The position numbers were made by a program, and so were the translations under genes. 64,000 nucleotides of DNA, from assembly GCF_963921235.1 (NCBI RefSeq), contig NC_086097.1, positions 80,850,001-80,914,000 of the forward strand. Reading direction: 5' to 3'. The notes beneath the pieces were generated by a model, which saw only the letters and a program-made list of their open reading frames with translations, ran no database searches and had not been told where the DNA came from. The first letter of the stretch is position 1; each line of letters opens with the position of its first letter. Below are positions 1 to 64,000 of this stretch, one piece after another. The stretch comes from Mobula hypostoma (Eukaryota).

Positions 1-1020
1 AAAAACAATGTCTGGCAGCTCATTCCAGAATGTATCACCTTTTGCATGAAGCTCCTGCTTCTGACGTCCCTTTTAAATCTCTTGCCTCTGATTTTAAACC
101 TATTCCCTGTTGTTTTTAGCAGCCCTCCCTGGGAAAAAGACTACATGCTTTCACCCTATCTATATCCTTCATGACCTTATACATATCTCTGTCAGGTCAT
201 CCCTCAATTTCTTACGTTACAAGGAATGAAGTCCTATTCTTCGCAACCTCTCCTTACAACTGAGGTCCTCAAGTCTAAGCAACATCATGGTAAATCTTCT
301 CTGCATTCTTTCTAGTTTAATACCAGTATTCCATCCACAATGTGACCAAAACTGTACTCAATACTCCAAGAGCAGCCTTACCATTGTCTTATATAAATAA
401 CTGTAACATAATTTCCCAACTCCTTTACTCAGTGCCCTGACTGATGAAAACCAGCATGCCAAATGCCCTCTTCACCACCCTTTCTACACCACTTCAATGA
501 ACTTTAGCCCTGTTCTATAACACTCCTCAGAGCTTTACCATCCAGTGTATAAGTCCTACCTTGATGTAATCTCCCAAAATAGAATAGCTCACATTTATCT
601 GGATTGAAAACTATTTGCCAGTCCTTAGCCTCATAACCGAGTTGATCAAGATCACCCTGCACTAGATCACACTACCTACAACACCTATTTTAATATCGTC
701 CGCAGACTTACTAAACATGCCTTCTACATTCACAACCAAATCATTTATTTAAATTTCAAAGGTACCAGCACTGACCCGCATGGCATACCACTAGACACAG
801 GTCTCCAGCCCAAGAAACAACCGTTGACCATAACCTCTGCTTCCTAACACTGAACCAATCTGCTATCTTCCCTTGAATCTCATGCTATCTAATCTTCCAG
901 ACTAGCCTACAATGAGAGACCTTGTCAAGGGCCTTGCTAAAGTCCATATAGACAGCATTTCACTGATTTACCTTCATCTACTTTCTTGGTTACCTCCTCA
1001 AAGAACCAGAGGTTGTCAGA
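1..1020 (-). mobile_element. Old degraded CR1 LINE, RT/C-terminal part
   Basis: The reverse complement resembles the CR1 LEYCVQFWSP and DFSKAFDKV segments, with many stops. Confidence 0.75.
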
Positions 1021-1370
1021 CACACTATCTTCTATAAAAAACATGAATTATAAATAGAATTTTCAATTCTCATAAAAGATAAACTTTTATTTTTCGCATA
1101 TAGCTCTTGTTCAAAGATAAAATAATAGCTGTTTCCTAACTTAAGTCATCTGATATAATTAAGGAAAAATAATCCTGAAATGTTCATTGGTAATAGACTC
1201 CAACTACTTCATGTAATGAAAAGTGACTGTCAAATTCACTTAAGCTGCTTTTTACAAATTAAATGATGTTTGATTAGCAAGCTTGCTGTCTTCCTCACTC
1301 GATTTATTTCTGCATTTAAAAGATTTTGGAAATAGCAAACTTAATCAAACTCACAGTTTATTTGGTGACA

Positions 1371-2761
1371 TTGGTGACATTCGGTGGTGGGGAAACTGCT
1401 GGAGTCAGTTATCAAGGATGTGATAACAGCACATTTGGAAAGCGGTGAAATGATCGGACAAAGTCAGCATGGATTTGTGAAAGGAAAATCATGTCTGACG
1501 AATCTCATAGAATTTTTTGAGGATGTAACTAGTAGAGTGGATAGGGGAGAACCAGTGAATGTGGAATATTTGGATTTTCAAAAGGCTTTTGACAAGGTTC
1601 CACACAGGAGATTAGTGTGCAAACTTAAAGCACACGGTATTGGGGGTAAGGTATTGATGTGGATAGAGAATTGGTTAGCAGACAGGAAGCAAAGAGTGGG
1701 AATAAAGGGGACCTTTTCAGAATGGCAGGCGGTGACTAGTGGGGTACCGCAAGGCTCAGTGCTGGGACCCCAGTTGTTTACAATATATATTAATGACTTG
1801 GATGAGGGAATTAAATGCAGCATCTCCAAGTTTGCGGATGACATGAAGCTGGGCGGCAGTGTTAGCTGTGAGGAGGATGCTAAGAGGATGCAGGGTGACT
1901 TGGATAGGTTGGGTGAGTGGGCAAATTCATGGCAGATGCAATTTAATGTGGATAAATGTGAAGTTATCCACTTTGGTGGCAAAAATGGGAAAACAGATTA
2001 TTATCTGAATGGTGGCCGATCAGGAAAAGGGGAGGTGCAACGAGACCTGGGTGTCATTATACACCAGTCATTGAAAGTGGGCATGCAGGTACAGCAGGCG
2101 GTGAAAAAGGCAAATGGTATGCTGGCATTTATAGCGAGAGGATTCGAGTACAGGAGCAGGGAGGTACTACTGCAGTTGTACAAGGCCTTGGTGAGACCAC
2201 ACCTGGAGTATTGTGTGCAGTTTTGGTCCCCTAATCTGAGGAAAGACATCTTTGCCATAGAGGGAGTACAAAGAAGGTTCACCAGATTGATTCCTGGGAT
2301 GGCAGGACTTTCATATGAAGAAAGACTGGATGAACTGGGCTTGTACTCGTTGGAATTTAGAAGATTGAGGGGGGATCTGATTGAAACGTATAAGATCCTA
2401 AAGGGATTGGACAGGCTAGATGCAGGAAGATTGTTCCCGATGTTGGGGAAGTCCAGAACGAGGGGCCACAGTTTGAGCATAAAGGGGAAGCCTTTTAGGA
2501 CCGAGATTAGGAAAAACTTCTTCACACAGAGAGTGGTGAATCTGTGGAATTCTCTGCCACAGGAAACAGTTGAGGCCAGATCATTGGCTATATCTAAGAG
2601 GGAGTTAGATATGGCCCTTGTGGCTACGGGGATCAGGGAGTATGGAGGGAAGGCTGGTGCAGGGTTCTGAGTTGGATGATCAGCCATGATCATAATAAAT
2701 GGTGGTGCAGGCTCGAAGGGCCGAATGGCCTACTCCTGCACCTATTTTCTATGTTTTCTAT
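1371..2761 (+). mobile_element. Young 5'-truncated CR1 LINE with an open 428-aa RT/C-terminal frame (1384-2670)
   Basis: Motifs QHGFVKGKSCLTNL, LDFQKAFDKVPH, GVPQGSVLGP, FADD and RPHLEYCVQFWSP are present. The CR1 3' UTR GGGCCGAATGGCCTACTCCTGC ends in a TTTTCTATG-type tail. Confidence 0.95.
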
Positions 2762-2984
2762 TATACTAATGATTACCGAGAATAGAATGATTTATTGCTA
2801 ATATAATTATGCTGTGACTGGAATGGGGTGTTTAAATTTAGGAAATTCATAGACAAAGTAAATTAGTTCTACATTACAGAGTTTTGTGATATTAGAATTG
2901 TCACTCTTACTTAAAGTGGCGAAAGATTCTTAGATTTACGGAAAAGAAGGTATGGTCTCCAAGATTACCACAATCTCACTGTGG

Positions 2985-3602
2985 TTTGGAGGTTTGCATG
3001 CCTAAATAACCCAGAGAGCTATGTTGGCAGGAGTCAGGGCTTTATGCTTTGGATCTAGGAAAGGCCATCATCATCATCATCATCATCATACGTGTCTTGT
3101 CCTATGACGTGGGCAATCATGGTGACCATGATTGTTCTTGGCAATTTTTTTTTTACAGAAGTGGTTTGGTATCGCCTTCTTCTGGGCAGTATCTTTACAA
3201 GACAGGTGACCACACCATTATCAATACACTTTAGAGATTGTCTGCCTGGCATCAGTGATAGCATAACCAGGACTTGTGATATGCATCAGTTGCTCATACG
3301 ACCATCCACCATCTGCTCCCTTGACTTCACGTAGCCCTGATAGGTTGGGGGGGGGGGAGCTAAGCAGGTGCTACACCTTGCTCAAGAAAGACCTGTAGGC
3401 TAGCAGAAGGAAGGAGCACCTTACACCTCCTTTGGTAGAGACATATCTCCACCCTGCCATCCATTAGTAGGGTCACCCATGCCAAACAGATCAATGGTTA
3501 GAGGCCAGACTAAGAGTGGTCCACCAGTCCTCCAGGTTCAGGGGGTTCAGCCCAGGTCTAACAACCCCGATAGGTAAAACAAAGCTGTTAAGGAAACAGC
3601 AG
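2985..3602. mobile_element. Composite of RTE-associated/SINE-like fragments; a minus-strand piece with a (GAT)n tail (about 3060-3465) interrupts a plus-strand repeat
   Basis: (CAT)n tract at 3066-3089. The sequence on either side reads as one continuous repeat. The family assignment is from memory. Confidence 0.4.
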
Positions 3603-4084
3603 ATGCCTATGAGGTCACTGCTCCCCTGAGATCTCCACTCAGAAAGAAGGGTTTAATCATAACCTGTGGGAATTTTGATGGGAGCACTCCCAGTTTATCA
3701 TATCTGCCGCCATTTTACTGCATGTAATCAGAGAAAGGCACCGTGCTTAAAGGTACATTTCCCATGACAACAAACACAATGGCTGCAGTGAGGGACAGAA
3801 AAGCTGGACAGAGTATCACTGTTTTATGAAGGTGACACAATAATGCTAGTGAATGATTTACACTCAGGTGGGAAATCCATAGGTGAAAGAGCAATTCTGG
3901 AAAAAATATTAATGAGAGATGTTAAGGTGACCTCTTGCACTACATATACTCCTTTTAATATTGATACACACACATATTCTATCCTATACTTATCTACTTC
4001 CACACCTCCTGTATCTACTATAGAGAGTTACCAGCCACAGCTTCCAACTTATTAAGAAATTAAGGTATAAGAAAAATCTCAGAT

Positions 4085-6355
4085 TACTTAACTGTAATGT
4101 TAACTCCAGCAGACAAACCAGTGATCAAACGGGTCAAACCAGTTCTAAAGGTGGTGAAAACCTGGTCTGATTATGCATTCTCTGCACTACAGGTCTGCTT
4201 TGAAAACACGAACTGGAGAATGTTCAGAGAGGGTGCTACCTATGGCAACCATGTTAACAGTGAGGAATATGTGGATTCTGTGACCGGCTACATAGAGAAG
4301 TGTCACAAACAAGAGAAAATCTGCAGGTGCTGGAATTCCAAGCAACACACACAAAATGCTGCTGAGTTCCTCCAGCATTTTGTCCATGTTACATAGAGAA
4401 GTGTGTTAAGGATGATACCATCATGAAACGCATTCAGGTGAGGGTAAATCAGAAGCCATGGCTTACGGCAGAGGTCCATGCATAGTTGAGGGATCGTGAT
4501 GCCGTCTTTAGATCGGGAGATGTGACAGCATCAGGAAGGCAAAAGTGGAGCAATCTCAGAGAATTTACAGCCACTTCTGCGATACCAGAGACACGAGATG
4601 CACGTAGCAGGGCATTCAGAGGATTATGGACTACAAGTCTATGCTGCACATCACTGGTGACTTACTCCCAGAGAGGCTGAATGTAGTTGACACCCAGTTT
4701 GATGTGCAGAACAAAGTGCTGGTGAGGAAGGCACCACCCTGGGGAGCAGATACTCCATCCAACTGAAGTTGAGGTGAGGAAGACCCTGGCCAGAGTCAAC
4801 CCATGCAAAGCTGTGGGGCCATATAATATACCAGGTCAGGGTCTGAAAGACTGCACAACCCAGCTAACCGAGGTGCTGACAGATATATTCAACATCTCTC
4901 TGGAGCAATCCATTGTCCCCTCGGTTTTCAAGGCAGGAACCATCATTCCAGTGCCAAAGAAGGCAACAGAAAACTGCCTAAATGACGATTGTCCAATGGC
5001 ACCAACTATTATGAAATGCTTTGAGCGAATGGCCATGGAGCACTTTAAAGCTTTTCCCCGGGCTACATTGGACCCTTTCCAGTTTGCTTATCACTCTAAT
5101 CGATCTACTGATGATGTAATAGCCTCTGCCCTCCACTCTGTCCTGTCCCACCTGGAAAGTGGCATCTCACATATCAGACTGCTGTTTATAGACTTCACTT
5201 CGGCGTTCAACACCATCATACCCCAGAAACTGGTGGGAAAACTGTCCTCACTGGGTCTCAACACCTCCCTCTGTAATTGGATACTGGATTTCTTAACAGT
5301 AAGGTTACAGTCAGTCTGTGTGGGCAACATCATCTCTCTTCCCATTATGCTGAGCACTGGCTGTTCATACTGCTGATGCACGACTGTGTCGCAGGATCCA
5401 GGTCGAACAGTTTCATCCAGTTTGCGGATGACACCACAGTGGTTGGCCTTATCAAGAACGCTGACGAGACAGGATATAAGGAGGAAGTGGAGCGGCAGAC
5501 GGATGGTGTGAGAACAACCTAAGCCTGAATGTGGAGAAGACAAAGGAGATCATTGTGGACTTCAGGAAGGTGCAGACAAACCATCCTTCTCTGCGAATAC
5601 ACAGCTCCTCTGTACAGAGAGTTAAGTGCACCAAGTTCCTGGGAGTTCACTGAACAGATGACCTCACCTGGTCCCTTAATATCACTTCCCTGAGCAAGAA
5701 GGCACAGCAGCACCTCCACCGCCTAAGAAGACTGAGGCAAACAAAGCTCCCAACCCTGCCCGCCCCCCCAACCATCTTAACTGTGTTTTACAAGAGCACC
5801 ATTGAGAGCATCCAGACAAGTTGCATCTCCATCTGGTATGGGAGCAGTCAAGCACCGGACCTTAAGTCCCTACAATGGTCTGCGAGAACAGCTGAGATGA
5901 TCATAGGGGTCTTCCTACCATTCATCGGGAACATTTATCAGGAGCATTGTGTACACAGGACCCTTAGTATTATTAAGGATCCCACCCATCCATCCGTCCA
6001 GCATCCTCTTTGACTTTCTACCATCAGGCAGGAGACTATGGTGTATAAAAACAAGAACGGTCAGGATGGGAAACAGCTTCTTCCCCCCAGGCCATTAGGC
6101 TTCTGAACTCCCGGCCACATTGTATTCAAAGTGTCACTGGTTAATTTGTTCCGTACCTTACAATATTTAATACTAATGTACTTTAGTTTGTTATTTATGT
6201 GTGCATCATTTGTAGATTTTATCCTAACCTCCATAAATGTTATGTGTGCTACTGTGCTTTACACCCTGGTTCAGAGAAATGTTGTCTCATATGTATATAT
6301 ATTATAGAGTTATCTACATGCATATAGTTAAAAGACAATAAACTTGACTTGACTT
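4085..6355 (+). mobile_element. Degraded Rex1/Babar (L2-group) LINE
   Basis: ORF fragments KAVGPYNIPG, LDPFQFAYHSNRSTDD, LFIDFTSAFNTIIP and FADDTTVVGLI. The 3' end is AATAAA(CTTGA)n. Confidence 0.9.
4304..4389. mobile_element. 86-bp two-armed inverted PLE-terminus insertion inside the LINE
   Basis: 15-bp TSD TACATAGAGAAGTGT at 4289-4303 and 4390-4404. The two arms are opposite orientations of the PLE end. Confidence 0.85.
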
Positions 6356-7039
6356 AATATTCTTTTCTTCAAACCCACCGTAGAACCAGAAACTGCTAGG
6401 AAGAGGAGGGAGACCCACTAGATAGGGAGTGGGCCCTCTCAGACAAAGTACCTCACTAGATTGGTTGACTACCACTCCATTGAGATATCCAAAAGCCGTA
6501 CACTAGTCCAAACACATTAGAAGGTGGGTGAGCAGCCTTCAATAAATTCTGAAGCTGTCTTGTGAATTATTTCAAGTGCCCCTTTAAACGATGTCCAAAT
6601 ATACAATGTAACAAGTTATGGTTCTTGTCTTCTGGAGTGACAAAGAGCAATTACTTCCTGGGCCTAGAAATCATCAATTTAGCTGTAACCGTGCTCTTGC
6701 AGGTTTGATGCTGGGAAAATAAAGGATAAGATACATCAGGCACCAGCACTATAGATCCACATTGGGATAATTTCTCTTTACTATTATGCACAGCTCACCA
6801 CTGGTTCATAAATATAGTGGTGATTTTGTGGGCAAACCCTATCAAAGCCTCTCTAAAACATCAAAACTGCTGCAATACCAGACGATTGAAACTCCTTTGA
6901 AATGAAGCTGTCTAAACGTATCCTCAGGGTTGACATTGAAACATTTATCCTGAGATAACGAAAAATGAAATATTATGTTGCTCTTTGTTTCCTTTATTCA
7001 AAACAAGATGCAAATTTAATTACATAAAGCAATAGTCAG

Positions 7040-7708
7040 TGTCGGCAGCATTCTGCGAAACTATCTAAAACTGACAAACTTTCTATAGGTGTGTGGTGGA
7101 GAATATATTGTCCAGCTGCATCACAGCCTGGTATGGAAACACCAATGCCTTTGAATCGTACAAAAAGTAGTGGATACAGTCCAGTCCATCACAGGTAAAC
7201 TCCTCCCCACCACTAAAGGCATCTACATGGAGAGTTGTCGCAAGAAAGCAAAGCCATCATCAGGAACCTCCATGACCCAGGTTATGCTCTCTTTTCGCTG
7301 CTGTCATCAGGAAGAAGGTACTGAAGCCTCAGGTCTAACACCACCAGATTCAGGAACAGTTATTACCCTTCAATCTTCAGGCTCTTGAACTCGAGGGGAT
7401 AACTTCACTCAATTTCACTTGCCCCATCGCTGAACTGTTCCCATAACCAGTAATCTCACTTTCAAGGACTCTTCTTCCCATGTTCTTGATATTTATTCTT
7501 ATTTTATAAATTATTATTATTTCTTTTTTTTCTTTTGTATTTACTCTATTTGTCGACATTTGCACACTGGTTGTCTACCCTGTTCAGTAGAGTCTTTCGC
7601 TGATTCTATCACAGTTATTGGATTTATTGAGTATGCCCACAAGAAAATGAATCTCAGGGTTATATATAGTAACATACATGTATTTTGATAATAAATTTAC
7701 TTTGAACT
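7040..7708 (+). mobile_element. Rex/L2-group LINE 3' fragment
   Basis: A SCITAWYGN-like segment, an LLPSGRRYR-like segment, and a tail AATAAATTTACTTTGAAC. Related tails occur at about 35265-35715 and 37465-37745. Confidence 0.75.
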
Positions 7709-9691
7709 ATCAACACAGGGTCTGTAAGGGGTGTGATGGTAGAAATAGCTTTAAGAATTTCAATCGTGTAAATTCACTATAAATACAGTTTGTCCGTAAA
7801 TCAAAACATGGAAAAAACAAAATGCAGGCCCCAAGCCTAATGAATTCAATGCAGTTGTAGTTTCAGCTCCTCTGTATCATTGTTAAAAAAAAAATAACCC
7901 TTTATCCTTGCGATGTCTGACAGTCATGACCTCTATGTGCAATGACTGGTTGAGGGCATAGGGTAACTGTTATATGGCAATATTCATAATCTAGGGGTAG
8001 ACGTCAGGCATCAGGAAAACATGATGAAGCCCTGAAAAGAGCCAACTAAACCATCACATGACAGCTTACTGCAAGGAGATTTTCTATCAATCCCATTGTT
8101 TCTCCCCCTGTATTTTTCCTGTTCAGTAATGTGAAAATAGAAGAAGAATAAGTGAAGCTGATACTCACATGCTTGCTTTCTAACATAACAACAGACTCTG
8201 ATACAATACACGTTGCTTCCATCTCCCTTGTAAGGAAATCAAACAGTTTTGAAGACATCCTTTGTTGACACTGGAGTCTTATGTTTTAGAAAGCCACCTC
8301 TAGAGTATATATTTCATACTCAATTACTACTTTAGACCTGGCAGGAATATTAGAGCCGCATATCCATCCCTTAAGGTAATAGTGCTTTTTTAAAAACTAA
8401 ATGTGCACATTTAAAGATTTCTTCATGTGAGAATTGGCATAAAAGTATCTTGAAAATGAACAAACTTCATGCTCTGAGTTCAAAACAGTGTTACTGGCAG
8501 TAAATAACTACTCTGCAGCATTTCCCCTCGAGTCTTTATTAATTTGCTCACTTCTTCAGAATTTCACCTAATCAGCCGCTTTAAATTTCCAATTTCAGAA
8601 ACTTCAAATGTGATTAAAGACTGGTGCTATTCTTCTCTTCACAGGATCATCAAAAGCCTCGTACTGCATGTATCTGCACGGACTAGGAATACATTATCAG
8701 CATCAAGATGCTGTTAGGTTTCTTAAAAGCAGCTCTGAATACTTTTCCTAAAGCATCTATTATAGTTTTGGGTTCCCTTGTGCATCATATTCAATAGTCA
8801 GATGGTAACATCTGACAACACAGTACAGTCTTTATGATCAAACATCTATTCTATTTGATTTCTTTGCCTTTAAGAGTGTGAGCCTGAGAATATGCAATTA
8901 TCTTACTTAGTAGTGGGAGTTTGACTTTATTCTCATATTCATTTTCAATAAGATGCTAATATTTACAATATAAATTTGACGAGCTAACACATTTAGCTCA
9001 TTCACGCCAAAAAGCTTTGGACAATCAAAAGATCGGAAAGCAAGTGTGATTTATAAAGTGAAGTTTATCTGAAGTCTTGCAAGACCTTCTGAAGTTAGTC
9101 AAGGCTCTTCGAACAGAACAGTGAAAACTAACAATCCAGATTTCACAATTCTTTGATAATCGAACATCAGCTTATGTTTGATCCTCGCTCAAGGAATATC
9201 TTTCTTTGTTCATCACCTGAATAGTCAAACAGCTTTTCAGTGTTAACCACCTCCAGAAACATGAACAGCCATGTTAGTGATTACATCCGAGCACATAATA
9301 AACTGAAGTGGGCCAACAGTATCTTGAACCTACTACATCATTTAAAAGGATTACAATTGATTTTATTGTTGACCTCAGCTCTGCTTTCCTGCCTGAACAC
9401 TATAATCCTTGTTTTTTCTTTCAATTTAGAATCTATCACAGCCTGAATTCTGCTTGTGCAGTTCTCCAGAGTAGATCACAGATCTCTGAGAAAAAATTCT
9501 TGGCCTTCTCAATTCTAAGTGGGATTCTCCCTTACCCTGAGTCCTGGTTCTTAATTCTCCAACTCAGAGAACATACCCTATAGCAATTAACCAGAATCTA
9601 ATAAACTTAAAGAGGATAATTTCACATTCTTCTAAACTCCAATGACAATAGGACAATAATGATCGTTCCCTCCTTACTCCTTTATTCAAGC

Positions 9692-11204
9692 ATTAGCTAC
9701 ACAAACAAAATGGTGGAGGAGCTCAGCAAGTCTGGCAGCATCTAAGGAACTAAATAACAGTTGATGTTTCAGCCAAGATGCTTCGTCAGTACTGGAAAGG
9801 AAAGAGGAAGTACTTAGAAATATGAAGGCAGGGGGAGGGAAGGAGTACAAGCTCAAAGGTGATAGGAGAAGGCAGGTGGATGGGGGAGGGGTGAAGTAAG
9901 AAGCTGGGAGGTGATAGGTGGAAAAGTTAAAGAGCTGGAGAAGAAGGTATCTGAGTGGAGAGGAAAATGGACCACATGAGAAAGGGAAATGGGGGGGCAC
10001 CAGGATGAAGTGATAGTCAGGTGAAGAGAAGAGGTAAGAGGGGGAGCCAGAGTGGGGATTTGAAGAAGAGGGAAGGGGTAGGAGGAAAACTACCAAAAGT
10101 TAGAAAATTCAATGTTTATGCCATTAGATTGCAGGCTATCCAGATGGAATATGAGATGTTGTTCCTCCAACTAGAGGGCGACCTCATTGTGACTGTACAG
10201 GAGGTCAAGGACAATATGTCGGAATGGGAAATGGGATTGAAATTAAAATGGTTGGCCACCGGGAAATCCTGCTTTTTTGCAAGTGGAGAGAAGATGCTCA
10301 ACAATGCAGTCCCCCAATCTACGTTGGGTCTCTTCAATGTAGAGGAGGCCATACTGGGAGCACTGGAAACAGTAGGTGACCCCAACAGATTTGCAAGTGA
10401 AGTGTTTCGTCACTTGGAAGTTCTGTTTGGGGCAGGAGATGAATGGTCCGGTATAGCACTTCCACTTGCAGGGATAAGTGGCACAAGGAAAATTAGTGGG
10501 GAGGGGCAAAAATTAGTGGGGAGGGACAAATTATAGAAGGAGCGATCCCTATAGAAACGAGAGAATGGGGGTGGTAGAGAGCTAAAGAGGTAAAGATGTG
10601 TTTGGTAGTGGGGTCCCATTGAAGCTGGCAGAAATTGCAGAGGATGACGTGCTGGATGCGGAGGCATAAGGAGTGATAGGTGAGGACAAGAAGAACTTTA
10701 TCCCTGTAAGGGCAGTGTGAAGATGATGTGAGGGTAGATGTCCATGAAATGGAAGAAATCTGAGTGAGGGCAACATCAGTGGTGGAGGAAGGGGAAGCCG
10801 ATCGTTGAAGAAGATCATTTCTGATATCCTGGGAAGGAAAGCCTTAACCTGGCACAAATGCTGCGGAGACAAAGAAACTGAGAAAAGAGAATGGCATTTT
10901 TACAGGAGGCAAGATGGTAGGAAGTATAGTCAAGATAGCTGTGGGATCAGTAGGTTTATAAAAGATAATGGTAGACAATTTGAAGCCAGAGATGGAGAGA
11001 AAGATCAAGAAAGGAGAGAGAGGTGTCAGAAATGGACCTAGTGAATTTAAGGGCAGGGTAGAAGTTAGAAGCAAAGTTGTTAAAATTAATTAGCGCAGCA
11101 TGGGTGAATGAAACAGCACCAATGCAGTCATTAGTAGAATATAGACAGAGTTGGGAGCATTACCAGTGAAGGCTTGAAACATGGCCTGTTCCAAGCAGCC
11201 AGTA
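9692..11204 (-). mobile_element. Penelope-like element remnant (RT C-terminus, GIY-YIG endonuclease, pyrimidine-rich 3' region, hammerhead terminus)
   Basis: ORF CKSVGVTYCFQCSQYGLLYIEETQRRLGDCIVEHL is GIY-YIG-like. A decayed YIDD-region lies near 11130. The terminus matches other PLE ends. The element appears to resume at about 12653-12695, after a CR1 insertion. Confidence 0.85.
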
Positions 11205-12652
11205 GAAAATGAGGCAGGAGAAATAATAACAGGGGACAAAGGAGGTGGCTGATGAACTAAATGAGTATTTTGCATCAGTCTTCACTGTGGAAGACACTAG
11301 CAGTATGCCTGATGTTGTAGTGTGTGAAAGAAGAGAAGTGGGTGCAGTTACTGTTACAAGAGAGAAGGTGCTCAAAAATCTGAAAGACCTAAAGGTACAT
11401 AAGTCACCCGGACCAAAGGAACTGCACCCTAGGGTTCTAAAATAGGCAGCGTTAAAGATTGTGGTGGCATTAGAATGATCTTTCAAAAATCATTGAACTC
11501 TGGCATGGTGCTAGAGGACTGGAAAATTGCAAATGTCACTCCACTTTCTAAGAAAGGTGAAAGGCAGCAGACCAGTTGGCCTGACCTCAGTGGTTGTGAA
11601 GATGTTAGAGTCAACTGTTAAGGATGAGGTGATGGAGTACTTGGTGACACAGGACAAGATAATACAAAGTCAGCATGGTTTCCTTCAGGGAAAATCCTGC
11701 CTGACGAACCTGTTGGAATTCTTTGAGGAGATTACAATAGGATAGATAAAGGGGATGCAATGGATGTTGTATATTTGGGCTTTCAGAATGCTTTTGACAA
11801 GGTGCCACACATGAGGCTGCTTACAATATTGGAAAATGCATGGTCATGCACTTTGGTAGTAGATATAAATATGCGAACATTTTCTAAATGGGGAGAAAAT
11901 CCAGGAATCTGAGATGCAGAGGGACTTAGGAGTCTTTGTGCAGAACACCCTGAAGGTTAACTTGCAGGCTGAGTCAGTGGTGAGGAAGGCAAGTGCCATG
12001 TTAGCATTCATTTCAAGAGGTTTAGAATACAAAAGCAAGGATGTGATGCTGAGGTCTTTATAAGGCACTGGTGAGGCCTCACCTTGAGTATCGTGAACTG
12101 TTTTGGGTCCCTCATCTTAGAAAAGATGTGCTGGAATTGGAAACGGTCCAGAGGAGGTTCACAAGGATGATTCCTGGAATGAAAGGGTTATTATACAAGG
12201 AACGTTTGATGGCTCTGGGTCTGTACTCGCTGGAATTCAGAAGGATGAGGGGGTACCTCATTGAAACCTTTCGAATGTTGAAAAGCCTAGACAGAGTAGA
12301 TGTGGAAAGAATGTTTCCCATGGTGGGAAAGTCCAGGACAAGAGGGCACAGCCTTAGGATAGGGGGCGCCCTTTCAAAGCAGAGATGCAGAGAAATTTCT
12401 CTAGCCAAAGGGTGGTGAACTTGCAGAATTTGTTGCCACATGCAGCTGTGGAGGCCAGGTCGTTAGGCGTATTTAAGGCAGAGATTGATAGGTTCTTGAT
12501 TGGACATGGCATCAGAGGTTATGGGAAGAAGGCCAGGAACTGGGGTTGAGGAGGAGATAGAAAAAAAAGGATCAGCCATAATTGAATGGCGGAGCAGACA
12601 TGATGGGCCAAATAGCCTAATTCTGTTCCTATGTTTTATGGTCTATGGTCTT
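11205..12652 (+). mobile_element. CR1 LINE, 5'-truncated and internally deleted, inserted into the PLE
   Basis: Segments ELNEYFASVFTVED, QHGFLQGKSCLTNL and RPHLEY are present. The sequence jumps from DKVPHMRLL to KCMVMHFG near 11825, so the RT core is missing. The tail is (TATGGTC)n. Confidence 0.9.
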
Positions 12653-14040
12653 TAGTAGCCAACAAATGACAGGAATATTTGGCGCCCATGCCTATGCTCA
12701 GTTAATTTTCTTTGTATCACCTCCAAAACTGAACATGGCATTCTACATTTAATTGTTTTACTACACAGAACAAAGTGGTGGTGCATAGGCAGTAGTAATT
12801 AACAATTGCAATGACTCATACCCTTCACTGCTAGATGGCTATCCCAGGAGTAAATTAATTCTCACTTACAATGCTTCCTGCCAGTTACACAACAGTAACC
12901 AGATATAATCATAAGCAATTATAGGTTCAAGAGTACTATTTGCAAAATCATAATTAACTATCACGAAATGGCTATCATAAAATGTTTTCTTGGGTGACCT
13001 TGCCATCAATGATAAGCACAGGTGATCTGTTAACTGTCACACAAACTCCTGGTTGACAGGACAAACATAATTAGAGTGCCAGTTCAAATCACATCACCAG
13101 TGGTACATAACTTCAGGAAAACTCAGTACATATATTAATATACTTTAAAATACATAGCACAAGGACATCAGAGGATTACATCTCAACCATTCATGAATGC
13201 AGAGAGAGAATTGGTCAAAACAACTTGATCATACAGAAGTTCCATAAGGAGCATGCCATGAGAACTTGCTATTTCCAAACATGGCCAAATAAAAAAGTTT
13301 GGGCATTTTTTTAAAAATACCAATGTGATACCCACCTCCACGTAATAGACATAATAAATTTGTCACAATCACTTGGCAGATATCAGAATGCATTCCACTT
13401 TTGTCGTGCCATGCAAACCTTTTCACGACATATGCAAACAACTTGCTTGAGTAAACAGGTTCTAATATCAAACCTAACCCGCACACATATAGGCGCCATT
13501 TCACGACCAGGGACCTGCGACAGAGCATACACTCGAAACCACTCCAGTCTGTCCCTAGCAGAGAACATAGAATAGTACTGCACAGGAGCAGCCCCTTCTA
13601 CACACCGTGTCTGTACTACTGATGATGCCAATTTAATTTAATACCACCTGCCTGAATATCGTCAATTCCCTGGCCTCTTGAAGATGCTATCATAATCATA
13701 AAGCACCTTAAAGGAATATGGAATTAAAGGTCCAGGTATATGTATAATCTAACTGTAATGTAACCTTCAAAAGTGTACATCTTGTGCAAGACCCAGAAAG
13801 TGACAAGACATTTCTTATTCCAGGGAAATCCTAACTACTTTTTTCAGGAAGCCCGCTGATGTAAGGAAATACATAGTTTATAAGAAGTTTCTCCTGTTTC
13901 TTTGATCTCTAGCTAGCATCAATCTCATTCTTTATTGAAATGATTTAATATTAGGAGTTTTGGCTGTGCCGGAGAGATCGCCTGCGTGATAATGCACACT
14001 GGTTGCTGTTTTTTTGGTTAGACATTTTATTTAGCTTTCA

Positions 14041-14214
<174 letters not shown>

Positions 14215-14777
14215 TTAGGAAAGTAGGCTCTCACAATATTTAAACACAATTCACAAATACAAATGAGGGAAATCAGTAAATATGTCTTAAAGATAGTGTA
14301 ACAATCGCTATCGTTTTCTTTCAAATTTGTTTAGTCTCCCCCCCCCCTCCACATCATGTAACGCCAATCACGGACCTGCCTGCTATCTCAACAGTTATTA
14401 CACGTGAGCTGACATCATCCGATCCATCTTAGCAAAAGCAGCTCTTAGGAGTACTTCCAAAACAAGTGAACAACTTTAAGGAAACCACAATTCAATAATG
14501 CACTGGAAGTGAATGCCCACAATGACGAGGCAAGGTAATACAATATGTACTCCATGTATAAAAGCACGTTCTTTTGTGGCTCTTCCATAGATGCTGCTGG
14601 CGTTACTTTGATGGGTTCAGTGGGATTTAAAACCAATGACCGAGCAGAGGCGGGTTAAAAAAAAATACCGCCAATCCAACAAAAATGCCAAGGAATGAGC
14701 AAAAGGTTATGAAGTCAGCAATTCACTACCAGCAACTCCACGATCACTTATTCTCATGGGAGCAGTGAAGGGCAATT

Positions 14778-15556
14778 ACTGGAAATTCGAGAAATCAATG
14801 CTCATGCCACCAAGTTGGAGGCTATCCATACAGGATACAAGGTGCTACTCCTCCAACCTAAGTGTGGCCTCACTGTGGCAGTAGAGGTGGCCGTGGGCTG
14901 ATACGTCAGAATAGGAGTGGGAAGTAGAATTGACGTGGGTGGCCATCAGCAGATCACGCTTTTTCTGGCGGATGGAACGTAGGTGCTCGGCAAAGCGGTC
15001 TCCCAATCTACGTTGGGTTTCCGCAATATACGGGAGGCCACACCAGGAGCAGTGGATTAGTAGATGACCCCAACAAACCCCACACTCAGGTTGGAGGAAC
15101 AACACCTTATATTCCATCTGGGTAGCCTCCAACCTGATGGCATGAACATCAATTTCTCGAACTTCCAGTGATTGTCCCCCCTTTCACCATTCCCCATTTC
15201 TTTTTTCCTCTCTTACCTTTTCTCCTTATCTGCCATCACCTCCCTCAGGTGCTCCTCCCCTTCCCTTTCTTCCATTGTCTTCTCCCCTTTCCTATTAGAT
15301 TCCCCCTTCTCCAGCCCTTTATCTTCTTCACCTATCAGCTTCACAGCACTTTGCTTCACCACTCCCCCCCCTCCCGATTTCATCCATCACCTACCACCTT
15401 GTACTTCTTCCTTCCCTCCCCCCACCTTCTTACTCTGACTTCTCAACTTTTCTACCAATCCTGATGAAGGGCCTCGGCCTGAAGCGCGGATTGTTTACCC
15501 TTTTTCATAGATGCTGCCTGACCTGGTGAGTTCCTCCAGCATATTGTGTGTGTGGC
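14778..15556. mobile_element. PLE with a 5' inversion: GIY-YIG segment on minus (about 14778-15082), 3' end on plus (about 15083-15556)
   Basis: The minus-strand ORF reads CSWCGLPYIAETQRRLGDRFAEHLRS. The GTAGCCTCCAACCTGATGGCATGA segment is present in both orientations. Confidence 0.85.
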
Positions 15557-15689
15557 TAGAATGTTATATTGCTAGCATCTGGGAATATGATGGATTGGAA
15601 TTAAGAATAGCGAGTTTGATTGAAAATTATAATCTAGTTGAATTCTTCTGTGAAGTTACATGACCATAATTTGGCTCATCAGTCCTGAT

Positions 15690-16499
15690 CCGTTTCCTAG
15701 AACATCTGAGATATCCTTCATTTTCAAAAATCAGCCTTTTCCTGCCACCACCAATGCTGCCCTCACCTATAATTCCTCCATTACCTGCACATCTGTCCTC
15801 ACCCCATCCTCCTGTGGCAGAAATAGGATTCCCCTTGTCCTTACCTACCACCCCACGAGCCTCCATATGTAGCACATTATTCTCTATAGCTTCTACCATC
15901 TACAAGTGATCCTACTACTAAACACATCACTCTCTCCCCTCTACCCCCACTCCCTGCTGTCCTTCGGGATAGGTCTTCATGTGACTCCCTTGTCCATTCG
16001 TCATTCCCCACTTATCTCCCTCCAGGCACTTATCACTGCAAGTGGGACAAGTTCCACACCTGCCCCATTAACCTCATCCCTCACTATTATTCAGTACTCC
16101 AAACAGTCCTTTCAGGTGAGAAGACACTTCACCTATGAGTCTGTCTGGGTCATCTACAGTATCTGGTACTGCCAGTGTGGCCTTCTCTACATTAGTGAGA
16201 TTGGGGGACTGCTTCATCCATCACCTACTCTCCATCCACCACAAAAGTTGGGATTTCCTGATGGCCACCCATTTCAATTCGGCCACCCATTCCCATTGCC
16301 ATTCTGACATGTTGGTCCATAGACTCCTCTACTGGCATGATAAGTCAAAACCCAGTCTGGAGAAGCAATAACTCATATTGTGTCTGAGTAGCCACCAACC
16401 TGATGGCATGAACTTTGATTTCACTAACTTCCCGTAATTTCTCCATAGCATTTTTTGTGTTGCTCATGATTTCCAGCATCTGCAGAATCTCTTGTGTTT
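15690..16499 (+). mobile_element. PLE fragment (GIY-YIG region and terminal extension)
   Basis: Segments RIPLVLTYHPTS and FQVRRHFTYESVWVIYSIWYCQCGLLYISE. It ends in GATTTCCAGCATCTGCAGAATCTCTTGTGTTT. Confidence 0.85.
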
Positions 16500-18184
16500 A
16501 ATATGTTTCAACTTTACCACTTACTTTGTGATCTGAATTGAAGCTATTACCACATTTTTAAGCAGTTCCAAGTCCTGAGTTGACGTTTTCAACAAACTGT
16601 GCATGTTATATTTAAGTTTCTGGGAAAGAAAATGACTGAAGAAATATTCCAACAATTAACAAGCATTTGTAAATACAAAATCTACATGGCCAAGTCCATG
16701 CCCAAGAAACCAAAACGAAATTCAGACAAGCACTATTGACTGACATTTACAGTATGAGGCAAAAATAACCTTTCCAGAATTTAACCACCTACACTTTACA
16801 TTTAATAGCAGCACCAGTTGCTCCTCTTCCACATCTTTTTGACCTGAAACTCAACTGAACCAACTCTAGGAGTAGGTTTGAGACTGGAAATTACAAGGTC
16901 AGTAACATATCTCTTGGATCCCCAAAGCCTTTCACCATCTCCTTTTACTTTTTACAGTTTTCTAGGTCCTGAGATAGTTTATGAAATTAATGTAGGAATC
17001 ATATAGGACATAGGAAGGAAATATCTACAAGACAACAGTGTGATAGAATTATCTTTCACCTGCTTAGTTAAGTGCTGCTTTAACAATATTCAAGAATCTC
17101 AGCACCATCCAGAAATAAAGCAGACCACTGGTTTGGCTCCTCACTATTAACCCAGATATTCATTTCATCTATACTTAACTCAAGTATGCTATTCCAAAAT
17201 TACTTGTCAACCTACATCATCAAAGATGACATGGGTACCAAGGAAATGGGTACACCATTGTCTGTAGGTTTCCTTCTAAAACCCACCTGATCCTGACTTG
17301 GAAAGATATTATTAATCCTTCATTGATGCCTTGTCTGAATATCTGAACTTCATATCCAAAAGCTCCTCTTTGGATTGCAGCCATTCAAAGCTATAGTTGT
17401 TCACCACCACTTTCTCAAGGACATACAAACAAATATTGTCAGATATGTCCATATCCCATAATGAAAATGCTGATATTACAGAGTCATGCAAAATTAAGAC
17501 ATGAGACTGCAGATGCTGGAATATAGAGCAAAAAAGAGAGCAGAATTATGTGTGACCGTGGTTTAGTCAGCCATGTTGTTAGGCTGCCTATGCCATTTTG
17601 AAATGTCAGTGGGCATTATTATTCCACCAGTAAATCGGCAGGTAGCAAACAACTGAATGTTATTCCCTTATTGTTCTTTTAGTAGCAATAATATCTGCAC
17701 TTTAAAGCTAATTAATGACTAGTAATTCCACTTTCCAATTTGTGACATATTAGAGTACCTTACAAAGGAAATCTTTTTCTATTTTAAATAGTAGCTTCAA
17801 TAGGATTCTCTGTATCAATGAGAATACCTATTTCGATGATTAACATTAAAAACTTCCAATTACAGTATATGGACGAAAATCTCTACAGCACTGTTCCCGT
17901 TCGTTTTATTCTCAAGGTTGATGCTAGTCAAGACTTAATAAATTACCTCATTATCAATGGTAAGAGATAAAGCGAAAATGGCTTTGCCTAGTTTTATTAT
18001 CTATGCTCCACTGCTCCAATATTCACTGATTTGGCACCAGATTGATTGTCTAAAGGAGCGGGACAGTAGAAAATTGAATAATACACTGCAGGAACAGGTT
18101 TTATTCTGAGCTGACACTTAATTGGGCAAGCATTGTGCAGCAAGCTTTCTTAGATACTCTTCATAAAATACTACAGAGAACTTG

Positions 18185-19225
18185 GGTTCTGGCACTAAGT
18201 TTCGCTCTGTGGCTCAGAAAGGAAGGGGGTTGAGGAGTTGGGTATAGCGATAGGCAATTCAAAGGTTAGGGAGGTTCTGTGGATGAGAATAAGATGATCT
18301 GTTGCCTCCTGGATACCAGGGACTGGGACATATTGGATCGAGTCCATAGCATTCTTAAGTGAGAGGGTGAGCAATCAGAAGTTATGGTCTGTGTCGGTAC
18401 CAATGGCATGGGTAGAAAGGGTAACGAAGTCCTGTAAAGTGAGTTCAGGGAGTTAGGTGCAAAGTTAAAACACAGGACCTCCAGGGTTGTGATCTCAGGA
18501 TTGCTACCTGTGCAGGTGTGGCCAGAAATAGGAAGATAATGCAGTTTAACACATGGCTGAGGAGATGGTCCAAGAGGGAGGACCTGATTTTTGGATCATT
18601 GGGCTCTCTTCTAGGGAATGTGGGACCTGTAAAGATCGAATGGTTTGCATCTGAACTGGAGGGGAACTAACAGCCATTGGGAAGGTTTGTTAATGTTGGT
18701 AATGGTTTAAACTAGAGTTGCAGGAGGATGGGAACCAGAGTGCCAGAGCAAATAATGGAGCGGTTGTGGGAAAAGCTCATAAGCTAACATAAAAAAAGTC
18801 AAAATTCCAGAAGTTGAACATGGTGGGACTAATGTCATGAGTTGCATATATTTCAATGCAAAGAGTATTGTAGACACAAAATAATCTGCAGATGCGGGGT
18901 CCTGACGAAGGGTTCCGGCCCGAAACATCGACTGATCTTTTCCACGGATGCTGCCCGATCTGCTGAGTTCCTCTAGCGTGTTAAGAGTATTGTAGGAAAG
19001 GCAGATGAGCTTAGCGCATGGATCAGCATGTGGAATTATGACATTGTAGCCTTAGTGAGATTTGGTTCAAGGAGGGGCAGTACTGGTAGCTCAATGATCT
19101 GGGACTCTGTTGCTTTATGCATGATAGAGTGGGAGGGATGACATTACTAGTCAAGCAGAATGTCATGGCAGTGCTCAGATATGACAGATTGGAGGTCTCG
19201 TCTACAAGGATATATAGGTGGAATC
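18185..19225 (+). mobile_element. CR1 5' portion: ORF1 esterase-like remnant and start of the ORF2 endonuclease
   Basis: Decayed IGDSIVRG/CLPGA/VVISGLLP-type ORF1 segments. CIYFNAKSIVGKADELSAWIS is restored when the insertion at 18874-18982 is removed. Confidence 0.8.
18874..18982. mobile_element. 109-bp inverted PLE-terminus insertion containing a hammerhead motif
   Basis: 13-bp TSD AAGAGTATTGTAG at 18861-18873 and 18983-18995. Core CTGACGA...GAAACATC at about 18902-18929. Confidence 0.9.
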
Positions 19226-19399
19226 CCCGACAATATATGGAAAGCTAAAATCACGTATTGTCATAAAATTATGTTTCTTCAAACACACTGTGATCTATCT
19301 ACAAATTTGCTCCTCTAAATCCCCGTGATTATTGGGTAGGCTATAATATAATCCCATTAACATGATCATCCCTTTCTTATTCTTCATTTCCAGAATTAG

Positions 19400-19680
19400 T
19401 ATAAGAATCAGATTTAATATCACCGGCATATGTCATGAAATTTCTTGTTTTGCAGCAGCAACACAGCATAATAACATAATAGCAACATAATAATAAAAAC
19501 CAAAAAAGAAAAAATATATTAAAAATTTAAATTAAAAAGAAGTGCAAAACCACAGCAAAAAAAAAGAGAAAAATAGTGAGATAGTGTACATGGCTTCATT
19601 GTCTATTCAGAAATCTGGTGCGAGAGGGGAAGAAGCTGTTCTTATCATGTTCAGTGTGTCTTCGGGCTCCTGTACCTGAA
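19400..19680 (-). mobile_element. Rex/L2-group LINE 3' tail fragment
   Basis: The reverse complement ends in ACATATGCCGGTGATATTAAATCTGATTCT. The same tail occurs on plus at about 32595-32930. Confidence 0.7.
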
Positions 19681-21123
19681 AATCCCAGATATCTCATATT
19701 GTGTTTACTGTATGGAGCACAATTCAGTATCTTTAACATACTTTGCAGCCCCAATTTAATACATGCATTATCACTGAAGGTATCATTGGTTCAGTTTTTA
19801 AATCGCTTGCAATGACTGACTCAAGTTTTTTTATTAATCTGTTTCTAGTTTCCTGCAAACATCTTCACTGCAGTGTCCCTGCAGATTATTTCCTCCTCTA
19901 CTTTCATCCCCTATCACTTGCTCTCAAGCTTTTCAACTCGTCACCTGATTTCACAGAAGGAGCAGAAGCAGACCCAGAGTGGCTGTGGTGATGCGGGCAC
20001 AGGGTAATTTGCATAGGAAATAATGGGATTGGATCCAGTGGAATCCAACTTTTCACCTGCCTTAACTTGCATGTCTCTTTTCCAAAAGCAGGGGCTTGAA
20101 TTAAATGCATTTCAGCATTGAAGAGTTCAAAGAGAAGAGGCAAGTTGGCTTCAGGCAGTGTCCCACTGAGGCACTGCCTTTCGAGCACCACTTATTAAAG
20201 CTATTTTCAAAAGTCTCAAATGCCCCTTTCAGTAATGGACATTTAGATACTATACAAATAGATTTACCAAGTCTGAAAGAAAAATAAATACAACTAAAAA
20301 CACAAAAATACTATATAACGTTTTTAATTACTTTTTGAAGTAAAATAAATTATGTAACTTAAACATTTAACTGAATGTATATTTCTTTCCTCCCACCCAC
20401 CATAGGGTGAGTAACCCCACTTTTCTTTAGACCAGTTATCCTAGGTGGAAGTCAGAACGTGGGATGCATAACTCTCAATGGAATGGAGGAGAAAAAGAGA
20501 AAATACTGCTTCTGTAATGGCCAGCACAAGTATAGTAAAACGTACTGAAGGAAGTTGTGAAGGTTACTAAAACAATGCAGCTTTAGAGCTTTAGGTCCAA
20601 TGGTGGAGCCAGCAGGAGAGCAAGGAGAGGTGCATCAGTATTTAATCTCCTAGTTGTTTCAATCTGAAATGAATTGAGCTGTGAATAGCTGACATCTCGG
20701 GTTCTCTGCAGAACCAGCTGCTGCCAGACAACACAACCTGGCTCATTACATTTCAGTATCATTTGAGTCACGTACTAAGGATGAAAGCAAAAAAAAAACT
20801 TTCTGGTTTCTGCCAAATATAGTGAAGAGATGCACATATAGTATTATATTTTCACTGTTGCCATTAAGAAATAATTTCCTTGAAATCTTTCCTTTTTTTC
20901 AGACACATCTGAGACTCCAGGCAATTGAGATACTGTTACTCAAAGTGCATTGATTTCCATGAACTTCACAACTTCCTTCAGTAAGTTTTACTGTGCCTGA
21001 ATTGACATTATTTTCTCTTTCCCTTCCACTCCAGCCCCACCTCACATGTCCCCTCCCATTTCATCCAGGTTTCCAGCATGTCTGAAATCATCTTACAATA
21101 CATAAAGCTTGAGAGATACTTAC

Positions 21124-21300
21124 TTAGACTTAGCTTCCTGAAGTAAGTTAGGATCATCTGTGGCAAGGTAAACTCGCTTTTTGTCAACCACCATCTTGCG
21201 AGCAAGAAACTTGTAGTGTTCCTCTACATGTGCCATGTATTCCTCAATAGGATGATAAGCTGCTTCCGTTCCAACTTTATCCGTGCGTCGCACATGAACA
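21124..21300 (-). CDS. FUT8: FUT8 internal coding exon (177 nt): [58 protein letters not shown](K)
   Basis: Hand translation of the minus strand; the ORF track misses this frame. It contains the GDP-fucose-binding HVRRTDK motif and YLATDD. The acceptor is pyrimidine-rich (ctctctcaatcctcacAAG) and the donor is AA|GTAAGT. Confidence 0.97.
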
Positions 21301-23109
21301 CTTGTGAGGATTGAGAGAGGAGAGCATTAGTACTGCCCCATTTGCAAGTTCAATTCAGTCAAATTCATTCACAAACTGTTCAATCTGCACAGCTTAGGCT
21401 TTAAGAATTTATAAATGATCAATAGATGACAAAATAAAAATCCTCTGTGCATTCAGCAAAACTATTCCATCAGACAGATTATGGATTTATATGACAAAGG
21501 GGGAATTACATTTTTAAAAATGTCAAACAAGTATTACTAACCATCATGAAGAGATGACAACTTGCAGAGCCCTTCAGATGAAGAAATTAATGTGATTTGC
21601 AAAATATCAAAAGGTATTTATCAAATGTGGTAGCTTAACAATGGAGACATTATTATATTATCAGTATTAACAGTTGTATATTAAATCCATTTTTCAGTGG
21701 AGATAAATAAAATATTACCAACAAAACTAGCTGGATCTGGCTCCAAATGAAACCTTTAGTTTTAGGATAGAGTTTTAGTAGCTAAAATCTTCAAATAAAC
21801 ATTTTCTTAAATTTATTTGCAGGGGAAAACCCCTGCTTAAATAGTGTACTTACCATGGCATCATTTTAAACAGCAATATTTTTGACTATTGAGCATTATG
21901 GGATTTATTCCAAGTTTACTGGAAATAAAGACAGCACACTCTGGCACCGGACACACTGTAGATTAAAGTGTATGCCAGTCTCTGTCCTTCTTTCTGGAAA
22001 AACTGGTTTTCAAGTGAACAACATCTGCTGAGCTACTGAGTTACTCTATCTTGCTAACGCCAATGGGTCTCATTTTTGCCTGCCTCTTGGTGAGATATGA
22101 AGCATTACTTATTCCATTCCTACTCAGAATCCCCAGCTCTTTATCTCCATATTCAATGTTGACAGTTGTAGCAATATCACTTCCGACTCTTCTTTTAGAA
22201 TTTCAAAAATATTGCATGCTGCCCTCCCTTCACCAAGTCTTTCCTTCCTTATCATGTTTCACCATCTCTAATGCTATCATCTAGAATCTACTACAATCCC
22301 CAATGACGCTCACAACTATCCTCCATCCCTATTCCTATGAAGGAACTTCTACATCCTCTAAGTTTCTCTCTTCATGCATCACCCATGGAATATGCAGGAA
22401 TTTAAAGTTGATTATATTTGGAGTCTTTAAGAACACATATTTAGCATACATACATGTTCAACATATGTATGTACACATGGATACACCGACGCATGCTGAA
22501 TATGTTTACTAATTATTCAGGGGAGCATAAGTGGTAAAAGACTCATTCACATGTGTACTGCAGCATCCAGTCAACCCATCTCCAGTCTTTTTGTATGCAT
22601 CCCATGAATTAACTGTTCACATTCCCATCCCTACCTGAGGCCTTCTCCTTTGATCTTTTGTCCTCTCACTTTCTCACTTTACTTTGCTACCACTTAAGAA
22701 ATTCTCCACCACTCAAAACCTGTCACAATATTTTCAAATTGCCACAATTGGCCACCGATTTGTAACATTCTGATGGTCCATGTCCTGATTGGCATTTCCC
22801 ATGTTCTGCCTTTACATCAGACTTCTAGCATTTGCTGTTTTTTGTGTTTCTTTTGTTTACACTAAAAAGATTGTAAATGTTAACGTTTAGTCATGTTTTC
22901 ACTTTAGCCTAAATGAGTTGCAAGTAGCACAGGCAACAATTGTGCAGGGCAGAACTCACTTTGGCAAGCAAGAGGCAAAAGAGTGCAATAAACTCTTTAC
23001 AATTTACCCTGTCAAAAACGCCATCTCCTGCATTTTAATTCCAGGGGATTCAAAAAGGGTTGTGCCTTATCTGATGTTGTTTCCCTGGGAGTATCTACTC
23101 AACATTCAA

Positions 23110-24045
23110 CAAAGGGGTGGCGAGGCTGAGAGGGTGGTGGTGAGAATAGATGGCTGGGAACTGGATGAAATGGGAGACTCCGCTCCATCAACCACTGTAA
23201 AAGGGAAGCCGTATTTCCTGAAAAAGGAGGACATTTCACATGCTGCGGAAGGGAAGGTTCAGCTTGAGAGCAGTTGTGGTGGGGACAGAGAGACCAGGAG
23301 AAAGAGATGGCATCCTTACAAGAGACAGGATGGAAAGAAGTGCTACTGAGGAAGCTGTGGAATCAGTGGGATCTTTGCTTGCAAGTGCTCAACTTGTACT
23401 CCACGCCATTGACAAATGGGCTATGTCCACAACTCAGATCATTAACTATCTGATTTGCATAGCACTGGCCACCTAATTGCTGACATGCTTATTTGCTCAT
23501 TTGAGCTGTTGTTGTCACGGACCTGAGCCCATGTGACTCCTTGATTCACTTACTCCTTCCCACACACCACTTCCTGTGCCCTGCAGCTGCAGGGAAGTGT
23601 AGTGCTTGTCCTTTCACCTCCCTCCCCTCACCATCATCCAGGGACCCAAACAGCTCTTTCAAGTGAGGCAGCGATTCACTTGCACCCCTTCCAACTAGGC
23701 CTCTTCTACACTGGAAAAACCAGGCATAGCCTATGGATACCACTTTGTGAAGCACCTGTGCTCTATCCACAATGGCCACCTCGAGCTTCTGGCTGCATCT
23801 TATTTTAACTTTTCCAGCCCCCACACTGTCCTCCCTATCCTCAGAATTCTTTGCTACAGTGAGACCAAATGCAAATTGTAAGAACAACATCTCATATTCC
23901 ACTACAACCCAAAAGGTACGAACATTGACAAACAAGAGAAAATCTGCAGATGTTGGAAATCCAAACATTGCACACAAAATGCTGCAGGAACTCAGCAGGC
24001 CAGGCAGCATCTATGGAAAAGAATACAGTTGACGCTTGGGGCCCA
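23110..24045. mobile_element. Cluster of PLE fragments in both orientations
   Basis: Minus fragment at 23110-23370, plus GIY-YIG fragment at 23550-23925, and a minus terminus at 23927-24045. Confidence 0.7.
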
Positions 24046-24370
24046 ATTTTAAATCTGTGTCTCCTGTTTCACTCATTGGGTCCTTGAACCTGGTCTCCCA
24101 TGTTACACTACTGTAGAACAATCCAGAATCCATGGATGAACTGGGAGAACCACTCTGTTTTAAAGTCGAGAACTGCAGCATTCAAATCAGATAACCCTGA
24201 GAATTACAAGAAATCAAGCTTAACCCCTCCAATCACATTCTTCACAAAAAAAAAGCTACCAGCAGTGCTAAGAGTCCAGCCATCAGCTGTGGCAGGACTT
24301 ACAAACTATATTAGGTTACAAAATAAAGCTGGGCATCACTGTCAACAACTGTAAACCCCTTAAATTATTA

Positions 24371-24906
24371 CAAACATAAGAAAATCTGCAGATGCTGGAA
24401 ATCAAAGCCACATACACAAAGTGCTGGATGAACTCAGCAGGCCAGGTAGCATCTATGGAAAAGTGTAAACAGTCGACATTTCAGGTCAAGACCTCTCACT
24501 AGGACTGGAGAGAAAAAAAAAATGAGGAGTTGAGTTAAAAGGTGGGGGGGGGGAGAGGAGGAGAAGGGAGAAACACAAAGTGATAGGTGAAACTGGGAGG
24601 GGGTGAAGTAAAGAGCTGGGAAGTTGATTGGTGAAAGAGATACTGGGCTGGAGAAGGGGTGAAATTGAATAGGAAAGGACAGAAGGCCATGGAAGAAAGA
24701 AAAGGGGGTGGGAAGCACCAGCGATGGGCAGGCAAGGAGATAAGGTGAGAGAGGGAAAAGGGGATGGGGAATGGTAAAGGGGGGGAGGGGCATTACTGTA
24801 AGTTTGAGAAATCAATGTTCATGCCATCGGGCTGGAGGCTACCCCGACGGAATAAAAGGTGTTATTCCTCCGACCTGAGTGTAGCCTCATCGTAACAGTA
24901 GAGGAC
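24371..24906 (-). mobile_element. PLE 3' end (end of GIY-YIG ORF, pyrimidine-rich UTR, degenerate hammerhead, terminal extension)
   Basis: It matches the reverse complement of 15083-15556. Confidence 0.85.
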
Positions 24907-25125
24907 TGTCGCGATAAGATATGAACATTGAATTTTCCAATATCATTCTCACCCACACCCACATACCCGCCCACACACATTCACACACACACTTATGTTT
25001 TCTCTCTCTCTTTGTTCACATTTGTTTCTCTTTGTTGCAAGATGACACCAGAGCTCTTTGCAGAACCACTTGTCACTTCTTTCGTAATCGTTCTACTCAC
25101 TTAAATCTAAATGGAATGTCTCTAA

Positions 25126-26289
25126 GGCTACGTCCACACTAGAGCAGCTAATTTTGAAAACGCCGGTTTCGCATAAAAACGATAGGTGTCCACACCAGGC
25201 ATTTTTGAAAATACCTCCGTCCACATTAAAACGGGTATTTGGGCAAATCTCCTCCTACTGGGCATGTGCAGGACACATCTACAGAAAACAAGTGAAGAGG
25301 AAACGGTATACTTGGTGCACGTTTGTCCAGTTACAGACTAGAAAAACTTAAAAAGAAATTGCCAAACGATGGACCGCTGTTGGCTCTCGCGCAGGAGGAC
25401 TTAGAACTGAAAAAACAAATACTGGAGCGTATGGAGGCAACCGACAGGGAGCTCACGGACAGTGTGACCCGGCTGATGACGAACATTGAAAAGCTGACTA
25501 ACTCTATTGCAGAGGGATTTGCAATGAGGAATATGATGGCTCCCCCCAGTACTTTTCATCGCCGCAATACCAGCCTCACAGCCACTACAATAGCTACACA
25601 TACGGACACACAGACCCCCGCGTGGCCCCACCAACATATTCCCCACTCCCACAGAGGGGTCACCCTGGAAACATTTCCTACAGCCATAGTCTCTTCGCCG
25701 ATGAAAGGGACGACAGCTACAACTAAATGAATAAGGCCTGTTACCCGGCAAAAGTGAAATTTGCTGTTACCTGCAAATTTGTTTGCCTTTACCTTTGCCA
25801 TGTCTTTCTGTATTATTTTGCTGTAATTAACATGTGCAATAAAACGAGTTACTGGGCAAAAGTGATTTTATTTTTACCTGAATAAAAGTGAAACTTACAA
25901 TTTTCCTTTTTTGGCCTTAAAATTTTCACGCTTATGCCAAACATAAGCTACTACTTAAATTGACATTTTGGAAGTAGTGACAATTGCATCTATTGAATGT
26001 TTGCACAAGCAAATCATTAATAAAGCACCTTGTTAAATGTATAAAACAGGTCTGCATCAGTATTATCCTGTATTTCCATACAGCATCATGACAGCGTTTT
26101 TAAAAAGCTCTGGTTACCCCATACACACTACACCGCCCAACTGACATTTTCAGATTTACACACTCTGGAGAGCGTTTTCGAAAAGCTCCATTTTTGGGGA
26201 GGAAAATACCGTTTCAGTGTGGACGGAGGGTCAAAACGAAGAGAAAAAGCTTCGGTTATGGAGTTATCTGGTCTAGTGCGGACGTAGCC
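25126..26289 (+). mobile_element. Non-autonomous PIF/Harbinger DNA transposon (1164 bp) with a residual coiled-coil ORF (25323-25730)
   Basis: Terminal inverted repeats (TIRs) read GGCTACGTCCACACTAGAGCAGCTAA on the left and GGCTACGTCCGCACTAGACCAGATAA on the right (reverse complement). TAA TSD at 25123-25125 and 26290-26292. Subterminal GTCCACA repeats are present. Confidence 0.9.
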
Positions 26290-27349
26290 TAAGAATACCT
26301 CACTGCACTGTTGTAGATAAATTGATCTCTGTGCAAACCAAGTTTTTCCTCTGTACCTTGGTACATGACAATAATGAACTGATTTATCCTTCCGATTCCC
26401 TTTCCCCCCCACCCAGTTTGTTCCATCTGCTGATCATCCTCACCCACCTCATCGAGTTCACCTATCACTTTCTCACCCTCCCTCAGTCTCAATGCAGATC
26501 TCAACCCGAAATTCAACATATACCTTTTGTCCCAGATACTGATTGACCTGCTGAAACCTTCCAATGTTCTGGCTTTTGCTTCAGATTCCAGCATCTGCAG
26601 TTTCTTTTGTTTTCATTCCACTCTTCTCACTGCAAATTCTTTTCAAGGTATGCCCACTTTGAAGAAATTTCCTTTATCTCCATGAGTCTCTCTAATACGT
26701 TAACTAACATTTATCTTGCCATCGCTGGATCATGTGACCTTTCCTTCTTGCCTTAAGCTGGCCACTTTTGATTTCTCTTAAGGACCATCATGACCAATTT
26801 TAACTTCAACCATTCTATATTCCTCATCCTTTCTATCAACTGGCTGTTGTTTCAGGATGAAATGTTGGCTAAGAAAGCTCTGGACCACACCTTTTCTGAC
26901 ATGCTCATGTGAAACTCCAAACATCCTACTCAGCTCTCTTGCCATCAAATGTATACAACTTGCTCATCAGATATTGACCTTGCACGGATCCCTGGTACAT
27001 CTTGAAAAGAACAGAGGGAGTAGACTAATGGTTTTCGGCAATCCAGTGCTTGTACAAGGAGTAGACTAATGTTTTCAATGATTCAGTACATGCACAATGG
27101 GCTGAATGGCCTCCTTCTACACTGTGAATTTCTAATCTATATAGCCCACATAATCTTATATTCAAACCAGGGACATCAATTTGGCTAAGAGAATAAGTGT
27201 TAGAAGCATTTTGATCTAAATGTAAAGGAACCTGTGCTATTAGTAAACAATCCTGTTGTCAGAAGAACTTTTTGGAACTCTTAAGGCATAATTCTTTATA
27301 ACTATTAAAATATACAGATTTGATATAGCAGACAAAGATGTTATTGCCA

Positions 27350-27876
27350 TTTCAAGTCGTCACTTTTTATTGTCATTTTGACCATAACTGCTGGTACAAT
27401 ACACAGTAAAAACAAGACAATGTTTTTCATGGTGCTACATGAACAATACACAAACTACAATGAACTACGTAAAAAACAACACAAAACTACACTAGACTAC
27501 AGACCTACCCGGGACTGCATAAAGTGCATAAAACAGTGCAGGCATTACAATAAATAATAAACAAGACAATAGGCACAGTAGAGGGCAGTAGGTTGGTGTC
27601 AGTCCAGGCTCTGGGTATTGAGGAGTCTGATGGCTTGGGGGAAGAAACTGTTACATAGTCTGGTCGTGAGAGCCTGAATACTTTGGTGCCTTTTGCCAGA
27701 TGGCAGGGCGGAGAGGAGTTCATATGAGGGGTGATTGGTGTCCTTCATAATGCTGTTTGCCTTATGGATGCAGCGTGTGGTGCATCAGGACGAAGGGTCT
27801 TGGCACGAAACATTGACTGTACCTCTTCCTATAGATGCTGCCTGGCCTGCTGCGTTCACCATTTTTTTGTGTGTGT
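27350..27876. mobile_element. Rex/L2-group 3' end (minus, to about 27783) fused to a PLE terminus (plus, about 27786-27876)
   Basis: The reverse complement has an LPSGKRYRS-like segment and AATAAAAAGTGACGACTTGA. It is followed by GACGAAGGGTCTTGGCACGAAACATTGACTG. Confidence 0.75.
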
Positions 27877-28688
27877 TAGTAGGAATTATACCAAACTTTG
27901 GAATTGAGTTGCAGTTGGTATAGAAGTTCAAAAATTCATTTAGATTTGGACTTGGAAATGGTCTCTTCCATTTCCTTTCTAGATAACCTCATACTGGTAA
28001 ATAAAGATATAGATAAAATAAACTCATATTAAGCTAATTTTGGCATCGTCATTTATGGTGTTTAAATTTGAATAAATGTGTACCAGATTTAAAACAGGTG
28101 TTGGTGCTGAGCAAAACTGATAAGGGTCTCTACCATTGACAGCTATTTGAAAATACTACATGTGCTAGTTTCAGTTTTTCAGAACAAATGGGCTTAAATT
28201 TTCAGTTTACATGGATCATAAAAAAATTAACATTATCCCTCCTCAACCCTAAGTATAGAATTTCTTTAATAAAATTTCATGCTGGCAATAAGTGACAACC
28301 ATGCAGAAATATCACTCATTTATCTTGCTTTAACAATTTATTTTTGATTTACATTATGCTTGTAAGTAGAAAACTGAACACTCCCATCCTTTGTTGAATG
28401 TGTTGATCAGTGCGATAATGGTGATGACCTTGTAAGACAATGGTAAACTTTGATAAGATGAAGTCACCTTGCTGTGTGTGTATTGGTGAATACTGATTTC
28501 AATTTGGTTACATTTTATAGCCTGGGTTCATCAGATGGTGGAGACGGGGAGCCTGCTACAAGGGCAACAACTTGCTCTCCATATTGTACTGTCCTGGTTG
28601 CATATCTAGACAGCTAGGACATAACATCCATGGTCAACCCTGATCAATGGAGGCTTTATAGAGACTGAAATATAATGCATCTTGGGAG

Positions 28689-29014
28689 CACGAGGAAATC
28701 TGCAGATGCTGGAATTTCAAGCAATACACATTCTCTGAATTTCCCCTCCTCCCCCTTTTCTTTCTCCCTCGGCCTCCTGTCCCATGATCCTCTCATATCC
28801 CTTTTGCCAATCACCTATTCAGCTCTTGGCTCCATCCCTCCCCCTCCTGTCTTCTCCTATCATTTCCGATCTCCCTCTCTCCCTGCCACTTTCAAATCTC
28901 TTACTAGCTCTTCTTTCAGTTAGTCCCGACGAAGGGTCTCGGCCCAAAACGTCGACTGTACCTCTTCCTAGAGATGCTGCCTGGCCTGCTGCGTTCAACA
29001 GCAACTTTTATGTG
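28689..29014. mobile_element. PLE 3' end with a short inverted arm
   Basis: Imperfect 13-bp TSD TGCATCTTGGGAG / TGCATCTCGGAAG. Mutated hammerhead at about 28922-28958. Confidence 0.8.
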
Positions 29015-29351
29015 TGCATCTCGGAAGAAAAGTTATTTAAAAATAATGCGTACTTGATAACACATTTAGTAGAAACTAAACAAAATACTCCAAAATTGAA
29101 TGAAAAATATAAAACACTCATGAATTCAAGTCTTAATAATAAAAAAGGCATTTGCAAGGTGTAAGATCCCAGAAGATTTCACCATGACATCATGATGATA
29201 AGGCCAGGTGTAGTCTAATGATTCTATTATTGTGCAAGTGCTGTGAATGGGCTGCTATTACAATATTAGATGGAGTAAAGACTGTTGTTTTAAGAATTTT
29301 TTGAAAAGAACAGCTTGCCAGAAATGCACACAGGCTAAGAAATGTTCTTAC

Positions 29352-29598
29352 CCGATAATTGGATGCCTGAAGCCCAGTTTTTTGGTTGCCTCTTCAATTT
29401 CCTTCTCTAGCCATGACTGTGGGCGTATTAAATATTTGACAAACTGTGAGACCCACCAGACTGAGGGGTCTCCATGTAGGTGAGTTAATCGATCTGCAAG
29501 GTCTTCAGGAATAGCCAAGGGCAGATATGGTGGTCGTGGATGAAGGCTATCAACTATTGGCAGTTCCACCACTTGGACATTCTTATCATTGGTCTCAC
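29352..29598 (-). CDS. FUT8: FUT8 internal coding exon (247 nt): (G)[81 protein letters not shown](G)
   Basis: Near-identical to vertebrate FUT8 by recognition. Acceptor is tatttcAG (29599-29600) and donor is GG|GTAAG. The exon starts in phase 1, ends in phase 2, and joins the next exon in frame. Confidence 0.97.
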
Positions 29599-31194
29599 CT
29601 GAAATATAAGATTTAAACACGTGAATAATAAAGGCACGTCTTTAAAACATATATAATTATCTGCTTTTAGTATACAGTGATAACAGATGTAGAATTAGAA
29701 ATAAGAAGTGGAGAGGAAGTGCTGCCAGTGCTTTGCTTGGAATTGCAGTTAATTTAGCATCAGAAGAGACTCATTCAGGATTCAGATGGAGGTAAATAAT
29801 AGAAAGTTAAAAATGTGAAAAGAATTGTTTTTAATAAAGTGAATGAAAATGGCATTGACTTTTTGTGTTTAAAAAGATGCTTGCAATTTTGTTGGCCAAA
29901 TGACATTTTTTTTTGTTTGTCAAATGAGAATTAATTACAGGGAGCTCATTGACATCAATCTATAATAATCCTTCACGAGAGCAGCTACTGGCACATTCGT
30001 GATTATGCAGTATAGGGCAAAACTCAATGTAAACTAGCAACATACAGTAAGTATATCAAAATTAACAATTATTTCCAAAGGAAAGCTCGTTTGTCTAGTA
30101 TGCCTCTATCAAACAATTCTGACATTCTTCAAGTGAGTGCCTGGTATTGAAAATTGGGAAAAATGTTATGGAGAAACACTTCCAGTCACTGTATGGGACA
30201 AAAACTTTCTCCATCTACGAAGATCAATCACTTTTTACAAGTTTGCATTTTTCCCTTGATGACTTGATTCCACAAGTGTTTTGTGAGCTCTCAGGTGGAT
30301 TATGAGGCCAATGTAGAATATGCAGATTTTTCCACAGGGTGTGGTTGATGGGTGGGTAGATTGTGATGCGATTTACTGCTTGTTCTGTGTATTCCCAATG
30401 TAAGCACGCAAAACCCTCAATAATATCTCGTCTACTTCTCATCCATTTTGACTAGTTATGGGTTAGAGATTCCAGGAAATCAGTGAAGGCAAAGTATTCC
30501 TTCAAAAAGACTTTGAACACATCTTGATTCAGCTTCTGTACACCTGGCAGTCTCTTTCCAGATTTTGGGAGTCTAGTGTTCAGCAGGTGGTACAGCTTCA
30601 ACATTCAAAGTAAATTTATTATCAAAATACTTATATCTTGTGTCATCATATACCACCTTGTGATTCATTTTCTTGCAGGCATTCACAGTAAAACAGAGAA
30701 ATACAATATAATCAATGAAAATCTACACTTAATAAAGACTGAGAATCAGCTAATGTGCAGAAAAAGACAAACTGAAAATAAATAATACTGAGATCACGAG
30801 TTGTAGAGTCCTTGAAATGTGACTCCAGAAGTTGTGGGCACTGTTCAGCGATGTGTTAGTGAAATTATGCATAACCTCAACCAATTTACATTGGCATGCA
30901 CTACTGTTCACTGACATAGGCTGGACAATACGGTCATGCACTAAACCATCAGAAATGAAATAATTTTAAGAAATGACTATGTCATAAATCAATGTATCTT
31001 TTAACTTGGTTACTTTTTGAACTTCAAAAACAACCAGCTAAGTTATTTTGTTCCTTTGTAATTCAATGTAATGGTAGTGTTATAAAGCTGACATATTATT
31101 CAAATATAGAGTGAAGACAAAACAGTAGAAAGATCGGTTTAAACTTTGCTCCAGCAAATGATACTGTGCTTCATGGATAGGAACCAATGCTTAA

Positions 31195-31305
31195 TAGTCA
31201 TAGTCATACTTTATTGATCCCGGGGGAAACTGGTTTTCGTATGGTGCAACTGTAACGAAAACCATTTTCCCCCGGGATCAATAAAGTATGACTATAACTA
31301 TGACT
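31195..31305. repeat. 111-bp palindrome of two outward-facing LINE 3' tails
   Basis: The left arm is the reverse complement of ACGAAAACCA(T/G)TTTCCCCCGGGATCAATAAAGTATGACTAT.ACTA. It is flanked by CTTAA at 31190-31194 and 31306-31310. Confidence 0.85.
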
Positions 31306-33949
31306 CTTAAGTAAGTAATGAGATACAAAACAGCCAGGCAAAAGAAAAACAGATCACAAAATCCAGTTTTGTTTCATGCTCCGAATGAAGTATGGGCAAG
31401 TAGATGCTTCCAAAGTGGCATAAAATGTAGTATACTTGAAGCATGAACTATGATGTTTGCCAAATCAGCCAGGACTTTAGTCTGTGAAGAGGTGCTCCTT
31501 TCCAAAAGTTTGCGGAGTAGACAGATGATTACACCAAGGTACAGTGATGATTGGAAGTCAGCACTTTCATTTTGGAGCTGAATTCGTTTTCTCGGCCTTG
31601 TACACATTCAACAGCTGGCAGCAGTACTCAACCAGCTTATTTGGAGGTTTCCTAATGGGTTCACCTAATTGGTTTCAAAAGGAAATTGATATGATTTTAC
31701 ACAGTGTTGACACTTTCCAGATTTTGTTTTAAAGCTGCAAACCTCTGCCGGGAGTGCTCTGGCTGGTTAATGAGCCGAAACAATATAGATCAGAGCAAAC
31801 TGTTGGAAGATAGACAGAGATAGAGAAGAAGGGGAAGCCATAGGGGCAGGTGTTGTAGAGGAAGATTCTAACATCAGTAGCCATCTTGTTCCAGGTGTTC
31901 AAATTCATTTCTGCTTTTTGAACTTCACTGAAGAACCATGTGTGGATTTCAAAAGTTAGAGTGCTTACACTTTTGGTAAAGTCCAAATGAGAGGATTCCA
32001 ACTAGGGCCATATTGTAACAGAAAACTACAGACATTGAGTTTTAATCACTGTGTTTCTTCCAAGTTGGAAGCAATTACAACATCTCATATGTCAAACTAT
32101 GGGTAGGTACCATATCTACTCTGAAGAACACTGTAACTGAAAGGGCTACCACTCCCTTTTCCTGAAGCTGATGTGGTGATCAAAATACAGCACAAATGCA
32201 TTTAATACAGATATCCTGGCAGCAGACACCAGGTCTCCATTCTGCAACAGTCTGCTATCATGATAAACCAGATGGTGATTTACAACAGGAGCTCTCTGCT
32301 GAAGATGTGGCTGAATGATGGTGCAGAAACCATGCATATCCATTCAATATGCACACAATTAAAGCCTTCTGATAGCTAAAGTAGAACTGAGCGAGATTTC
32401 AGCTAATCAAACAAAGATTTTTCTTCCTCTGCTGCTCGGGAGGAACTTGGCCATACTCACCAGAGCGGGAACACGTTCGCATATGGATGTTGATAATCTG
32501 AGGAGGTGGCACACTACTACTCTATCCAGTGTGGATGTGGAAACTCAGCTGATCTTGCCACCAATTCTCAAAAGCTGAGAATCATTGAAATAACTCAAAA
32601 CGTTGACATCCATCATTAAGGACCTTCACACCCAGGTCATGCCTTGATCTTACTGCTAACATCAGGAAGGAGGTACAGAAGCCTGAACACACACACTCAG
32701 TGATTCAGGAACAGCTTCTCTTCCTCTGCCAACCTATTTCTGAATGAACATTGAATCCATGAACACTAACTCACTGCTTTGTTATTTTTATTTTTGCACT
32801 ACTTATTTAACTATCATATATATATTGCAATTCACAGTTTTTTTTCCAATTATTATGTATTGCATTGTACCGCTGCCACAAAGGTAATACATTTCACAAC
32901 ATATGCCGGTGATATTAAACCCAATTCTGAACTCATCTCATTATTCCCTATTAACACCAATTGCTCTCTACTTTTCATGTTATAAAGATTCTGATATTTT
33001 ATATTTAGATCCAAAGTTCTGCCCATTGTCTTAATAGTTTACTCTTCCTTTCAGTGTTTCCACCATTGCTGCTCACAATACTCTTATCTTTGGCTTTCTA
33101 TTGTTTCTTCAATGTCATGAATGAAGGCTGGGGATATTTGATGCTGGACAGATCCCTGGAAGATGCCAGCATGCACATCCTCTTAATTTGAGTACTCATC
33201 CATTATTCCAATTCCTACCCAATTCCCCAGGCAGTTTCTCTTCCATTCCACTAGTGCCATTTAAGTGCAAGGAGTCAATCAAATGTCTACTGCAGGTTCA
33301 TGTCGATAATACATAGAGATATTCCTGTCAACCTCCTTAGTCACGACTTCAACAGTTGAATTAATTTAACAACCCATAAACCAGCCTTTATAATCCATGC
33401 TGACTCTGATTCAACAGAAAAATTTCAAGATCTTCAATCATTCTGTCCTTAATTATAGACGCTGTAATACCCTGTAACAGATGCTAGGCTAACTGCTCTC
33501 TAATTCCCTGGTTTACATTTCTCACCTTAACAACAGACAATTCAGAAATACAAGCAAGCACACAAAATGTCAGCGCACTCCTCACAAGCCAAACACATTC
33601 ACAAAACAAATTCACCATTATCTGCATTGGAGAGGTTTATCAATCCAAAAATTTACAGATAGGTGGTATGATTCACTGATTCTGTTTGTCTTTAATTGCG
33701 TGCATGCTTAAAGTTACGAGAATGTGCATTGCAATGAAATGCAAAATAATCACAACAACTAGAGGCAGCAAAAACACAGACAGATGGCCAAGGACAGCTC
33801 AATAGTTAATTATGTCTAAATAGTACCGTGAAATGCAAATGTGTTGTTGCATTTGTTTCCATGTCACATCTTTTTCATTTTTGTCTCTTGTATTCACTGG
33901 GAGAACAAGTAACCTTGTCCTTGCATTTTCAATTAAGTAAGAAGGGGAA

Positions 33950-34785
33950 GAATTTATTTTATTTATTTATAGATATTCTTCCATAGAAATTTCCAGCATG
34001 TGCTGTGAACATCAAGGGCAAGTCTTTGGGAGAGTGATTCAATCTAATCTTCCTGTCCTTGCAATACCTGAACCTGTTTTAGCTTTAAAATCTCAGCTAT
34101 GTCCAGTTTCTGGCCATACATTTCCTGCAAATGTTGCGGCTGAGAAAGAGAAGGGGAGAAAGGTGGAGATCACGGAAAAATAATTTGCAAAATCCCACTG
34201 TGACATGAAGGATGGCAACATGTAATAATATTAGTACACTATATCCGTATTAGTGGGTAACATAGAAGGAAAAATTATCAAACCCTCTCTCTCCTCGATG
34301 GATGAAAGATTGTTGCCAATTCTTGGGTCACAGAACTCGGGGGGTGGGGGGAAGAAGCGGTGTGACAGACGTTTAACACTGAAAATCAGCGAGTTGTTGT
34401 GTTATGTCTCCCCTCTCGCTGTGAAAAGGGAACACCTCTTTTTCCCTTTATTAGGGAGAGAGAAAACCTGCGGCATGTTAAATCACTGGGTGAAAGACTA
34501 GTTTTTCTTGTACTGCAGATAATAGTCTTTATTGGGGGCTTAGCGGTGGAGGGTGCTGATGCTTTTTTGTGGAAGTTGGTGGGGGTGGGGGAGGGTCATT
34601 GCTTTGCTGCTGCTTTTGCGTGGGAGGGGTGAGTGGGGGGGGCTTTGGAGTTCTAACATTTTTACTGCACTCATTCTTTGGAGCACTCTTCTGTTTAGTG
34701 GATGTCTGCAAGGAACAAGAATTTCAGGATGTATATTGTATATATTTCTCTAATATTAAATGGAACTATTGTACTATTGAAACTA
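33950..34785 (+). mobile_element. Repeat composite ending in an L2-group/SINE-like 3' tail
   Basis: A G-rich UTR-like stretch ends in GAATTTCAGGATGTATATTG...ATTAAATGGAACTATT. The family is uncertain. Confidence 0.45.
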
Positions 34786-36025
34786 TGCCACAGGAGGAAG
34801 TAATTTATCTTTTTTATTTCAAATATTATTATATAGTCCATTTTGGATTCTTTTGATTTAGCTCTTGACACAAGTAAATAAGAGATTAATTACTATAAAT
34901 TGTATACATTTCCCTTACTATTCCAGTTGAGTTGTTGTAGCTCCCAAAGTTTACAAGTTAACACCTCAGTAAAATGGTTGCTTACAAGAACAATGTGTGT
35001 CACTCTTAGATATAAGGCAGCTTCCCATCTTTATGAAAGGCAGAGTCATGTTTCATTCATCTTGACATAAGGAGCTGCAAACTGAATTCTTGATGAGTGA
35101 TGTGTTGCTGCAATCATTGCATGTGTCTCCAACATGACCAGGCATGTGCTGTCTGGAAACTACAATTGCCAGTGAAACCAAACCTCTGATAAAGAATATC
35201 ATATTAATGAATTCCATACTTCTCTGCCTAGATCCTAAACAATTATTAATAGGCACACAAGATATTCCAGGAAAACAGCATTATTATCAACAAGGTACCA
35301 CCACAATCCAGGCCATGCTCTCCTCTCTTTCCTGCCATCAGGAAGGTGGTACAGAAACCTAAGGTCCCACACCACCAGGTTCAGGAACAGTTATTACCTT
35401 TCAACCATCAAACTCCTGAACCAGCATGGATAATTTCACTCACACCAACACTGAACTGATTCCACAACCTATCATTTCACTTTCAAGGACCTTATAACTT
35501 ATGCTGTCAGTATTATTTATTTACACTATTTTTATTTTGTATTTGCATGGATTGTCCTCTTTTGCACTTTGGCTGTTTGTCAGTATTTGCCTGTGTGTAG
35601 TTTTTCATTGATCCTATCCTATTTCTCTGTTCTACTGTGAATCACTTCAAGAAAATGAATCTTGGTAATATACAATGACACACACATACTGCGGTAATAA
35701 ATTTATTTTGAACTTTTAAAAATTCTGCAGATGCTGGAAATCTGGAGCAACATACACAGAATACTGGAGGAATTCAGCAAGACTTACCAAGTTCCTGAAT
35801 TCTGTGTGCAGGGTGCTCAATTTGACATATAATGATAACTGGTATCAGGTTTCTTCTTGTTTGAATCAGCAGGTCTTTATTACAATGAAAGAGCAACATC
35901 TGTACACTGTAAATTCTACTTTTACTGTACCAGAAGCCACTAAAGCACAATGCCATTGACAAAAACTAATACTGAGTCATCCCAGTGATCTTAGAACTGG
36001 TGGTTAAAAGATTGGCTTCAGAAAT

Positions 36026-36250
36026 AAAGAGAAAATCTGCAGATGCTGGAAATCTGGGCAACACACACAAAATGCTGGAGGAACTCAGCAGATCAGGCAG
36101 TATCTATGGAAAAGAGTAAATACTCACTGTTCCGGGTCAATGTTTTAGGCCTCCTGAAGAAGTGTCTCGGCCCAAAACAATGATTGTTTACTCTTTTCCA
36201 CAGATGCTGCCTGACCTGCTGAGTTCCTCCAGCATTGTGTGTGTGTTGCT
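36026..36250. mobile_element. Two-armed inverted PLE termini (fold-back)
   Basis: 36058-36121 is the reverse complement of 36186-36249 with few mismatches. Confidence 0.85.
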
Positions 36251-39200
36251 TTTGATTACAATGCTGAGGGAGATAGGGAGGTGTAAGAGTGTTTGGGAAG
36301 TGAGGGGTAGGAGATGATGGGAGAGGCAGGAAAGAGGCCTGGAAATAAGTATGAATGGTTCTTTTAAATAGAGAAGCTATTTAACTTCTGGAATAGGGAC
36401 TTGGTTCAAGCAAGGATGTTGGCTACATAATGTAAGGATTTTGTGGCTATTCACCCATAGGGGATTCATCAACCGAATTTCAAGAAAAGTGAATGAGGTA
36501 AAATCATGAATTCTTGTTATGATATTGTCCCAGGCTTCTCACAAACAGCAGGAGAAAAATCAATCAAATAAAAGCAACACACTCTGGAAATCATAATGGA
36601 TTGTATTGTTTGGAACAATGCAATCTACATTACTATTGATTATTTTTGCAGTGAAATTTAAAAGAAAGCAATTTTATTCTGTCATTTGCGCACTATGGTT
36701 AATGAAGTTATGCCTGCTGTAATGAATAAGGTGATTTACTCGATAATGCAACTCTGCGTAGAATCCTCCTTGACCCCTCCCCCAACACTTGTGCTCGATC
36801 TACTTTCAGTCCCTTTTCAAACAGATGCCCTGTTGCGAAAGAATTTTTTTCTTCTGTGGCTTGTTCTACATTTTGTGTAATAGGAAACTCAATCCCTCAT
36901 TTCTGACAGTTGGCTGGTTACTATTTTATAAAAAGATCTTCCCTTCCTGAGGTGCACTTGACACTTACTGTTCTTAACTCATTGCCTTGGAAAGATACAC
37001 AACTCTGTGGTATGCTCATCCATTGTAGAAGGTGTCAAGGTGAAGAACTCCTTTGTAGCCCAGAACAGATGGCTCCTTCGGTCAATGACAAATGTAACAG
37101 TAAATATTATTCACAAAAGATTTATAATTCCTTATATTTTATACGGAATTCAGATTCAATAATTCATCTCACGGGACTTCATCTCTCACTTTACAAAAGG
37201 TTTTTCCTGAGATAAGCATGTTTAAAATTACAATAGACAAACAGTTATAGCTGGACTAACTGTTCAGAAGCTTGAATAAGGTTCCAGTTTAAATCCCACC
37301 TTGGCAGCTGAAAAACTCAATAAGATATACCTGGAGTTCAGAAACTGGTACCTTTCTTGGTAACCGCAAAACTACCAGATTGTTGTAAATATGTATCAGG
37401 TTTATTACCAACCTTTAGGGAAACAAACCAGCTATATTTATCTGGTCGAGCCTGTTACAACTCCATTTGGGATAACTTCATTTAAAGACTCATTTTCAAG
37501 GACTCTTCATGTCATGCTCTCAATATTTATTGCTTATTATTATGATTATTTCTCTTTTGTATCTGCACAGTTTTGTTGTCTTTCTGCATTGGCTGTTTGC
37601 CCTGTTGGGTATAGCTGTTCACTGATTTTATTATGACACTTGGATATTCTGAGTATGCTCGCAAGCAAACAAATCTCAGGGTTGTATATGGTGACATATA
37701 TGTACTTCGATAATAAACTTTGAACTTTTAACTTGAACTTTGAATGTGGCGGACACTAAGGTGCCCTCTGAAATGGCCCTGCAATCCACACACACAAAGT
37801 GCCAGCAACACTTACATCCCTTACATGAATAAAAGACTCAAGATAAAAAAAGCCAGAGAATCAAGCAGGTAGCCATTTTGACAAGCAAGCAGGAAATCCC
37901 AGGTAATGCCATTGGATGGAGTCCTTTACTTAGAAAAATACTTTTTCCTGAAGCACAGAGCAGAGGAAAACAGTATTTCTGCCAAATCATTGTAACAGGC
38001 AGAAACAGGGAGCTGAAACATCTCAGGGGACCTGTTTTTGAAGGAGATGTTATTTCAGAAGGTTTATAGTATGGACCTAATGAGGTTGTGAGAAAATGAA
38101 TTACCAGACTGGAGCATGAAATTACTACAGGTTTCAGGCACCTTCAAGAAGCTTCGATAGTAATCAGAAAAAATATGAAAAAAACTTGGGCCGAAATGGT
38201 ACAAAAAAGGATAGGGAAATAGGGAACGCTCTACAACTCAGGGTTCTATAATAGGAATATCATTAACAATGAAACATAAATGATTCGTGAAATTATCATG
38301 TACAACATCTATATAAAGTACGTGGAAATTGATCCAGGGTGGTTAGTGTTTTCAAATGCTGTGACTGATTGATACTACATTTAAAAAACTCAACTACTAG
38401 TCAATTACAAAGATGACATCTGTTCCAATAGCTCATTGTTCTTGGCCTGCCTAAGAACAATTAACAGGGAAAGACTGGAGGGCCACAATGAATCCGTTGT
38501 TCACAGTAACACAAATCTGCTGCCCAGTCAAGTGAGCAGATCAGTGGCGTCCTGATGACCTGAAAGCACAGGGAGCCTAGTTTCCTTGTGGCTTCCACTG
38601 CTGTTCATCGCTGCTCCATCAATTGTGCTGACAGAGCCAGTGTTTGAGCTCCTTGTCGGGAATATCAACAAGATTATCTCAGCAAGAGTATAATAATTAA
38701 AGGTACATTTCAGATTCCAGGTGGATAGAGTAATTAGTCAAATATTTTGGTTCTAGCATAATTTTATTTAAAATTGTACTTTGACCTAGAGCTTAACAAT
38801 TCTTCTTCATGTAACCTCTTCTTTCCATTTACATTATATAAAAGTTTCTCCCCAGAGCATGTCCTTGCAGTCTTAACCCCAAGACCTGAAGGGTGTGGTT
38901 TAAGGTCCTACACTTAGAAAAGATGTCCCTATTTTTTACCGACCAACATCCACCACAATCCAACAGACTTCCACGGCTGCCTTGAATGCACTTCCTCCCA
39001 ACCTGCTTTCGGTAAGAACTCCACTCCATTATCAGTTCCTCCATCTTCATTAAAGTGAACCACTTTAGAATGTAAGACCAGATGACTTAACGTGCAGTTA
39101 AAATCAGATTAAGCTTCTGTTGCTAATGGTAAGGCTGCAAGATGTGTTCAGAATGTCAGATTATACAACCGGGAAAAAGAGAAAACAAACCAAAAGGATG

Positions 39201-39397
39201 GCACATAGAAGAAGCAAGTTCTGGCACAGACGGAAAAAGTGAGTTATTCAAGGTTGGAGCATTTCATACTAAATCCCACAAGTTGCAAGTGCCCAGATGA
39301 AGAAATGAGATGATGTCCCTTTGGCATGTGTTGTCTATTTTATAACAGTACAGGAGATCAGAGACAAAAAGGTCAAACTGAGATAGTGAATTAAAAT

Positions 39398-39693
39398 CCC
39401 ATCCTCTGGGTCACCCCCCCCCCTCCTTGTCTTTCTTCCCGGACCTCCTGTCCCATGATCCTCTCGTATCCCCTTTTGCCTATCACCTGTCCAGCTCTCG
39501 GCTCTATCCCTCCCCCTCCTGTCTTCTCCTATCATTTTGGATCTCCCCCTCCCCCTCCAACTTTCAAATCCCTTACTCACTCTTCCTTCAGTTAGTCCTG
39601 ACGAAGGGTCTCGGCCTGAAACGTCGACTGCACCTCTTCCTATAGATGCTGCTTGGCCTGCTGCGTTCACCAGCAACTTTTATGTATGTTGTT
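39398..39693 (+). mobile_element. Young PLE 3' end inserted into an older, oppositely oriented PLE (about 39230-39770)
   Basis: 14-bp TSD TAGTGAATTAAAAT at 39384-39397 and 39694-39707. Confidence 0.9.
39594..39630 (+). ncRNA. Minimal type-I hammerhead ribozyme motif, intact core
   Basis: AGTC-CTGACGA-A-GGGT(CTCG)GCCT-GAA-ACGT-C-GACT. Predicted cleavage is after GUC at 39625. Confidence 0.75.
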
Positions 39694-40221
39694 TAGTGAA
39701 TTAAAATGGCAGGCAGCACAGGTGCTCCACAAAGCAATCACTCAATTTCCTTTTAGTTTCTCCAATGGAGAGATAGTCTCTAAAATTGTTGTCCCCTCGT
39801 CCTTGGGTGATATAATCTATTCTAACTCACCTGTTCCTCTACTCTTCTCACTATTCTTTAATGCTCCTTAAATATCCCTTCATTTGAGCCCCAACCCATA
39901 CTTATGGTCACCCACTCAAGACCATCATCTCCCACAACCACCCTCCCATGGTTCTGACAACCAACAAGGGCACTCCAACTATGCCTTATCCTTGATAGCT
40001 GTGTTTTAATGAGGCCAGCTCTTCCTTGTTTATGTTCAACTTTGTAACAAAATCTTCCCCCTAACTTTCAAGTGTCCATTGCTCTTTTCTAGCATCTTGT
40101 TTTTTGATTCCACTTGCCATAAACGTTCTGCTCCTGTCAGTCTGCTCAATTATTATTACACTTACAAATCTAACGATCCCACTGGCCAATCCTTACTCTC
40201 ACACACGGGGCCACTGTATAT

Positions 40222-40510
40222 ATAGGCATCCGTTAGTCTTGTGAGACCATGGATTTGCGCCTTGGAAGGTTTCCAGGGCGTAGGCCTGTGCAAGGTTGTA
40301 TGGAAGACCAATAGTTGCCATGCTGCAAGTCTCCCCTCTCCACACCATCAATGTCGTCCAAGGGAAGGGCCGATACAGCTTGGCACCAGTGTCGTCGCAG
40401 AGCAATGTGTGGTTAAGTGCCTTGCTCAAGGACACAACACGCTGCCTCAACTGAGGCTTGAACTAGCGACCTTCAGATCACTAGACCGACGCCTTAATCA
40501 CATGCCAACA
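40222..40510 (-). mobile_element. tRNA-derived SINE with a CORE-like domain
   Basis: The reverse complement has an A-box-like TGGCATGTGATTAAGG, a B-box-like AGTTCAAGCC, and then TGTGTCCTTGAGCAAGGCACTTAACC. Confidence 0.7.
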
Positions 40511-43483
40511 CACTGGTTTGGGATTTTGCTTGGCCACTCTTCCCAACAAAATCCCAAAAGACATACACTTGAGCATAATCAGAACACATAGGATTTGGCC
40601 ATCTATCTGATAGATGCAATATTAAACACAATGTACTCTTGGTACTTTGAAGCCTTACTCTTCTCTGCCAAAACTGCTCATGTCTGTGGGATCACCACTA
40701 CCTCCACCTGTAGTTGCTTCACAAGTACACTGACATAAACACACCCGATTTTACAAAGCCACCTCAATGGGTAAATAAACATTGCAGTTAAATCATAGTC
40801 ATCATAGGATACTACATACCCTCAGTAAACTTATAGTCTAGATTTTAGTTCTCATGATTGCTGGATACTAGATGGGAGCTCAAGCTGAAAATAACTGGTG
40901 CCAGTTACTTCAGATGACATAGCTTCCTGTTTACTGTACCTGACCTGTTTGTTCACAGCCCTGAGTATGTGAAGGACTAGAAGGTGTAATCAGTCAGGAT
41001 GTTACAGTAAATTAACTTTTTTTTTAAAAACTGCAGCTAATGGAAAGCTAAAATCTGAGGGGGGATGAGAGGAAGTTGCTGATGATCAGAATTAGTGACA
41101 ACTAGAGAGATCCCTCTGCAACGTCATTCAGAGACCTGGGTGAGAACAGGGGCTGAGCAGGAAGAGTGGAAGAGTTGGGTGGTTCAGCAAGTCAGACTGA
41201 ACCCATCGCCGCATGCACAAGTACATGGATGCACAAGTACAACAAAAAACTTACAGCAAAGGCACTATCGTTAGAGGCATAACATTTAGAACTAAACATA
41301 AATTACAATACAAATTCTACAACAAAGAACAAAATCACAACAAAAGATCTAAACTAGCCGTCATGCTGAGAGACGGAACCTGGCTCAGCAGGTATTACAG
41401 AAAGTATTGTTTAGGATTTCCTGCACAGCTAGAGTGGCCTTGCACAGCCTTGAGCTATACTGGTACTGGGCTAACCTCACCTTTCCCTGACTAAGACAAG
41501 CCATCTGATCATCTCCACTTCCCTCATGCCTGCCTGTCCTGACAGACCCTTGCTGAGGGTTGCCTGGCTGTGTCCTCCCACTGCTTGACTTTCCTCTTCC
41601 CCACTCACTGAACTGACCGGCTCCCAGATTGGACACTGGAACATTTAGCATCCTCCGCATTGCCACTTCTCTGACCAGTCACCACCTGCCACTGGGAGCC
41701 CTCCCACTTCACGCTGAACAGTGGATTTCACGTACTCCCTGTGTATATTGTGTACTGCTGGGGGAAAAGAATATAACCTTATTCATTTAATGACATTTGT
41801 CCTGCAAGCACACACCAGTCTGTTCATCCATTCAATAACTAGTCTGTTCACATAATTAGGTTACCCTCCATTCAAATGCACTTTAATTATTAAACAGAAT
41901 CATGTCCTTGATTCAGGTATTTGCCCTTTCAATCAATGAAACACTAATACCAATTGGTCCTGAAATAAACACTATTCATATTCGCCCCCAGAGCTGGCAC
42001 GGAAATAGGTGCTACCCACTCAGTACCAGACATAAACGAACAGTCAGTTTTAGCAGTGGCTGATATACTGCTTCCAGTAATTCAGCATTGGGAAATGCAT
42101 CAACGTGAGCAAAACCCACCTTTCTTTCGGCAGTTTCCAAAGGTGAGTGCTCCCAGAAGAGGATGGCAAAATACTCTTTAATGTCAAACTGCCTATTGCT
42201 CCCTTTAATATCATTTCACATCTGTCAAGGTTGCTGACATGGAACTTGAGTCTTACTAGACTGAATAGTTTCCAGTTTAAGTATGTTTAAAAGCCTGGAG
42301 AACAGAGGACAGCGTTAAGATACGTCGTTCCTGCTCAGTATATCAGATAGTAGAGGTGAAGATGCTACAGCCTCAAGGGACTTGCATTCCTGCTGAGTGT
42401 GGGAATAGTAATGCGGATGAGATCATGGTGAAATGTCGACCCAGGTATCCTGCCAATTTTATGTAGAATTTTTATGTTCTGGGACTGTGTTCAGCCTGAA
42501 TTATATTCATTGGTGTGACTGTTTGGACAAACTCTGTCTAACCTCTGAAGATCTTTTCTAGCTTCCTTTCTCCTTTGCCTGCTCACATTTTCCAATTAAT
42601 CCCTACATTCATCGCACTTCACTACCAGCTGGAGTGTTTTGTATGCTCTTGGCTGGGAACATCTTCATCAGTAGGTTCAAGTGCCACTGGAAGAGGCCTG
42701 AGAACAGAAACCCAGACTGATGCCTTAGAACAGTAATGCATGTTAGCAGACAGTTCTTCGCTTCCAAAGGGCATGCTAAACAGACACCCTGTCTGACTAA
42801 TTAGATGGTGTAAAGATTCAAGATTCAAGTTTGTTTAATGTCATTTCTAGTACATAGTGTAAAGGAGAAAAAAAAATTGTTACTCCAGATCCAATGCAAC
42901 AACAAAAGAAAACACAAAAAACACAATAATAAAAAAACGCAACAAATATAAATACAGAAGATAACTTACATACTTATATTGATAGTCTGTCCATAAAGTG
43001 ATGCTAGGCACAGGAGAATCTGCACATAATGTGACTGACAGGAAGTGTAAAAGTAGTGGCCGTGGGAAGTGTGAGAGGGTGGAGGAGTTAATCAACCTTA
43101 CTGCTTGGGGAAGATAACTGTTTTTGAGTCTGGTGATCCTGGCGTGGATATTATGTAGCCTTCTCTCTAATGGGTGTGGGACAAATAGTCCATGAGCAGG
43201 GTGGGTGGGATCCTTCATGATGTTACTGGCCATTTTCTGGCACCTTTCTGTATATATGTCCTTAGTGGTGGGTAGGCTGTTGCCAGTGATGTGTTGGGCA
43301 GTTTTGACGACCTGTTGTAGAGCCTTCCTGTCTGCCGCAAAGCAGTTTCTGTACAATGCAATGACGCAGCATGTTAGGATACTGTCTGCTGCAGGGGTCC
43401 CCAATCTTTTTTGCACCGCGGACTGGTTTAATATTGACAATATTCTTGCGGACGGGCTGACGGGGTGGATGGGGGTGTTCAAG

Positions 43484-44297
43484 TAGGGTTGCCAACTTTC
43501 TCACTCCCAAATAAGGGACAAAAGTAGCAGTCAAATATGGGACACTTGTGTTTACCCTGAGAAAGACTACCATGACCATGAAGCCTTGCGCAGGCACCTG
43601 TGTGCACATGCGTGACTTGCGCATGCGTGTGCGTGCCGATTTTTTTCTACAAATCGGTTTTGGCTTAATCTTCCTGATTCTGTTAAGTAAAACTACACTG
43701 TACATGCATTATTTCTACTTTATATAGGCTATGTATTTATCATATCATTCCTGTTTTAATTATACGTTAGTGTTATTTTAGGTTTACTGTGTTATTGGTA
43801 TGATTTGGTAGTGTGGCGACCCACTTTCCAGCACACACGAACCGGCTCACAAAACAGCGCGCGCCGGCAGAGAGGCTGGCCCCAGAAAGGGCGCCAGGCC
43901 ATCTTCACCAGCAGGGGGAAAATCCCGCATGCGGAAAGGGTCTGGGAATATGCATTCCCCACAGCAGTCCCGCCTGGGGAGGGCGGGAACGGGAAGGATT
44001 TAAAGGAGGCTGCGAAGTTTGAATAAATCTCTTTTATCGCAACTCCAACTCACCGACTACATGTCGTTACTCTAGCACTGTGTGCAGCACACCGTTACAG
44101 TAGGTTATTTTTTGGGTCTGGGAACGCTCAAAACTTTTTCCCATTTAAATTAATGGTAATTGCTTTGCGCTTTATGCCATTTCAGCTTAGGAACAGTTTC
44201 AGAGGAACGCTCTACCTTAGTGGGGGAAATACGGGACAAACAAATTTAGCCCAATATATAGGATGTCCCAGCTAATATGGTACAGTTGGCAACCCTA
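43484..44297 (+). mobile_element. Second hAT-type MITE nested in the first
   Basis: Perfect TIR TAGGGTTGCCAACT / AGTTGGCAACCCTA. Perfect 8-bp TSD TGTTCAAG at 43476-43483 and 44298-44305. Confidence 0.92.
43812..44099 (+). mobile_element. Solo LTR (288 bp), Gypsy/ERV1-like by its 4-bp TSD
   Basis: Ends are TGT...ACA. TSD GTAG at 43808-43811 and 44100-44103. A TATA-like TTTAAA lies near 44000, AATAAA at 44022-44027, and the sequence is CpG-rich. Confidence 0.85.
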
Positions 44298-45015
44298 TGT
44301 TCAAGTTCAATAGTGCGTGACAGGGAATGAGGAAAGGTGCAGCTGACTCATATCATTTCACATCGCCAAATCATATCTATCGTTTCTTCGCGACCTGGTA
44401 GCACATGCTTTGCGGCCCGGTGGTTGGGGACCACTGCTCTACTGCACATCTATAGAATGGCATGAGTATTGATGTACATAGTCCAGCTCTCTTCAGCCTC
44501 CTCAGAAAGTAGAGGCATTAGTGAGCCTTCCTGATTGTGTGGGATGTGCTCTGGGACCATGAGAGATTGTGTGAAATATACACTCTCAGGAGTTTGAAAC
44601 TGCTCACATTTTACACTGCTGTTCTGCTGATGTAAAGAGCAATGTGAGTGGTGTGAGTTCTCCTGAAGTTGATAACCCATTCCTTTGTCTTTTGACATTG
44701 AGGAAGAAGTTATTTGCCTGGCACTAAGTCTCGAGCTCTTACACCTCCTCACTGTTGGCTGTCTCATCATTGGTGATGAGTGCTACCACTGTTGTGACAT
44801 CGGCAAATTTGACAATGTGATTACTCGGGTGTTCGACTGTGTAGTCATGTGTAAGCAGAGTCTACCGCAACGGGCACAGCACATAACACGGGGGGGGGGC
44901 GCGGGGTGGTGGCACCCATGTTGAACTGGGCTATCCTCTAGCTAACCTCACTAAACATGACCATCCAGTTGTATAGCACTGCTGTCTGGTTGCTTGCCCT
45001 GTATTTTGTTCCCAT

Positions 45016-45306
45016 GGATACCACGGTAGCATAGTGGTCAGCTCGACAATATGGCAGACTGGGGTGTCAGAGTTCAGAGTTTAATTCCAGCATCGCCTGT
45101 AAGAAGGCTGTATGCCTTCCCTGTGGAATGTGTGGGTTTCCTCCAGGTGCTCTGGTTCCCTCTCACAGTCCAAAGTTGTTAGTAGGTTAAATGGCCATTG
45201 TAAATTGTTCTGCGATTAGGCTATTATATAGGTGGGTTGCCAGGTGATGTGGCTCAATGGGCCGGGGGGCCTACTCCACACTGTGTCTCTAAATCAATAA
45301 AATAAA
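45016..45306 (+). mobile_element. V-domain SINE (HE1-like)
   Basis: tRNA-like head CACGGTAGCATAGTGG, V domain GTGGGTTTCCTCCAGGTGCTCTGGTTCCCTCTCACAGTCCAAAG, and a CR1-type tail ATGGGCCG...GCCT. Confidence 0.8.
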
Positions 45307-46004
45307 TATATATTACTACGGTGATTACAATTTAAAAATGTGCTTAATTGGCTATCAAGTGATTTGGGGGTTGTGGAGGACTCTATTCGAAGTCCATCAC
45401 CTTCTCACAGAAGAGGAAGGAGAGGGTCGGCCCTTGTGAAATCTCACAGCAAGAACATTTTATCTATTGGTAGAAAACCACTTCAGACTGGTTGTATTTT
45501 CCCAAGCTGAAGAATATATAATTAAATGCCATGTCATCGTATGGTGTATTTATTCATATGTGTAATATTATGTGAAATCTGTGAAGAACCTCAGATAAAC
45601 AAGACGCACCGTATATTCTACGCACGATACTTCAGGCAACTACAGGACAAATACAAAGCATGAGTGATCACAAACAGGACTCGTCTTCTGCGCTGAACTC
45701 ACTTGCTTAACTTGTCGGACCAAAAACACATGCAAAGTAAATGCACGACAGTGTTGTTTTCGTTCGCAAAAAAAAAGTGGACAACCCATTTCATTTTTTT
45801 TGTACCATATTAAAGCAAATAGTTTTCTCTAATTGTAAAACTGCTTAAATATCACACTCTCCTCCCAGTCACGGAAGACATGGGACCAGAACTTCCTCAG
45901 TACCTATAAAGCTTTTCGAGGACATGGTGAGCTAGAAAATGTTTATTAAGAACGTACTGCTGCATACACGACCCAAGAGATCAAGTAACAGATTCAATGA
46001 TCTA

Positions 46005-46245
46005 AGAGACACAAGACGCTGCAGATGCTGCAAACTGGAGCAACAAACAAGATGAGGGAGGGATCTCAGCAGGTCAAGCAGCAGCTGTGGGGTGGGGGAA
46101 GGAGGGGAATAGACAGTCAGTGGTTCGGGTTGAGACCCATTCATCTGGACTGATTCCAGATGAAGAGTCTCGACCCAAACTATTGACTGTCCATTCCCCA
46201 TCCCAGGAGCTGCCTGACCCACTGAATTCCTGCAGCACCTCGTTC
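46005..46245. mobile_element. Older two-armed inverted PLE termini
   Basis: Two diverged hammerhead-bearing arms meet head-to-head near 46152. Confidence 0.75.
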
Positions 46246-47569
46246 GATGGCTCAGGACCTACATAACAAATTGCAGGGCCATGCCGTCATTTTGCAGCTG
46301 CCATCAGGCAGGATGTACAGAAGCCCGAAATTGATTTCAGGAAGTTATTTCCCTTCCATTATTTGGTTTTTCAACCAATCTGCACAAACCTAATCACCAC
46401 CACAGTATAGCAACACTAGGACCACTTTGCACTATGCATAGACATTTTTTTTGTTCTAATTCTGTTCTTTCTTATATAACTTAGTACACTTTTGTTAGTT
46501 TACGTTCTTTCTATGTATGTTGTGCCTCTAATGCTAGAAGCCTGGGATGCTGCTGCAAGCCAGTTTTTCATTGTACCTGCACATACATGTGCACATGGCG
46601 ATAAACTCCACTTGGACTTTGACAAAGTCCCTGTGAGGTTATGCCAAAGCAGACTTTGATCTTGGAATGCAGTAAGAACTGGATCTGTTTTCTTCAGAAA
46701 TTTAATCACTTAGCACTGGTGAATATTGTGCTGCAAAAGAGAAAGTTGACAAGGTCTTGATTAGGTGTACTGAAAGTAAACAACAGCTGGTCCAGGGCTA
46801 TTCTTGCACCAGAGAATGGCGTATTCCTCTCAATAATTCTGCTAATCATTGGATGTAATGGAATATGTGAACATCATTATGGATAATTGGAACACAACTT
46901 CCCTCTGAAAATCCTGCTACTTGGCACAAAATAGAGCTTCATGATGAGAAGCTGGCAGCTACAAATCTGGATACAAAACATTCCCTAGAAAATGTATTAG
47001 TTTCTAAGGTTTCTAATTGTGAGCTTCTGTTGATATCAATGTGTTTATTCATGAGCCTGATGTCCTGAGAAATGTAAACTCAGCTGGAAGCACCACCTTT
47101 CATTGCCATAAACATCACTGGCATCATGAGACCTGATGACAAAGGGTAGGAGTATCCCAAGCTGTGATCCTTGACATCATGCCAAGATCACACCCAGAAG
47201 TACAAAGAGGCACTGTTTCTGGGCAGGCAACATGGGAACGCCCCACGTTGTTGGAGCCACAGATACCCAAGTTGTTACAGGCACCTCTGCTGCCACTGCA
47301 TCGAGCATCTACCAAATTATTATTTGGGGGCATGGCAATTTCCCCCTTCACAAATTAAATTCTCCACTTCTCAGTTTCTCTAATAATATTAGATATATAA
47401 TTAAATAATATTAGATAGTATTAAAACAATTGTTATTTTTGAGCATCTACTTAGTTTCTGCTCAGTATTTTTCCTTCCTTTAGGGTGTTGTAGGAAGAGA
47501 GAGAGAGCAGTCAAAATCAGGCAGAGAACAGGATCTTACAAGGATATGCCGGAGTTCCAGTACAGAGCT

Positions 47570-48737
47570 AAAAACAGAACAAGAAAAGGAAAGTACACAG
47601 AAAGTCAGGCAGCATCTGTGGAAAGAAGAACAGTGTTCAGCATTTCAGCTCAATGAATCTTTATTGAATCCAATGAAGTGAGGAAGAATATTTAAAGTTG
47701 TAAAAGAGGAAGACGGATGAGAAAACAGAGGTGATTTTTTGAGGGATAGAGATCAAGGTTATGCAGGTGACATAACTGCTTTTGGTGCCGTGTATAAGTT
47801 TTAGCTGATTAGTCAGGAGGTGTCAATAGAACATGATCAATGAGGGCAGTTGGAGAGAGAGGGGAAACAATAACATTCTGGAACCATGAGAGGCAGAACA
47901 CAGCAGCTGTTGGTGATCTGAAACCAAAAAATAATGCTGGAAATACTCAGCTCTGCAGAGAAAAAAAATACTGAGTTGATGATACAGGTGAATGACCTCA
48001 CACCAGAATGAGCCAGTCTGACAGAAACAAGAACACTACTTTTCAGAAATTGTTGAATTCAATATTTGTCCCAAGGGCAGCCATACTGTGTGCCTGGATG
48101 GAAAATGAGGTGTTGTTCTTTGAGCTTACATTGGAGCATGTCAAGAACAGAGGGGTCAGAGCAGGAATGGGACAGAGTATTAAAGTGGCACGCATCTGGG
48201 AGCTCAGGGCCATCCTTGCAAACTGAACAGGGGTGGTTTGCAAAGCAGTTGTCCTATCTGCCTTTGGTTTCTCCAACCAATAAGGTTACACACCATGAAC
48301 AACAAATGTGGGTCCCTGAATGGTGTATCCTGTGCAATTCCATAGGAAAATACCTTGAGAATGGGAGCGGCTGGTAGGGATGGAAGAACAAACTCGGGAT
48401 TCTCAGAGGGAACAGTCCCTGCAGAATATAAAACGAGTTCTGGGACGAAAAGTGTGGAAATACAGAAGAGGCTTGCCAATTATGTCAGATACGAAAACAC
48501 CTTTTCCATTTCAAGTAAACATCCCAGAAGCACTGGTATACAAATCAATGGAGACAGAGAAACTGGGAGAATGGAACGGAATCCTTATCAGAATGAGGGT
48601 AGGAGATAGGATAGACATTGTAACCGTGGAGTCTGAAGGCTTGTAATAGAAATTGGTATCTAACCCATCTGAAATGGAGGTAGAGATACGAGTGAAGAGG
48701 GAAAGGAAAAGTCAAGCACGGATTTTATAAAAGTGAG
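47570..48737 (-). mobile_element. Old degraded PLE fragments
   Basis: The reverse complement includes a LIGETKGRLG-like GIY-YIG remnant near 48280 and a decayed terminus near 47600. Confidence 0.6.
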
Positions 48738-48945
48738 CAACAACACAAAATGCTAGAGGAACTCAGCAGGCCAGGCAGTATCTATGGAAAAAGTACAGTC
48801 GACGTTTTGGGCCGAAACCCTTCACCAGTCCTGCTCGAAATGTTGACTGTACTTTTTTCATAGATGCTGCCTGGCCTGCCGAGTTCCTCCAGCATTTTGT
48901 GTGTGTTGCTCGGATTTCCAGGATCTACAGATTTTCTCTTGTTTA
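48738..48945. mobile_element. 208-bp two-armed inverted PLE-terminus insertion
   Basis: TSD TATAAAAGTGAG at 48726-48737 and 48946-48957. The arms are mutual reverse complements over about 65 bp. Confidence 0.9.
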
Positions 48946-48957
48946 TATAAAAGTGAG

Positions 48958-50522
48958 AATGCATTGTATCTGGACTACAGAAGAGGAGGTGCTTGCTGTC
49001 TTGAGGCAAATCAAGGTGGACAACTCACCAGGAGTTGACAAGGTGTTTCCTCATATCTTGTGGGAGACTAGTGCAGAAATTGCAGGGACCAAGTCTTTAA
49101 AATATCCTTAGCCATGGGTGAAGTGTTGGAGAACTGGAGGATGGTTAATTGTGTTCCATTGTTCAAGAAAGGTTCTAAGAAAAAAGCCGGGAAATTATAG
49201 GCCAGTGAGCCTGATGTCAGCAGTGGGTAAATTATTGGAGGGATATAAATATTTGGATAGACAAGCTCCGATCAGGAATAATCACCATTGCTTTTTGTGT
49301 GGTAGGCTATGTTTAACTACCCTTAGAAAGTGTTTTGAGGAGTTTACTACGAAAGCTTATTAAGGAAAGGCAGTGGATGTTGTCTATATAGACTTTAGCA
49401 TGATTTTTGAATCAGTCCTGAATGAGAGGCGAGGCAAGAAGTTTCAATTGCTTGGCATTCAAAATGAGGCACAAGGTGAGGCAGTAAATTGGATTCAACA
49501 TTAGTTTTGTGGAGAAGCTAGATAGTGGTGTAAATGGTTGTCTCTCTGAATGGAGGCCTGTGACTAGTGGTGTGCAAGGATTGCTGGTGGGTCTGTTAGC
49601 ACCACCTCTGGCAGCACATTTCACACACCCATCACTCTCTGTGTAATATACCTACATCTGACATCCTCTCATACTTTCCTCCCATCACCTTAAAATTATG
49701 CCCCCTTATATTAGCCATTCCCTCCCTGGGGGGAAAAGTATCTGGCTATCCACTTAATCGATGCCTCATCATCTTTTACACATAATCAAGTCACCTCTCG
49801 TATACCTTCACTCTAAAGAGCAAAGGGACAAAGAGATCTGGGAATATAGATCCATAATTCATCAAAAGTGGCATGATAGGCAGATAGGGTCATAAAGACA
49901 GCTTTTGGTATATTGGCCTCCATAAATCAGAGCACTGAGTAGAGGAATTGGGATGTTATGCTGAAGCTGTATAAGATGTTGGTGAGACTGAATTTGGAGT
50001 ACTATGTGCAGTTCTGGACATCTGCCTACAGGAAAGATATAAATAAGCTCGAAGGAGTGCAGAGAAAATTTACAAGGATGTTGCTGGGACCTGAGGAACT
50101 AAGTTATAGGTAAAGGTTGAATAGGTGAAATTGTTATTTTTACTGGTGCATCAGAGAATGAGGGGATATCTTATAGAGGTGTTCAAAATCATAAGGGGTA
50201 TAGATAGGTTAAATACATGCAGTTTCATTCCCCTGAGGTCGGGTGGGATGAGATTTAGGCTGAAAAGTGAAATATTTAAAGGGAACATGAGGGGGTACTA
50301 GTCCACTCAGAGGGTGGTGTGATTGTGGAATGAGCTGCCAGTGGAACTGTTGAATGTGGGTTCAGCTGCAAAATTTAAGAGAAGTTTGGATAGGTACATA
50401 GATGAGAGTTTAATGGAGGGCTGTGGTTTGGCTGCAGGTGGATGGGTCTGGGCAGGAAAACAGGTCAGCATGGATTAGATGGCCAAAGGGCCTGTTCCTG
50501 AGTTGTACTGCTCTATGACTCT
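48958..50522 (+). mobile_element. Degraded CR1 LINE with an inverted CR1 3' segment (about 49600-49822) in place of the RT core
   Basis: Segments KPGNYRPVSLMS and LEYYVQFW. The tail is CTCTATGACTCTA. Confidence 0.85.
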
Positions 50523-51255
50523 ACAATGTACAGGCACTGAAGAACCATTACTTTATTCAACATCATAGGGTGATGAAAATTAATTTAATATACAAAACTA
50601 ACATGGCGCTTATGACAACCAAGTACACACAACTGGTTTGGTAGATATAAAAAACTTGAAGTGTTCAACAAAGTCAAACGGGCAGTCGATTAGGACAATA
50701 AAAATAACTTTTAACTATTTCAATCCTTTGTCTTTGTTCATCAAGATCCTGCTCAATATTATTCATAGGGGTGCTTATTGCAGCAGAATCTTTCAGCATT
50801 ACAACCATTACTCGGACAAAGCCTCAAAAGCCATAGACAGACCGTAACCAAATACTTTCAAAGGAACACAATTAAAACACTTATCTCTTTCAGCATGCTC
50901 AATCAAATCATGGCTTTCAATACCATTTGCTTTTAGAATAGCAATGCTCTTCAAATTGAGCTTAATATGTTACTCTATACTTAATTATATCTTCATCTGA
51001 TTGTACATATCTTCCTAGAATCAACTAACCAAGGGGTTGAATAAAAAGTATTCATGAATTCAAATCAAACTTCAGAGCATAACATCACAAAGTAAATAAC
51101 TTAGATTAAAAAAAGCCAATATTATCTTGTCATCACTGTGCTGCTGGAGTAACAATGCTCTGGTTTCATACTTTTTTGATAAGTTGCGATATGAAGGCAT
51201 TATCACCATATACTGTATCAGAAACTTTAATTGTAACTTTGAATTGGAGTTTAAA

Positions 51256-54195
51256 TAGAAATATAGAAAACCTACAGCACAATACAGGCCCTTCGGCCCA
51301 CAATGCTGTGCCAAACATGTACTTACTTTAGAAACTACCTCGGGTTACCCATAGCCCTCTATTTTTCTAAGCTCCATATACCTATCCAGGAGTCTCTTAA
51401 AAGACCCTATCGTATCCGCCTCCACCACCGTCGCCAGCAGCCCATTCCACGCACTCACCACTCTCTGCGTAAAAAACTTACCCGACATCTCCCCTGTACC
51501 TACTTCCAAGCACCTTAAAACTGTGCCCTTTTGTATTAGCCATTCCAGACCTGGGAAAAAGCCTCTGACTATTCACACGATCAATGCCTCTCATCATCTT
51601 ATACACCGCTATCAGGTCACCACTCATCCTCCGTCGCTCCAAGGAAAAAAGGCCGAGTTCACGCAACCTGTTTTCATAAGGCGTGCTCCCCAATCCAAGC
51701 AATATCCTTGTAAATCTCCTCTGCACCCTTTCTATAGTTTCGACATCCTTCTTGCAGTGAGGTGACCAGAACTGAGCACAGTACTCCAAGTGGGGTCTGA
51801 CCAGGGTCCTATATTGCTGCAACATTACCTCTCGACTATTAAACTCAGTCCCACAATTGATGAAGGCCAATACACTGTATACCTTCAGCAGGTCTGAGTG
51901 TCCTATGGACTCGGACCCCAAGATCCCTCTGATCCTCCATGCTGCCAAGAGTCTTACCATTAATACTGCATTTTGTCATCATATTTGACCTACCAAAATG
52001 AACCACCTCACACTTATCTGGGTTGAACTTCATCAATCACTTCGCAGCTCAGTTTTGCAGCCTATCGATGTCCTGCTGTAACCTCTGACAGCCCTCCACA
52101 CTATCCACAACACCCCCACCTTTGTGTCATCAGCAGATTTACTAACCCATCCCTCCACTTTCTCATCCAGGTCATTTATAAAAATCACAAAGAGAAGGAG
52201 TGCAGAACAGATCCCTGAGGCATACCACTGGTCACTGGCCTCCATGCAGAATATAATCTGTCTACAACCACTCTTTGCCTTCTGTGGGCAAGCCAGTTCT
52301 GGATCCATAAAGCAAGGTCCCCTTGGATCCCATTCCTCCTAACTTTCTCAATAAGCCTTGCATAGGGTACCTTATCAAATGCCTTGCTGAAATCTATGGA
52401 CACTACATCTACTGCTCTACCTTCATCAATGTGTTTAGTCACATCCTCAAAAAATTCAATCAGGCTCATAAGGCACGACCTGCTTTTGACAAAGCCATGC
52501 TGACTATTCCTAATCATATCATGTTCATCCAAATGTTCATAAATCCTGCCTCTCAGAATCTTCTCCATCAGCTTACCAACCACTGAAGTAAGACTCTCTG
52601 GTCTATAATGTCCTGGGCTATCTCCACTCCCTTTCTTGAATAAGAAAACGACATCTGCAACCCTTCAATCCTCTGGAACCTCTCCTGTCCCCATTGATGA
52701 TGCAAAGATCATTGCCAGAGGCTCAGCAATCTCCTCCCTTGCTTCCCACAGTAGCTGGGGTATATCAGTGACTTATCCATCTTGATGCTTTCTTAAAGTT
52801 CCAGCACAATCTCTTTCTTTATGTCTAAATGCTCAAGCTTTTCAGTCCATTGTAAGTCATCCCTACAATTGCCAAGGTCCTTTTCCATAGTGAATACTGA
52901 AGCAAAGTATTCATTAAGTACTTCTGCTACCTGCTCCATTTCCATACACACTTTTCCACTGTCACACTTGATTGGTCCTATTCTCCTCTTGCTCTTCACA
53001 TACTTGTAGAATGCCTTGGGGTTTTCCTTAATCCTGCTCGCCAAGGCCTTCTCATGGCCCCTTCTGGCTCTCCTAATTTCATTCTTAAGCTCCTTCCGGC
53101 TAGTCTTATAATTTTCTAGATCTCTATCATTACCTAGTTTTTTGAACCTTTCATAAGCCTTTCCTCTTGACTAGATTTTCAACTGCCTTTGTACACCATG
53201 GTTCCTGTACCTTACCATCCTTTCCCTGTCTTATTGGAACATACCTATGCAGAACATCATGCAAATATCCCCTGAATATGTGCCACATATCTGCCATACA
53301 TTTCCCTGAGAACATCTGTTCCCAATTTATGCTTCCAAGTTCCTGCCTGATAGCTTCATATTTGCTCTTACTCCAGTTAAACGCTTTCTTAACTTGTCTC
53401 TTTCTGTCCCTCTCCAATGCTATGGTAAAGGAGATAGAATTGTGATCACTATCTCTAAAATGCTCTCCCACTGAGAGATCTGACACCTGACCAGGTTCAT
53501 TTCCTAATACCGGATCTAGTACAGCCTCTCCTCTTGTAGGGTTATCTACATACTGTGTCAGGAAACCTTCCTGAACACACCTAACAAACTCCACCCAATC
53601 TCATTCCTTTGCTCTAGGGAGGTGCCAATACTGGGGAAATCAACATACCGCATCACGACAACCTTGTTATGACTGCACCGTTCCAGAATCTGTCTCCCTA
53701 TCTGCTCCTCGATATCCGTTACTATTGGGTGGTCTATAAAAAAACAGTGGAGTTATTGACCCCTTCCTGTTTCTAACATCCCCCACAGAGACTCAGTAGG
53801 TAATCCCTCCACGACTTCCTCCTTTTTCTGCAGTGAGACACTATCTTTGATCAGCAGTGCCACGCCTACACCTCTTTTGCCTCCCTCCCTGATCTTTCTG
53901 AAACATCTAAAGCCTGGCACTCTAAGTAGCCATTCCTGCCCTTGAGCCATCCAAGTCTCTGTAATGGCCACAACATCATAGCTCCAAGAATTGATCCACG
54001 CTCTATGCTCATCTGGTTTGTTCATGATACTCCTTGCATTAAAGTAGACACATCGCAAACCATCAGTCTGAAGCATTTCTCTCTCTATCACCTGCCTATC
54101 CTCCCTCTCACACTGGCTACAAACTTTCTCTATTTATGATCCAACCGCCCCTTGCTCCATTTTTTCAGTACGGTTCCCCCCCCGCGCCCCCCCCC
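51256..54195 (-). mobile_element. CR1 LINE with nearly the whole ORF2 (APE endonuclease + RT), frameshifted
   Basis: Segments LRCVYFNARSIMNK, YDVVAITETW, NPTRGEAVLD, SDHNSI, QHGFVKSRSCL, SADDTKVG and RPHLEYCAQFWSP. The tail is TTTTCTATATTTCTA. Confidence 0.95.
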
Positions 54196-56289
54196 AAGCA
54201 TTCTAGGACCATGTTGTAGATAAATGTGGAATAGACCCTTATAAATATAATTTATAATAAAACATTTAACTTCCTGTGACTAAAAGGTATTATATTCAAT
54301 AGAAAACTATATTAATTTAACTAAATCTTAACATATAGTTTATGTCTGCTAATAGAGATTTCATTAAGATCCTGCTATTTTAAAGTTCTTGCAGTCTTGA
54401 CATATTATTTAATATTTAATGCACCCCTGATTTCCTACAGACAGTGCAAATAAGCAGAAACTACATATAGATTTTCCACTAGTGAAGCATGGCATCGGTA
54501 TACTGACATTTTCCTTCCCACCGAACAAAAATGCCTGGTTATGAATTTGAATCATCGAGAAAAGTAGCTTATCTTTAACAATTCATTGGGCTGTGTCAAA
54601 CGTCATTTGGATTTGTGCTTGCAGCAGCCGAATCACACAAAATAAAAGTGTAACTGCCTGAAAGCTAGGCAGCTCTGTTGGAAGCACAATGCCATCCTCA
54701 ATCTTCCTGAATGGATGAAATAAGCAGTAAGGGTACAAAAATCATCATTTTTATGAAGTGCCTGTCCAACTCCAGTCAGTACATCTGTCACTGACAACCC
54801 ACTTCATTCTTAAAACTGTCACTCACAACATGGGAACTGTCACAGAATCTTTCAATCACTCCTTTCTCAAATCTCCTCATCATTATTTGCCAGACTGAAC
54901 TAGATCTGTCAAGGTTGCAGGCCAATAGATCAATTTGCATTGCAGTACCTTCAGGAAAAATGGCAATGTCCCGTTAATTGGGATTTTGTTTGTAAGAATA
55001 AAACTACGTTAATTCAATTAGAATTTTTAGTTTTAAAGTGATCAACAAGATTTGGGCATTAATAGCAAAGCCTGTATTTATTGCCCATCTTTAACAATGT
55101 TGAGAAGGTGAACCATTTTCCAGAATTAGTATCAAAAAGGATAAAAGGGCAAATTCAGAAAGAAGAAAAGGGTATTTATGGCATTGTAGGAGCAGAGAAA
55201 TTATTAATAGTGGCAGGATTAATAAACACAATGTATTATCCGAAGAGAAATGAAAGTTTATTTGATTATCTGAACAGGAAAGAAAATTGCTTCGAGCTTA
55301 GAAAACAACTCGCAGACACAATGTTAACTGGCTTTAATCTTGTAGCTTTCTCTCCCTGACTTTGCAAGGGTAGATTACCACATAAAAATAATATATATAG
55401 GAAAAGCTGAGTTATATCCTGTGTGTAGAAATAGTCAAAATATTCTGAGATATAATGATTACATTTCAACCGCTTTTGTCACAGTCCTGGTGATCTAATT
55501 GGTTCATTATGAAAAATAAACCCATGGAATCTGTAGGCTGTCATGCTGAATGGTTCATTTTAAACATTTTATGAACTTTAACTGCCATTGGTAAATTGCA
55601 ATGAAATCCTTCCCACGACCCTCTATTGGGAAAAATTCTATGCTTTCTTGATTGATACTGATTCTAATTAGGATATTTTTAATATATTTGTTATGTCTTG
55701 CAAAGTCAACCCCCTGCTGAATAAAGCAGTGTTCAGAAGAAAGTGAACAAAAGTCCATTTTGTGAACCTACTTAACAGTTGAGAAATTAGAAATATATTA
55801 TTAAATGCATGTTTCTTTAACATAGTCTCTGTAGAATTACAGTATATCCAGCTGACACAAATAGCATAGGCTAACTCCAAGGTCTAAAACCACTTCATTT
55901 GCAAATAACTCACATGAACTTTCCTCTGCTTTCCTTATCTAATGGCACTTTAATTTTATTTTAACTCTTTGATTTTATGGTGGGAGGTCAGTGGGATGTA
56001 TGCCTGGAATAAACTACATTCAGTAGTTGGGGGGCATCCTTGATAAATGGGCAGGGTAAGATCACTCTTTGAGAGGTGGATCAGTGGGACAGATGGTCCT
56101 TGGATGTAGGGTGGTGATTAGCTTGGTGAGTAGGAAGCAATTAGTTGGATCAGTGGGGTTGGAATTGGGAGGTCATAAATTTTATGGGAGGGTTGATACA
56201 GTGTGATAGGTTGGGGTAAATAGAGGTGGTTGAGTTTCTGAAGGGAAGTATCAAGCTGAAAGGGACCAACATGAGATAAAGACCTGGTT

Positions 56290-56740
56290 AGTGAGGGTGT
56301 ACTTCACTTTGAAGCATTGCTTCTCTGAGTACTGGGACAATGTCACCATCTTCTACAAGACTCTCTATCAGTCACAGATTGATGTGCATCTGCGTTCAGT
56401 TCAAATTGGGGGCTACAGTGAATCAGGCTAAAATCACGGCCATGTTCTTTGGTGGCAGCTCTAAACAATCTTCTCTCCTCCACTTTCAAGTCTGATTAAC
56501 TGATGATGCTAGATGATCCAGACAAAGTGTGCACATGGTAAAGGGGGAAAAAAAAGCAGTTTTCTGGTAACACCTTTCTCAATAACGGGAAAGCTCTTGG
56601 CCATCAGGTGTGAGGGGTCCCATGTGTTACGCTTGGCACATGCGTGGCCAGTACAGCTGACATATGCAAACACGCCTGTACATTTGCCAGAGAGGTCTGT
56701 CAAGGATTATCCTGAACACCTGCAGAGCACAGGATTCTGC
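56290..56740 (+). mobile_element. Old Tx1/L1-like RT remnant
   Basis: Segments YWDNVTIF (decayed YMDD), GATVNQAKITAMFFG and SITGKLLAIRCE. Confidence 0.55.
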
Positions 56741-58727
56741 ACTGTATGGGCTGTTCTCAGAAACACACAAGGAGGCAAACATCAACCGTTGCTGGAGAAC
56801 TAGGGTACAAACTTGGCAGAGGTACAAGGAAGGAGTGCAGCCCTTTAGATAAGGGAGGATGTAACAGCAGTAGGTAGAACAACACTCTTGGGAAATTGTC
56901 CAGTGAGGCCACAGGGGTAGAACTTAGAAACAAGAAAGGGAGAATCACTTTAGTGCAGCAGTATATTGTCCACCCCCCTCCCCATAATCAGTAGGAACTT
57001 GAGGCACAGGCATGTAGAGAAAGTGTTCATACTTGTGTAATAACAGATTAGTGGGAGATTTTAATTTCCACAATATAGACTGGGTCACCCAGAGTATTAA
57101 AAGCCTCAAATGTGTCCAGGGAAGTTTCCCGAGTCAATATATAGGGGGTGCAATATCAGATCTCCTCTTAGGGAAGGATTCTGGGCAAGTAACTGAACTG
57201 ACAGTCAGGAAATAGTTTGGCTCCAGTAACCATAATTCTATCAGTTTTAAGATATTGATGGAAAAGGACAGGAAAGGTCTACAGTTCAGCATCCTAAACG
57301 GGAGCTGGTCTAATTTTGGTGGGATTTAGGATCTAGCAGAGGCCGATTGGGTGAGGAGCCTGTTTGAGGGAAAGGAATGAATGGAAAGTGTGATAGAAAG
57401 TGTCCAGGCACAGCCTGTTCCTGTTCAGGAGAAGGGTAAACATGGTAAGCTTAGGAAGCTTGGTTGATGAGAGCAGACATTGAGTTTAGGAGCTTGATAA
57501 CTATATAAAGATAAGGAATACTCTTAAGAGGGAGGTTAGGAAGTCAACGAGAGGGTATGAGATAGATCTGGCTGGTAAAGCCAAGGAAAATTATAAAAAG
57601 TTCTATAGCTATATTAGGAGTAAATTGATAGCTAGGGAGGGATAGGTCCCGTTAGAGATCAGCAGGGCCATCAATGTCCTGAGCCACAAGATTTTAAAGG
57701 AATAATTCTCCTCTATGTTTCCAGAGGACAAAATCATGGTCGCTCAAGGGATAAGGGAAAAAAGGGAGATACTGTATTTTGGAAGACATTCATAGCACTA
57801 GCGAAAAAATATTTACAGCCTCATTATGCATTAAAGTGGAGAAATCCTCAGGGCCTGACTGAGTGCATCCTCAGATTTCGTGGGAGCCTAGAGAGGAAAT
57901 TGTGGAGGCCCTTGTGAAGATATTTTCCTTCGTTGTTAGCCACTGGTGAAGTTCCTGAAGACTAGAAGGTTGTTAATGCTGATCCATTGGTTACAAAGGG
58001 TAGTAAGGTCAAGCCAGAAATCTGCAGGCCGGTCATGCTCAGTAGTGAGGAAGTTACCGGGTGGGGAATTTTGAGGGACAAGATCTACCAGTATTTGAAT
58101 AGAGACAGTCTGATTAGAAGGTGTTAGCATGGCTTTGTGCATGGGAAGTCAGTAACGTTTGGTCTCATGGAATCCAGGGACAGCTAGTTAGTTGTATTCA
58201 AAACTGTTTTGGAGGAAGGAAGCGGAAGATGGTGGTTGAAGGCTGCTTCTCCGAATGGAGGCTCGTAGCCAGCAAGGTGCGATAGGGGTCATCATTGCTG
58301 GGATCCTTGTTCATCATTCTTTATATGAATAATCTGGATACAAATACACTGGCGCAGTTTCTGATGGTCACTAAGTTGGTGAATGACATAAAATTTAGGT
58401 GTTATTGTTGGTAGCTAGGGAAGTGGACTGAAGAGTGGCAAATTGATTTCAATACAGGCAAGTGTGAGGTGGTGCACTTTGGAAAGACAAACCAGCATAA
58501 GACTGGTTTTAACATAAATTTAAAGGCACCAGGGACTGTAACAGAACAGAGGCCCCTTGGGATACAACTGCATAGTTTGTTGAAAGTAGCATCACAGGTA
58601 GACAGGCTGGTGTAAAATGTGCTCATCAATCAGGCTATTGAGTACAAAAAGCGTGGCATTATGTTACAACACACATAAAAGTTGCTGGTGAACGCAGCAG
58701 GCCAGGCAGCATCTCTAGGAAGAAGTG

Positions 58728-58765
58728 CAGTCGATGTTTCAGGCCGAGACCCTTCGTCAGGACTA
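58728..58765 (-). ncRNA. Hammerhead motif in FUT8-sense orientation, helix III variant (ACAU instead of ACGU)
   Basis: The reverse complement is TAGTC CTGACGA AGGGTCTCGGCCT GAAACATC GACTG. Confidence 0.6.
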
Positions 58766-58991
58766 ACTGAAGGAAGAGTGAGTAAGGGCTGAGAGGAAGA
58801 TGGAGCCTCTGAGGGCCCAGGAGCTGACGGTGGGATCTGAGGGAGACGGAGTTGCAGAATGGTGGTGGGGGAAGGGGAGACGGGAGTCACAATAGCAGCA
58901 CATAAAGATCCGGCCTGGAGTTCAAGGCTGGAGTCGCAGTTGGTGGTTGCGCAATCACTTTGAATGTCTCTTACTCACTCTTCCTTCAGTT

Positions 58992-59028
58992 AGTCCTGAC
59001 GAAGGGTCTCGGCCTGAAACGTCGACTG
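58992..59028 (+). ncRNA. Minimal type-I hammerhead ribozyme motif, intact core
   Basis: CTGACGA at 58996-59002, GAAA at 59016-59019, predicted cleavage after GUC at 59023. Stem I is AGTC/GACT. Confidence 0.75.
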
Positions 59029-59315
59029 CACCTCTTCCTAGAGATGCTGCCTGGCCTGCTGCGTTCACCAGCAACTTTTATGTGTGTTGCTTGAATTTCC
59101 AGCATCTGCAGAATTCCTGTTGTTGGCATTATGTTAAAGTTGTTTAAATCGTTGGTGAGGACACACTTAGAGTACTGTATAGTTTTCACTGCTCTATTAT
59201 ACAAAAGATGTAGTTACACTGGAAAGAGTGCAGAAAAGATTTACAAGGATGTTGCAAGAACATTTTTGTTACATTGTTACAAGAATGTTACTGGAAGACT
59301 TCAGTTATAGGGAGA

Positions 59316-62300
59316 GATGGCAGTCAGAAATTACAATCAGTGGAATGAGTTAAAGTGTAGCAGGGGGCCAAATTCAAAAAGAGTGATGAGTACAGGACTG
59401 AAGGTGTTATATTTGAATGCACACAGTATACAGAATAAGATAGGTGATCTTGTAGCACAGTTAGAGATTGGCAGGTATGATGCTGTGGCATCACTGAGTC
59501 GTGGCTAAAAGAAGATCATAGTCGGAAGCTTAATATTCAAGAATACACATTGTATCAAAAAGATAGACAGGTAGACAGAGGGGGTGGGGTGGCTCTGTTG
59601 ATTAAAAAAAATGAAATCAAATCCTTAGAAGGAGGTGACATAGGATCGGAAGATGTAGAATCCTCGTGGGTAGAGTTAAGAAACTGCAATGGTAAAAAGA
59701 CTCTGATGGGAGTTATGTACAGGCCTCCAAACAGTAGCCAGGATATGAGCTACAAATTACACTGGGAGACAGAAAAGCCGTATAATAAGGACAATGTTAT
59801 GATAGTTGTAGGGTATTTCAATATGCAGATAGATTGGGAAAATGAGCTTGGTGCTGGAGCCCAAGGGAGGGAACTCGTAGAATCCCTATGAGATGGCTTT
59901 TCAGAGTATCTTGTGGTTGACGGCAAAAGGAGAATGGTAATTCTGTATTGGGCGTTACATAATGACCCAGATTTGATTACGGAGTTTAAGGTAAAGGAAC
60001 CCTTAGGAGACAGCGATCATAATATGATAGAATTCATGCTGCTGTTTGAGAAGGAGAAGCTAAAATGAGTTGTATCATTATTACAATAGTGTAAATGGAA
60101 ATACCAAGGCATGCGAGAAGAGCTGGTCAAAGCTGATCCAAAGGGGACACTGGCAGGAATGTCAGCACAACAGCAATAGCAGGAAATTCTGGCAGCAAGT
60201 CAGAGGGTGCAAGAAAGATACTGTACATTCCAAAGATGAAAAAGCATTGTAAAGGGAGGATACGGAAACTGTGGGTGACAAGGGAAGTTAAAGACAGCAT
60301 AAAAGCAGAAGAGAGGGCATATAATATAGCAAAGATTAGTGGGAAGGTAGAGGATTGGGAAAATTTTAAAAGCCATAAAAAGAGAAAAGATTAAACATGA
60401 AGGTAAGCTAGCCAATAATATAAAAGAGGATACAAGAAGTTTTTTTCAGATACATAAAGAGTAAAAGAGAGATGAGAGTGGAAATCACAGCACTGGAAAT
60501 GACAGTGGAGAGGTAGTAATTAGGAAAAAAGAAAAGGTAGACAGACTTAATAAGTATTTTGTGTCAGTCTTTACTGTGGAAGACCACTAGCAAAATGTCA
60601 GAAATATGAGTGCCAGGGGCAGAAGTGAGTGTCATTGCTATTACTAAGGAGAAGGTGCTTGGAAAGCTGAAAAGTCTGAAGGCAGGTAAGTGACATGGAC
60701 CAGATAGACTGCAACCCAGGGTTCCGAAAGAGGTAGCTGAAGAGATTATGGAGGCAATAGTAATAGTTTTACCAAAAGTCATGAGATTCTGGAATGGTTC
60801 TGGAGGACTGAAATATTGCAAATGTCACTCCACTTTTTAAAGAAGGGAGGGAGGCAAAACAAAGGAAATTATAGGACAGTTTCCAATATGGTTGGAAAGA
60901 TGTTGGGGTCTATTATTAAGGATGAGGTTTTGGGGTACTTGGAGGCACGTGATAAAATAGGTCAAAATCAGCATGGTTTCCTTAAGGGGAAATCTTGTCT
61001 GACAAATATATTGGAATTACTTGAGGAAATAACAGGCAGGATAGACAAAGGAGAGTTAATGGATGCCTCTTATTTGGATTTTCAGAAGGCCTTCGACAAG
61101 GTGCCGCACATGAGGCTGCTTAACAAGAACCCATGGTACTACAAGAAAGATACTAGCATGGATAGAAGAATGGCTGACTGGCAAGAGGAAAAGAGCGGGA
61201 ATAAAGGGGGCATTTCCTGGTTGGCTGCTGGTGACTAGTCGTGTTCACAGGGATCAGTGCTGAGACTGCTTCTTTTCACATTATATGTCAATGATTTGGA
61301 TGAAGGAAGTGATGGCTTTGTGGCCAGGTTTGCAGACAATATCAAGATAGGTAGAGGGCAGATAGTGTTGAGAATGCTGGGAGTTTGCAGAGCAGTGGTC
61401 CCCAACTGCTGGGCCACGAACTGGTACTGGGCCGCGAGGAAACAATATGATTGGCGATATGAAATGATATGAGTCAGCTGCCCCTTTCCTCATTCCCTGT
61501 CACACACTGTTGAAGTTGAATGTCCCCCCGGTCCACAAGAATATTGTCAACATTAAGCCGGTCCGCGGTGCAAAAAAGGTTAGGGACTCCTGTTGCAGAA
61601 GGATGTAGACAGATTGAGAGAATGGGCAAAGAAGTGGCACATAGAATATATGAAGAGAAGTGCACAGTCACGCACTTTGGTAGTGGAATATTTTCTAAAT
61701 GGAGAGAAAACTCAGAAACCAGAGCTGCAATTAGAATTCATTCACTAAAGGTTAATATGCAGATTGAGTCAATGGTAAGATAGGCAAATGCATTGTTAGT
61801 ATTCATTTTGAGTGGACCAGAATATAAAAGCAAGGCTGTAATGCAGAGGCTTTATAAGGCATTGGTTAGACAACATTTGGAGTATTGTGAGTAGTTTTGG
61901 CCCATTATCGAAGAAAGGATGTGCTGGCATTGAAGAGGGTCCAGAGGAGGTTCACAAGAATGATCCCAAGAATGGTAACATACGAGGAGTGTTTGATGAC
62001 TCTGGGCCTGTACTCCCCGGGGCTTAGTAGAATGAAAGGGTATCTGATTGAAACCTATTGAATATTGACAGACCTAGATAGAGGGTACAGTCTTAAAATA
62101 GAGGGACATCCATTTAGAACAGAGAGGAGGAAAAACTTCTTTAGCCATAGAAGGTAAATCTCTGGAATTCATTGCCACAGACAGCTGTGCAACCAAGTCA
62201 TTGGGTATATTTAAGGTGGAGGTCGATAGGTTCTTGATTAATCAGGACATCAAAGATTACGGGGAGAAAGCAGGAGGATGGGGTTGAGAAGGATAATAAA

Positions 62301-62365
62301 TCCGACACGATGGGATGTTGGAGCAGACTTGATGGGCCGCATTACCTAATTACACTCCTTATGGT
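59316..62365 (+). mobile_element. CR1 LINE spanning ORF2 (degraded), nested in the older CR1
   Basis: Segments LKVLYLNAHSIQNK, GGGVALLIK, YRPPNS, QHGFLKGKSCLTN and FADNIKIG. The 3' UTR is GATGGGCCG...TTATGGT. Confidence 0.9.
61393..61592 (-). mobile_element. 200-bp hAT/Charlie-like MITE (uninterrupted copy)
   Basis: TIRs CAGTGGTCCCCAAC / GTTAGGGACTCCTG. TSD TTGCAGAG / TTGCAGAA. It is homologous to the outer parts of 43392-44436. Confidence 0.9.
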
Positions 62366-63784
62366 AATAAACCCTTCCCCAGGCAGGAAAGACCAGAGTT
62401 GAGGGGCAAGGATTTAGGGTAGGAGGGGAAAGATTTAAAAGGGACCTGTGGAGCAAATTGACACAGAGCGGTGAGGACATGGAATGAATAACTATAGGAT
62501 GTGGTTGAGGCAGTTACAATAGCATCATTAAAGAGGCACTTGGATAAGTACATGTGGGAGATAGGTTCAATGCAGGAAATTAGGACAAGCTGAGTGCACA
62601 CCATGGTGGAATGGACTCTATGTTCTGAAGGAGCTGTATCCATGAGTATTGGTCTATGACTGTAACTATCAGCTCAATGAAAGATACCCTCGTCTGCCTG
62701 AAACACAGTGGTCATCTAGAACCTGGTTATGCCTGACTTAAAGACTCCAAGTGAGTGCATCTAATCTCAGTTACCTATTGAAGCTGTATGCACTCACTGC
62801 AATGGAGCACGACCACAGTTTAAGGGCCAACAAATAACTAGCTGGAGGAATTTACCAAGTCGATCAGTGTCTGTTTGGGGAAAGGGAACTGTGGACATTT
62901 CAGGTTGAAACCCTGCATCAGATTCCAGCATCTGCTGTCTCGTGTCTACATTTCAAGACCCTCCTTTTAACGCACACTGTAATCAGTGTCAAAATTCAAG
63001 GGTTATATTTCAATGATGCTAAGCGCTTGGAATAACATGACTGTGTTGAAACCATTAACTTAATTAGTTTGTTTTCTGGACATCTGAAATGTTTATGAAC
63101 TACATTTTGAAATTAATTAGGTTTCATTAGTGCTGTGATTTCCTGCTCCTCCACAAGGGTCCTGCTGGCACAAGACCATTGGAAAGTTGTTGATGAGGAT
63201 CTGGACAGACATGGCACATTGCATGTTACTGTAAATGTTCATGACATTAATGTGCCAGATACACCAAGGAACTGGAATGAACACAGATCGTGAAACTTTC
63301 CCACTAATGCCTGAACAATATTGCTTCTCCGTTTCTTTGAAATTTGATTGCATCATTTAGAAAATTGTGGTGCACTGCAATTCAATTTCTAGGCCTACAT
63401 CCACCCAGTATATCATGATTGGGAAGAAGGTACCCTTTTTCCAACTTGTATTATTCCCCAATATCTTGATAAGAGTCAGAGCACTACCAACTACATTGTG
63501 TGTTGAAGCTCTCCAACAGAGTAGGATTATTAATTCCACACAATGTCATCAGTCGAACCTCATGGACATTTAAAGCCAGTTTACAATCCCAGTGAGTGGG
63601 AGAACAATTCAACTCGCGGTGAATTCTTCAGTGACAACAAAAGATACATAGAATGTCACAGAAGACTATATTACTGCAAACACTTGCCTTTCACAGGCCA
63701 GTTCTACCTGTGGAAAGTTTTCTTAAGACTTTGATTTTTCTTAAAATCCAAAAACAAAATCAAAGAAATGTTTGGACACCATAA

Positions 63785-64000
63785 CCACAAGAGGCTCTGC
63801 AGATGCTGGAAATCTTGAGCAACACAGAATTCTGAAGGAACTGTGCAAGTCAGGCAGCACCTATGGAGAGGAATAAACATTCAACTTTTTGGGTGAGACC
63901 CTTTATCAAGAAAAGAAAGGAAGAGGGTAGAAGCCAGAATAAGAAGGTGGGGGAGGAGAAGGTGTACAAGCTAATCTGTGATGGGCAAGACCAGGTGGAG
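63785..64000 (-). mobile_element. PLE 3' terminus running off the window edge
   Basis: CTGCAGATGCTGGAAATC extension, a decayed hammerhead, and a purine-rich tract. Confidence 0.8.

Follow-up and report, generated by a model that had tools for sequence, protein, structure and literature searches.

Introduction

A 37-nt motif that recurs in a 64-kb stretch of ray DNA (hereafter the window, meaning the whole stretch analysed) raises the question of whether it is a hammerhead ribozyme carried by a retroelement and whether its dispersed copies can cleave RNA where they sit. The first-pass annotation had read it as a minimal, dimer-type hammerhead in the ends of Penelope-like elements (PLEs) and had expected a very large genome-wide reservoir of self-cleaving motifs in this lineage. 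According to our analysis, the motif is very probably a minimal hammerhead that lies in the terminal repeat of a PLE, likely one of the Neptune type, whose copies are truncated, likely descend from uncleaved RNA, have decayed at CpG sites and are predicted not to cut in place.

Results

The hammerhead motif

The focal motif (Table 1) follows the published order of minimal hammerheads, namely helix I, CUGANGA-N, helix II, GAAA, a loopless ACGU and GUC, and its intact copies, 58992-59028(+) and 39594-39630(+), are the same 37-mer with no difference between them. A search of the window with a strict type I descriptor, which the first-pass annotation had suggested for the whole genome, matched twice, against no match in 300 dinucleotide shuffles, and RNAalifold on 10 window copies returned helices I and II exactly, with 9 pairs, one of which carries a two-sided change (in the 15457 copy). 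The annotated order of stem I, CUGANGA core, stem II, GAAA and GUC is thus confirmed, as are the two intact copies and the reduction of helix III to a loopless palindromic ACGU, at 59019-59022 and in the 39594 copy. A profile search of the window matched 24 pieces of the repeat end, which include by construction the 8 copies from which the profile was made and two matches with E>0.1; the reversed window gave none. Rfam covariance models run on the window and the locus matched no hammerhead family, in our reading because helix III is missing, and the miRNA matches corresponded to inverted arm pairs.

Helix II is closed by G-U instead of G10.1-C11.1 in the focal copies, and C at 11.1 accounts for 60/76/21/35% of depth in four related public runs. 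The three youngest copies share U at this position (59015, 39617, 58741). U also predominates in runs X1 and X4 and is the less frequent base in X19 and X20, which points to the likely amplification of a master copy whose closing pair was G-U.

Table 1. Features of the window, with positions counted from its first nucleotide.
Feature	Position	Strand	Remarks
Minimal type I hammerhead, intact	58992..59028	+	descriptor, RNAalifold, core/palindrome tally
Helix I	58992-58995 with 59024-59027	+	additional U-G 58991/59028
C3-A9 (CUGACGA)	58996-59002	+	followed by extra A 59003
Helix II	59004-59007 with 59012-59015	+	loop CUCG, closed by G10.1-U11.1
GAAA	59016-59019	+	
Palindrome A15.1-C-G-U16.1	59019-59022	+	no loop
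C17	59023	+	predicted cut 59023/59024
Splice-acceptor-like stretch 5' of helix I (putative)	58972..58993	+	sequence; branch-like motif, pyrimidine tract, CAG 58987-58989, TAG 58991-58993
Acceptor-like tract 3' of motif (putative)	59029..59046	+	sequence; pyrimidines, AG and ATG
PLE insertion, two head-to-head arms	58667..59123		13-bp TSD on both sides
Left TSD, 13 bp	58654..58666	+	
Right TSD, 13 bp	59124..59136	+	identical to left
5'-truncated arm with intact motif	58957..59123	+	~30-bp tail at ~59093-59123
Inverted arm without tail	58667..58786	-	118/120 bases identical to + arm
Hammerhead copy	58728..58764	-	core intact, palindrome broken by CpG decay (ACAU)
Spacer within insertion, 170 bp	58787..58956		
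Second intact motif	39594..39630	+	descriptor, core/palindrome tally
Solo PLE end, 5'-truncated, without tail	39398..39693	+	14-bp TSD 39384-39397 / 39694-39707
Longest PLE remnant	9694..11155	-	decayed RT core/thumb, cysteine linker, GIY-YIG endonuclease, 3' UTR, motif
Motif in longest remnant	9758-9793	-	core intact; palindrome and pair 2.1-1.1 broken
Inverted endonuclease piece joined to 3' end	14770..15561	+	
Dead motif	15457-15493	+	3 core changes; compensatory A-U pair in helix I
Short insertion, inverted tail piece and arm starting in helix I	18874..18982	+	13-bp TSD
Motif with intact core	18898	+	palindrome broken
Endonuclease end, 3' UTR, dead motif, tail	24370..24915	-	motif 24470-24506
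Arm truncated within core	27788..27877	+	begins at G5
Inverted tail piece and arm	28690..29016	+	dead motif 28922-28958 (U4, G12 changed)
Head-to-head pair, joined within hammerhead	36027..36252		motif at 36150 dead
Old head-to-head pair, palindromic junction at helix I	46015..46237		two motifs, both dead
Head-to-head pair, joined within hammerhead	48738..48945		12-bp TSD; motif at 48796 dead
Old copy, newly located	62831..62945	-	dead
Old copy with tail, newly located	63783..64000	-	dead
FUT8 exon	29351..29602	-	aa 278-361 of P0152
FUT8 exons	21123-21308 and 14041-14196	-	

The carrier element and its locus

Judged by its sequence, the carrier of the motif is a PLE. The 89-aa linker/endonuclease frame at 10246-10512(-) has 357 relatives at E<=0.001 in an exhaustive protein search, the two best being Hypanus sabinus gene models and the closest named ones stingray proteins. 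With tblastn, PLE coding remains were mapped on the upstream side of this repeat end in four places, 9694(-), 15561(+), 16497(+) and 24370(-), and in the long copies the motif lies ~300 nt 3' of the GIY-YIG stop. The decayed remnants match full-length RT and GIY-YIG proteins, no intact ORF being present within the window, and the inverted pLTR, the ~30-bp tail and the target-site duplication (TSD) were all found among the copies. Together with the fold, which fits the published consensus, these coding remains bear out the annotated assignment of the minimal dimer-type hammerhead to PLEs. Pfam searches of the 134 window ORFs of >=80 aa returned no PLE domain directly; what they recovered was one FUT8 exon and fragments of LINE-type RT/endonuclease. 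Neither a full-length element nor a tandem pair occurs within the 64-kb window.

A C-x2-5-C-x2-C linker is complete in the ray gene models P0001 and P0002 and in distant homologues and is partly decayed in the window. Such a CX2-5CxxC linker between RT and EN marks the Neptune and Nematis PLEs (PMC8557442), and being common to both it does not separate them; the element is likely of the Neptune type. Translated pieces of the repeat or of the PLE ORF also occur in the ray gene models P0271, P0272, P0273, P0001 and P0002, and models with PLE pieces that are named after host genes (STARD3NL, CoA synthase, 'mucin-2') likely reflect exonisation or annotation artefacts. At 15680-16497(+) lies a PLE fragment from which the 3' UTR and hammerhead have been deleted, so that the endonuclease stop stands almost directly at the tail.

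Three exons of FUT8 (alpha-1,6-fucosyltransferase) are 94-98% identical to a named stingray protein, the best matches being those of Mobula and Hemitrygon; since all three are on the minus strand and no neighbouring exons occur, the remainder of the window is likely intronic. Together with the Hypanus sabinus matches of the PLE frame, these FUT8 matches point to a myliobatiform ray as the likely source of the DNA. The focal insertion lies among other repeat DNA, and decayed LINE-type RT/endonuclease copies occupy 1378-2670, 4726-6010, 11256-12622, 52185-54133 and 59481-62350. An ~89-bp near-perfect inverted repeat at 31203-31291, unrelated to the PLE, is possibly a small DNA-transposon relic.

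Insertions and copies in the window

All 13 sites listed in the first-pass annotation are present to within a few bases, and two further motif-spanning copies were located at 62889-62925(-) and ~63880-63915(-). As separate copies the 13 do not stand: the sites 58728 and 58992 belong to the inverted arms of one insertion, as do 46114 and 46152, and the 13 sites therefore amount to 11 insertions. The focal case is clear from its 13-bp TSD, which flanks the paired arms and makes 58728(-) and 58992(+) one event on opposite strands; its spacer (58787-58956) had no useful match elsewhere in the window or among the 273 proteins compared. Similarly, the placement of the motif at the element end holds in that it lies within the 3' repeat end, though ~65 or ~95 nt inside it and not at the terminus. 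All core nucleotides are kept in 5 of the 15 motif-spanning copies and the palindrome as well in 2, so that 13/15 have lost core or palindrome; the 63880 row, mis-registered by an indel, was judged dead by eye from the alignment.

Perfect 12-15-bp TSDs flank 5 of the 18 intervals examined, and the tail is present on one arm only in 8/8 inverted pairs (read by eye). An inverted copy with a tail on one end is a published signature of PLE insertion (PMC8557442, PMC3846280), and the one-arm tail has been explained in Anolis by two internal RT start sites (PMC11167929). The predicted cut is spanned by 20/27 arms and none of the 27 starts or ends at it, which makes uncleaved RNA the likely template. 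Contig ends in the four related runs showed no pile-up at the cut, a comparison in which contigs cannot reveal RNA ends. For the Anolis PLE the template is likewise reported to be uncleaved RNA, with no RNA-seq ends described at the site (PMC11167929). Two young copies, at 28729 and 39398-39400, have a nearly equal 5' start ~195 nt upstream of the motif, possibly a preferred stop or a short non-autonomous unit.

Abundance, decay and selection

The first-pass annotation had anticipated great abundance of the motif in this lineage, and the related public runs agree: 28,518, 15,879, 6,394 and 2,497 contigs fall on 231 bp of the locus, counts that indicate a very large family and not a copy number, from runs that need not be of this species. 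Within the window the density is ~230 relics and ~30 intact motifs per Mb (one window, n=2 intact). DNA pattern scans of metagenome and viral contigs gave 0 matches. In run X20 several contigs covering 59041-59117 join the tail end back to ~59042, which suggests that this organism has a tandem unit of ~80 bp lacking the hammerhead.

In the related runs the core varies only at CpG sites. G12>A makes up 9.9/9.7/2.6/5.0% of depth, compared with 17.7/9.8/5.3/4.7% at a flanking CpG, so that G12 decays about as fast as that CpG. G8 decays more slowly: G8>A (6.4/2.8/0.7/0.7%) lies below the remaining CpG sites in each of the four runs, which hints weakly at selection and which we count against our preferred explanation. 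Among non-CpG positions, 0/9 vary in the core, against 9/15 in the adjacent pyrimidine tract (p=0.007) and 19/92 in the whole 3' flank (p=0.20). The pattern fits, and does not prove, selection on master elements followed by neutral decay after insertion.

Cleavage potential

The window copies probably do not cut RNA where they sit. Dimer formation requires two motifs on one strand; the two intact copies are 19.4 kb apart and both antisense to FUT8, and no tandem array of the unit occurs within the window. The focal copy is predicted to lie within a 120-bp inverted-repeat duplex, and the whole insertion to form one long duplex on either strand. In the bare monomer, G5-G8 are predicted to pair with C15.2-C17 (probability 0.99), and the addition of 30-nt flanks takes the probabilities of helices I and II to 0.00, in nearest-neighbour folding that undervalues hammerhead tertiary structure and ignores tertiary contacts and proteins. 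An alternative hairpin, in which the pyrimidine tract upstream of the motif pairs with the core and stem II (58978-59007), is also predicted and would exclude the ribozyme fold. A ribozyme dimer in cis between 58728 and 58992 was considered and rejected, because the arms are on opposite strands; they are predicted to pair with each other.

For the PLE minimal hammerhead, a monomer gave no cleavage and dimers and trimers little (Cervera and de la Pena, 2014; PMC4209133), the Anolis PLE hammerhead is reported to cleave only with the element's protein (PMC11167929), and of nine frog retrozyme dimers one was active and eight were inactive (bioRxiv 2026.07.22.740005).

Arm starts and splice-like sites

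The 5' ends of the arms are unevenly placed. Eleven of the 27 (8 insertions) begin at -6 to +16 relative to C3, that is, in the 5' half of the hammerhead (58990-59013 and equivalents); none starts within the 43 nt from +17 to +59, 7/27 start further downstream and 9/27 further upstream. For five of the 11 the start was set by eye, as the local alignment either ran on into the inverted arm or scored low. For the 8 insertions a binomial calculation gives ~4e-4, with the interval set post hoc. Several head-to-head junctions are palindromic, including those at 36150 and 46150.

The motif is bracketed by two putative splice acceptors (Table 1), and YAG followed by ATG after a pyrimidine tract of variable length occurs in 13/17 copies (one non-member row dropped). 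The upstream site overlaps or precedes helix I. We take both sites to be acceptor-like on the strength of the general splice-site consensus. Among 36 candidates for exonisation at the downstream acceptor were three gene models, none of which joins there; one of them, P0272, is compatible with the upstream acceptor, a weak hint, the exon borders not being visible. An acceptor-like site ahead of helix I resembles the situation in the Drosophila virilis intron (PMC4209133, PMC2377424).

Discussion

Alternative explanations

A conserved repeat end could resemble a hammerhead core by chance, and both the lack of a match to any Rfam hammerhead model and the core constancy relative to the whole 3' flank (p=0.20) would allow this; we give it almost no credence, since the complete core, helices I and II, the additional base after A9 and the palindrome occur in combination, the 300 shuffles yielded no descriptor match, and the motif sits where PLEs are published to carry hammerheads (PMC4209133, PMC11167929). 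It is scarcely more credible that the short repeats are non-LTR retrozymes, tandem non-autonomous units of 150-450 bp that make circular RNA. The units are indeed short and non-coding, with a type I hammerhead, and retrozymes derive from pLTRs and are reported in one chondrichthyan (bioRxiv 2026.07.22.740005); however, the arrangement in the window is inverted, with no tandem array, the units vary in 5' length and continue into PLE coding sequence, and the hammerhead is minimal, not canonical. As no tandem unit was found, we reject the tandem retrozyme reading for this window. Very unlikely, too, is that the dispersed copies form a large pool of working self-cleaving RNAs, which form dimers, either in cis inside long introns or in trans from one abundant transcript to another, and cut host RNA. 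Their density (15 copies spanning the motif within 64 kb, and contigs numbering in the thousands in each run), the two fully intact copies, the intermolecular pairing obtained when two bare motifs are cofolded, and a core kept in most of the depth of two putative RNA runs (possibly DNA) speak in its favour, but a 4-bp ACGU duplex is worth only ~-1.7 kcal/mol, the intact copies are distant from each other and antisense to FUT8, and folding predicts that the focal copy is held in its 120-bp duplex. The published inactivity of the monomer, the low activity of dimers (PMC4209133) and the eight inactive frog retrozyme dimers out of nine (bioRxiv 2026.07.22.740005) point the same way, and sense copies in the FUT8 introns are not depleted: orientation shows no bias (8 plus versus 7 minus), the two antisense intact copies being too few to count. 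The annotated "reservoir of self-cleaving motifs" is therefore overstated, with 13/15 copies damaged, no intact pair in tandem and the focal copy in a predicted duplex.

The fold might also work mainly uncut, stalling RT or giving palindromic microhomology and in this way fixing the 5' truncations and head-to-head junctions. The 11/27 arm starts in -6..+16 with none in +17..+59, the palindromic junctions at 36150 and 46150, and the report that Anolis insertion is unaffected by catalytic mutants (PMC11167929) are in keeping with such a role, which we nevertheless consider unlikely. The observation comes from a single 64-kb window with an interval chosen after looking, and the zone also coincides with the edge of a long pyrimidine tract and may hold a transcript start or splice acceptor, each of which could account for the clustering; furthermore, Naiad PLEs insert inverted without canonical hammerheads (PMC8557442), and catalytic nucleotides are kept across animal phyla (PMC4209133), which a mere roadblock would not need. 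A more elaborate proposal, in which the ray hammerhead acts mainly uncut, its fold marking RT stops and cDNA joins while splicing at the two bracketing acceptor-like sites decides whether the ribozyme is retained, seems to us less probable again.

We thus favour the minimal PLE hammerhead whose copies do not cut in place. By analogy with PLEs described in the literature, two motifs of a full-length tandem element would pair through ACGU and so complete helix III, and could then cleave behind GUC, though weakly or only when the element's protein is present; the GIY-YIG domain would nick AT-rich DNA, and RT would begin inside the RNA at either of two sites ~30 nt apart, copy through the uncut hammerhead and usually stop soon after. 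The dimer steps rest on those published elements, the geometry of the master element not being visible in the window's fragments.

Comparison with known systems

The ray motif shares with the PLE minimal hammerheads (Cervera and de la Pena, 2014; PMC4209133) the type I order, a helix I of 4-5 bp, the extra base between 9 and 10.1, the lack of a helix III loop, the palindromic 15.2-16.2 and the U-rich 5' flank, as well as the prevalence of solo copies and the opposite-strand pairs 100-700 bp apart. The consensus CUGANGAH-G..C-GAAAN-palindrome-NUH given there is matched, and a coral Neptune example has the equal CUGACGAA-GGG..GAAACGUC build and a similarly short helix II (4 bp in the ray). In the intact ray copies the pair closing helix II is G-U and not G-C, as it is in several of the published rows (PMC4209133). 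The local density in the ray suggests far more copies than the ~4,000 of coelacanth and ~9,000 of Xenopus (PMC4209133).

The order of RT, CX2-5CxxC linker and C-terminal GIY-YIG, the 5' truncation, the inverted 5' copy and the 30-40-bp tail on one end are those described for Neptune PLEs (Craig et al., 2021; PMC8557442). A preference for microsatellite targets is attributed to Neptune (PMC8557442), whereas the TSDs of the ray, 12-15 bp long, lie mostly in AT-rich non-repeat DNA. With Poseidon_Ac (PAc) of Anolis (Frangieh et al., 2024; PMC11167929) the ray element has in common the pLTR hammerhead, two 3' ends separated by the length of the tail, targets that are mostly AT-rich, and insertions that span the uncut cleavage site; PAc differs in belonging to the Penelope/Poseidon clade, and its tail lies ~110 nt into an ORF whose ATG falls at stem II. 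The non-LTR retrozymes (Cervera and de la Pena, 2020; PMC7229834; Li et al., bioRxiv 2026.07.22.740005) are similar in their type I hammerhead, relationship to PLEs and high copy number, with 126,247 hammerhead motifs in axolotl (PMC7229834), but are arranged in tandem arrays (PMC7229834, bioRxiv 2026.07.22.740005), of which the ray window has none.

Cartilaginous fish are absent from the 56 motifs of Fig. S3 and from Table S1 of the PLE survey (PMC4209133), and a literature search for PLE hammerheads in elasmobranchs or stingrays found none, nor any paper that links them with truncation and inversion; Neptune and Chondrichthyes appear together only in a preprint that counts retrozymes in one chondrichthyan (bioRxiv 2026.07.22.740005). 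A whale shark paper lists Penelope in passing (PMC8455134).

Conclusion

The motif itself is no surprise, because its kind has already been published; the ray is an unreported or little-reported host for it, and the window adds a cartilaginous-fish example of the PLE minimal hammerhead, none having been located in print. The role of PLE hammerheads is still called unclear (PMC8557442), and with many dated, TSD-flanked insertions per genome, counting could test template cleavage, the clustering of junctions and the purging of intact sense-strand pairs from introns. If the uncut role were true, and with copy numbers that are possibly six-figure, ray genomes would allow a direct statistical test of what the PLE hammerhead is for.
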